DNA of 64,000 nucleotides from Selaginella moellendorffii (taxonomy: Eukaryota; Plantae; Lycopodiophyta): contig NW_003314294.1 of the NCBI RefSeq assembly GCF_000143415.4, positions 1,552,014-1,616,013 of the forward strand, read 5' to 3'. A program made the translations under genes and the position numbers. Below are positions 1-64,000 of this stretch, piece by piece. How positions within the stretch are numbered: position 1 is the first letter of the stretch; every line of letters starts with the position of its first letter. Under the pieces are notes generated by a model that saw only the letters and a list, made by a program, of their open reading frames with translations, was not told the DNA's origin and made no database searches.

Positions 1-190
1 GCACACAGGAAGACTGACGTGATGGTTCCTTGTTGTTGCAAGAACTTGACTTTCAGATCATATGCTGACAGGAAGACTGCACAAGCAAGCCGATTATATG
101 AGCCGCATCACCATGGGAGAACCACCTACGGGAGTTCCCCATGAGAATGCCAATGCCAGCACAGCACAATCATTCCAGATTGCACTTATG
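1..190 (+). pseudogene. Gypsy RNase H C-terminal relic
   Basis: Translates to GRL.RWFLLLQELDFQI..GRLHKQADYMSRI, the typical end of Ty3/Gypsy RNase H; contains stops. Confidence 0.55.
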
Positions 191-635
191 GAGTGAGAAA
201 AGTGTGTTGCAGCGGTCGCCACAGGAACGAGGATAGGATTACGAGCAACAAGAAGTAGGAAGACCCTATGCTGAAGACTGGAGACGGAAGCCTGAAATTG
301 GCGTTGAACAGGAATATTAAAACTCTCGCTGGGGCTCTCCTTATATAGTCGCCCTCAGCGTGCTAGGAAGCTTCACAGAAGGTGCACTGGAAGGTTTCGG
401 AACTTGCTAAATCGGGAATGAAGATGAACTTGCTAATTTGAGAATGTGGTGGTTACATTGGACTTAAACTTAAATTTGCTATTTTGGGAAGTCTTCTGTA
501 TGAAGAAACCGAGGAAGCTTCTTGGAGTCTTGCTTGAAAAGCTTCCGGAGTATGTTGGAATATTCAAGGAATCTTACAGAGAAATTTTTTTAAAGAATAG
601 GAGTGTTAGACAGAATGTGTCCATATATACTGGTT

Positions 636-1130
636 CCATGACATTATCCCCCTTTTCCATGACGAATTCCACAAATCATTGGTCCTGGTTTGAGCATATG
701 GAAGTCAGATAGTTTACTTGAAACATTTGTTAAATTTTCTAAGGGTTCCTATGTCCAATCACTTGAGGATTAGCCAACCCAGTCAATGAAGTAGTACAGT
801 CAATGTTGAAGGATCTTGGAATCTAGGATCCCAACAACTTCGTACTCAGAGTGACCATCGATCTCGGGATGACTCAACCTGGGATGTCGTTAGCAATGTA
901 TGGTTCAAGCAGAGAAACATGGAAGACAGGATGAAAACACATGGTTGAAGGAAGATACAACTGATATGCAACCTCATGAATGCAATCAGAGATGCAAAAG
1001 GGACCAAGGCATTGATAGTCAAATTTACCAAATAGACGAGTAGTCTGAATGTTATGCCGAAATAACCAAATTTGATCACCAACCTTGAACTCAGAAGCCA
1101 TGAGGCAATGTCGATCAGAAGCGAGTTTGT
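636..1130 (-). pseudogene. Gypsy integrase C-terminus/chromodomain relic
   Basis: ORF 874-1101 has FKVGDQIWL...GPF...AYQLYLPSTMCFHPVFHVSLLEPY; purine tract on the minus strand near 645-655 resembles a PPT. Confidence 0.7.
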
Positions 1131-1184
1131 GACATTCGTGAGCCTCGAGTAAATGTTGTTAGTGATCATGAATTTGATCATGTT

Positions 1185-1478
1185 TTGAGGCATCCTGCTG
1201 TGGGTGGATTCATCACTCACTGTGGGTGGAACTCGACGCTGGAGAGTGTTTGCACGGGCGTGGCGATGATTGGCTGGCCGTGTTTATCCAAGCAGAATCT
1301 GAACTTTGCGTTTCTGGAGAAGAAGCTCGCATTGAGCCTGCGAAGGAGACAAGACGGAGTTATTGACAAGGCAGTGATCGAGGAGGCTGTCAAAGTTCTG
1401 ATGAATTGGGAGGAAGGGAAGGAGATACGACGAAATGTGGGTGAGCTTGGCAGGGATGCCAAGAATCTGAATATATGA
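1185..1478 (+). pseudogene. UDP-glycosyltransferase (GT1) C-terminal fragment
   Basis: PSPG-box motif [23 protein letters not shown]...Q; the N-terminal part is missing and replaced by the retroelement relic. Confidence 0.8.
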
Positions 1479-2232
1479 AGTATTAGATGGAATGGGATCA
1501 AGCAAGGGGACAACAAATCCTAAGTGCATGTACTCAATGACGTTAGAGAAAGTGACAACGACTTCTTACCCAGAGTACTGTGAAACTGCCCTTCCCAATC
1601 TGAAAGAATTGAGCTACCAGCGTATATATGGACATCCTGTAGTCACTGGAATCCCAGGTCGTGAGTTGAGCATAGAAGTCGTCCACAATGGATTTGCTCC
1701 AGCTTCCGTTTTTCATCAACAGCTCCAAACAAGTCACCAACCAACGCTTTCTACCCTTGAACTTTTCAAACAGTCTGCTGCAGTTGGCTGCTGTAAGGCC
1801 AAGCATCTTCAAATACTTTTCGCAGAAGTTGTAGACATCCACCGCCCTCTCCCATTTGTCGAAGCTTGTTACGAATCCAGGGGGCCCGTTCACAGTTTTG
1901 GCCACACCTGACATGATATAACTATCCAGTTCCATCTGCAGGACGCTGATGCTCGTCCCTGCAATGCAGACCGCTGTACCGAGCCTCCCGTCAAGCAGCA
2001 CCTCCATAATCATAGACTTTACAAGTTTTACCACAGCCACTGACCCCCACAAGCAGAATGCATCCAGATACCCCTGATTGTTTCACCCTCTCCACGAGTT
2101 TCCAAGCATCAGAAGTCTGATGAGATAATAGGAGGAAATCATACCTGAGGAAGAGGGTCTTTGAATCATGACATAATACACTGAGTCATTTGTGAGAGGT
2201 TCTTGGGTGAAAGGAACCCAGAAGAACTCTGG

Positions 2233-2490
2233 CATAGTTGCTGGAAAACGTATGAAACTAAAAAAACGTAACATTTTAAACGCGTTAAAAAATGCCGTTC
2301 TAAACTCCCAACGCGTTTGCACTATTTGCGAAAAGAGACAAAGGTTTCTTTAGGGTTTCTTCAGGGTTCATGTAGTCATGGCAGGAATTGGAGGACGCCG
2401 CGAATGCTGGAGCTGGAAGCATGTGATACGAGCAGAGTGGCACTGGACATGTAAGTATTGTCATGAGATTCACACTGGGGTTTCACACTA
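2233..2490 (+). mobile_element. hAT-like transposon 5' end with truncated BED zinc finger
   Basis: Starts CATAGTTGC with AAACG-rich subterminal sequence; ATG at ~2378 gives MAGIGGRRECWSWKHV..WTCKYCHEIH (BED-like); a similar CATAGTTGC end occurs at ~3026. Confidence 0.5.
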
Positions 2491-2771
2491 GAACTACTAC
2501 TTGAAGTTGCATAGTTATCTAGTCTTCAAACATTTGGAAAGTCAAAGATGATAGGTGTGATGATTGCTCTCTAGAAAGTCAAAGATGAGGTGTGATGATG
2601 ACAATGGACCCATTCACAAATGCGCACCTAACCAGAAAAATCCTAACTCAACTTACGTTGGTTCAGTATTACTTAAGTCACCAAAGAGTATATTCTTATG
2701 GTATATGCCCACAAAATCTCACCTAAATTTTACATCTTAGCTCCATCTGTCTTAAAAACTTCAAATAAAAC

Positions 2772-2813
2772 TGATTAGGCCCGGGTTTGAACCGGGGACC
2801 TCAAGCGTGTGAG
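2772..2813 (-). pseudogene. tRNA-Val(CAC) 3'-half fragment
   Basis: Reverse complement CTCACACGCTTGAGGTCCCCGGTTCAAACCCGGGCC gives the CAC anticodon loop and T-arm; the 5' half is absent. Confidence 0.55.
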
Positions 2814-3570
2814 TGAACTTAGTTTGTAGTCTAAACAACCTTTCAGAATGAGAGGTGGAGGTCAAGGCGGGCAGGATAGCTCAAGGACGAGTTGGTGTTC
2901 TTCCAGACGATGTGAATGACTATGTCTCATTGCAGCAGCATCTTCCGTCTCTAGGTCTTGCGCAACAAGGATCCCAGTTCTCTAGCTTGCAGGAGCTGCA
3001 ATTTGGGTCTGTCGCTCCAGAGTTCATAGTTGCAGCTAGACATGCAAACATTCAAACGCGTCCACGTTTAAACGCCGTTTAAAACGTTTTTTTCAGGACA
3101 ATCAAACATTTACATGTTAAAGCCTAAAATGATTAAGAAAACACTAATATTTACTAAAGACACTTTAATCTGATATTAAGTTTATAAAACCCAACAGAAT
3201 AACATACTAAAACAAATGAAAGAAAAAGCTGTTTCGCTGTTCTGTTTGTCCCAGCACTAGACCAGTTCTCCGTGCTTGCCACCATAGATTCTGCTGCCCC
3301 CCTGAACCCTGTGCGGCTTGCTGCAGCAGATGCCCATCATCGGCATCTGCTGGGTCTGCTAGCTCGAAATCGGAAAAACTGCTGCGAGGTTTTTTAAGAA
3401 CTTCATAAGGGATCTCCCTCATTGCCTTGCACGTTTTCACACCTCTTGCCCGAACTCCAGCAAGATGTGCTCGCACTCGCTCCACACTACGTATATATAG
3501 ATGACTGACCCAATGGCTTCAACACACTTTCAAAATTTTCTCCTTCTTTTCAGCTTGAACAGTCGGCTCT

Positions 3571-3843
3571 ATGGCAGCCAAATTAGTGGGTTTGGTTTAC
3601 TTCATGTTCTCTGCAGCAAAAGGCAGTGGGCTTTTTGCATACTGGGAGAACGAGGATTGTTCCGCCACTAACAATAACAGGATTTTCTATGGCAATTGTG
3701 GATGTACAAACTTTGATATTGATTATCGTGATGGTTATGAATTCTTCTACAACCGAGACGAAGTGACATATTTATATAATAATCTCAATTGTCAAGGAAA
3801 TCCTGTTACTACACTTGCCCCAGTATCAAAAGGATTGCTGTGA
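3571..3843 (+). CDS. MiAMP1-like secreted Cys-rich antimicrobial peptide, probably 3'-truncated by a LINE fragment
   Basis: Hydrophobic signal peptide, then F..W...C....Y..CGC...GY.F.Y....LYN...C.G as in the MiAMP1 family; TATA-like TATATATA at ~3493; the last two Cys are missing where LINE sequence begins. Confidence 0.65.
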   Translation: MAAKLVGLVYFMFSAAKGSGLFAYWENEDCSATNNNRIFYGNCGCTNFDIDYRDGYEFFYNRDEVTYLYNNLNCQGNPVTTLAPVSKGLL

Positions 3844-4112
3844 CTCCCATGCTTCAACAGAATGGTAGGTGGTGCCCCCTAGACTCTGTTCTATGTTCAG
3901 CTCAAGGGGGAGACTTGGACATCGACATAATTCGAATGAGATGACCATGTCCACTTCTACTCTAGGACTAGGTCTAGCTGTGACACAAGAGGATCACGTA
4001 AAGTAGCTCATTGAGAGGGTAACATGCCAGTTTTTGTATTAGTCCTATTGGGACATGGGGAATGTATATACAATTGATCTCACTAGATCGCAGCACCACA
4101 GTGTGTCTTTGA
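3842..4112 (+). mobile_element. 5'-truncated LINE 3'-UTR copy
   Basis: Reverse-complement match to 38205-38510, the 3' end of the LINE at 38205-42000; followed by degenerate CCCTAAA repeats (4113-4161). Confidence 0.75.
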
Positions 4113-4886
4113 CCCTAAACACATGAAATCCTAAATACACCTAAATCCTAAACCCTAAACCAGTGGAAATAAATTGAGCTAATTAAAATCACCACCACCA
4201 CTTCTCTGAAATTTTCTGAAATTTCAAGGGACTATTACATCTTGTGCGTTGGGATGGGAGAGGGGGGGGGGGTTCCAAATGTATAGTAGGGATAGTGGTT
4301 GGAATGCATGTCTGACCACCTGAGACATTAGTTTGGCTCCCACTGGGCTGTGTTGCTCCTTGTTCTGCGTCCAGCTTGGGTCTAAGCCCAAGCTCCACAT
4401 TGCTCTTGTCGGTGGGGTACCCTCCTCCTCGGGTTAGGCCATCGGTATGCTAAAATTGTGCCAGACTCTATTTGACACCATTTTGTATGCAGGTGCTAGA
4501 TATGGGGAGCTGGTGCTCGTGGGATTGTATCGGACCCTCATTTCGTAGCGCAACGGGCTTGGAGTTTGGCTCTAAATTCAGGTGCACTACATTTGGTATC
4601 AGAGGAATAATCGTCTCAGTGATTCCTATCCAGCTTTTGTCAGATTTTTTTACTCAAGTTGCATACGTAGAGAATTTTCTAGTAGATCCAAAGCGACCTA
4701 TGTAGGATTAGTTGGATTGCACCATTCGGTAAGAAAAGGAACCGTGCTGATGATGCTGAGACCTCTAGATGGGCGAATTGAGAGGAGGAAACTCTTGCTA
4801 GAGATGCTGCGGTAGAGGCTAAGGCCAAGTTAGAAGAGGAAGAGCCAGATGCTGCGGCGTTGCAGCATACGGCTCAGGAAGTCGAG

Positions 4887-5476
4887 TGTAAACTCCTGAG
4901 TTTGGACTTCCCGGGAGGTCACCCAGCCCAGTATTATTTAAACCCAAGGACGCTTAACCCTAAGTATCCCAAGACCCTTAACCGATTGGAAAAGGGGGTG
5001 CACTCTTGTTCATGGGCCCTTTTTCCCTTTATATTTGAACCCTATGGATCGTCTTTCGAGTTGTTCCCTTTGATTGCTTACAATCCACCATGCTTCCCTG
5101 CAAGTTCACGTCCTCGTGAATGGAAGCTAAGAGCCGCAGCTCTCCCAAGAGCCTCGCTCTCTTGACAACCTACCCCTCAGGTTGAGCCCAGCGGGAGCAA
5201 ACTGGATCAGCCAGATGTCAATCAACATGTGGTGTGATTCCCCTAACCAACCAACGGAGTTGGACATGAGACCCCTCTAATACCAAATGTAAGTTCTTGA
5301 GTTTGGACTTCCCGGGAGGTCACCTAGCTTAGTACTATTCAAACCCAAGGACGCTTAACCCCAAATATCCCAAGACCCTTAATTGTGGGCTTATGAAGGT
5401 TGTGAGTGAAACTCTTCCAAGTGGTCGGAGGTGTGGTTAAGTGACTAAAGTAGAATGGAAAATTTAGTCGCTTACA
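4887..5476 (-). mobile_element. Cassandra-like TRIM (5S rRNA-derived LTR segment), chimeric at one end
   Basis: TG...CA ends; TSD TCGAG (4882-4886 / 5477-5481); LTR 4887-5167; PPT and PBS (5275-5287) on the minus strand; LTR carries GTTAAGCGTCCTTGGG...CTGGGTGACCTCCCGGGAAGTCC, similar to the 5S rRNA internal promoter. Confidence 0.85.
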
Positions 5477-5589
5477 TCGAGATTGAGAATTTGTGAAGGG
5501 AGATTTGCAAATTGAAGAAGGAAAACAAGAGGAGGAAGAAAGAAGCTGAGGCAGCTAAACCAGCTAAGTCTAAGCAACCGAATTCATCT

Positions 5590-5613
5590 AAGCTCTATTT
5601 CGTTAAAGTGGGA
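5590..5613 (+). repeat. Left terminal inverted repeat
   Basis: AAGCTCTATTTCGTTAAAGTGGGA. Confidence 0.9.
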
Positions 5614-6725
5614 TTTATTCAGTAAAATGGGACTAGGTACAAATTTTCAAGTATTTGAAAATGACGTGAAATTATATGTTTTTTGTCCAGGGGCTAGACA
5701 TATCTGGGGCATGGTGACTAGCGTGGTGACTTTATGTCCAGACTGAGTCCATCTGGTTGTATAATAAATCTCATTGTCAAGGTGAACAAGCCGAATCTGA
5801 AGCTAAAGAAGAGCGATGGCATGCGCGCACACACTATTTGTTTGTTCATTGAGCGTGTGGTGAGCTTTCCAAGATGAACGTCATTCCTATTAGCCAGACA
5901 TATCACTTAATGGTGAGAACATTTAGATATTATTCAATGTTATCTTTTTCTAACGAATCTAATTGTGAAGGTGTAGCAAGAGGCATTGCTAGTCTGGAGA
6001 AGTCATTTAACTCATTTGACCACCCTTAGTGTATTTTCATGAAACTAAATAACATTCATATTATTAAGGAATTTCTCTAGTACCTTTTTTTTACGACATA
6101 GAGGCTTGCATTTCTTTCAAAGGTGATTTAGTAAAAGGCCCGAGGGCACATGCCATTCTATTTCTCAGACCGGTATTAAGATATACTAGTGCAAAGGGAA
6201 AAAGGTATTTGGTGATCAAGTAAATGGCATGAGGGCACACGCCATTATAAGCCTAAGCGCTAGTGGACACCTCCTTTTTGGTACTCTCAGCGGTACTATC
6301 ATCCTTCTCCAGGTCAGTTGTTTTGCTTTGGATTGTTGTCTCTGACGTTACTGGGGCGTTCTCGATAGTTGTTAATATTGCCGTTTGTTCAGAAAAATGA
6401 TCACCTGGAGTATAGTACGGGGAGTTTGGAAGACTTATATATTCTACATCTTCACCTATCTCCTTCTCCGTCTCCTTTTCTGCCTCACTTACAGATTTTG
6501 TGCTTGCCATGAGAACGCTCTTCACCCTAAAATATGGAGTTCGTTGTGTTATAAAAGGAAACCAACACACACGCTGCAAGGGAATGATGGTACATAAAGT
6601 ACGTAAGCCCACAATATGGGTTTATGTGCCATTAATATGGGCCACACGCCATATTATTAGATTTATGCACGTGTGATTGGTAAATGCATATGTCACATCA
6701 TCTTTGTTTTACCTCACACACTATA

Positions 6726-9700
6726 TCAGGCCTCCTCTGATTCAGATTCGGATTGTTCACCTTGAAATAAAATACATTAGAAACTTAGTAAAGGAATATT
6801 AATGAATCTCACCTTGAACCCAGGTTATGAATGCTCTTGCTGCATCTCTTGCATGGTCTGGCAAGGTGATGGTGGCACTCTGCTTCCGCATCCAACCATG
6901 CACAACATTATCCACCGATATGCTCATGCTGGGATCCCTTGGATTCAGCACCCATCTCTTTTCTAGGCAATCCTTCGTATATCCGGAACTTGGCTTGAAC
7001 CACTCCACAGTTACATTGAAGGAGTTAGTTTCCGCGTCCTCCTCTGCATCAGTGATGCAGCGCCCCACCCATATCATTTGTTTTTTATTACTGGGTCTGA
7101 CAAGCACGACCATTCCTTTGCAGACCTGTACTGGATTGAATGCTGAATTCGGCTTCTTGTTCCTCGGCCCACAATAGTGATCCTCAACATCGTTATCTGT
7201 CACTGCATTTCCAGACGACATTGTTCCGCTACTATCTGGTGCTTTGGGTTCTGGCCAAAAGGACTCTTCCAATTCTTCATATACAACCGGCCCATTTTGG
7301 ATAGCAGATATAATCTTCTCCCAGTATTTGAGCAAAGGCTTGCACCTCTGAAAATAGGATTCTCCACCAAACACCAACCCCCTCTTCCAGAAGGCAATAT
7401 GCTGTCTAATCCCGGCCACTATACTTTCCTGGTCTTTGAGTCCATCTAGGTGCATCGGCCGTGGGGAACCCTGAGGAATCATAGGTTCCCCAGTTATGGG
7501 ATCTCTCTTGAAGAGTTCAATGCCGTCCACTGGCAGCCACACTGTGTCCCATTCTCTCATCTTGTACCTCATCACTGGAGCACCGTCACACATGCTGAAA
7601 TGAAACTGAAGAGGCTTGGAGTGGCCAATCAGCGTTTCGGATCCGTCCCTGATGTAGCCTCTTACAAACCCCTTAAAGTCTGGAACCTCTGTCAGAAGTG
7701 CAGCTTCAACAGTGCCTTTGATGCAATTTTGGAATTCATCGTAGAGTTGTGGGAGGGTGAGGACATTGGATCGCCGGAGGGACTCTGCCAGGTGACTGAA
7801 CATGGCATCGACGTCTTCATGAGTGTGCCCAACCATGAGAAAGCCAAGTGTAACCGTTTCAAATATGTCTTTGGCAACAAGCATCGCCAAGTATGCGAAG
7901 ACGTACATGTTTTTGTTCTCACTGCCAGCATTGTCTGTTTGGAGCAGAAGATGGGGTGGAAGGCCACATCGGCCGCAAGAACTTCCTTGAGATTCTGCTT
8001 CGTTTGGATGAGGCTGTGCATTCACCGGGCGACCAGCCTCGTCGGAATGGCATGAGGCCTCACATGATAACCCTACAATCTGACGACCAACATATTCACT
8101 GGGATGGCATGGGGCCCCACGCGATACTGCAAGCCTTTGCTCCTCCTCCAGCTGAACCCTGTATGGGGTTCGATCGACAAGGGCCTTATGCAAGGGTTGG
8201 CCGTTCAGCTTAGTCTGCGCACTTTGCAGAGACCTTAAGTGTTTTGCTAGGGACGCAATCATCATGTTTGCACCCCCGCCACCCCATAGAGGTACAAAGA
8301 AGTTCCCATAGTTCTGGGCACCATGCCCATGAGCGATTATGCCAAACAGAGACACAGGCAGCTGCATGGATGAAGAGATTGCCTTGGGGGCAGGATTGAG
8401 TTGAGGTAAGCACGTCTTTTTCTGGTCCATTTTGTCATGGATGATGCAGAGGTAAGAGTCAGGTCTCTCCATGGAGAGAATCCTGTTATGATAATATGCA
8501 GTCCTGCAGCTTCTCTGCTCGATGTTGTGGTCGAGCCGCCTTTTAACCAACGTCTCTCGCTCTTGAGCGCTGCAAGAATTCTTCGACAAAGCCATTTTGA
8601 TAGCAGTGCACTCGTCACACTTTGAAAAGCTGGAGTACTTTCCTATACTCACATCCCTGAACCTGTTGCTCCACAATCTACTAAATCTAGATTGGCTCAG
8701 CTTCCTGTAGCCATTACTCTGGAGTTCCCGATTCACATCTTCCAATATGGCCCCCTTGGTATACATGGAAGGGAGAACTCGTTGGGTGTCTCGTGTTCCA
8801 TCTTCCAAGAAGCGGGTTTTATGTGGTTGCTGCTCGCTACATATCTCGACAAACCTCTTGAAGATTGCCTCTCCATATACAACATGACCCCTGGTTTTGT
8901 GCGTACCGTCGTTCCCATGGACTGCCTGTTGAACCCTTTGTTCCTCGAACTCAGTTTTGATTCTGTAGAATGTGGTTCGAGGGACTCCATAAATGATTCT
9001 CCATGCCTTCATGCAGACCAAACCCCTCTGGAAGACCATGCCCCCCACCTGATGTTCTGAAGCATCAACAGATGACCGTAATGCCTCATACACAAAATTG
9101 CGAGCTGCCTTCCAGGACAATGTCTTGTATGTTGCTCTCTCCTCTTCAATAGCATCCCAATCAGCATGTTGACAGCAGCTCCTCTTGCAACAAGCAACTG
9201 TCGAGACCATTCGAACCTCCATCGCCATTTTCTGCCTTTTCAGTTCGTTGCTCAGATCCCTTTGGCTGTGCTTTAGGAAGGTGTACTTTCTTTTCCCATG
9301 AAGAGATGTTTTGTCATCAGTTGTAGTGGTGTTTGATTGTGAATCCTTCACATTCTCAAACACTAAGTGCCTCAATTTCCACCGCACAATGCTTCCAATA
9401 GTCAGACTGTTTTCTTCTGTGTCAACAACCTCTAAAATCGCAACTCCAATATCATCCCAGCCCAATTCTTGATTAGCAACCGCATCTCTTGGATCGACAA
9501 CTGTGGCTAAGCCCTCAGCTACCACCTCCCCCTCGGGGTTGTTTAGAAACACCTTCGCCTGAATCCATGTAGCACGGTTCTTAAGATCCACGGAGGGAAC
9601 ATGCGTCGCACTTGTGCTGTCCCCAGCATCTGCTTTCTTCTGAAGATTTTTCAAGGCAACAACAACATTTACCCCGACGACCATCTCTCCTCGTTCAACA

Positions 9701-9867
9701 ACGACCACATTCCCATCGAAGACAGTCTCTACTAATACAGCAACATTGCCTTCCCCAAGCCTTTGATAGTGTATAACAAAGTTCCGATCCATAGACACAA
9801 GGGTCCCTTTTGCAACTCTCTTCCCACCATTCAAAATGTAAACCTTTTCCCCAACCCTGAAGGCCAT
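6726..9867 (-). CDS. Sola-like DDD transposase (~1030 aa; exons 9867-6813 and 6760-6726)
   Basis: Uninterrupted 1022-aa ORF with CCKRSC, HTH-like VCMKAWRIIYGVPRTTFYR, KCDEC and the acidic triad IIHDKMD / LQTDNAGSENKN / FLMVGHTHEDVDAMFS; a 52-nt GT-AG intron (6812-6761) adds GEQSESESEEA*. Confidence 0.8.
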
Positions 9868-10639
9868 TCTAAAAGTGCAGAAAAGAAGTTAAGACCATAT
9901 AAAAAATGATTGGATTATTCAAACATGCTATTAACACCCACGTGAAATTTTGCATTCACAAAATTGGCATGAGGCCTCATGCCATCTTGATATAGACACC
10001 ACTGCAGGCAAGTAAAAACATACATGACAATATGCTAGCCATGAAATTGCAAGGGCCCAAAATGGCATGAGGCCTCATGCCATTTCTAAATGTGGTCCTA
10101 AGCCATTCCATGGTGAACATACCAGGAAGCACAAGTGCCGAATATCAAGAGGAAGCGGTAGCCACACCAAAGACAGTGCCGCTCGCAACACCGCAACTGC
10201 TCGTAGCGCCGCTCGCACAAACTGCCACTCGCATAAACTGCCGCTCGCAATGGCACTCGCAATGCCGCAACCGCTCGTAGACGCATAAACCACAGCCCAC
10301 AACGCCGCTTACACAAGCAGCGCTCACTGCGCTCAGCGGAACCAAGAACACGGCGCACAAAAATGGTAGACCTAGGAATGAGTTCGAGAATTCAAAAATA
10401 ACACACGCTTGAATGTCACATCAAATCCTCTGACAAACCAGATCTTATGACTCCTCTGACAAATTTCAAACTGAGTAGCTTCTAGACTTTGCTGTCGGAG
10501 GTTGAACTTTGTCACATCATGTCCTTGCCTCGATCCAGCTGTGCCATGTCAGTGATTCGAACTTTGCCATGCCATGTCAGCGATCCGCGCCAAGATTATT
10601 CGCCGTGTAAAGGAATAATTATGCTGTGTGTGTACGTCC

Positions 10640-12000
10640 ATTTATGGCAATATAAGGCCACACGCCATTCAAAGAATAATGCTAGTCGAGCATTTTTTGG
10701 TGCATTTTTGGGTTCAAAATTGCATGAGCCCACACGCTATAAAGTTTACCTGTACCAAAAATAGAAACAGCTTTATTTACTTGGGAATTTAAGTGGTTGA
10801 GGCATTTTTAAACTTACAAACACATGCCCTACTTACATTCCTTTGGTTGCTTAAAATTCAAAAATATTATAAACCTTTCTTTTTGCATTTTCAATGTTTT
10901 CAATTATGGTTTTTGATTTTCGCAGGACCAGCCTAGTAATCTATTTGCATCCCGTCATGTTTATAGCTAGCTTTCGTTTGTCCCCTTCGCTAGCCTGAGA
11001 TACATCTACTCGGCATCTGCCTCTTACAGCATTTGCCCAGAAAGGGTATCTTTCTTCACGCAGCATTTGCCACATGTTTAGGGTTTAGGGTTTAGGGTTT
11101 AGGGTTTAGCAATTCAGTAGCTTGATAAACATGCAAATACAGAACTTGATGCAAAATCCTTTGATATGTCACAATGCCCCTAGGACCATAAACACATTTC
11201 AATAGAGAGGGTCCTTTCATTTCATAACTCCTTACGTAGATCTTGGTGAAACCAGAGTTAGTGAAGTTAGTTTTTTGTGATCCCGCATCTGATTGTGATG
11301 TCCCTTTGCAGTGTCGATGGAAAGGTCAATGCACACCATACTGAAAAATCTTGGAGCAAAATAACGGTCGGATCTATGGCAAATGCCCCTGAAACAATGA
11401 AAGGCTCGTGTGGTCTCATGTGGTGTCCGATCAAGATGCTTCTTTGCAGGGTCATCAAGAAAGACATTGTATACCATTCTGTAGAATCTAGTTGCGATCT
11501 AACGGTTGGATCTCCAGAAAACTCAAAAAAATCTCGCGCGTGTCAGAATATCCTAGAAATATACTCCTATGTGCCCCTGAAAATGGCATACGGCCCCACG
11601 CCATTCAAGAGATAACGCCAGATGACGCCGAGAATTTTTTGGTGCATTTTTTGGGTTCAAAATTGCATGAGCCCACACGCTATAAAGTTTATCTTTCCCA
11701 AATAGAGAAAGTTTATCTATGTCATGTGAGGTAGTTACAGTCCTTTGTGCTCGGCATCTGCCTCTTGCAGCATTTGCACTGAAAGGGAATTTTTCTCCAT
11801 TCAGCATTTGGCCCTGAAAATGGCATGCGCCCACACGCCATTCAAGGAATAACGCCACAGGACGCCTGGATTTTAAAATGTTTAGGGTTTTTTGGGTTTT
11901 TTCAAAATATTTTGGGTCCAACATTTTTTGGGTTTCTTTGGTTCAAAATTGCATGAGCCCACACGCTATAATATTGATTTGAGAGAAAAATAGAAACAGA
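10640..12000 (+). repeat. Internal direct repeats in the divergent promoter region
   Basis: Unit CACGCCATTCAA..AATAA...TTTTTGG...GGTTCAAAATTGCATGAGCCCACACGCTATAA at ~10660-10770, ~11597-11710 and ~11834-12000; a second pair at 11009-11072 / 11750-11812. Confidence 0.8.
11077..11109 (+). repeat. Interstitial telomere tract (TTTAGGG)4+
   Basis: Four perfect TTTAGGG units plus TTTAG. Confidence 0.95.
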
Positions 12001-12661
12001 TAGAATTTCTTTATTTAGCTGAACATCTGCCATTTTTGGAAATACAAGATGCTTTGGAATATCCAATCATGCATGGTATAAATATAGCGAGGGTATTAAA
12101 TGATATCCCAATCATGATCTTTCTTTTGGATTTCGCGTGCATGCAGTCCGAGGAATGATGACGTTGCGGATTTCTTTTGGATTTTGCGTGCTTGCATGCG
12201 CACGGCAATCCAGAAATTAATGGTGGCGCCCAAGTCCGAGGAATGATGACGTGGCGGGATTACCAACCGTTGTGACATTTCGCGCGTGTGAGGTTAGGTT
12301 TTGCATTTTGCTTCGTACTCGCGCTCCCGCTCGCATCGCGCTCCCACTCGCGATCACGCTCACTTCTCTACAGGTTTCTCGTGTGCATCGGCGTCCACTC
12401 GCGCTTGCATCACACTCGCGCTTGCATCGCGCTCGTGTGCATCGGCGTCCACTTCAAGACACACCCAGTTTGTAACTTCGTCGCCAACTCCGCCGCCCAC
12501 TCCGCCACCCACACGCAGCCCACTTGGCGTCCCGGGAGATTTCAGCGCCACTCTCCAACTGTAAGTGGCAGAGTAGCCTTGCTGCTACGATCCGCTGCAC
12601 ACACAGTGCACATTCGCCAGCGAGTCCGGCCTCGATTGTCACGGCCTCCATTCGGCTTCAA

Positions 12662-15600
12662 ATGGTAAGTCTTTTAGGCCAAGTAGAAAATGGCATGAGG
12701 CCACATGCCATTCAGTAGCAACATTGGCATGCACCGATTGGGCTCTCGAGTGCAGTCCGGTTACAGATGGCGTGTAGCCTCACGCCATCTTAGGATGCAG
12801 CCTTAAGACATCTGATGCAGTGGTGAATGGCGTGTGGCCTCACGTTATTTCCAGCTGCTAGCTTTTCATCTGTCAGCTCTAATTGTTGTGCATTTCTGAA
12901 CAGGCGAGGAATTGCATTCTTCTTCCAGCCACTGTCAATGTGGATGCAGAGAAGGGGGAGGAACTCACCAGTTGGACTTTCGGGATGGAAGGCGAGGATC
13001 TGATGCTGTACAACATAGATGGTGGGAGAAAAGAATGCATGGGGATCCTCATCCAAGTGACAGACACTCCATGCAGTTCCATGCAAGAATATGGACTGGC
13101 ACTTGTGGTAGAGACAGCATCCGCCTTCAAGATCCACCTTGCACATCCTAGCGGCTTCCCGGAGGGGGGCAGCGGCTATGAGGAATTCCTAGAGGGAGCT
13201 AGGGAGAGGTTGTCCAGGAGGCCCACAATTTCAAAGACGCTGCGGGTCTATGAAGATCACATAGAATCCACGGACCTCACCTACGGCGATGTTCAAAAAC
13301 TATATTCCAACATTGAGCCGTTGAGAGTGCCTCCAGTTTGCGAAGCGAAGGGGAAGGGGGTCGATCTGGAAACTACCCCGAAGCTGAAAAGGGTGGTCAA
13401 GCTCAAGCCGACGTCCGACTCTGCTGCTCCAAAAAAGAAGCTACTCGGTGATGCCATTGCCTCGGGTTCGAACACTACACCCACCAAAAAGAAGAGCCGC
13501 AAAGAGCAGAAAGAGCAAGAAGAGGCAGCAAAAATCGTCGCAGATAATAGTACTTGTTACTATTCCAACAAAGTATATACAATCGACGTGAGCCGTATCG
13601 ACATCCAAAGCAAATACAACCACAGGCTAGTATCTAATGAGTGGGTGGAGAAACTGAAGCAGAAGATGCTGGCAAGTCCAGTAACACCCGACATCGCAGA
13701 CGTGATCCCCTACTACCGAACAATGAAGGGCGAGATGAGGTTTCCAGACTTGATCAATAGGAAGGTGTTGGACGATCAGAACATCCGGTTCTATGCCGTC
13801 TCCGGGCAGCATTCTAGCTTGGCGATGCAAGAGATAGTTCTGGATATTATGGTGGGTGAGGAGGTGAAGAAAGTCTTCAAGACAAGAGTTGTCCGCCTGA
13901 TAAAAGGCAACTCGCCCCTCCGATCTATCATATCCATCTCCCACGCGCAGAATGTCAAGCAAGAAACATGCTACAAATCGGTTCTGCACGAGACATTGGC
14001 ACGAACACGGAAGCTTTGGGTTCAACTGAAGAAGCCACAAAAACCAGGACAAGGACGTGCACTAGCAACTAGCGCCTGGCAGGTAAGCCTCGTTGCATGT
14101 GGCATAGCATGTGGCCTCACGCCATTTCCATTGCAGGAATTCTCGAGTCTTCTCTCGAAAACACTGGGGGTCAATGACACACTCAGCATCCATAACATTC
14201 TACTCGCGACAAAAGTTGTTTTTGACAAATGGGTAGATGTGCTGAGGAGGTACCATGACGGGGAGTTGCTAAACTCAATGGGTGTGGAGGACGGCCGGAA
14301 GCCCAATGATTTGAAGCTCAATGCCTTGCGTTTCTCGCGGTCTCTAGACGACGATGACCTTCTGACAGTGGCTAATGCTCTTCTACGTGGTGAGGTAGTC
14401 TTCAACAAGACCAAAATGACTCCCGGCCATATTGTGACATACGAGGACTTGTGCACGACTCTGAGAGCTCGTGCGCTATTGAAGGATTGGATCTTCGAGC
14501 AAGTGGCCGTGGAGAGGGTGAGCATCGACACCACGCAAGAGATGATGGAAGAGCTGGACTTGTCAAATGAAGACATCGACGAGTACGTGAAGGGGGCCCC
14601 CAAGTTCATCGATCTGCTGCGGGATGCCACGAAAAGTAAAGCTGAGAAGTTGGATCAATATCCAAATTTCATTAAGAGGGATGTCGACCGCCGGCTTCAG
14701 AAACAGCTCGACCCCGCAGCAGAGGCCTATCGAGAACCTTACCGGGTATACGTGAATTCGGATGAGGATCAAAGGTGGAGGAGCATCGTTTCCCGCGGAG
14801 ATGAGCAGGTCAAGAGCATCTTTTGTGTGATGGACTTCACAAACGAAGAGATCACTCATGCAGACGAAGTCAGCTCCATCATTGACTTAATGGTGGGACT
14901 TGCGGAGGTGGAATCTTCAGTCCACTATATGATCTATGACTCCGAATCCTATCATAAGTTCTGGAAGGCCTTGAACGAGGTGAAGGCTCGGTTGAAAGGC
15001 AAGGAGATGCGGGAGATCCATGGGATAATGGCTAAGAAGAAGATACCGACGAATGTCCGCATCTTCACACTCGCCCTTGTTATTGGTCCTGCAGCAGAGT
15101 GGGACTGGAGTGACTTCCCAGCTTCGTTCGACAAGGCCGATCGAATTGATCTGAGGGAGGTCAATTTACCCGTGCCTGAGGAACTGAAAATGGCTATGGA
15201 GCTTTCGAATCCAAAGAAAGCTCCAGGTGCAGCATGGGAAATGCTCAGCTGGGTCTTCAACGCAATAGCGGGTGACACCAAGGGCAAATGTGTTGTCGAG
15301 TACAACTGGGGCGGACTATTCTTTCGAGCCGCACTACTCAAGGGTGTCCCGTGTGTTGCGGTGACAAACTCCATTGAAGAGGTGACTTCAATGGAGCATA
15401 TAATTACAGTTGCCAAAGAAAAACAGTATCTTCTCTGCGAACCTGGTGCGTACACACTTTAAGTTTAAATGTTATCTCACAAGCTTTGTATGCAGGAGCG
15501 TGGCCACCCCCAAATGCTGAAACGGCGTTAACAGCTACTGATGTTAGGCCGAGCTCACAACCTGCACAAGGTAAGGTCACGTGAGGCCTCACGCCATTTT

Positions 15601-18237
15601 GATTATAGATCGTTGTGAATATTCAGACACGAGGACTGAAAAGCGCACTGGTGGCGCGTCGAAGAAGGACAAACAGACAAGCAATAAGAAAAAAGGAGGT
15701 ACAAATTATATTTGCAATGGCGTGTGGTCTCATGCCATTCCTTGCAGGAGACACTTCTTCAAAGGCAAAACAGGCAAGCACCAGCCAAGCTCAAACTGAC
15801 AGTGGTCATAAAAAGCGAAAGCACGTTGGACAGTCGTCGGGATCAGAGGCGTTTGATTTGAAAAGGAAGAAGGGCAACGAAAAGATGATAGGTAATGCCT
15901 CGCGGTTATGGCGTGTGTGCTCATGCCATTCATTGCAGATCAAGGGCTGAGTGAAAGGAGCCAGTCACCACCTCCTGACTCAGATTCCTATGGCGGACTC
16001 CCCTTCCCCAATCTCAATGGAGAGGTACAATGGATGAGGGATGCTTTTCAAGTCAGGGCCACGTTTTTCTCATCTCGTCGTCTTCGAAGGGTGCAAGAAC
16101 ATGCAGAAACCATGTTAAGACAGTCGGGTGAGGATACGGTCCTAGGTCAAGCACTGAAACAGGCTATGGATGTCTTGTATTTTGAGATGGAGACTCGGCC
16201 AGATGATTTTCCCAAGATGGTCCTGGAAAAACAAGCCATCCAGCCTGAGCAGCCTATGGAAGAAATGCAAGAGGGGGATGAGGAGCCAGAGAAAGATAAT
16301 GAGCAAGAAGAGCAGGACGAAGAGGAGGACAAAGAAGAGGAGGACGAAGAAGAGGAGGACGAAGAGGACTTGGATGGTCCTCACAATGGTGACGATCACA
16401 ATAACGATGATGACGATGATGACGACGATGGCCAGCCTGAGGTGGCCAAAGAGCAGCGGAGGAAGGTCATACAAGACAAACCATCAGGTAAATAATAGTA
16501 CATCCATTCCTAACCTTTTACCATTTCTAACATTGTCCATATAGGTCGCAGAAGAAATGGTAAGTAGAGATTATTCAGTTGAATTAAGATACAAACTCTA
16601 GCCTTTAGTGTCGAGGAAGGATAGTGCCAAGCAAGGGTCGAAACGTATGTCCAATCCTTCAGAATCAGCAGTGCGCTCAATAGCAGTTGATGGTAAATAC
16701 AGTATAGTCGATTCAATGTGCTAATGAGTTTGTTTTTAGTAGCCAGTAGGGAGGATACCATCTCAATCGAAGGGAGATATTTGGACATGCATATGGATCC
16801 GCCAGTGGACTCTACTTGCCTGCAAGAGTCATCAGAGCTGGTGGAGGCTACTATCCATATCAACGCCAAGCAAGCTGACCACGCTCCACTTGATGCTGCC
16901 CATACCACTGAGTCAATCTTGTCCACGTATCCAATTGACGGTGACCAGGCGCCATTGGACCCGCATAAGGCCGCCCCAGCCGCCGAGCCGGTCGTATCCT
17001 CATTTCCAACGGACTCAACGTGTGCCCAATCGTCTGACTACGCGCCGTTGGAACCTCCCTACACCGCCCCTGCTGCCTGTTCGGTCATGTCCACTTTGCC
17101 AACGGAGGCACCAGCTGAAATGGCGTGTGATCACACGCCATCGGAACCACCCCATGCCACTGTTGAGCCAGTTGTACCAGAGTCTACAGCTGAAATGGCA
17201 TGTGCCCACACGCCATCGGATGCGATTGACCCCACATTGCAGAGGAGAGTATTTCCGCCCTTCACGTTTCCTCGACCAAAACCCTTTGAACGACCATCGG
17301 GAGCACCATTCGCTAATATTGTAGATGGTAAAATTGACTTGTACCATGTTTTATGCTGACGCATTTCATTTCAGAGTCACGGCAAAAGTACTGTATCGTT
17401 TTTGATCTGAACGGTGTCCTTTTCTCCCATGAGCGTGGCTCGTCCTCGAATGTCATTGCACCCTCCAAAGCCTGTGGTCGCAAGTTGGTCAAAAGAGACA
17501 GATTCACATTAATCACACGGGAGAAACTACGGGATCTAATAATGACCATGCGACACTTAAAACAGAGGGCCGGGTTCAATTTGCAATTGGGAGTTTGGAC
17601 ATCCATGATGCGCCACAATGCATTAACATTGCTACAGATGATGCACGATCAGACGCGAGTAATATTACCATTTGACTTTCTCCTAACGCAGGAGGATTGC
17701 TTGACTATGGTCCATGTGAGGGGTAGCAAACCCATCTTCATCAAGCCAGAGGCTATAGTGATGAACCAGACTGCTAGGTCAAGTGAAATCCTCATCATCG
17801 ATGACTCGCCGATTAAAACTGCAGCGAACACGCACACATATGCAGTGCACCCCATCTCTTGCAGTATGGAAACTAGGGAGAAGAAACCGTATGTTCTGGG
17901 GGACCTTGCAAAACGGCTTGAAGCGATGGTGATAGAGAACCGGCCAGTCCAGGAGGTGGCTGCAGAAATCAACCAAATGGCAGATGGAACGGTATATCAG
18001 AAGCCATTTGATCGGACAGACACCAGTCATCATTTATGGCATGTATATTGTCTAGCCAAGCACTATCCGCATCTCCATAATCTGCTCAACCGGATGGGTT
18101 CTTCGACCACTGAACATGAGCGTGGACGTATTAGAGAAGAGATGGCATTACTATTGGGTTTAAATCCTGATAGTGTGGAGAGTGATGAAATTCCAAGATT
18201 ATTGTATAGGCGTTGGAGGCAAAAAATAACAGTCTGA
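12662..18237 (+). CDS. 11-exon accessory gene (~1626 aa): ParB/Srx-like + degenerate DNA-MTase-like + basic/acidic/Pro-rich linker + HAD(FCP1/NIF)-like domain
   Basis: GT-AG introns 12665-12903, 14083-14136, 15446-15495, 15571-15626, 15699-15747, 15892-15938, 16488-16544, 16560-16608, 16693-16739, 17328-17374 join five separate listed ORFs and short linking exons into one stop-free frame (4881 nt). Motifs: FYAVSGQHSSLA..SHAQN; IVFDLNGVLF, LGVWTS, ILIIDDSP. Confidence 0.75.
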
Positions 18238-18655
18238 GATGGCATGTATTTATTTAAAAATGTAACTTATTATGGCATGGGGTTCCATGCCATTGTATTA
18301 ATATTAAAAGACAATTCTTTGAGAGGATTTGCATTATACTAGAAGTGTTACAGCATGTTATTGGAAGTCTACGAAGTTGTTTTATTAATAAGGGGAAAGT
18401 AAAGATTGAATGGGGACTTGGGCTCCACCTAGACTCGGAGCAACTAAGCCAATATTAAAAGGATGGAAAGAAATTGGACGACGATGACAAGGAGAAGAGA
18501 GAGGTGAAGCAGTGGCAGGGGGAGGAGAAGTGATTGAGTAGACATTTCCTTGTTTAAAATAAAATGGCATGTGCCTCAATGCAGTTGAATTTTGTTATAT
18601 TTATATACTATATAAAGGTTTGGAAACCTTATTTTACAAGTGGGATAATGACAAT

Positions 18656-18679
18656 TCCCACTTTAACGAAATAAAGCTT
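18656..18679 (-). repeat. Right terminal inverted repeat
   Basis: TCCCACTTTAACGAAATAAAGCTT, the reverse complement of the left TIR with one mismatch. Confidence 0.9.
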
Positions 18680-18683
18680 ATCT

Positions 18684-21600
18684 TCAAGTTTCGAGGACGA
18701 TAAAGTTTTACAACCGCCCCCGGTTGCACGAGTTTCAAAGTTTAAGCCCCCGAAACCACCCAATTTCAGAGGCATGCGGGACTATTAGGTTTTGGAAGAC
18801 TGGGTCTACGATATGGAAAACTATTTCATAGCGGTAAATGTAGATGATCGTATAAAAGTTGCATGCGTGCAATCCTTTCTCACCGATCATGCCAAAACTT
18901 GGTGGCTCCAAGTGTGTGCTGAAAAAGGGCAGACTCGAAGCTGGACCAAGATGTGGTCTCGTATCCGTAAGGAATACTTGCCAGATGATCTTGGTCTGAG
19001 ACTTCGCGCAAAGCTGCGGCGGTTAAAGTAGCGAGGGGACCTCATGCATTACATTAATGCGTTTGCTCAAAAGCGCATTATGATTGCAAATATAAGTGAT
19101 GAAGATGCTCGAAGTTATTTCTTGGAAGGTTTAAGTTCACTTTCTTAGAATGAGATTTTGAAGTTTAAGCCGAAGATGTATTTGGAGTGTAAGGAGGCAG
19201 TGCAGCAAGTTGCCTTTAGTCACTCGCTCATGGAACAATATCAGCAATCGTATGCTTGTAACTCGAATAAGAAAAGGAATTCTGGGAATAAACAAGGTGA
19301 TCGGAAACAAAGGGTGGAAGGCAGGTTCTGCTTGGAGGCTCACAAGCAATGGTTAACAAACTTGGTGGTGGTTGGAGACCACCAGTAACTTCTTCTGGCC
19401 CTAGGCCCTCTGTTCCTCCTCCTGGTGGGTACAAGCAGTAGCAACTTGCAAAACCTACTCCTAGCGGAACAAGTAGTGTGGGTCATTGCTTCCATTGTGG
19501 AGAGTCAGGACATAGGTCCTTGGAATGTCCCAACAAGCATAAGACAAGGTCTCGGGTTAATGTCATGAGGGAAGACGGTGGTGGTGAAGCTAAAAGGGTT
19601 TACGAGTTGGTCAATGCAAACTATGAGGAAGAGGAGGTAAATTACTTTCGTTGCTTTCCTCAAGCTTTTCTCGCAATCAATGCAAACACTGATCCGTTGA
19701 TATATCTGGTAGGCTTTGTCCGTGGACACTGAATCCGAGTGATGATTGACACAGGAGCTACGCACAACGTGGTATCCGAAGACTTAGTTAAGTTGTTAGG
19801 ATTGAATACTGAGCAAATGTCACCTATGCACTTCTGGTTTGCGGAAGGTGGGCAAGTAACCAGAAAGTTTGTGAGTGATGTTCCAATAAAAATATCCAAG
19901 TGGAAAGAAAGAGTGGACTTGGTAGTGTTGAAGATACCAGATTTTTAAATGGTGTTTGGTATAGACTACTTCAACAAATATATAAAAGGGATTTATGGTG
20001 CTGGACAAAGTCGTATCACATTAAAGTCAGAAGGACATCCCGATGTGTCTTTTCAGTTGCAAAAGCGTTCCTCAAAGGATTGGGATGCTAAGTTTTTGAC
20101 TACAAGGGCCGCTCAAAAAGCAGCTAAGAAGGGATGTTAGACCTTTTGGGTTCAAGTGATGGAAGTTAAGGGTATTGGTGACTCAGTGATGGGGTTGATC
20201 TTATACCAAAGATATTAGAGTTGTTGGCGCGGAATTAGGATATCTTCCCGAAGAATTTGCCACTAGGGCTACCTCTTAGCCGTGAGGTTGATCATCAGAT
20301 TGAGGTTATTCCGGGTTCTAAACCACCTACGAAAGCTCTATATCGGTTGAACATTAAGGAGATGGCTGAACTCAAGAAGCAACTCACGAAGCTTCTAACC
20401 AAGCAAGTCACTTTATGGAGTGCCAGTCCTTTTTGTTATGAAAAAGGATGGAACCATGAGGATGTGTATCGACTATTGGGCACTTAACAAGATCACAGTC
20501 AAAAACAATTATCCTTTGGTTCACATTGATGACTTGTTTAACCAACTCTTAAAGGCTAAGTATTTTACGTGACTTGATTTGCAGTTTGGGTATCATCAGA
20601 TATGGGTAGCAGATCAGGATGTGGAGAAAACAACCTTTAAGACTCAGTATGGATCTTATGAGTTCCTTGTTATGCCATTTAGGTTATGCAATGCTCCGGC
20701 AATGTTCAGCACTATGATGGATAGAATATTCGGAGATTATTTGGACACATTTGTTGTCCTATATATCGACGATGTTCTAGTCTTCAGCGAAATGTTGGAG
20801 GATCATTTGAAACACTTGGAGCTAGTGTTTCAGAAGTTGTGTGAACACAAACTATATGCTAAGAGAAGTAAATGCACTTTTGGACAATTGCGGGTAAACT
20901 TTCTCAAACATATAGTTGGTGGTTGCGTAATTGAGGTCAATCCAAAGAAGGTGGAAGTAGTGAAGTCTTGGGAAGTCCCGACCACTGTATCAAATGTTCG
21001 TTCCTTTCTCGGTTTGGCGGGATACTATTGCAAGTTTGTCCACAATTTTGCAAGAATTGCTCTTCCGTTAACTGAGATAATGAAGAGTAGTATTCCGTTT
21101 CATTGGACACCAGCTTGTCAACATGCTTTTGTACGGTTGAAGGAGATCTTGACTACAGTTCCTGTTCTCAGAATCCCAGATCTTGATAAACCCCTCAAAG
21201 TGCATTGTGATGCATCTGACTATCCTATTGGTGCCGTGTTGCAGCAAGATTGTGACAAAGCAGTTGGTGTTACGCTAAGGCGACATGGTTGTCCCGTTGT
21301 GTTCTATTCCAAAAAATTGGATGAAACTCAACGAAGATGGCCAACGCATGAGAAAGAGATGTTTGCTATAGTGTCGGCCCTGGAACACTAGAGACACTAC
21401 TTGGATGGACATACCAAGGTTTATATAAATAGTAACACACTAAGCTACTTTGCTACGCAGCCTAAACTTATGCCGAAGCAGTCTCGTTGGCAAGAGAAGC
21501 TTGCCAGATATGATATTGAAATCATATATAAACTTGGTAAAAACAATATTGTCCCAGATGCATTGAGTCATCAGGCTCAATTTCGGGCAATATTGGTAAT

Positions 21601-22926
21601 CAGTTTGGACTAGTTAGAGGATGTTCCGGCTTTGTATGGAAGTGATCCGTTAGCGAAGGCAATCTTACACTGTGCGGAGTTGTCGAAGTAGAACCCTAGT
21701 AGCGAAGCAGTGAAAGTTGCTAGTCGAACCAATGTGAAGCTTCACTACTTGGTTTGGGATGGGCTTATATTCTATAAGCAAGAACGATTGTATCTTCCCT
21801 CTAAGGATCTGCAACATATGTTTCTGCGGAAACATCATGATGTTCCAGCAGCGGGACATGGTGGACAACGAAAGACTCTAGCTTCATTGAAAAGGGATTT
21901 TTTCTGGTTTGGTATGGAAGGTGATGTAGCGGATTATGTCCGTTCCTACCCTATATGCCAGCAATGTAAGCGCAGAACTGAGAAGCAGGTTGGAAAGTTG
22001 CAGTGCATTCCAGCACCGGTATGGCCATTTCAGAGTGTGACACTTGATTTCGTCACTTGTTTGCCGATGTCGAAGGGTTATGATACTTTGATGGTGGTTG
22101 TGGATCAGTTGTCAAAGATTGCACACTTCATTCCAACTGTGGGAATAGTAAATGCGAAACAAGCAGCAAAGCTCTTTTTCTATGAAGTAGTGTGGGTTCG
22201 TGGTCTTCCTGAAGAGATGATCTCAGATAGAGATTCAAGGTTTATGAGGAAGTTTTGGGGCATACTGTTCCAGCTGTTTGGTACCAAGTTGAAGTTTAGT
22301 ATAGCTTATTATCCTCAAACTGATGGGCAGACCGAACGCATGAATGCTCAAGTTGAGGATTATCTGCGGTACTATGTCACGGCGGACCAATGTGACTGGG
22401 TTGAGCATTTAGACACAGCAGAAATTTGTTATAACAACACATTTCACAATGCTATAGGCTGTTCTTCATGGGAGATATTGCAAGGGAATGCTCGTGGGTT
22501 TCCTCAACAAATTGTTGTACCAAAACAAATGTCAAAAGTGTTGGTCCTGGTTGTTGAGACTTATGTGGAGCAGCTACGCCAAGGTTGGTCTAGGGATACT
22601 GAGGCGATGGGCAAAACTCAGGATAGGTATCGACATGATAAGGTCCCATGTCCATGATGTGTTTCATGTCAGTTTACTGGCACCATATCATGTTGATGCA
22701 GATCGCTCTATGGACATTCGTCCCTCTCCAGAAGTTGTCAATGGTGACATGGAGTATGAGGTCGACGTGATTCTCTTGTCTCGCAAAGCTCGTGGTGGTC
22801 GTTCCAAGGAATATCTAGTTAAGTGGAAAGGTTAACCAACTTGTGAATCAACTTGGGAACCTCTTAGGAATCTTACACATGCTCGTGAGCTTGTCACAGA
22901 GTATGAGAATAGTAATAAAGACTAAC
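18684..22926 (+). pseudogene. Gypsy gag-pol remainder (gag, zinc knuckle, protease, RT, RNase H, integrase, chromodomain)
   Basis: CFHCGESGHRSLEC; IDTGATHN; LVMPF.LCNAP, YIDDVLVFS; CDASDY; GHGG..KT, PQTDGQTERMN; EYEVDVIL...YLVKWKG; many premature stops and frameshifts. Confidence 0.92.
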
Positions 22927-25900
22927 TTTTGTAAACTTTGTAATAAATCTTGCAAATTAATAAAGTAATATATTTCTATATATCAAAGTGTCGTTCCTCT
23001 CGTTCATTAGTACTTGGGTCAGTTTTGGCAGGCTGACTTCGGCACTTCGGTGCATGGGTTCAATCCATAACCATGGGGATAACTATTATAGACTAATCAC
23101 AAGTCCCCACCTCTCTCTCAATGACTCATTTTTGCAAAAGGTGTGGTTGTGTAAACAACTTAATTTGCCAGTTTATAATAGTTGTCTAAATCTTCCCGAC
23201 GGGGTTGATTTATTGCTCAGGGGAAGTTGGGCCTCTAGCCTTCTCCCTATGTCCCTGCAGGCAGGATGTATCATTCCTTTGTAAGCCGAGTGGTATTTAG
23301 AGCAACAAGGGTGGCTAACTCTGTTGGTCATTTCCTTGTCGGTAATGGCCAAAGTGTGTCTGAGTCTTAACATCTTTAGACGTAGAGGAGAGGTCGTTCC
23401 ATAACTCATTTAAGTTGATGCGTTTCCCACATAGTATGCTTTCCATTAACTTTCAAAGTTGTTTCCTTGACGGTTTGCCAGTCCTTATGGACACTCTTTC
23501 CTTACTGCCATGACGGCAAAAGGTCGGTACAGCTGGTTCCCTTTATTGTTCCCACTTGAGCTAGTTGAGAAACTGGTCAATGACCTTGTACTTAAATCGA
23601 ATAAACATAAGGTAGGAACCCTATGTGTTTCTTGCTGAGCATACTCGGCCTAGTTTGAGAAATTCCTGTCATTGGCTTGCACTTGTTAGTATCAAGAACC
23701 CCCGCGTATTGAGACTAGTCCCTCAATATTGCTGAATGATAGCTTATCGTGTCTGCCAAACACCCTCGCTATCATGCCCTTAGTGTTGGTCTCATTTTGG
23801 TCCCAAATGCTAATTATGGAAAGTGTCTAGATTTGCTCATTTGGCATATCTACGGAATGTAGAAATTGGCCTGAACACAATGGTGTTCGTCCGTGTCCAA
23901 ATTTGCAATCTAGCGCCATTCCATATTTAGTAAGTTTCGAGCTTGTCCCAAAGACTAACTCCTAATACTAAGGGAGGCTTGGGGTGAAAGCCCATGTGCC
24001 AAACTCCGTCTGATACCATTTTGTGGAGGTGCTGGATACGGGGAGCTGGTGCTCGTGGGATTGTACCAGACCCTCGTTTCGTAGTGCAACGGGCTTAGAG
24101 TTCGGCTCCAAATTCATGTGCACTACAGTATAGCTAGTAACTACCAATGTTTCCAGCACAAATTTGCAAAGGTGGCTATTTCTGTAACACAATTTTGTCA
24201 ACTAGACTAGTAATGTCAAGCTTGGAGAGTCAACTATTTGGTCAATAGGGCTATTTTTTAGGATCAACCACTTGATGACATTGCACTTACTCTAACAATT
24301 AATCTCTCCCGAGAGCAAATATTGGAGTTAGAGAGCTTCTAAAGCAGAAAAGGAAAAATGTCCCTCTATGAAGCTACACTTCAACCTCACTAGATCTTCT
24401 AAGTAGTCATTGAAAGCTTTAGCTGCACAAGAAGCAAAGTTTGCTAGTACATGTCTGAACTTAGATAGACTTCAAGAGTGGGTTGGTAGAAGGACAACAC
24501 TAGCAGCAAGGTTAGTGTTTAAGATGGTGGAAGAAGTTGTTGTTGGAACTCCTATAGAATTAAGTTATGAACCACTTGGGGACATGAGGACAGCCTATAT
24601 GAAGCATTCACAAACATTTAATGGGCCCAACATCACTTCTTCTAGCTCTCACTATCTAAGGAACATAAAATGGAGGAGATGCTAGTTGTTACACAAGTAA
24701 ATCTAGTGCTAGAGGTTGAGAAGGTTATTGCTTAGTTTCTCGTATCAACTAGTCAACTTGAAGAGTCAATACCAAGAGTAATATGTAAACAACCAAAGAG
24801 AATGACTTAAGAGACAACCCATGGGGTTCAAATATAAAAAGAAAGGGCCCATGAATAAGATGTAAACTCCTAAATTTAGACTTTCCAGAGGAAACTTAAC
24901 CCTAAATATCCCAAGACCCTTAACCAATTGAAAAAGGGGGTACACTTTTGTTCATAGGCCCTTTCCCTCTATATTTGAACTCTATGGATCATCTCTCGAG
25001 TTGTTCCCTTTGTTTTCTTATACAACAGTGCACCCTCTTTTCCAATCAGTTAAGGGTCTTGGGATAGTTTGAATAGTGTTGAGCTAAGTGACCTCCCGGG
25101 AAGTCTAAATTCAAGAGCTTACTGTAAGCAACTAAATTTTCCATTCCACTTTAGTCACTTAACCACACCTTCGACCACTTGGAGGAGTCTTAATCACAAC
25201 CTCCATAAGTCCATTTTAGGACTTGAAACTTACTAGCCCCGAGAATGGCATCCATGCCGCTCAACATTTGCACTTGGTCCAAGTGCTCCACATGTCCGAT
25301 CCCATGACCGACACTCAAAAGTACCACCGACATGGCAGCCTGTTACGCTAATGCCATGCCCAATCACCTTTGCCACACTGGTAGTCCAATACCACTTGTA
25401 TCATAGTCTTGGCTCTCCAAGACTAGGCAAACCATCCGTGAGTGGTCATCTCAGATCCAATCCTTAGCATCCTTAGGATGCCCACCGACAAGGGGAATAG
25501 CCTCCCCCAATATCCCTCTGTCAGTCCCCATTAAGTCCCTTTCTGCCCTTGGCCATGTTTGCCAACACTGCCACTAGATCGAGGCCCACAGGCCCGACCA
25601 CTAAGTCCCACGGTCCTCTGGGACTTCCTCACCTCACGACTGTGTCCTTGGTCACTACCCTAGAGGGCTACTCCTCTTCCTTTCCACAGTCTGGGCCTTT
25701 GGGACAACATTTCGGAACACCGTGGCCTTACGCGAGCCACCTGGGTACTCTCCCCGCCTTCCGCCCTTGGGTGCTCTAGCCATGGGCTTAGAGCGAGGTT
25801 CCATTGAGCCACGCCTGGTATCCAAGTAGGTAGTGCCACCCACACTTGGACTGGGAGCATCGGCCAGTCGATCTCCCGAAGGAACTAGAGCTGGCTCTTG

Positions 25901-26129
25901 AACACTTCACCAAGCTACCCCGCTTGTCGGTCCGTGTTCACTCTAGTTTTGGACTTCCCAGTGGTCAGCTCCTCACCCAACACTGGGTTTGGCCTTCCTG
26001 GGCCAAACTGGCCTTTCCTGGCCAAACTGGCTCCAACCCCCACACTCTCCCTACTATACTTTTGGCCCCCCCCCCCCCCCCTGGGGGACGATCGCTTTGG
26101 GCTTTCACCCAACTGCCTGTATTAGTATT

Positions 26130-26435
26130 TGGACTCGGACTCGGACTCGGACTCGGTCTCGGTCCCGGATTCGGACTCGGACTCGGTCTCAGTCTCGGTC
26201 TCGGTCCCGGTCCCGGTCTCGGTTCCATCTCGGACTCCATTTGGGGTCCATCTCGGACTCCATCTCGGACTCCATATCGGACTCCACTTCGGATCCATCT
26301 CGAACTCCATCTCGGACTCCATATCGGACTCCACTTCGGGTCCATCTCGGACTCCATCTCGGACTCCATATCAGACTCCACTTCGGGTCCATCTCGGACT
26401 CCATCTCGGGTCCGCCTCGGACTCCATCTCGGACA
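26130..26435. repeat. Hexamer/11-12-mer satellite inside family B LTR
   Basis: (GGACTC/GGTCTC)n followed by (CTCGGACTCCAT / CTCGGGTCCAT)n. Confidence 0.9.
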
Positions 26436-29400
26436 CTTCCATGTGTCATGTGTTGGTCCTTTCGGGTCCCTTTTTAGAGCCTCTCTTATGGCTCGCTTCG
26501 TGCTCATTCCTCGAGCACTTTGTTGGGAGTTCCACTCTCGCTCTCGACCTTTCATGTCGGAGTTTTTAGTCCAAACGTGTTACGTTTGTTTGGCTTTCGC
26601 TTCAGCCACTACCATGTGGCACCCTTCCAGCTCCACTTTGGGGCCTAGGGACTTTGTGTCTCACAACTCCACCACCCATAGACGAAGTTCGATGTCCTCA
26701 TCGAACGGTAAACCATTTTATAAAGTAACACTCGCATGTGTTACCATTTCCATCCTTGGCACCTAGCCAATATTTGTCAATGGTTTGACATTGAAGGCTC
26801 ACCATGCCTTCTCCATATTCGTCAATGGTTTGACATTGAAAGCTCACCATGCCTTTTGCATATTCCTCAATAGTTTGACACCAAAGGCTTACCATGCCTT
26901 GCCCATCCTCTAAGGAGGGTAGTCTCTCCAACTTAGAGACTGATTGGAGCACATGTAGTGGTTCTCTCCTTTTATTGGTTTAGTTCTTGCTAAACCTCTT
27001 AGAGACCCTTCTCTAAGTCAATCCCACTATTCCTTCTCGAGTAGTCTCAATTTCCATCTATTGAACGTTTGCACCTTAGAACTTTTACTCTTTTGACTTT
27101 TGGAAGTCAATTTCCCAGGTGTCTTCAACACCTTGCATTGCACAGATTGTGCAACTCCACTTCCCCATCTTAGAAAGTTCATTACTTGAGGGCACTATCA
27201 TCCTCTCTTCTATTTCGTGCCACCTTAAGCACTAAGTTCCATTTATCATACTTTGTGCTAGGGCTGTCCATGGCCCTATCATTTGGCTACCTTACCGCTC
27301 CCTCCCTTGGAGCTTCCACTTTCGCCAAATCGGAGCAATTCGGAATCCATCCTTAGAAACACACTTCCTTTCCCGCAATTTGTTAGCAGCCAACACATTA
27401 GTGTTCCTCGCCTAACTTTGTCACTTGGATTCCTTCCAAGGGATTCCACAGCCCTATCTTGGCCACTCATCTTTTGCTCCTATCCGTTGATTGTTGCACC
27501 AAGCAACATCGAATCTCTACCTCCCTCCTTGAGGTATTCTTTTGATTCCATAGCAAAGGCTCTGCTTTGCCAAGACTAGGGTGTTCACCCCTAGTAAGTC
27601 TCTTTAGCAACTTCTGCTATGGGCCCCTTCCATGGCCCAACATTGTGACCCTCCCATAGGTCCGTTCTAGAGACTACTTTCTTGAACTCACAATACTATT
27701 ATATCGTTGTAGTTCATTTCCCTTAGGTGTCTTTCCCACTTGGTCACCTTGACCAAGCCACACCATTATCAACAGTTCAAATCAACGCTTTGAACTAGGA
27801 ACCTTGTTCCTTAACCTTAAAAGGACCTTGTCCTTATTTAGCCATATGATCACCTAGTGATTTAATCTTGACACCTTAACAGGTTTGCCAATAGGTATTA
27901 GGTCTTCTAGACCCCTCTATGTTGTTGACTATGACCCTGGGGGCATCCCCCACACTTGGCGGTGCGCCCAAGCCAGCCCTTCCGGCCAAGGATCCATAGC
28001 AACTGAGATTGGCTGTCCCCATCTCATTCACCACGTCCTTGGTGCCACTCGCACCAAAGCATTCAAGTTAGATATGCCAAGCCACACTAAGCAATCTAAT
28101 CGTGCATCACGACTCCGAGGCATCCCTCGCTTGGTAGTGTGCCCAAGCCAGTCTCCACACTGAGAGTCCATGACCACCGAAAAATGAGCGTCCTCATATT
28201 CCAAACCATCACCACGCCCTAGTGAGTTGGGACTCGAGCCCAAGCACTAGAGGGTCGGGACTCGAACCCAACCTCCGTATATGCATCTACGGACGGCATC
28301 ACCCAGGATGCCTGGCGTGACTCATCATGCCGGTGCACCAACTTATACTTAAAGCGCGCTACAGATCACAGCTTAGGAACCTAGTTCCTCCACACTGCCA
28401 AGTCCTCTCACTTGACAAGTTTGTGATCATGCATGGACTCCTCCATGCTTGGCCCCATGGCCCACCTTTTTGAAGTTATCACCTTCAACTAGGGTATTTG
28501 TTCCCCCGACTTGCCAATCTCGCTTGGCAAGTCCTCCGACCACTGTAACATGGTTCCTGCATAAGCGTGAAAATCCTTGACCATCAACTTTCGTTCAAAG
28601 CCCTCTCTTTGAACACTCGGGAACTACTTCCCTAACCCTGATAGCCTTGCCTCATGGCAAGCTTCAAGACCACACTTCTGCTGCGCCACTCTAATTTCGC
28701 GCGTTTCATGAACCATTTACACTTGGCCTTTCTAAGTACTAAGCTACCTATAATCGTCTTTGGGAACCTTGAAGGAACTCTGTCCCTTAGCTTGCTAAGG
28801 CCTCCCTTTTCACAAGCTTTATATTTGCCATATAGTCTAACATGGACAATTCCATATTTTAGACTCTCCATGGTATCACGGTTGCTAGCAACAACATCCT
28901 CGAGCACCCTCTTGATTCTCCACTCCCAACTTACACAACCCCCGTTGGATATGCCCTTTGATTTCTATGGTTTAGTTCCATCCCAATACTACTTGCCTTT
29001 TGGCCCCATATGTTTCTTTTGGTTATTCTCCTCCAGACTAGGAGGATAGCTTTGCACATTTTACTATGCCTTAGCAAGTATTCTTAGGGATGAACCTACC
29101 CGATAGCCTAGGGAATGGTTCCTCAATCTTGGGCATGCTCATCTTATAATCCCACATATCGGGATTAACGTTGCTGCTTATGGACCTTTACATGCCCATC
29201 ACTAGCCTTGCCAAAATTCCATTTTTGGCTTTGTCCAATTCGGGTAAACAGTCTTCTCCTGTCTCCACAACCTTGGACATTTGGATAGCACCTGCTATCC
29301 ATCATTCGCTAGGGACTTAGTCCCTTGGGCCTTATCTATTGCCCTTGCGACACGAAACACCTTCTAGTGTTCTAGAGTGTTTGGGTGTCCCAATGATAGC

Positions 29401-31838
29401 CTCCTGACAATAAGCATTCCCGTTTACAACATTGACTTACTATATTGCAACATAAGCAATTTATCCCCCGTAAGGGTATATCTAACTTCTTTATGCCATT
29501 AAGAAGTCTTGGGTAGCCACCTTCTACCCATTTAACCAATTATCTTGCACCTTTTGCTTAGTTGCCCCATAATTGTCAAGTCCTATAACTCATTGCTTGG
29601 TGCTTCCACACCTCCATCATTATCTAGGTCACCACACTCTAACTGCATGCCTTCCAGCTTAGGCCATGCCATTCCCGCTTCCGTTGGGATTCCCTTGGCA
29701 AGGGGTTTTTATGAACCCACCATCATAACCTCAAGGTATCACACCTTGGCACATTTGGTGTCTCCACACTATCGGCCCCACGAGCCTACTCTTATGACAC
29801 TACTTATTAGTGTCTAGGTCTTTGCCAAGACCAATATAGTTGTTCCTCATGCTAACTATCCGTTAGCACCGCACCATAATGTTTGCACCCAACTCTGGGC
29901 CAAAGTTGCTTTCTTCCAAGAACATCTTTCCCACAACTTTAGTATGGCACATTCTGCCATCAATGAGATACCTATTATTCTCATACTTGGATCTTATGAT
30001 CCTTCCCATACCTCATGGGGCACCATACACCTCAGTCCAAATGCTTCAATCAATCTTTTTAGGACCATCCCTTGACTCTACTTGAGTCATCCAGCAATTT
30101 TGGACTTGGTTAATCCAAAGACCTGTAATGTCTTACTTGTGAGGCACTAGCTCACTGGAATACACTCCTTGCAATCCTGTCCTACTCAAAAGGACTATTT
30201 TCACAAGTGTTACTTTGACACTTGATTTTGTTCTCTGGGGGCAACCTTTGCCCCTTAAGACTACTTGTCCATGTGATGAGAATACCAACTCATCTTTAAG
30301 TACACCCCCCAACTCCTTGGGTTGTTCCAGCATTTATTAAAGGTAGCCCCGGCTACCATTTCAAGGACTTGAGTCCTCTTCCGTATTTGACCTCCCACGG
30401 TCATTACCTCTGGTCTCATATTCATGAGCACCAACCTCAACTATATGAGGATAATCTTGTGACTCCTTTATTGTTTTGGAGTCTACATCTTTCCCATGAT
30501 CCCAACTATAGTTGTTTATCACAACTACGTTAGCCCGTTTGCTGTGTCAAACGCTCATTTGGATCACATCCTCAGCTCTCTGAGGAGACCTTATACTGTT
30601 CCCAAGATCCCAAAGTCATTCCATTATTGGCCCTTTTCTATCCATCACATTGTGCCCAAGTTCACGCATGAATTTGAGTGGAGAGCCATGTCCTCTCGAC
30701 ATGCTACTCCTCAAGGATAGGCCCACTCTTAGGACCTTCCGATGCCAACATCAATGGTGATATACTTGAGCACCAATAAAAGTCGGACTAAGGAACAACT
30801 CCGATACCAAGTTGTAAGCAACTAAATTTTCCATTCCACTTTAGTCACTTAACCACCCCTTCGACCACTTGGAGGAGTCTCAATCACAACCTCCATAAGT
30901 CCATTTCAGGACTTGGGACTTGCTAGCCCCGAGAATGGCATCCATGCCGCTCAACATTTGTACTTGGTCCAAGTGCTCCACGTGTCCGATCCCATGACCG
31001 ACACTCAAAAGTACCACCGACATGGCAGCCTGTTACGCTAAGGCCATGCCCAATCACCTTTGCCACACTGGTAGTCCAATACCACTTGTATCACAGTCTT
31101 GGCTCTCCAAGACTAGGCAAACCATCCGTGAGTGGTCATCTCAGATCCAATCCTTAGCATCCTTAGGATGCCCACCGACAAGGGGAATAGCTTCCCCCAA
31201 TATCCCTCTGTCAGTCCCCACTAAGTCCCTTTCTGCCCTTGGCCGTGTTTGCCAACACTGCCACTGGATCGAGGCCCACAGGCCCGACCACTAAGTCCCA
31301 CGGTCCTCTGGGACTTCCTCACCTCATGACTGTGTCCTTGGTCACTACCCCAGAGGGCTGCTCCTCTTCCTTTCCACAGTCTGGGCCTTTGGGACAACAT
31401 TTCGGAACATCGTGGCCTTATGCGAGCCACTTGGGTACTCTCCCCGCCTTCCGCCCTTGGGTGCTCTAGCCATGGGCTTAGAGCGAGGTTCCGTTGAGCC
31501 ACGCCTGGTATCCAAGTAGGTAGTGCCACCCACACTTGGATTGGGAGCATCGGCCAGTCGATCTCCCGGGGGAACTAGAGCCGGCTCTTAAACACTTCAC
31601 CAAGCTACCCCGCTTGTCGGTCCGTGTTCACTCTAGTTTTGGACTTCCCAGTGGTCAGCTCCTCACCCAACACTGGGTCTGGCCTTCCTGGGCCAAACTG
31701 GCCTTTCCTGGCCAAACTGGCTCCACTGGGCTCCAACCCCCACACTCTCCCTACTATACTTTTGGAACCCCCCGCAGCCCCCCCCCCCCCCGGGGGACGA
31801 TCGCTTTGGGCTTTCACCCAACTGCCTGTATTAGTATT

Positions 31839-32320
31839 CGGACTCAGACTCGGACTCGGTCTCGGTCCCGGATTCGGACTCGGACTCGGTCTCAGTCTCG
31901 GTCTCGGTCCCGGTCCCGGTCTCGGTTCCATCTCGGACTCCACGTCGGGTCCATCTCGGACTCCACCTCAGGTCCATCTCGGACTCCATCTCGGGTCCAT
32001 CTCGGACTCCATCTCGGGTCCATCTCGGACTCCATCTCGGTCCATCTCGAACTCCATCTCGGACTCCACCTCGGGTCCATCTCGGACTCTACCTCGGGTC
32101 CATCTCGGACTCCATCTTGGGTCCATATCGGACTCCATCTCGGTCCATCTCGGACTCCATCTCGGACTCCATATCGGACTCCATTTCAGACTCCATCTCG
32201 GACTCCATCTCGGACTCCATTTGGGGTCCATCTCGGACTCCATCTCGGACTCCATATCGGACTCCACTTCAGGTCCATCTCGGACTCTATTTTGGGTCCG
32301 CCTCGGACTCCATCTCGGAC
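31839..32320. repeat. Expanded satellite in the partner LTR of family B copy 1
   Basis: Same units; the array is ~180 bp longer than in the other LTR. Confidence 0.9.
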
Positions 32321-33899
32321 ACTTCCATGTGTCATGTGTTGGTCCTTTCAAGTCCCTTTTTAGAGCCTCGCTTATGGCTCGCTTTGTGCTCATTCCTCGA
32401 GCACTTTGTTGGGAGTTCCACTCCCGCTCTCGACCTTTCAAGTTGGAGCTTTTAGTCCAAACGTGTTACGCTTGTTTGGCTTTCGCTTCGGCCACTACCA
32501 CGTGGCACCCTTCCAACTCCACTTTGGGGCCTAGGGACTTTGTGTCTCACACTTACATTTGGTATCAAAGAGGTCTCAAATTTGACAATGTTAATTAGCT
32601 AAGGGAATTGCACCATATATTGATTGATATCTGGTAGATACATTTGCTTTAGTTGGGCTTGATCCGAGGGGTAGGGTGTCAAGAGAGGGGCTTTTGGGAG
32701 AGTTGTGGCTCTTAGTTTCTATTCACGAGGGTGTAAACTTCCAGGGAAATGTGATGGATTATAGGCAACCAAAGAGAACGACTTGAAAAACAATCTATAG
32801 GGTTCAAATATAGAGAGAAAGGGCCCATGAACAAAAGTGCACCCCCTTTTTCAATCGGTTAAGGGTCTTGGGATTAGTTGGGTTTAAGCATCCTTGAATT
32901 TGAATAGCATTAGGCTGGGTAACCTCCCGGAAAGTCTAAATTCAAGAGCTTTACACAATGCATGTTACTCCAAAATTATTGGGAATTGAGACTAATGTCT
33001 CACATTTATGTGCTCAGGTTTAAGTTCTTTAGCAGTGCCATGTTTTTAGGGCTGTTGAGATCTAAGGGTAAAGGGCTGCCAATCAAGATGGATTTACTGT
33101 TGTGGGACTAATGTTACTCATATAAGCTAGATCTACAACTCAATTATTTTGAAGCCAGATTCCATGTTAGAGGAGTGGTTAGTTGAGTGAAGTTGCAATC
33201 TTTTGAAAGAAAAAATTGAAAGTCTGAAGAGTGTAGGTTTCAAGTTGAAGACTTCCTCAAATGTTTTTGTTGATATTGTTATGCCACCAATGTCAACACT
33301 AGACTGGTAGACATAACTAGCTAGAAATGAGAAAGTTGTACAATATAGGTCTTCCATTTCAAAAGATGTGCAAGAGAAGATCAAGCTAGTAAAAGAGTTG
33401 AAGTGCACAATCATAAAAATAGTATATTGCATGTGGTGGCTTGCTAGGCTCTAAACATTAGCAAAGGCATACTCCAAAAGCCTTTATTCAATTATAAACA
33501 TGTTTATAATTTATAAACACAAGATTAATCTTATTGAATATCAACCATTAGATGGTAAAATTAACTAGAATATACTAGGAAATGTTTAGGAAAGTTTATA
33601 AATTATAAATACAAGATTAATCTAAATGAATAACAATTGTTATATGATAGCATATCCTAGAATATTCAAATATGATGTATAAGTGTCCTTGATCTCCACG
33701 GAACATGCCCTCCAGGATTAAAGTTAATGCACAAGTGTCCTCAAACTCCATCTTGTTTCACACACAATTGGGTTAATGAGCAACAATTAAAAGCTTCTTC
33801 CTTCAATTGGAATGGTTGTTTTTATTATCCTCACGCTGCAAAGTTTGCAACTTTTAAAAATTTGACTTACTATTATTAGAAGATTGGTCGTTCTTTTTC

Positions 33900-34300
33900 T
33901 CTTATTACTTGTTCTTCAACTGTGGATAATCAAATTTATAGTGTCCAAGCTTGTTATAATAATAACAATCCTTTTTATAATTCTTCACAAAGAACTTTTG
34001 CTTCTTTGACCCCTTTGCATCCGAAGTAGCCACCACAAACTTTAACTTATGATATTTCTTCCCATCCTTATGTCCACAGTGATCATCACAACAATTCTTT
34101 ACAGAAAGATTTCTTAAATGCTTGCAAAACTTGTGCTTGTGACACAATTGTTGCTGCATGCTTTCATTATGAAAGCCATCAATAAAGTAGGATTTGTTTT
34201 AATCTGGATCCTTTGTTAGAACACAATTAGTCAAGCGAGTAAACTTCTCAATATAGTCCCTGAGCATTATTTTCCCTTACTGGAAATTCTAAAGTTTTAT
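33900..34300 (-). pseudogene. Highly decayed gag (zinc knuckle) relic
   Basis: CYYYNKLGHYKFDYP resembles a degenerate CX2CX4HX4C knuckle. Confidence 0.4.
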
Positions 34301-34489
34301 GCAAGCATTCTTTAAATCATAGTGAAGGGCAAAAAGTAAAAGAAAGTAAGCTCAAACTCATCTACACATAAAACATACCTCTCAAAGTAGAAGTGTAACA
34401 TACATGGTATCCTGGATGTTGTGATGTGAAAAGGGGGTGGACATAACTCGTTCATTGTGTTGAACTCTTTTTACATGACTCAAGGGGCT

Positions 34490-35920
34490 TGACACTCCCA
34501 CTCTGGCTTGATCAGCTGAGAGGATGGACTACCCCCCACTCAACCGAAACAGATGGAGAGGAGACAGCGCGATGGCGTTCAAAGGAGTCTCGAGCCAAAG
34601 CCTTCGTGAGTATATCAGCCACCATTGCCTCGGTGGGGCAATATTCCAGCAACAACTTTCCATTTTGGACTTGTTCCCTCACGTAGTGGAAACGAATCTC
34701 AATGTGTTTCGTCCGAGAATGGAAGCAAGGATTAGCGGCCAGTGCAAGAGCACTTTGGTTGTCCGAGAACAGCACCATAGGGCCGGTGCAAGCAGGAATC
34801 TGGGGCAGGTCATGGCAGAACTGGGTCAACCAAATCGCTTCTTTGCTGGCAGCGGTTAGGGCAATGTACTTTGCCTCTGTTGGAGGACAGAGCCACCAGC
34901 GGCTGGCACTTACTGCTCCAGGACACAGCAGCCCCATGGAGCAAGAACGCATACCCAGAGGTAGAGCGCCTTGAGTCCTGGTCGCCCGCCCAGTCCGCAT
35001 CCGAGTACCCATGAAGTTCCTGTGACACAGCAGCCCCATAGTGAAGCTGCAATTGCAAGGTACCTCGAATGTAGCGGAAAATCCGCTTCACAGCTTGGCA
35101 ATGTGCAGGTCCAGGGTGCTCGAGGAACTGGGAAACCATCCCAACAGCATAGGCGAGATCTGGTCGCATTCCCAGCATCAAATAAACAATGCTCCCCACA
35201 GCTTGACGATACATGTACTCTCGTTCTTCCTCTGTGACAGGGGCCATGTCACGAGTTTGTGATTCACCTCAAGAGGTGTGGCCACGGGAGAGCAGTCCAG
35301 CATATTGAAGCGTTCCAAGATCTCCCTTGCATAGTGAGCTTGTGTCAAGCTCAAGGTGCATGCTCCTGAGCGTGTGTCAAGCTCAAGGTGCGTGCTCCTC
35401 GATTGCATATAATTTGGATGCCAAGGAAATGGCGAAGCTCGCCCAGGTCAAACATCTCAAATTCTTCACTCAGCTTCTTTTTCATCTCGTCCAGCAGGTG
35501 GCGGGTTTTTGCACCGAGAATGCAGTTGTCAACGTACACAGCAAACAGGAGAAAATCGTCACCACACTTGTATAGGTACACGTTTCCTTCTACTGCAAGA
35601 GGAACACACCCCAGGCTCTTGAAGACAGAGGTGGCTTCTGGCAGAGGTGTAGCTGGAGGGCATGGTGGCAGTGCTGGAGAAACCACCACGTTACCACCAC
35701 CAGGAGCAAGAGGCAGCAACAGGACTTGCGAAGGAGCTGTAGTCACATGAACTGTATCCACCAGCTGGAGTTCCATGAAAGTAGGAGCAGGAACTTCAGC
35801 GCGATCCTTGTACAGCTTGCTCTCATCAAAGAGCACATCCCGTCTTTCTGGCAAAGTCTTGCGCTTGAGAGAATCAAGGCGATATCCTTTCATGCCTTCC
35901 AAATATCCCAGGAATTCAAT
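34490..35920 (-). pseudogene. Ty1/Copia pol fragment (integrase tail, RT, RNase H)
   Basis: FLGY..GMKGYRL; AVYVDNCIL; FEMFDLGELRHFLG; RPDLAYAV; GYSDADWAGD; SDNQSA; RTKHIEIRFH; ADILTKAL. Confidence 0.9.
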
Positions 35921-36608
35921 GCTGAATAAATAGAAAGCAATAAAAAACATAAAACATACCTCTCAAGGTAGCAGTGTAATATACATGGTATCCTGGAATC
36001 TCCTTAGCTTTGTGAGCCTTCATCTTCTCATCCGCCAAACATCTATGGTGGGTAGAGCAAAAGCAGCCGTCCTTGTGGTAAACCACACCAGCCAGTATTC
36101 TTTCATCTGCAAAATGCTGCACTGCTGTCCTAACTGCCATACCTTTGTATGGCCGGATGCCATTTGGAAAAAATTCGGCGAGAAAAGCCATTGCTTCGAG
36201 CACGTGAACATTGTTCTCTTGGGATCTGTGGTCTATATACCACTCCTTGTATCAATCGTCAAAATTGAAAGCCTGTACTATAGTAGCTGTAAGCAGCTGT
36301 GAGAGACGAAAAATGAACTGGCAGCGCAACCAACAAGTGAAGTGTGCAGAATGGCAAATCACTTACTGGTTGCAATATGCGATCAGTTCGTACCACAAGG
36401 CTTCTGAATCAAGAGCAGTAAGTGATGAAGGTACGCCTATCTTGGGGACGGAGGTGTTTGATATCTCCATCTTCAACCCTGGGCGTATGCCAATGAATAC
36501 CAAGCAGCTTCTCGGATTGCGCCAAGTCCAAGAGCTCCTCGCGTGTGAGAGTTTAGATCCAGATGAACCCTAGATAATTAGGTTGGGGTCTTTAGGGATT
36601 TCAGGGCC

Positions 36609-37604
36609 ATGCTTGCCCGTCGAATAGCGGCGCTTGTGGCGTCACGGAAGGGTGGTGATGATGGTGAGTCGGAGATTGTCTCTGATCCAGGGCTGGAGCT
36701 GTTTCCATCGGCTAAAGGTTCAGCGGTTAAAGTAGCAAATAGGATAGAGGAGATGGATGATTCAAAGACCTGGGTCCTCGTTCACAGAGTCAATGGCACA
36801 GACGATTGGACATTAGCATGGAGCCCGTGTGATGGAGAACGTCTCATGATCCCGGAGCAGTTAATTGGAAGCCATGGCCTACGCTTGGCCCCTTCCTGCC
36901 ACCAAATGGGTCCATTATCTTTGCTGCTCGACAGATATCATGATCAGCTCTACATTGCGTACGAAGCAATCCACGGTTGCTTTCTCTACGTCTCCTCCAC
37001 CGGGAGCTGGCACCCTCTGTTAGATGTTGAAGGGGAAAAAGACGTTGAGCTTGAGTTAATGGACGCTCAAGAGGTGAGGGAGATTGGAAATACGTACACT
37101 CCATCCGTCTACTACAACCCCAAGAATCGATCATACAAGGGCTTGCTGGCGGTGCCAGATAATATTCGTCCTAAGGGTTTCCACTGGCACGAGGGCAGCT
37201 TCTACATGATGTCTTGCATACCTTTTGAAGAGTTTCAGGTCTTCAGCTGGCAGGGTGGTGAAGAAGGGTGGCAAAAGGTTGCTGCACATCCCATATACCA
37301 GGATGGGGTTGACAGATTAGGTGGTGATTTGTTTTGGTTTACGGCAGGTGGTCGCTATGCTTGCATATCTCAGGGGAATATAAGCTATCCGGATGTAGAC
37401 TCTGGTCGCTTCATTGTGGTCTACGACTTGGAGGAGAGGCAGTGGCATTACCACACAATGCATGCTGATTCTGGATTTGGTATTCCAAATGTTGTTGTGT
37501 GCAACTGCGCTCCAGAGCTTGGTGATTTGGAGGCTACCACCTTCAATGCAGTTTGGGCTCAAGATCGTGTACTTCTGCAGCTACCGCCCATTTCTTCTGC
37601 ATGA
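36609..37604 (+). CDS. Hypothetical 331-aa protein, possibly an F-box-associated/kelch-like beta-propeller
   Basis: Clean ATG-to-TGA ORF; W/Y-rich beta-strand repeats (VYYNPKNRSY, WHEGSFYMM, IVVYDLEERQW). Confidence 0.5.
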   Translation: MLARRIAALVASRKGGDDGESEIVSDPGLELFPSAKGSAVKVANRIEEMDDSKTWVLVHRVNGTDDWTLAWSPCDGERLMIPEQLIGSHGLRLAPSCHQMGPLSLLLDRYHDQLYIAYEAIHGCFLYVSSTGSWHPLLDVEGEKDVELELMDAQEVREIGNTYTPSVYYNPKNRSYKGLLAVPDNIRPKGFHWHEGSFYMMSCIPFEEFQVFSWQGGEEGWQKVAAHPIYQDGVDRLGGDLFWFTAGGRYACISQGNISYPDVDSGRFIVVYDLEERQWHYHTMHADSGFGIPNVVVCNCAPELGDLEATTFNAVWAQDRVLLQLPPISSA

Positions 37605-38098
37605 CTTTTGATGCAATAGCATGTTAATCCTTGTTGTTTAGATTGAAATCCAACTCACGAAAGTTGGATGAACTTTGGGCATACATGAGTTTTTCTCCTG
37701 AATGCCACATTTACTGTAGATGTGGATGATCAAGTTTGAGAGGTGAGTGACATGTTCAAGTTTGTCTGTCAGATCTTGTCTATTGGACAGTGCAGCACAA
37801 GACCATCAAGAGTTGAGAATGGTGTTCGATCCAGTATGAGGAGATCCGGGAGAGGGAAAGGAGATCAAGAAAAACTTACCAGATTTTCCTTGACATGGCT
37901 GTGCTGGTGGAAGCTCATTGAGATATGATCACATGGTGGCCAACTACATGGACAGGGAACTCGCAGCCACTATGCCAGAGGAGCTCCTGGAAGTGCACGC
38001 TCATTCCAGCTGCTGCTAGTGCTCATGGTTACAACTCAGTTGCCAGCAATCACCATTGTTCCTTGCATGATAACGAGAAAGATCCACCGACTTTGAGA

Positions 38099-38170
38099 CC
38101 CTAAACCCTAAACCCTAACATGCGAACCTTCAGATTTAGGGTTTAGGGTTTAGGGTTTTTAGGGTTTAGG
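38099..38170. repeat. Inverted interstitial telomere tracts
   Basis: (CCCTAAA)~3, a short spacer, then (TTTAGGG)~4-5. Confidence 0.85.
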
Positions 38171-38204
38171 CACGAATTGTGCCTGGATATTATAAGAATA
38201 TTTT

Positions 38205-41200
38205 TTACTAAAGACACGCCCCCATGGTGCTACGATCTAGCGAGATCGATAAATGTATATGTATATTCCCCATGTCCCAATGGGACTAATACAAAAACTG
38301 GGCATGCTGCCCTCTCAATAAGCTACTCTATGTGATCCTCTTGTGTCACAGTTGGACCAAGTGCTGGAGCAGAAGTGGATGTGGTCATCTCGTTTAAATC
38401 CTGTCAATGTCCAAGTCTCCCCCTTGAGCTAAGTGTAGAATAGAGTCTAGGGGCTACCACTGTTAGCAAATCTTGCCACCTACCATTTTGCCGAAGTATG
38501 GGAGCTACCTAGACCTCCACTCTTCTAGCTGCCTTAGTTTCACTTGCTCTTTCAGGATGGTGTAATGAAGATGCACTGTGGCAAGAGTAAGTCTCCACTA
38601 TGATGCCACCTCATTTGTTACCCATTGAAGTGACAGTGGTTTCGTGCCTCCCAAAGTGCTTGCACTTTTGTCGCTCTCCAAATGGACCAGCGCTTATGGC
38701 CCATCGCCTCCTAGACTGACATCCCGACTTCAGCCCTTATCACATCCCACCAGACTCATATGTTCCATTTGTGCCATCCATGACAACAAACGCACCTCCA
38801 AGCTGGACCAATGGCTGGACCTCTAGCTGGACCTCTAGCTGGACCTCTAGCTCCCTCAAACTAGTGGAGGATATCCCCGCTCCAAGCCTCGAACTCCAGA
38901 ATGTCTCCCAATTCTTGCATCGCCTTTAAGATCTATTGCCATACCTCTCTCACCATGTCATATTCCTATAGTGCATGTCACACTATCTCTAGTTCACCAC
39001 ACTCCTTGCATCATTGGCATTCTTCCTACTGGCAACCCCTTATTTGCCACCAACCAAGAGGTGGCCTTGACTTTCTCCTGTACCAGTAGTTTCTAGAACA
39101 TAAACGTGTTGTCCACCATTTGATTTGCTTTGACTCTTTGCTTGATCCATTTCTTCCAGAGCTTGGGGATCTCCCCTCGGGCCTCTTCCCTACTGGTCAA
39201 GAGACCATTCTGTGCTTCCTTGACTTCAAACAAGAAGAAGCTCCTCGCTCTTTGTTTCCATGCTATTGAGTCTCAATCCAGATCCTTGATGAATTGCTGT
39301 CGCCACCATCTGAGAATGCCAACCCCCTTTAGTGTGGCTATCGATTGAACCACCACCAATTGCTTCAGAGCCTGTCATACTACTTGAATCCTGCCCTTGA
39401 CTTTGTCATCCATCACCATCGGCATGACCTGTTCATTTCCTGCTGGCAGCAGGATGTTGCCTCTCATAACCCAAAAAGGACATATGACATTCTGTTCAAG
39501 AGACACAATGAACCACACCTCCACATTGCCATCCTCCCAAGCTAGTGTTGGGGTTGTAAAAACACTTGTCCAGGCCCCCAAGCTAACTTGTTCCCTGTCT
39601 GGCTCCACATCCCATTGCAAAGCCATAAAGTCTCCAGGTTTGAAACAACACCTAGGCTAAAGCTGCCCCTTCTTCACCTCACTCACCACTCTAATGATGA
39701 AAAGAAGATTGAGGTGGACTTTCCTCCATCATCTTGGGTTAAAGACCTGCATACACCTTGTAGTCTTCCTCCTATCCTTATCCAAAATGCCCACTAGTTG
39801 CTTGAGAGTTCAGAAGCCTTTCCAATGCAGCTTTCTCTAGATTGTGTAGTGGTCTTCCTTGCCCAATATCCTATCTTCCACTTTGAAGAGGTCATTGAAG
39901 AATAAGGGCTGGTTCAGCCAGTCTTCTGCTTGCCCCGGCATTTCCCTACTGATTGGAAACTCGCTCTACAACCTGAGAACCAACATGCCACCCTTGACTA
40001 CTTGCTTCGGCCCTTCAGCAAAAAGCCAATATGGATCCTCCTCCCATGGTCTTGCAGTGTTGTGCCTAGGCTGGATTGCCAATAGACTATGCCTAAACAT
40101 GAGTCTCCAAGGTTGGTTACCTGGTTGAAGGCCCATAAGGAGGATTTTGTACCATAGTGCCTTTGCCATGTTGCTCGGATCGATAACTTCAAGTCCTCCT
40201 AGGACTCGTAGACATGCTGTGGATTGCCACACGACCTTGGCCATGATCCTCCTTGTGACAAGTGTGCCCCGCCACACATACTTATGAACCATTGTGTACC
40301 TTTTTGAGAGTGCGTTCAAGAACAGGCCAGATTGAGAGGTGGTACCAAATGCTGGGCAAGATAATGCTCCTAGCTACAACCACTCTTGCTGGCAAATTGA
40401 GTTTTCGAGGAGCCCACTTCTGGATTGACAATTGTATCCTTCGGAGCAAGGTGTCATCCTGAAGTGCTGCACTAAACCAGGTACCAACCTGAATCCCCAA
40501 GTACCTGGTGTCCTCTCCTAATTTGAGTCACTAAAAGCCGATGTCTTGGCCCTAGGACTCGATGCTTGGCTTCCTCTAGTTGATGCCCATTGATTTGTTC
40601 CAATTGATTGTTGCGCTAGTTGCAAGGTTGAAAGTCTCTAGCGCCTTCTTAGCTACATCCAGGTTCCCCTTGGTTGTGAGTAGTAACAAGGCTATGTCTT
40701 CTAAAAATGCTCTATCTAGAAGTTCCTGAGTCACCCTTGCCATTCCCGGAAGTTGTTGTCTCACAACTGGCAGGGTGAGTCCTTTGATGCACCCACCTTC
40801 CACTAGAAACGTGCCCAGGGCCTTTGCCACAACCAGAAAGAGATAGGGTGCTAGCAGACACCTTTGGTGTATCAAGCATCCCAAATGAAAACTTGGTCCT
40901 ATCTCACTGTTGATTGTGACTCTACTTGCAGCTCCATGGTATAGTAACGAGATCCTAGCAACCATCTCTCTCAGGATGCCAATTGTATGCATACACTTCT
41001 CAAGGAACCTCCAATCCACCCAATCATAGGCCTTCTCGAAGTTCAGTAGCCATGCTGCAGTTTGTTGATTGGAGATCTCTGCCCATCTTTGAGCCAGCAA
41101 GTATATCCAGATATTTTTTGCAATTTGCCTCTCTAGAACGAAACCTGTTTGCTATTCCCAGATGATCAATGGTATAACAGCTTGGAGCTTGAGGGTTGTT

Positions 41201-42000
41201 GCTTTGGTGTAGACCTTGTAAGATGTGTTGAGCATGGTGATCGGCCTCCAATTCCTCAACTCCTGCAAGTCCCCCCTCTTTGGGATAAGCACAATCTAGC
41301 CCTCAAGAATCTCGTGAGGCAAGGCCCCATCATGTTGAGCATCCCACCATTCTTGCAGTAGCAACGGGCCTATAGTCTCCCAGTGCTCCTCAAAGAAAAC
41401 AAGCAAGAGGCCATCAATACCTAACTGTCTGTCATTGTTGAGCTTCTTGAGTGCTTCCTGAAGCTCCTCCAGTGTGAAGTCCATCCTCAATGAGTTATAC
41501 CACTCATGGGGGACATGTTGGGGAAGGGACACAAGAAACACTTCCACTGCCGCATTTTCCCTCTCTAGAGTCCATTGTTGGGCCATGTATAGCACTTGGT
41601 AGAACTCTTGTGTGAACTGTTGCATCCCTTGTTGATCCTCGACGACCCTCTTGTCACTGTGCTTCAATCCCAGGATGGGAGAAGAGTCAGTCACTAGCCT
41701 AATTCCCCTAAAGAAAGCCTTGTTAAGAAGGTGTTCATTTAGGGCCCATCCATCTTCCATGGCTCGGATGCCCTTGCTCCATGCTGTGTACTCCAAGTCA
41801 TGTAGCTCGGCTTCTTGTTCATCTAGTACTACTTGCCACTTATTCTCATTTTGTGTGTTTAGCAACATCCTATGCGCTACTACCACCTTCTGCCTAGCCA
41901 ATCTCATGTCCTTCATCACTGCTCCTTTGAGATCCCTTTGGCGTGCCTAGAGCTTCTGGGAGCAAGACAAGAGCATTGGGATCAGTCCCATCTTGTCCTA
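38205..42000 (-). mobile_element. L1-type LINE, 5'-truncated and degenerate
   Basis: LGIDGL...F...W..IGP; LNFEKAYDWVDWRFL; QRCLLAPYLF; INWNKS; YLGIQVG; LGGLEVID; 3' UTR shared with 3842-4112. Confidence 0.85.
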
Positions 42001-42009
42001 CGTGAGGGT

Positions 42010-42545
42010 GTCATGTATTAGCCAAATCGCCATTGAGTCTCACAATGTTGCTCTCATGATTGATCGTCGGACTGTTGTCCCTTTGTTCCTTTGAAGCTTG
42101 ATCACACAGTGGAGGGGGTTGTGATCTACCTTAACATCCTTAGGATGCCCATAGACATAGGGACAACCTTCCCCAATATCCCTTTTTCGATCCTCATTAA
42201 GTCCTTTTCTGTTTATGGCCGTGTTCACTAATACTGCCACTAGGTCAAGGCCTATAGGCCTGACCACTAAGTCCCATTGTCCTTTGGGACTTCCTCACTA
42301 AATAACCATATTCTTAGTCATTACACCAGAAGACTGCTCCTCTTCCTTTCCACAATCTAAGACTTTGGGACAACATTTCGGAGCACCGTGGCCCCATGTA
42401 AGCCTCATGGGTACTCTCCCTAACTTCCACCTTTGGGTGCTCTAGCCATGGGGCTAGAGTGAGGTTCTATTGAGCTATGTCTGGTATCCAAGTAGGTAGT
42501 GCCACCCATGCTTGGATTGGGAGCATCAACCATTCAATTCCCCAG
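42010..42545 (-). mobile_element. Diverged family B LTR fragment
   Basis: Homologous to ~25330-25880 (CATCCTTAGGATGCCC...GGTATCCAAGTAGGTAGTGCCACCC). Confidence 0.75.
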
Positions 42546-43780
42546 GGCGATTTGTGAACTTCTATTGGAGTTTCATTCATGACTTCTTCAAAATTGTGCT
42601 TCCTCTAATGCAACTTACCACAAAAGCTACTTCTTTTATATAGTCTGTTGCTACTCAGAATTCCTTCAATCTTCTGAAAGTTGTGTTCACTTCAACTCTA
42701 ATTCTCATTCATCCGAACAACACAAAGCCTTATATGTGGAAGCAAATGCTTTGGATTTTGCACTAGGTGTTGTTTGTCGCAAGAAGGATTTGATAGCAAG
42801 CCTCATCCGATTGCTTTTCATTCTCAAAAGTACACAGTTGCAAAGATCAATTATGACATATTCAATAAGGAGATTCTTGCAATTGTTGACTCTTTCAAGG
42901 CTTGGCATCATTTCCTTGAAGGTTCTCTTCATGTGACCATTGTTTACAGTGATCATAAGAACTTTCAATATTGCTCTTCAACACACATCCTCAATATGCA
43001 TTAGGTTCATTGGGCACAATCACTTTCCCATTTCCAGCTTGTGATTACACATCATCCAGGAAAAGCCAATGGTAAGGTTGATGCTCTCACTTGATGCTGT
43101 TATCTTACTCCATCTCTAAAGGAACCTGCTTTTAACATGCAGCAATAAATCCTTTTTGATTCTTCTCACTTTTAAATCAATTCCATTGCTCAATTCTCTG
43201 ATCCTCTTGATCCTTTTCTCAAATCCCAAATCTAAGTGGCTCATGCAATTGATCTGTTTGTTCATGATGCTTGCTAATCCATTTTTTCTAGTCTTCCTCC
43301 AGCTCAGCATGTTGATTTCCGGTTCCTTCAGTTTTGGGATGGCCTTCTGCATCAACATGCTCAAATCTATGTTCCAGATGATGAGGCGCAGTTGTGTGTT
43401 ATTCAAGCTTGTCACAACACACTAGCAACTGGGCACTTTGGCTTTCATAAAACATTAGAGTTGGTCTAACAGATGTTTTGGTGGCCCCATATGCGTAAGT
43501 ATGTGGAGCATTTTGTTTGTACTTGCGACATGTGTCAGGGGACTAAGATGCCTTGCCATGCTCCTTATGGTCTCTTTCATCCTCTTCTAGTTGCTCCGAG
43601 GCCTTGGAAATCTATTTCCATGGATTTCCTTACCAATCTTCCACCTTCTTGAGGTTTTGATACAATGCTTGTGGTGGTTGATCGTTTTTCAAAGATGGCC
43701 CATTTCTTGCCATGTACAAAATTCATTGATGGGGAGCAATTGGTTGAGCTTATCTACAAGGAGATTTTCTAGCTTTATGG
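42546..43780 (+). pseudogene. Gypsy RNase H-integrase fragment
   Basis: EANALDFALG; NYDIFNKEILAIVDSFKAWHHFLEG; YSDHKNF; GHFGFHKT; PWKSISMDF. Confidence 0.85.
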
Positions 43781-45439
43781 GTTAGATGGGCATGCATTGA
43801 TGGTAGGCTGGAATACAAGAGAATGGGGGATAGGGCTTGAGTGCTAACTTTGCCCCCTAACTACTCTTACATGGTGGCAACTGCCACTTCTTCCTGACCT
43901 TGAGACTTAGGATGATTCTTCTAAATGCAAATGTGAACCTATGGTGCTTCACTCTCCCACGACTCCACGACTGGCTCCAGGAGCACCAAAGAAGCCTGAT
44001 GCCATGGAACACCGGGACAAAGATCTGTCCCGGTGCTCCTAGTGTTTCATGGCATCAGGCTTCTTTGGTGCTCCTGGAGTTCCTAGGCAGTCAGCTTTGA
44101 GTTTGTCGAGCTTGTTGTGGAATGCGTCTTCTTCTTTGTCATGCTTGCTTTCTGCATCATCTTCCATCGAAGTGACTGGCTGCTTCGCCTTGAGGATGTG
44201 CAGCTCGCTTCACAGCTCAGCATTCTCCTTGGAGAGCTCTCCATTAATGCACTGTGTCTCAACACACATGCTTCCCTGGAATGCACTGCTGCCTCACACA
44301 CTCTTCTTTAGCTGGAGGATGTTGCTCTAGATCTTGTTGAGCTTGGCGTCAAGAGGTTGGAAAACAATTGTGTTGATCATCGCCTGGACACTGTCGCATG
44401 AAGATGCTCATCTGGTCATCGTGGAATTGTCTTGCAAAGTCAGCTGGGATGGGCATTTTCGGCATTGGCTGGAGGTGCTGGACTTCATCAAGGAACTGGA
44501 GAAATGCAGTGCTTAGCAGACGGTGTGGGAGCTCTGGTTCGCGTCATCGCTCCTGCTCTGGTTCCCTGCGCCTTTCCTGCTCTGGGCGCTCCCTGCTGTG
44601 GTGCTCGCGATGGTGTGGCATCGTCTCATTGTCAGCTGGTGCGGATGACTTCTCACTTGGTGCTGTTGCTGCTAAGTGCTGCACTGCATGCTGATGTGTG
44701 CTTGCAAGAACTGGTGTTGCTTCTTGCACTAGGTTGGCTGGCTCCAAGTGAGCTCTTGGCGTTGTCATTGAGGTGGTTGGAGCAGTTACAGGCTTAAGAT
44801 CATGGTCCTGATCTTCAGCCTGAGCCTGAGTGTGAGTTTGAGTCTCCTTCGACTCTGATCCTTGAGTCGCTGGTGTCTTTGTGTCACGTGTTGCTCTTCA
44901 TTGGGTTGACTTTGATGGAGATGCCTACTTCTTTGTTTTCGGTGTCAATGGAACTTTTTTTGTTGGAGTTGCAGATGCAGCCTTGCACTTCTTCGACATT
45001 TGTCAAGCTCACTTGTTCTTGTCCAATCTGGATTGCAAGGAATAACCCTAAACCCTAAACCTTTTCTCTCGCGCCGATGGGGCTCTCATCAACGTAAAAC
45101 TCCTTGGTGAGCATGCGTGCTGGATCCTTCCGCACTGCCATATCCTGATACCAGAGAGCTTCATCCTGATCTCGGCACATCACTAGGGTAAAGCCGACTC
45201 TTTCTTGAATTTTGCATTGTAGTGTTGTTTTTGATGGCATTTCTTTGCGATTTCTTGCAGTGTTGATTGCTTGGGTTGTTTTTCGTGAGTCTTCCGATTC
45301 TTGGAATTTTTTATGTTGTTGTTTTATTGAACATGTTGATTCTTGAACTCTTGAGTTTTTGGAGTTTATTTTTTTTCTGTTTCTTCAATTCTTTGGTCTT
45401 CAGATTTTTGAACTTGAGAGTTGTTATGTTGATTTCCTT

Positions 45440-46450
45440 GGTTCATCTTGAGTTTGCTGTTGATTAAGTTGGTGTTGGGCTCTTTGTATTTCTTGAGTTT
45501 GTTGAGGTTGATGGTATGAAGGTGTTCACTGTCAAGTGTTGTAATAGTTGCTGTTTCTGGGGCCTTGAATTCTTGGATGAAGAATAGTCTTTCCCATCTT
45601 GACTTCACTTTAGAGCCAATTTTTTCAATGTTTCCTCAAAACCAAAGTACTTGGTCATTGATCTTGAATTCTTCACTTTTCTTCAGTCTTGTCTCTCTAT
45701 TGTGATTGACTTTTCTTTGAGCTTGAATGGCTTTAAGTGTCCAAATTGTTTGTAATCTTCATTCGTCAAGTTGTTCTAGCATGGCTAGTCTTCTCTTGAT
45801 CGATTCTTCTTAGTTGATTTTATTCGTAGTGATGGAATGATGTATTCAAGTGGCGTCAAAGCTTCAAGGCCATAGGCGAGCTTAAATGGTGTCAAATTTG
45901 TTGAAACCTTGTGTCTTTTTTATTTGTATTCATGATTTTTGTGAGGATGTTTTTGAGTGTCTTGTTTGTAGACTCTACTTGACCATTGACTTGAGGGTAG
46001 TACGCTGTTAAAGCTTTGTGCTTGATTGTGAGTTCTTGTCAGAATCTTGATAGTTTCATTGATGAAATGTGTTCCTCAATCCATGACGAGTTCTTGAGGT
46101 AGTTTGTATTTTGTGATGATGTTTTCATAAATGAACTTTATTGTGTTCTTTACTGTCACAGTCTTCATAAGTTGAGCTTTGGCCCATTTTATCATGTATT
46201 CTATTACGATCAAAATGTACTTGTTTCACTTGAAGCTTGTTGTGAATTGTCTGATAAAGTCAAGTCCCCATCGTTGAAAAGGTTCAAGTGGAGCTGTTGG
46301 ATGAAGTTCTTGAGTTTGCTTCTTTGGTGCATACTTGGTTTGTTGACAAATATTGCATTCTTGACAGAATTTGATTGAGTTGTATCAAATTGTTGGCCAC
46401 CAAAATCTTGTTTGTAAAATTTTTCAAGTTGTGATTTCTTCAATGAAATG
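45440..46450 (-). pseudogene. Gypsy integrase fragment
   Basis: The minus strand reads AYYPQVNGQVESTNK, TPFKLAYGLEALTP and INLNKLKKYKE; frameshifted. Confidence 0.65.
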
Positions 46451-47541
46451 TCCTGAGAATTCCATCACAAGAGCCCCCATTTTTCTTGGTTGCTTCTCTA
46501 GCTATATTACCCTTCCATATTGATCACATAAAATCCATTACAAGATCCCAAAGTTGTTAAATTAAGTGGTGATATATTTATAAGTTAAAAGCTTTGATAC
46601 CAAATTATAAACTACCCACACCTTTGATCATTTGAACATTTATCCTAACATTATAGATACCATTGACATGCTAGTCTCTTACACTAAAGTTATATTCATT
46701 TCACTATTTCAATGCTCACTATCACTAAAAAATAAGTCATCCATTCCATATGTGGCCATCCTTTAACCACTCCTTACCATTATGAGGGAAATTTTTTTGT
46801 AGCTCATAGATCTAAGTGGTTGGAATTTGCTGAAGATGAAGAAGACTTGGCTTGAGAAGGTGTTGTTTTGCACTTAAGCTGCCTCTAAATGCTAGAAAGT
46901 TACTTTGTACCTTAGGGTTTTGAGGTATGGTAACAAGGCACCAATTTGCCACACGCCTAATCCATACCGACATCAAATACCCTAAATATTGCAAATGCCC
47001 AGTCAAGGTAATTGAATTGATAGGAGTAATAATTTTGTAAACTTCTCCAAAGCACAGAAAGAAGAGTCTTTGGCCAAAATCAATCGCCTAGAACCCTTTG
47101 CCTCATCTGTAAATTGCTCAAAGTTGCCCAAAATGCCAATGACAAAGAAAAGCAAGTTTGAAAATGGAAAGAAATGTAGGCTAAGTGGTAAATTTGCTTT
47201 AGTGCAGTTCCCTCAACATTCCAAAACACACCCTAAAGCACATATATAGGAAAAATTGCTTCTTTCCTAAGAAACCCACATTAAAGTTTAGCCCAAAAAA
47301 GAAAAATAAGTACCTTAGTTTTGATGCTTCACCATTTTAATTGTATGTAGGCTCGTTAGAAAAAACTTAGCCCCATCTACCACAAAATTCCAAGAATTTG
47401 TGATGAAAACACCTCAATATTCTGCAAAATCCAATAAAAGATAGCCTAAAACACCAATATTGTGGAAAAACATCTGCATGTTACCAATCTAAATTAATAC
47501 TAGGGAGTTGTTAGTATTTTTAGAAATCCTAGGACAAAAAA

Positions 47542-48319
47542 TGTAGCGCATGTGATATGGGATGAGATTTGGATATATTGTCACTATGGATCCTTGGAAC
47601 CTTGGGAGATATATGGGGATAAAATAGCCATTAAGGGCTCTCTCATCAAACAATTGCCCCTTTTCCAGTTGGCTTAAGGGGAGAAAAATAAAGTGCGCTA
47701 TATGTGGTATCGGAGCAAATGGCATGGGTTCAATTCCCATTGATTAGTGGCTACTTAAAAATATAATATACCCTTGAGCAAGGTATATTCCTACCCCTAA
47801 AAAAAAATATTAAAATCGTATATATTGGGCATCCATGCGTATGTCCTTCCTTTTGTGTGGAGTATCCACGGACGAAGGTATCCACCGTGGGATTATGGTA
47901 CGGGTGGATGACTAATTACCTCACATGGAATAGTTAGTTTACACAATCCTTTTGTGTGGAGTATCCACGGACGAAGGTATCCACCGTGGGATTATGGTAC
48001 GGGTGGATGACTAATTGCCTCACATGGAATAGCTAGTTTACACAATGGAAGGATTGGTAGATTCAATGCAAAAATGGAGGTGCTGGTTCCTCTTGGCTCA
48101 GTAGGGGTTGTTAGTCAATAGTCAATGAGGACATTGACATCTCTCAAAGGGGGTGAGTGTAGCGCATGTGATCATAGGATGAGATTTAGATATATTGTCA
48201 TTATAAATCCTTGGAACTTTGGGGGATATATAGGGATAAAATAGCCACTAAAGACTCTCTCATCAAGCAATTGCCCCTTTTCCAGTTGGCTTAAGGGGAG
48301 AGAGATAAAGTGTGCTACA
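47542..48319 (+). mobile_element. Complete 778-bp TRIM
   Basis: LTRs 47542-47702 and 48158-48319; PBS TGGTATCGGAGC at 47705-47716; PPT AAAGGGGGTGAG; AAAAA TSD; internal 99-bp tandem duplication at 47848-48046. Confidence 0.9.
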
Positions 48320-49829
48320 AAAAACACCTCTGAAAATAAACAGCATTCAGAACAAAGCTTAAAGAAGCACGAATTCTTGTTGCAAAGATGCTCCTATTTA
48401 ACTAAAGAAGAAAATCCTTTTGCATGCCATGAATTCTCTCAAGTCTAGCACCAAAAATCACCTCTATTTGTAGATCTAAGCTAGATTTATAAACCCAAAT
48501 GCACCATTTTGAGAGATTAAACCAAGAATCTAGGCAAGAAAGGAGAAACCCCAAACTATTCACAGCTAAAAAACATTGTATTTCCTCAAATACTACACAG
48601 TTTGATGAGTGTCATACCTTGCCAGAAAGAAGAGTTCTAGTCTCCAATGCATATAAGATCAAGCAAATTCATTGCAAGACAAACAAGAAATCACTCCTCA
48701 AAGTCCGCAGCCAAAAGGAAAAGAGATAAATAATGCTGTAGAAACTGATGCACGTCACACCAGGGGGAATGAAGGACACTCCCCTGACACTCACTCAAAC
48801 ACAAGAAAATGATCCAATGCTCTCCAAACTTCCCCTTCTTTTGCCTTTGTGGGGCAAAGGTTTTATACAAGGAGCATAAAGAATATTTTAGAAATTGAAA
48901 TATTCTCTCTCCCTCTCACACTTTCTAAATGGCCATGCCCTAATACCATAGGATAATTATAGAGCAAAACTTAAACTCTTAGACACATATGCATACAACC
49001 AAGAAGTGAAGGAACTGGAGCACAGAATAACTCCTGAGCATATAACCAAGGAGTAACATGATTAGAATAATAGCGAAGGTGTCTTAGCGAATATGATAAA
49101 TTATTATTTAGTGAGTATTAAGGGATAAAGCTCAATTTCATAGAGGTTCCCAACACTAATAAGTGTAAACTAAGGAATGAGTTTTTCTAATTGGATCAAA
49201 TATGCTTGCCTAATAGCACTTAGAAATTCCATCCTTATGCTCTTTTAACCAAGTGCACATGTAAAGATTAGTTTTTCAACTAACTTGGGCAAAAATTGAT
49301 AAAAGGTTTAGCAATATTAATCTTCTACCATTGTGCAATAAAAGAAGAATATCTAAAAGAACTTGCTGACAAGTAACTTTCGATACCTATAAGCACATAT
49401 GCGACACTGTACTAGGCATTTTGACTTCCTTTTTGGGTCATTGCATTAAGAAACATAAAATTACCACCTTCGTCCTTGGAGTGTTTTCTTATTTCACAAT
49501 AAAGACTTTATTTTGCTAAGTCTAAGAAGTATTCACCAGCTAAACACAAATGCCTAGTGGTAGAGACCTTCAAAGTAAAAGTAAATCCATATAAATAGGT
49601 CATTGGGCCGAGACTCATCCAAATCCACCTTTTTTCCTAAGATTTTATTTTTCCACTAATTTATGATAAAATGGAAAAATCCAGTAATTTATAGTTAGGT
49701 GAAATAAAAATTGTTAATTTAAAAAATTAGACAAAAGTTCAAACTTTAATTCTTTTTTCAAAAATGTGGTAGTGGAACTAGAGAGTGGGCTTAGAATAGG
49801 AATTCATTTTCTCAAAATAGTTTAATATT

Positions 49830-50725
49830 CTACAATTTTAAGAGACTCTAAATTTGAAACAACCTATATGATTGCTAAGTTTTATTCTCCACCAGCTATT
49901 ATTTGGAGCTGAAGCTTCATAAATGACAAAGTCACAAATATCTTAAAGAAGAAGATATGTAAGAGAAATGCATTTCTTGCAATATTTGTTTATAGACCAT
50001 AAAACTTTCTTTGTGTCAGTATATATAACAAGATTTCCATCAATTTGTAAAATAAGTACACAATTGCCTTCATAAAAGAAAATTTTTTCAGATTGCCATA
50101 AAAGATTTTTACATGAAAAAACTACAAGTTGACAATTTGATTTCAAATATAATATATTTCTACCATTAGATGATTTTAAGAAGTTTCCTTTATATAAATA
50201 AAATTCTCGAAAACCAGCATTTAAAGTGGTTAAACTTGTATCACAATCTTGCCTAGAATGAATATCTTTATGAAGAAATGGAAATGCCTTTGTATTTTGT
50301 AATTGAGGAGTCCACAAAAATTGAAGACTGTACTCAATTATATATTTTGTTAATGTTATTTTACATTTATCTGCTCGCTGTGACAATAATAGTGATTTAT
50401 ATTCATTTATTGTATATTTTATTCCAGATTTTATTCTTGATCCAATCACTTGTTTATTTGTTGATTTGCCAGATTTACAATTATCTCCTAAACATTCAAT
50501 CCTTACAAAAACAGCACCTTTACTAGTATCAACCAATCTTGCATCTTTATAATTTGCTGGATAATTACCATAATTAGTTAAATTACTTGTTAAATTTAAA
50601 AAACCTTGATCAATTATGAATTGAATATCTTGTTCACTAAGAACTTCTTTTTCCCCCCAGTCTATATTTACTCCATATACAACATTTATAAAAGCAAACA
50701 CTAGTACACATATTTTTAAGACCAT
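49830..50725 (-). pseudogene. Secreted bulb-type (GNA-related) lectin domain gene, AT-eroded
   Basis: Signal peptide MVLKICVLVFAFINVVYG; LKSSNG, LQIDGNLVIY (QxDxNxVxY); the TAA at 49943 falls where a third repeat expects Q (LL*DICDFVIY). Confidence 0.7.
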
Positions 50726-51399
50726 TAAATAGATTAGCAAACTTTTATATTAAATAAACAGTTATGAATTTTTAAAACATAACATGTTAGAAGGATTTAT
50801 GATATTGTATTATTACTTTTTTTAAAAAATAATAATTTCTAAAAGAAAAATTATTCAATAATTACTAAATACTTTTAAATAATTGTATATGAAAATTTAA
50901 AAGTTTTAAATTCTATATTCTTCCAAATGTAAATTAAAAAAATTATTTATTTAAATATTCTTACTTTAATAATTTTTATTATTAAAATAATTATATGTTA
51001 CAAATTAAATTATTACTATAATTATAATTATAAATTATAAATTTAATACTAGAATATATAATTTCGAAATATTTCTAGCTCTTTCTTTAATACTAACTAA
51101 AAAGATTAATGAAGAAGCTTCTAGTGTTGCCTTTACCAAAATTTCACTAGTGTATATATTTATATACCATTTATGAGTGTATAGAATATAGAGATGGAAG
51201 ATATGAGGTTAGGTGCATAGCTATAATATTGTATATTAATATAAGTGTTATAAGATTTTGATAAATATTTGATTGCTTTTGTATATGGGTTAATCTAAAA
51301 TTTTTTTTTTTTTTAAACCCCCCTCTTGAAAAGATGGAAAGCAATTAGGGTCTTATGGTTAATGGGTCAGGAGTAACATCAAAAGGAGGATTTATAGGT

Positions 51400-53300
51400 G
51401 GTTTAACTTGTTCTTAATCCCTTTGTACAAACTACTTCAACCACTTTAGATACACAATTTCTAGAGGATCAACTTATTGAATGATGTGTCAAATTTTATA
51501 AACTTGTAGTCCAACTTGTTGCAACATTCAATATAGTGCCTTCCATTGAGCAAAAAGCCTTATAGACAAAACACATATTATAAGAAACTAATATTAAATT
51601 ATCTACTTTATTCCTTGTAACTGAAAGTTGTAACACCACTATTGTCCTATTTGTATGTAGCCCAAGTCTTTGATAGACTCCACTCAAACTAGTGAAAGAA
51701 TGCTTATTTAATACTGATCAAAGAATTTAACATTAGCAATTTATGACAATTGCAATATTAAACTCAACTCCATTAACAATATCAAATTGTGACCAAATAA
51801 GAGTTTATATATTGAAGCATTAATGGAACTTTTACCCCTATAACATATATAAACCAAAGACATGGCAAATAATCATCTTAGTTTGAATGTTAAAACTTCA
51901 TATACTTTGTAATTATCCTTTTGAACGTATAAACAAAACATTCACCCAAACCATCCATCTATTGATCATAAACACTTGCGAAAGTGTGGTATATCCCCAA
52001 CTAAGACATCAAGAAGTGAAATACTTCACCCATAAATATGAAACCATTATTTGAGAGAATCTTCTTTAGACAATAATGTTGGAACACCATAGGAAGTATT
52101 TAACAATAGTCGTAAATGCACTAGTAAAATTACCAACTTCCACCCATTGAATCAAGTAGTCAAAAGCAATAATGATGTACTCATTGTCAACAGTTGACTG
52201 TGGAAAGAGCCCTAGATCAAATGTTATTAGCTCAAATAGATAAAAAATTACAATTAACTCTAATTGTCCTTTCACAGCACAAGGGTGAGTATTATAAACA
52301 TGGCACCAAATATATCTATGCATATATCAGATAAATTATGTTGCATCTCTAGCTTCTCAATCACATGGCAATGTCTTATATATTTGCCTAGAATAGAAGA
52401 GTCAAAGTAAAAGAGGAAAAAGTATGAAATAAAGATCAAAGGCACCACTAACCATAAATAGTAATTAGATTCAATCCCCACAAAATAAAGAATATCATTC
52501 TTAAGGCAATATTGAGAATGTAAATATTAAAATAGTAAACCATCAATAAGTGATGCATGATTCTCAAACCCATCAGCATGTTTTGGAATTTAGGGCTTAA
52601 CTTTTTAAGCCTCACAAACTTCATCAAAAGAAGGTAAATCTAACTTTACATCTTATAAACACTAAATATTACTAATGGTATAACATTCTCATCTAGAAAA
52701 TTCACTAATGTTAAAACAATAAACTTGTTAAGAACATAAGAAAAGAGCAAAGAAGGGAGAGGAGCTCAAAATAGTGTATTAGCATTAGTCATAGACTCCC
52801 TAAGTGATAAACAACCTTAAAGTTATATATCTAAAACTATAAAACCCACCAAGCAATACAATAAACTAAGTTACTCTACTTTAATAATGAAGTGATTGCC
52901 ATATAATCACCAACATTCAAGAACCATGTAAATATGTATGAAGCTTCTTAAAACCTTAAAGTATTGCTAAACACTTTTTTATTGTGGAGTAGTTCACTTT
53001 CTAGTTGCATTATATAGCTGATATATACAAAAGGATGACATTGACAAAATTGTTGCATAGGGATGCTAACCTTAAATTGGTTTAGCATTTGGAGTAGGAT
53101 AAATAAGGTGTTAGATCAGCTATGTGAAATTGGTTTGAAACTAAAGTGGTTAAAATGCATGTTCCATTGCCCCAATAGCAGTTCAGTCAATGTTCTTAAA
53201 CTGGAATATTTGTATAACAAAGAAAAAGTATCTAGTAGCAATTTAAGGTTTAGGGACACTGACCAAAATGCTATTGAGGTAATGGAATAGGCATTTTGAC
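51400..53300 (-). pseudogene. Very old AT-rich Gypsy integrase relic
   Basis: FDLGLFPQSTVDNEYIIIAFDYLIQWVE resembles the integrase D..GP.P.S..GN.YI.VA.DY..KWVE motif. Confidence 0.5.
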
Positions 53301-56300
53301 CACTTTAGCTTCAAACTAAGTTCTTGTAGCTTATTCCTCCTATATTCCCTCTTAGTGGATCAAGACATCATAAATAAAATCTATAGTCATCTTTGGCATA
53401 TTGTAAAGAATCTCATTCATTATTTACTAAAATGTTGCTAGAGTGCTATTCAATTCAAACGGCATTGCCAAAACTAAACTAAATAGGGTACGAAGTTGGT
53501 CTTGAGAATATCTTCCTCAACCATCAACATTTGTGTAGCACACCTAAATTTGAAGTCAAACTTTAAGCCTATTGCTCTACAAAATGAGGGTTTGATACAC
53601 ACTCAATATCCTTTATGAGTATTGACTTTCTATATCTAGCTTTTGCATGCAAAATGTTGTCAAATAATATTTGACACAATTTTAGCATACTAGTGGCCTA
53701 ACACAAGGAGAAGGGCACCCCACCAATTAGAGCAGCATGGCAACCACTATTCCTACTATACATTTGGAAACCTATCTCCACCCCCCCATCCATCTATACA
53801 CTTTTCATAAATAGCTAATAGGACCAAATGAAATCAATACAAGAGTAAGGGTGTCTTGGTAGATATAGTAAGTTACCATTTAGCACAGAAGTTTAGCTAT
53901 CTATAAAAACTGGCTGACAAGTCACAATAAGGATTGGCTAACAAGTCTTTTGATACCCGAAGTCACATTTATAACAATTTTCCTGTACCTAGAAGCAAGA
54001 TCAAATTTGGTGAACTAACAACTTTACCCTAAACAATCTAAAAGATTAACATTATAGGGAAAAGGGTATACATTTGATATTGTTACATCATTTAACAAAT
54101 AATAGTCAATGTTGAAGTAAATACTTTTATTAAGATTTATCACAAAATGAAGTTCATATGCCTAAGGACTTTGAGACATTTAGATAACACCTTTCTCCAA
54201 CATCTTTTGGACATTTATTAGTAAAATATTGATCTCCTTTAGTGATAGATGCTAAATAGAAATCTTAATTAGAGTATCACTAACTAGAATAGGATGACAT
54301 GTTGCAATCTTGGCCCTAAATAACAAGTCAAAATCAAATAAATTGGCATACTTCTGTTTAAGTTGGTCAACCACCACAGCATAAAGACTATTTGAAGGAT
54401 CTGGAAAGGGAATAAATAACAAGAAAAAAACATAGTAGGAAGTAATGGGGAAATAAAATTGATGGAAAAAGTAAAAACAAAAGTACCAAGTGAAATAGAA
54501 GTGAAAAGAATATAAGAGATATGAAAGAGTATGAGAGAAGGAAAAAAAACCTCAAAGTAACATTTGGCATGATTATATTGCAATTAATCTATACCAAAGA
54601 TGAGGTTAAAAGCTTAACTACAATGCTTGAAGCTCAAGTTCAAAATCACCCATATATACAATTAGGTCTGTTTCATCTTATACACACACATGTATATAGT
54701 TATTGCTATAGAGAATGAAGACTAACTTTGCCACATGATACAAGGTAAATATGGAAACAAATTGAGCTTAAGATAAATTCAAATCTATATCAACCAATAT
54801 GAAAAGGATAATAATGGGCTTATTGTTATAAAATTAAAGTTGAAAAATAAATATTAAATGAAGTGGTGCTAAGTAAACCCTTTTGATGGTATTCCTAAAA
54901 GAAGAATAAGGGACATTAATTTATTTGCCCAAGGTCCCGCTACTATTTGTATGACTCCTTATTTCTCAAAAAAATCTCAATGTAAAGAACTTCTACTACA
55001 AAAACACTAATAGGATATAATTGATATCAAAGTCACCACTCATGAAATGAAGGATGCCAATATGGTAAATGTTAATAATGTTAATATTTATGGCCAAACT
55101 CATCTTATGCATTGCAATAAACATTATAGTCCACATCCTTGTCCTATCTTTGAATATAGGTAGTAGTAGCATTGAAATAAGATCATTTCCCACAGGAAGT
55201 GAAGTTAAAACACATATAGCTACAAGTGAAAAAGATGATATCTCATAGTGTTGTGTTAGTTAAAGAACATCAAAGGTGGTTGAGCCAAATGTATGTACAA
55301 GTCCTATAAGATTTTAATGAAATGAGCCATAATATACCCAACTTGATTGGCTCCAACATATTTGGCTGTGCATGAAGCAAGAAACTCTAAAAACAAATAT
55401 GAAATTGCATAATTGACTTAGATAGCCTTTGACAGAGATAATACAATTGCTAAAAGGCATCATCATGGTTGCCAATATGTCAAAATGTATACTTAAAGAC
55501 CTTTGAGAGAAGGCTCCAACCACACGAGTGGCTATGTTCAAACTATTTTACTATTGCAATGCTATCCCTTGGAGATATATAGGGAATTTATGCATCCCAA
55601 GAATGATATATAGCAATCATTGTAAAGTGATTAAACTAATGGTACACATCATCCCTAAGATTCCCACAAAATAAATTCAGCTGGATGCAAGGATTAATAG
55701 CAAGAATAAAAGGAATTGCATCACATGTCATAAATGCTATTATCAATTGAGTTTAATTGGTCAACTACAACTATATAACATTAAGTAATTGCACTAATTG
55801 TTACTTCAAAGTCAAAAGAGGAGTATATTATTCTACCATAAAGAAAAAAGAAAATGAAAAACAAAAGAGAAGAAATGAAAAAACCATAGGAATTAAAGAA
55901 GATTTAGACAATGCAAAAGTTAAATCTAAACAAAAAGCACAATTATTATTCTTTAGGGACAATTAAAGTTGTGAGTTCATGGAATATAAAAATGAACATG
56001 CATATTAGATTAGCCCAAAAGCCCTAGGTTATATATAGGAGCGAGTGGTTTGCATTGCCCCATAGAGACTACAATAATATTAAGAGTGCACTCTTAGAGA
56101 TACTAGTGAAACCACAAACATGAACCCCTGACACTACCCATGGGCCATCTGCCTCCTAGGTGACTCCACTGTGAAACTTGAAGCCATCTACTACACTTTG
56201 TGACATGTGAAACTGCCACGAAACACTGTAGGAATGGAGCTTCACATCCTCCTACAATGGCACAATGAGAGATTTGCCATGGATCTAGAGATCTTGCTCA

Positions 56301-57017
56301 CCCTAGTTGTGGTGGCAGCTAGGGTCTGCAAGCTTTGCAATTTGGGGCTTTTGGTTCTAGGGGGGAATTGAGTTTTGGGAATGATTGAGGCGAGGAAGAA
56401 GGACATTGCTAGCATCACTAGTCCTTTATTAACTTTGCCGGAGTGGCTATAACAAAGGATAGGCTTGTTTTCTCCTCTTTTGGCTTAGTTTTCACTCTTT
56501 TTCTTAATTTGACTTCACGGCTGACATCTAGGGAGTGGTCAGAAGCACTCCTCAGCAATGCTTCAATCTGATCTGGGATCTAGGAGATTTGGATGACCCT
56601 AGCTTGTGCTCTAGAATTAGGGCAGCTAGGGTTAGGGTTCCCCTGTTCCCTTACCTCTAGGGCTGGTTTAGAATTAACAACTTATGGTTAAATTTATTTG
56701 TTCCCCAAAGGTGATCTCAACACTAAAGGTATTACTACTGTACCAACCTCTTACACCAAAGCTATATTTGTTCTTATGGTTTCAATGCTTATACCACACA
56801 AACTTGTAAAGGATCAAACTCATGATCAAAGAGGTAGTGAGGGTGGTGACATGGATTAAGGCTTGTGAGGTAGCAAAGCTATATCATATGTAGGGGGAGT
56901 GAGGGTTAGGCCAAGCCTCACCCCACCCTTTAGAGACTTTGTGTTTAACAGCATTTCTTAGAGTATGCTTTAGAGTAGAGTATTTTGTTGCTTGCAAGAA
57001 TCTTGAGTGTGGCTTAG

Positions 57018-60000
57018 TGTAAGTGACTAATTTTTCCATTCTACTTTAGTCACTTAACCACACCTCCAACCACTTGGAGGAGTCTCATTCATAACTTCCA
57101 TAAGTCCCATTCAGGACTTGGGGCTTGCTAGCCCCGAGAATGGCATCCATGCCACTCAAACTTTGCACTTGGTCCAAGTGCTCCATGTGTCCAGTCCTAT
57201 GACTGACACCCCAAGGCACCACCAACATACCAGCCCGTTATGCTAGGCCATGCCCATTCACCTTGGTCACATTGGTGGTCCAACACCACCTGCATTGCAA
57301 TCTCGTCTCTCCAAGACTGGGCCATCCGTCCATGAATGGTCATCCTAGATCCACTCCTTAGCATCCTTAGGATGCCCACAGACATGGGGAATAACCTTCC
57401 CCAATATCTCCTTTTCGGTCCCCACCAAGTCCCTTTTTCTCCTTGGCCGTATTTGCCAACATTGCCACTGAATCAAGCCTATGGGCCCAACCACTAAGTC
57501 TCACTGTCCTCTAAGACTTCCTCACCGTGTGACTGTGTCCTTGGTCACCACACCAGAGGGCTACTCCTCTTCCTTTCCACAGTCTAGGACTTTGGGACAA
57601 CATTTCGGAACACTGTGGCTCTACGTCATGGGTACTCTCCCCGCCTTCCACCTTTAGGTGCTCTAGCCATGGGCTTAGAGCAAGGTTCCGTTGAGCCACA
57701 CTAGGTATCCAAGTAGGTAGTGCCACCCACACTTGGACTGGGAGCATCGACTAGTTAATCTCCCGGGGGAACTAGAGTTGGCTCTTGAACACTTTACCAA
57801 ACTACCCCGCTTGTCGGTCCGTGTTCACTCTAGTCTTAGACATCCTAGTGGGCAGCTCATCACCCAACACTGGGTACAGCCTTCCTGGGCTAAACTGGCC
57901 TTTCCTGGCCCACTACAATCCTCCCCCTACTATACTTTTAGAGCTCACCAAACCCCCCAGGGTCTGGGAGACAAACACTTTGGGCTTTCACCCTCTTAGA
58001 CTCGGATTCGGACTCGGACTCGGACTCGGACTCGGACTTGGGCTTGGGCTCGGTCTCGGCCTCGACCTTGGTCTCGGTCTCGGTCTCGGTCTCAGTCTTG
58101 GTCTTGGTCCCGGTCTCGGTCCCGGTCTCGGTCTCGGTCTTGATTTCGGACTCCATCTCGGACTCCATCTTGTACTCCATCTCGGGTCCATCTCGGACTC
58201 CATCTCGGACTACATCTCAGACTCCATCTCGGGTCCATCTCGGACTCCATCTCGGGTCCATCTCAGACTCCATCTCGGGTCCGTCTCGGACTCAATCTTG
58301 GATCCATCTCGGGTCCACCTCGGACTCCACCTCAGACTCCATCTCGGACTCCACTTCGGGTCCATCTCGGACTCCACTTCGGGTCCATCTCGGACTCCAT
58401 CTCGTGTCTGTCTCAAACTCAATCTCAGATCCATCTCGGGTCCACCTCGGACTCCACCTCAAACTCCATCTCGGGGTCCTTCTCGGACTCCATTTCGGAC
58501 TCCACTTTGGACTCCAACTCGGGTCCATCTCGGACACTTCCAAATGTTATGTGTTAGTCCTTTTGGGTCCCTTTTTGGGGCCTCACTTATTGCTCGCTTC
58601 GTGCTCGTTCCTTGAGCACTTTGTTGGGAGTTCCACTCCCACTCTTGACCTTTCAAGTCGGAGCTTTTAGTCCAAACGTGTTACGCTTGTTTTGTTTTCG
58701 CTTCGGCCACCACCTCATGGCACCCTTCCGGCTCCACTTTGGGGCCTAGGGATTTTGTGTCTCACAACTCCACCACCCATAGACAAAGTTTGATGTCCTC
58801 ATCAAACGATAAACTATTTTATAAAGTAATACCAACTTGTATTACCATTTTCATCCTTGGCCCCTCGCCAATATTTGTCAATGGTTTGATATTGAAGGCT
58901 CACCATGCCTTCCCCATCCTCTAAGGAGTATAGTCTCTCCAACTTAGAGACTGATTAGACCACTTGTGGTGGTTCTCTCCTTTTACTGGTTTAGTTCTTG
59001 CTAAATCTGTTAGAGACACCATCTCTATCTGAATCCCACTACTCCTTCTCGAGTAGTTTTAGTTTACATCGTTATAAGCTTTGCACTTTGGAACTTTCAC
59101 TTTTGACTTCTTTAAGTCAATTTCCTAGGTGTTTCCAATACCTTGCATTGCACATATTGTGCAACTCCACTTCCCCATCCTAGGAAGTTCTCTACTTGAG
59201 GGCACCACTGTCCTCTCTTCTATTTTGTGCCACCTTGGGCACTAAGTTCCAGTTATCATAATTTGTGCTAGGGTTGTTTATGGCCCTATTATTTGGCTAC
59301 CTTATCGCTCCTTGCCTTGGAGCTTCCGCTTTCACCAAATTGGAGCAATTAAGAATCCATCCTTGGAAACACATTGTCTTTCTCACAATTGGTTAACACC
59401 CAACACATTAGTGTTCTTGGCCTAATTTTGCCTTTTTGGATTCTTTCCCCTGATTCCCATGGCTCTTTTCTTAGCCACTAGTCTTTTGCTCCTATCCGTG
59501 ATTGTTGCACCCAACAACATAGAATTACTACTTCCATTTTCGAGGTATCCTTTTGGTTCCATAGCAAACACTTTGTTTTGCCAAGTCCAAAGGGTGTTAA
59601 CCCCTAGTATGTCTCTTTAACATTTTCTGCTGTGGGCTCTATCCAAGGCCTAAGTTTTGAGACCCTCCTTTGGATCTTTTATAGAGACTACTTTCCTCAG
59701 ACTTACTATGCCATCGCATTGACATTCTTAGGTGTTCTTCCCACTTGGTCACCTTGACCAAGCCACTATCATCAATAGTTCAAATCAACACTTTTGAACT
59801 AGGAACTTTATCCCATAACCTCACAAGGACCTTATCCTTGTTTTAGCCATAAGACCACTTAGTGATCTAACCTTGGCACTTTAACAGGTTTGCCAATAGG
59901 TACTAGGTCTTCCAGACCTTTAAGTTGTTGACCATGACCCCGGGGGCATCCCCCACACTTGGCAGTGCACCCAAGCCAGCCCTTCCAGCCAAGGGTCCAT

Positions 60001-63000
60001 AGCAGCTAAGACTGGGTGTCCCCATCTCATTCACCACGTCCTTAGTGCCACTTGCACCAAAGTGTTCAAGTTGGATATGCCGAGCTTTCACGCTGAGCAA
60101 TCTAACCATGTATCACAACTTTGAGGCATCCCTCGCTTGGCAGTGTGCCCAAACCAGTCTCCTCACTGAGAGTCCATGACCACCAAAAAATAAGTGTCCT
60201 CATATTCCAAACCATCACCACGCCCTAGTGATTTGGGACTCAAACCCAAGCACTAAAGGGTCGGGACTCGAACCCAACCTCCGTATATGCATCTATGGAT
60301 GGCATCGCACAGGATGCCTGGCGTGACCCCCACACCGATGCACCAATATGTACTTCAAGTGCACTACAAATCACAGCTTAGGAACCTAGTTCCTCCGCAC
60401 TGCCAAGTCCTCTCGCTTGACAAGTCTGTGATCTTGCATGGACTCCTCCATGCTCGGCCCCATGGCCCACCTTTTTTGAAGTTATCACCTTCAACTAGGG
60501 TATTTGTTCCCCCAACTTGCCAATCTCGCTTGGCAAGTCCTCCGACCACTGTAACATGGTTCCTGCATAAGCGTGAAAGTCCTTGACCATTGACTTTTGT
60601 TCAAAGCCCTCTCTTTGAACACTCGGGAACTACTTCCCCAACCTTGATAGTCTCACCTCATAGCTAATTTCAAGACCACACTTCTGCTGCGCCACTCTGA
60701 TTTCGCGTGCTCTAAGAACCATTTACACTTGGCTTTCTAGGTACTTATCTACCTAGAATTGTCTTCGGGAACCTTCAAGGAACTCTTGTTTCTTAGCTCG
60801 CTAAGGTTTCTCCTTTGCAAGCTCCCTAGTCACTATATGGTTTAACATGAATAATTTCACATTTTAGACTCTCCATGGCATTGCGGTTGCTAGTAACAAC
60901 ATCTTCGAGCACCCTCTTGATTCTCCACTCCCAACTTGTATAACCGCCCTCGGTTATCCCCGTCGATTCTTATGGTTTGGTTCCATCCCTTTACTACTTT
61001 GTTTTTTGGCCTCATATGTTTCCTTCAATTATTCTCCTCCAGACTAAGAGGATAGCTTTGCACTTTCTACCATGCCTTAACAAGTATTCATAGGGATGAA
61101 CCTACCCGATAGCCTCGAGAGTGGTTCCTCAATCCAAGTATGCTCACCTTGTAATCCCACACACCGGAATTAACGTTGCTACTCATGGGCCTTTATATGC
61201 CCATGATTAACCTTGCCAAAATCCCTTTTTGGCTTTGTCCAATTTGGGTAGACGGACTTCTCCCGTCTCTGCAACCTTGGACATTTGGATAGCACCTCCT
61301 ATCCATCATTCACTAGGGACTTTGTCCTTTGAGCATTATCCATTACCCCCTCTTGGTGTTCTAGAGTGCTTGGGTGTCCCAATGATGGCTTCTTTGACAA
61401 TGAGCATTTCCTTTTACGACATTGACTTACTATATCACAACATAAACAACTTATCCCCGATAAGGGTATGTTTCACTTTAAGAAGTCTTGGGTAGCTACC
61501 TTCTACCCGTTTAACCAATTATCTTGCACCTCCTACTTAGTTGCCTCATAGTTGTCAAGTCCTACAACTCATTGCTGGTGCTTCCACACCTCCATCATTA
61601 TCTGAGTCACCACACTCTACCACATGCCTTCCAGCTTAGGCTATGCCATTCCTATTTCCATTGGGATTCCCTTGGCAAGGGGTTCTCATAAACCCATCAA
61701 CATAACCTGAAGGTATCACACCTTAGCCTATTTGGTGTCTCCACACCATCGGCTACATGAGTTTGCCTTTATGACACTTTGCACTTGTATCTAGGTCTTT
61801 GCCAAGACCAACCAAGTCGTTTCTCATGCCAACTATCCGTTAGCACTACACCATAATGTTCGCACACAACTCTGCACCAAAGTTACTTCTTCTGGGAACA
61901 CCTTTCCCACAACTTTAGTATGGCACATTCTACCACCCATGAAATACCCACTGTTCTCATACTTAGATCTTATGATCCTCCCCATCCTTCGTGGGGCATA
62001 ACACACTTCAATCCAAATGTTTCCATCAGTCCTTTAAGACCAATTCTTGACTCCACTTAAGTCATTCAGCCAAGTTGTAAGCGACTAATTTTTCCATTCT
62101 ACTTTAGTCACTTAACTGCACCTCCAACCACTTGGAGGAGTCTTATTCACAACCTCCATAAGTCCCATTCAGGACTTAGGGCTTGCTAGCCCCGAGAATG
62201 GCATCCCTGCCACTCAACCTTTGCACTTGGTCCAAGTGCTCCATATGTCCAGTCCCATGACTAACACCCCAAGGCACCACCAACATACCAGCCCATTATG
62301 CTAGGCCATGCCCATTCATCTTGGTCACATCGGTGGTCCAACACCACCTACATTGCAATCCCGTCTCTCCAAGACTGGGCCATCCGTCCATGAATGGTCA
62401 TCCCAGATCCACTCTTTAGCATCCTTAGGATGCCCACAGACATGGGGAATAGCCTTCCCTAATATCTCCTTTTTGGTCCCCACCAAGTCCTTTTTTCTCC
62501 TTGGCCGTGTTCGCTAACATTGCCACTGGATCAAGCCCATGGGCCCGACCACTAAGTCTCACTGTCCTCTAAGACTTCCTCACCGTGTGACTGTGTCCTT
62601 GGTCACCACACCAGAGGGCTACTCCTCTTCCTTTCCACAGTCTAGGACTTTGGGACAACATTTCGGAATACCGTGGCCCTACATGGGCCTCATGGGTACT
62701 CTCCCCGCCTTCCGCCTTTAGGTGCTCTAGCCATGGGCTTAGAGCAAGGTTCCATTGAGCCACACCAAGTATCCAAATAGGTAGTGCCACCCACACTTGG
62801 ACTAGGAGCATCGGCCAGTCGATTTCTCGGGGGAACTAGAGCCAGCTCTTGAACACTTTACCAAGCTACCCTACTTGTCGGTCCGTGTTCATTTTAGTCT
62901 TGGACATCCCAATGGGCAGCTCATCACCCAACACTGGGTACAGCCTTCCTGGGCCAAACTGGCCTTTCCTGGCCAAACTGGCTCCACTACAGTCCTCCCC

Positions 63001-64000
63001 CTACTATACTTTTGGAGCTCACCAAACCCCCCAGAGTTTGTGTCGCGAATGTGACTTCGGGTATCGAAAGATACTTGTCGGCCAGTCGTTACGGGCACTC
63101 TTTCCATACTACCGTGACGGCAGGAGATCGGTACAATTGGATCCCTTTAGTAGCCCCTCTTGTGCTAGTGGAGTTAACTGGGCATTTCAAGTGTATTTAG
63201 ACCGGATGAGCATAAGGACGGAATTCCTACGTGCTATTAGCTAAGCATACTTAGCCCGGTAAGGAGTTCCCGTCTCGTTTTGTCTTGCACTTGCTAGTAA
63301 CAAGAACCCTCGCTTATTGAGACTAGTCCCTCAATATCGCTAGATGATAGCTTACCGTGTCTGCCAAACACCCTCGCTATCACACTCTTTGTGTTGGTCT
63401 CATTTCGGTCCCAAATACTATTTATGGAAAGTGTCTAGATTAACTCATTTGGCATATCTACGGAATGTAGAGATTGGCCCGAATACAATGGTGTTCGTCC
63501 CGTGTCCAAATTCGCAATCTAGTGCCATTCCATATTTAGTAAGTTTCAAGCTTGTCCCAGAGACTAACTCCTGATACTAAGGGAGGCTTGGGGTGAAAGC
63601 CCAAAGTGTGTGTTCCTCAAGGGGGGGGGGGGGCTATGGAGGGTTCCAAATGTATAGTAGGGATAGTGGTTGGAATGCATGTCCGACCACCTGAGACATT
63701 AATTTGGCTCCCGCTGGGTTGTGTCGCTCCTTGTTCTGCATCCGGCTTGGGTCTAAGCCCAAGCTCCACGCTGCTCTAGTCAGTGGAGTACCCTCCTTCT
63801 CGCATTAGGCCACCGGTATGCCAAAATTGTGCCAGACTCCATCTGACACCATTTTGCGTGCAGGTGCTGGATATGGGGAGCTGGTGCTCGTGGGATTGTA
63901 CCAGACCCTTGTTTCGTAGTGCAACGGGCTTGGAGTTCAGCTCCAAATTCAGGTGCGCTACAGTTTGGGAGACGAATGCTTTGGGCTTTCACCCTCTCAG
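57018..64000 (-). mobile_element. Family B LTR element, copy 2 (runs off the window)
   Basis: LTR 57018-58766 with satellite ~58000-58535; interior 58767-62075 is colinear with 26666-30095 but lacks the PBS-proximal ~700 bp; second LTR from 62076. Confidence 0.85.
63041..63962 (+). mobile_element. Family A-related solo LTR (922 bp) inserted in a family B LTR
   Basis: TG...CA ends; TSD GTTTG (63036-63040 / 63963-63967); homologous to ~23480-24127 and 4270-4591. Confidence 0.85.

Follow-up and report, generated by a model that had tools for sequence, protein, structure and literature searches.

ParB, Noc and KorB bind palindromes as dimers, and the pairs ParB-parS, Noc-NBS and KorB-OB share with the locus described here the predicted N-terminal fold of the protein and the many palindromic sites dispersed over the protein's own replicon. 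The cited passages of PMC11790492 describe KorB of plasmid RK2 as regulating promoters at a distance and its R117A substitution as abolishing activity. The Selaginella protein differs from ParB, Noc and KorB in its eukaryotic, intron-rich gene, in GQHS replacing GxxR, in the lack of an identified HTH and of a ParA partner, and in its 22-bp site.

Among transposons, the VANDAL elements of Arabidopsis are comparable in that, in the sections of PMC5735166 and PMC10398659 dealing with anti-silencing by VANC, an element-encoded accessory factor is paired with a family-specific motif that lies in non-coding DNA (introns and upstream regions; PMC5735166), is rare elsewhere and differs between families. 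However, the VANC motifs described there are 8-9 bp long, non-palindromic, of the same orientation and tandem-amplified (PMC5735166), and the motifs of Spm TnpA, in the cited passage of bioRxiv 10.64898/2026.08.24.746577, are terminal. VANDAL, Spm and the Selaginella element belong to different transposon superfamilies: VANDAL is Mutator-type and carries VANC, whereas the Selaginella element has a 4-bp target-site duplication (TSD), a DUF7869 transposase and a predicted ParB-fold accessory protein.

Sola1-1_Ec32 of Ectocarpus, as described in the cited parts of PMC12477816, is likewise a large element with terminal inverted repeats (TIRs), a 4-bp TSD and an accessory gene oriented opposite to the transposase; this gene encodes ParB-like and N4-N6 amino-methyltransferase domains, and the authors propose self-binding. 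Likened by that description, the Selaginella element differs in its plant host, its TIR of 24 rather than 282 bp, a methyltransferase that is probably dead, an extra FCP1-like domain and palindromes dispersed in 23-25 copies. The available text of PMC12477816 describes no target site for Sola1-1_Ec32 ('palindrom' occurs 0 times in the main text and once, in an unrelated context, in five supplements), and the cited passages of PMC4738411, PMC8885841 and PMC5751038 do not describe a system of the Selaginella type. In the literature consulted, we found no description of a target site for such a helper gene; Petroll et al. 2025 and Iyer et al. 2011, cited for similar proteins, could mention sites. 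The helper gene class is already published, and the palindrome would be its first candidate target. We propose, with a probability of about 0.58, that the palindromes serve as binding sites, private to this family, for the predicted ParB/Noc-fold accessory protein that the element itself encodes; this protein would regulate its element in the manner of VANC in VANDAL.

The window, the whole 64,000-nucleotide stretch of Selaginella moellendorffii DNA that was analysed (contig NW_003314294.1), contains a DNA transposon of 13,090 bp that encloses all of the palindromes and carries a DUF7869 transposase. Its ends are as follows.

5586..5589, + strand: left target-site duplication ATCT, identical to the four bases at 18680-18683
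5590..5613, + strand: left terminal inverted repeat, 24 bp, equal to the right one at 23/24 bases
18656..18679, - strand: right terminal inverted repeat, 23/24 against the left one
18680..18683, + strand: right target-site duplication ATCT, paired with 5586..5589

The DNA flanking the element reads in phase on both sides, as a retrotransposon gag-like frame interrupted by the insertion. Sola1 elements have a 4-bp TSD and TIRs (PMC10741241), and both features are present here. TIR positions 16-22 read AAAGTGG (by hand count), as in insect Sola1_NA TIRs, with different first bases, and the ATCT target of this single insertion fits the Sola1 preference AWWT/AWDT at 3 of 4 positions. By these TSD and TIR features, the element can be classed as a Sola1-like DNA transposon, its transposase being known as DUF7869 only, a term for which a literature search returned no paper.

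The original prediction held that about 25 copies of the palindrome ATGGCRTG-N6-CAYGCCAT are spread throughout the element body and that none is seen in the other ~51 kb of the window; both statements, and the excess over background, were borne out. A scan of the element detected 10 exact sites, 14 with at most one mismatch, 19 with at most two and 23 with at most three, against means of 0, 0, 0.025 and 0.245 when the element was dinucleotide-shuffled 200 times (maximum 2 at three or fewer mismatches). Two half-decayed sites (6631 and 10647) bring the total to 25. Outside the element, no site has two or fewer mismatches, and the two with three (28312 and 47719) represent background (shuffle mean 0.56). 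With a weight matrix derived from the 23 sites, a partly circular comparison, each of them scores at least 16.4 bits and the best outside site 8.8. The TIR holds no copy, in line with the claim that the two are unrelated. The 8-bp arms and 6-bp spacing are kept as predicted, but the supposed spacer belongs to the motif: the full consensus is ATGGCRTG-WGSSCW-CAYGCCAT, 43 of the 46 half-sites have G at position 10, and the 22-bp dyad carries ~29 bits of information. Other spacer lengths (2 to 11) gave no more than 3 matches each, barring 11-bp-spacer artefacts from overlapping sites. By their flanks, the 23 sites form 18 unrelated groups, 14 sites having unique flanks; nine sites belong to four local duplications (6135/6224; 10719/11662/11948; 11583/11820; 17120/17195).

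The palindromes, neighbouring ones at most 1.9 kb apart along the element, are placed relative to the two divergent genes as listed below.

5816..6652, unstranded: left subterminal palindromes 5816, 6135 and 6224 and the half-decayed 6631 (motif scan)
6799..9867, - strand: transposase ORF of 1022 aa, DUF7869 (Pfam PF25273, E 2.7e-42)
8047..8125, unstranded: palindromes 8047 and 8104 within the reading frame of the transposase, at aa 581-607 in a hypervariable loop
9869..10122, - strand: intron in the 5' leader of the transposase gene, predicted from sequence (GT...AG, stopping one base ahead of the ATG), with palindromes 9964 and 10062
10647..11969, unstranded: inter-gene spacer palindromes 10647 (decayed), 10719, 11583, 11662, 11820 and 11948, including a two-site module in three copies
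12662..16487, + strand: modelled 5' part of the accessory gene (ATG at 12662, six predicted introns, stop-free 1117 aa)
12665-12903, 14083-14136, 15446-15495, 15571-15608, 15699-15747 and 15892-15938, + strand: predicted introns of the accessory gene
12690..12848, unstranded: palindromes 12690, 12767 and 12827 within the first predicted intron of the accessory gene
14104..15929, unstranded: palindromes 14104, 15576, 15717 and 15908, one each in predicted introns of 38-54 nt
17120..17216, unstranded: palindromes 17120 and 17195 in a 75-bp duplication within an open frame rich in Pro/Ala
18272..18585, unstranded: right subterminal palindromes 18272 and 18564 (motif scan)

Sites were thus found, as predicted, at both subtermini and between the divergent genes, but those that had been placed inside both genes are mostly within predicted introns. 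In the accessory gene (12662-16490), 7 of 7 sites are wholly intronic by this prediction, and of the 3808 start positions there, introns provide 351 (binomial 6e-8, with three of the sites in a single intron). The palindrome-bearing loop of the transposase varies in length and sequence among 28 aligned transposases and is largely absent in moss homologs. The sites avoid conserved coding sequence. Five of the predicted introns have lengths not divisible by 3, and keeping any one of them introduces a stop; the 54-nt intron corresponds to an 18-aa insert missing from spliced homologs. Four contig runs over 12100-16250 gave no splice joints at the predicted introns and, being contigs, are silent on expression.

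The four palindromes in tiny introns end 9-11 nt upstream of the 3' splice site, and their CTCAY occupies the predicted branch-point slot at -16 to -18; motif-free introns have this slot at -15 to -22. Such near-equal distances, the similar 3' ends of three of these four introns and the local duplications that account for 9/23 sites would be expected of a small module that copies itself or forms introns (Introner-like, or by duplication and conversion on a local scale) and is devoid of binding function. We regard this origin as improbable. Fourteen sites have unique flanks, and the CA:TG bias (see below) and confinement to the element require selection. The 54-nt intron predates the motif, because distant homologs share its position, several of them having called ORFs that end just past the junction, and the distance to the 3' splice site is fixed because the motif overlaps the branch-point slot.

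The perfect dyad at 9 R:Y pairs, the intronic sites and their overlap with predicted branch points could also reflect an RNA or single-stranded DNA hairpin, regulating, for example, the splicing of element transcripts, but this is highly improbable. Twenty-two arm pairs deviate, and in not one of them is the change compensated; Watson-Crick pairing at R:Y is restricted to 9 of 23 sites, and 11 have an A:C mismatch on the + strand. The lack of compensatory change between arms argues for a duplex site rather than a hairpin. The conserved inner G/C (G10 and C13) would leave a 2-nt loop and are unable to pair in a hairpin; sites also occur in the intergenic spacer, and Rfam gave 0 matches. The original prediction preferred selection for a protein-binding site of two-fold symmetry to plain duplication, and this preference is upheld by the 18 independent flank groups, the avoidance of conserved coding sequence, the uncompensated arms and the palindromes that relatives carry of their own.

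The R/Y toggle had been read as the pattern of methyl-C deamination or of methylation-tolerant binding, and with deamination the counts disagree: among 46 arms, the half-site dinucleotide is CA in 24, CG in 19, TG in 2 and CC in 1, the same being obtained with an unbiased pattern. Since neutral deamination predicts TG and CA in equal numbers, the observed CA:TG ratio of 24:2 indicates that TG is purged and CA tolerated. By these counts the toggle is selected and does not reflect neutral decay; deamination may supply the variant, with selection as the filter. Elsewhere in this element copy, C-to-T decay has affected both strands, with CG context in 15 of the 25 changes examined, and the copy has evidently been methylated. 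Of 40 listed C/T variant positions, 25 were checked and none is located in a motif, with only ~1 expected.

Three regions of the accessory gene resemble known domains.

13516..14082, + strand: predicted ParB/Noc-fold domain (AlphaFold pLDDT 80; family motif SGQHS, invariant Asn)
14700..15445 (approximate), + strand: amino-methyltransferase-like region, recognised via Riccia homologs with weak PF01555 matches (E 0.005-0.007)
17375..18237, + strand: FCP1/NIF (HAD) phosphatase-like exon (PF03031, E 1e-5)

The best structural matches of the predicted ParB/Noc-fold domain are ParB, Noc and KorB (Foldseek best match Noc 7ol9, E 1.7e-4; VIA superposition on ParB 7bm8, Z 10.5, rmsd 2.2 over 97 residues). 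PDB sequence searches gave no match, NCBIfam none for the domains of the element, and a single-sequence search with the accessory ORF no homolog among 7997 candidates; a profile search did find homologs. In a viral collection, relatives were detected neither of the accessory protein (12 candidates) nor of the transposase (62 candidates), and one phage (L001) has a single-site match to the palindrome, by chance. At the position of the GxxR arginine that ParB needs to bind CTP, matched by motif and not by superposition, the family has GQHS or GQHT in 14 of 14 aligned sequences and GSHS in related locus L081. The CTP dependence implied by the original prediction, along with CTP binding and sliding by the accessory protein, is therefore doubtful. 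The helical region that follows (184-320) superposes on ParB chains at no better than rmsd 10-15, and no helix-turn-helix was identified in it in the predicted model.

Over the methyltransferase-like region, the accessory protein itself has no Pfam match and its structural model is poor; at the catalytic (D/N/S)PPY-type and SAM positions it has MDFT and EYNWGG (in an alignment at ~22% identity), and L081 retains DIPY and DLFSGTG (PF01555, E 1.3e-10). To judge from these residues, the methyltransferase-like part is likely inactive. On its 3' side, the accessory gene likely ends with the FCP1/NIF exon: FCP1-like and ParB-like domains are fused in the Riccia homologs P0115, P0117 and P0118, on which the fusion in the Selaginella copy rests because splice modelling across 16488-16742 gave no path.

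The transposase, with the motifs HDKMD, QTDN and HTHEDVD in the alignment, has 94 detected homologs. In 80 related loci, the Selaginella motif was not found beyond single or paired 3-mismatch matches. Of 55 upstream windows, 15 (from 8 among 15 sequence clusters) hold at least 3 copies of some palindrome, compared with 4 among 59 distal windows (from one cluster, an AT-rich repeat, of only 5 in this control). Windows shorter than 800 bp (25 upstream and 27 downstream of the 80 loci) were left out, which lost the upstream arrays of L015, L022 and L049. These counts replace a first de novo count (30/81 loci) that also caught telomere-like and LTR tandem repeats. The palindrome words vary by clade of the transposase tree. 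A ParB-like gene is detectable in 2 of the 80 loci, L072 and L081 (barely so even there, with E 1e-5 for L081), in both cases head-to-head with the transposase and with a palindrome cluster between the two genes.

The other 17 of the 19 loci with a proximal cluster, many of them short or decayed, have no detectable accessory gene, among them L012, L048, L054, L055 and L061 with 8-10 kb of upstream sequence. Clusters adjoining transposase genes in this way count against the accessory protein as the reader and fit a transposase-bound site equally; in L061 and L022 they flank the transposase on both sides. (A pair of AT-rich inverted repeats in L061 was not counted as a secure TIR.) The palindromes could, accordingly, be transposase-binding sites, that is, subterminal-type repeats spread inward and used for synapsis or for autoregulation or self-activation of the transposase, whose N-terminal domain has a weak TNP1/EnSpm match (E 0.036). 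Transposase sites usually lie in the TIR or resemble it, and the TIR here is free of the motif; moreover, 16 of 23 sites are far inside the element (left end >4 kb and right end >1.4 kb away), with many in accessory-gene introns, and relatives lacking that gene could be served in trans. The cited passages of bioRxiv 10.64898/2026.08.24.746577 report that the AtMu1 transposase of Arabidopsis binds and activates its own copies, with peaks at TIRs. On balance, we consider transposase binding unlikely, though it is the main alternative.

If the accessory protein is the reader, the product of the divergent gene would bind each palindrome as a dimer, and, given the site spacing of at most 1.9 kb, would coat both promoters, the introns and the ends, marking the element as self. 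CA half-sites would hold sites free of CpG methylation. The bound protein would likely keep the element transcribable or tune the divergent promoters, by analogy with VANC of VANDAL and KorB of plasmid RK2; an anti-silencing role is suggested by analogy only. Occupancy itself, or else the FCP1-like domain, is a more likely effector than methylation of the DNA or a clamp gated by CTP, because the methyltransferase looks dead and the CTP arginine lost.

Recruitment of a host transcription factor exploited by the element, for instance in the germ line, might be considered on the grounds that the sites cluster close to both promoters and that the half-site cores CATG/CGTG presumably resemble plant bHLH, bZIP and B3 sites. 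We give this very little credence, as a ~29-bit dyad with no copy in the 51 kb outside and a separate word per element clade better fits a co-evolving reader encoded by the element.

Only tentatively do we extend the accessory-protein reading to ParB-parS logic rebuilt in a plant transposon. A ParB-fold dimer would load at the 22-bp palindromes, spread over 13 kb and deliver the pseudo-methyltransferase and FCP1-like phosphatase, blocking silencing; intron sites would double as branch points, and reader and site would co-diverge across Sola1-like families, as an anti-silencing system whose evolution was independent of VANC and TnpA. Relatives offer several differing site-and-protein pairs, so that specificity swaps become a direct test.

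ParB-like/methyltransferase accessory genes are known from algal transposons, with self-action proposed, and the Selaginella element adds a sharp candidate site. If the assignment to the accessory protein holds, sequence-specific self-recognition by transposons (VANC, TnpA) would extend to a prokaryote-derived fold, and plants would gain a compact reader-and-site pair. The Atlas clusters nearest to the accessory protein by features are those of fungal DUF3723 (score 0.96-0.97; no Pfam match to PF12520), a lead only, on proteins whose literature, among the matches listed, is mostly on Starship transposons.

The 22-bp dyad ATGGCRTG-WGSSCW-CAYGCCAT is a genuine repeated motif of the transposon. 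In the motif scan, the element contains 10 exact sites, 14 sites with at most 1 mismatch, 19 with at most 2 and 23 with at most 3, against 0.245 expected at the last threshold from 200 dinucleotide shuffles of the element. The remaining 51 kb of the window gave two 3-mismatch matches, in line with chance. A weight matrix derived from the motif sites themselves scored element sites at 16.4-36 bits versus 8.8 for the top match outside, and picked up two further, decayed sites (6631 and 10647). The original prediction of about 25 copies, confined to the element and with flanks differing between most copies (18 flank groups among the 23 sites), is thus borne out. The predicted arms and 6-bp spacer also stand, except that the spacer is not free: half-site position 10 is G in 43 of 46 half-sites. 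Neighbouring sites are at most 1.9 kb apart.

Features of the element and placement of motif sites
5590-18679: element; its TIRs are 24 bp long and match at 23 positions, and the ATCT duplication flanks it on both sides
minus strand: transposase ORF, 1022 aa, DUF7869
17375-18237: predicted NIF exon (Pfam match)
subterminal regions of the element: five motif sites and one decayed
spacer between the divergent genes: five motif sites and one decayed
predicted transposase leader intron: two motif sites
hypervariable transposase loop: two motif sites
low-complexity frame: two motif sites

The clusters expected at the subtermini and in the divergent promoter region were recovered, whereas those placed inside both genes lie mostly in predicted introns: within 12662-16490, all 7 of 7 sites fall wholly in predicted introns of the accessory gene. 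Four of these introns are 38-54 nt long; in them 9-11 nt separate the end of the motif from the acceptor, and the motif's CTCAY sits at -16 to -18, the place of a branch-point-like word in motif-free introns; T at motif position 14, needed for that word, occurs in 4/4 short-intron sites versus 5/19 others (p 0.014). Motif copies 6224 and 6631 bracket a 122-aa open frame downstream of the transposase (6253-6621, minus strand), acidic and Ser/Thr-rich, for which a Pfam search gave no match.

The accessory gene yields a stop-free 1117-aa frame from ATG 12662 once six predicted GT-AG introns, chosen by eye, are excised; leaving in any one of five introduces a stop, and the sixth is an 18-aa insert absent from spliced homologs. 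Among the reads aligned to this gene, none gave a junction at a predicted intron. The ORF was matched by twenty representatives, among them two evident chance matches (proteins P0098 and P0101), and a profile search recovered four Riccia sorocarpa proteins, three of which have an FCP1/NIF domain and weak N6_N4_Mtase matches. In a short homolog, P0114, the ParB-like stretch passes straight into the NIF domain, a second sign that both belong to a single gene. Another copy of the element (run X8) carries in-frame insertions in this gene, 15 bases at 15273 and 12 at 15540.

In its predicted structure, the accessory N-terminal domain resembles Noc, ParB and KorB, which share this fold (excerpts of PMC11790492). 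The reading we favour, as somewhat probable (about 0.6), is that the palindromes are docking sites for the accessory protein, which would thereby cover the element encoding it, much as VANC does on VANDAL (excerpts of PMC5735166). By analogy only, the downstream effect could be anti-silencing or autoregulation. The family has GQHS in place of ParB's GxxR, and CTP-gated sliding is doubtful in the window copy, as is methylation, the methyltransferase motifs being degenerate here.

Not one of the 22 arm pairs that deviate shows a compensating change, and the two positions of the R:Y pair vary independently, so the palindrome behaves like a duplex site for a dimer rather than a hairpin, in line with the predicted selection on a dimer-binding site. 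The same data weigh against the hairpin component of a joint alternative (neutral copying, hairpin or host factor), which we regard as improbable. CA outnumbers TG at the toggle 24:2 (19:2 when each flank group counts once, p 2e-4), so selection filters the toggle, and its earlier reading as the mark of methyl-C deamination is not supported as it stood. At one of the two TG arms, the protein of a sister copy differs from that of the window copy by Cys/Arg, consistent with decay in the window copy.

Relatives were surveyed at 80 transposase loci, the best 80 of 474. The window motif does not exceed chance in these, but many have a repeated palindrome of their own, which forms tandem copies at some loci and is scattered, each copy with unique flanks, at others. 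The words vary between clades. Windows with at least 3 copies number 15/55 upstream, 4/53 downstream and 4/59 distally. Locus L002 has, upstream of a transposase (525-1585), a palindrome centred on GGCCATATGGCC that occurs in eight dispersed copies and resembles the window motif in its letters. At locus L022 (51-352, 674, 2836-2977), a different palindrome in tandem array recurs directly ahead of an AG that resembles an acceptor and behind a GT that resembles a donor, echoing the intronic position of the window sites.

Among these 80, a ParB-like gene was seen only at L072 and L081, head-to-head with the transposase and with a palindrome cluster in between. Both are separated from the window element by a well-supported split (95/94), which suggests that the arrangement is old. 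No such gene was detected at 17 of the 19 cluster-bearing loci, although upstream sequence extends over 8-10 kb at five of these; this counts against the accessory protein as binder. The transposase itself might bind the palindromes, as transposases can bind their own element copies (excerpts of bioRxiv 10.64898/2026.08.24.746577); we hold this unlikely, though less so than the joint alternative. Returning to binding by the accessory protein, a ParB-like/methyltransferase gene opposite the Sola1 transposase is already published for Ectocarpus, with self-binding proposed by the authors (excerpts of PMC12477816). We found no target site for the ParB-like protein in those excerpts or the literature searched; the palindromes turn an open proposal into a directly testable one. 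The relative L081 (734-9353) measures 8.6 kb and has a perfect inverted repeat of 26 bp as well as a transposase. Its ParB-like gene, divergent from the transposase, includes a DIPY methyltransferase that looks intact, and nine palindromes lie between the two genes; L081 is the strongest candidate for examining methylation.

The element interrupts a retrotransposon gag-like frame, with flanks in phase on both sides; the surrounding sequence (5485-5589 and 18684-22657) is a decayed Ty3/Gypsy-type retrotransposon with gag, RT, RNase H and integrase matches. Further out, 25100-32600, 42100-42550 and 57000-64000 hold 4-5 LTR-like repeats, related to one another and unrelated to the motif, in which 12- and 23-bp tandem arrays occur. 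Transposase homologs are named in mosses, amphioxus and Ectocarpus. The short introns, taken together with homologs named in Riccia and mosses, would point to a land plant without seeds as the host. The element appears Sola1-like from its 4-bp TSD and AAAGTGG at TIR positions 16-22, which match described Sola1 elements. The family is multi-copy, since 19,693 contigs of one run align to 4 kb of the element. Differences of the window copy from other copies are mainly C-to-T decay on both strands, in CG context in 15 of 25 examined changes versus a 20% background. Both genes have predicted 5' leaders rich in CpG (observed/expected 1.28 at 10130-10400 and 1.26 at 12230-12660, compared with 0.69 for the whole element and 0.43 outside it), as though active copies kept them free of methylation.
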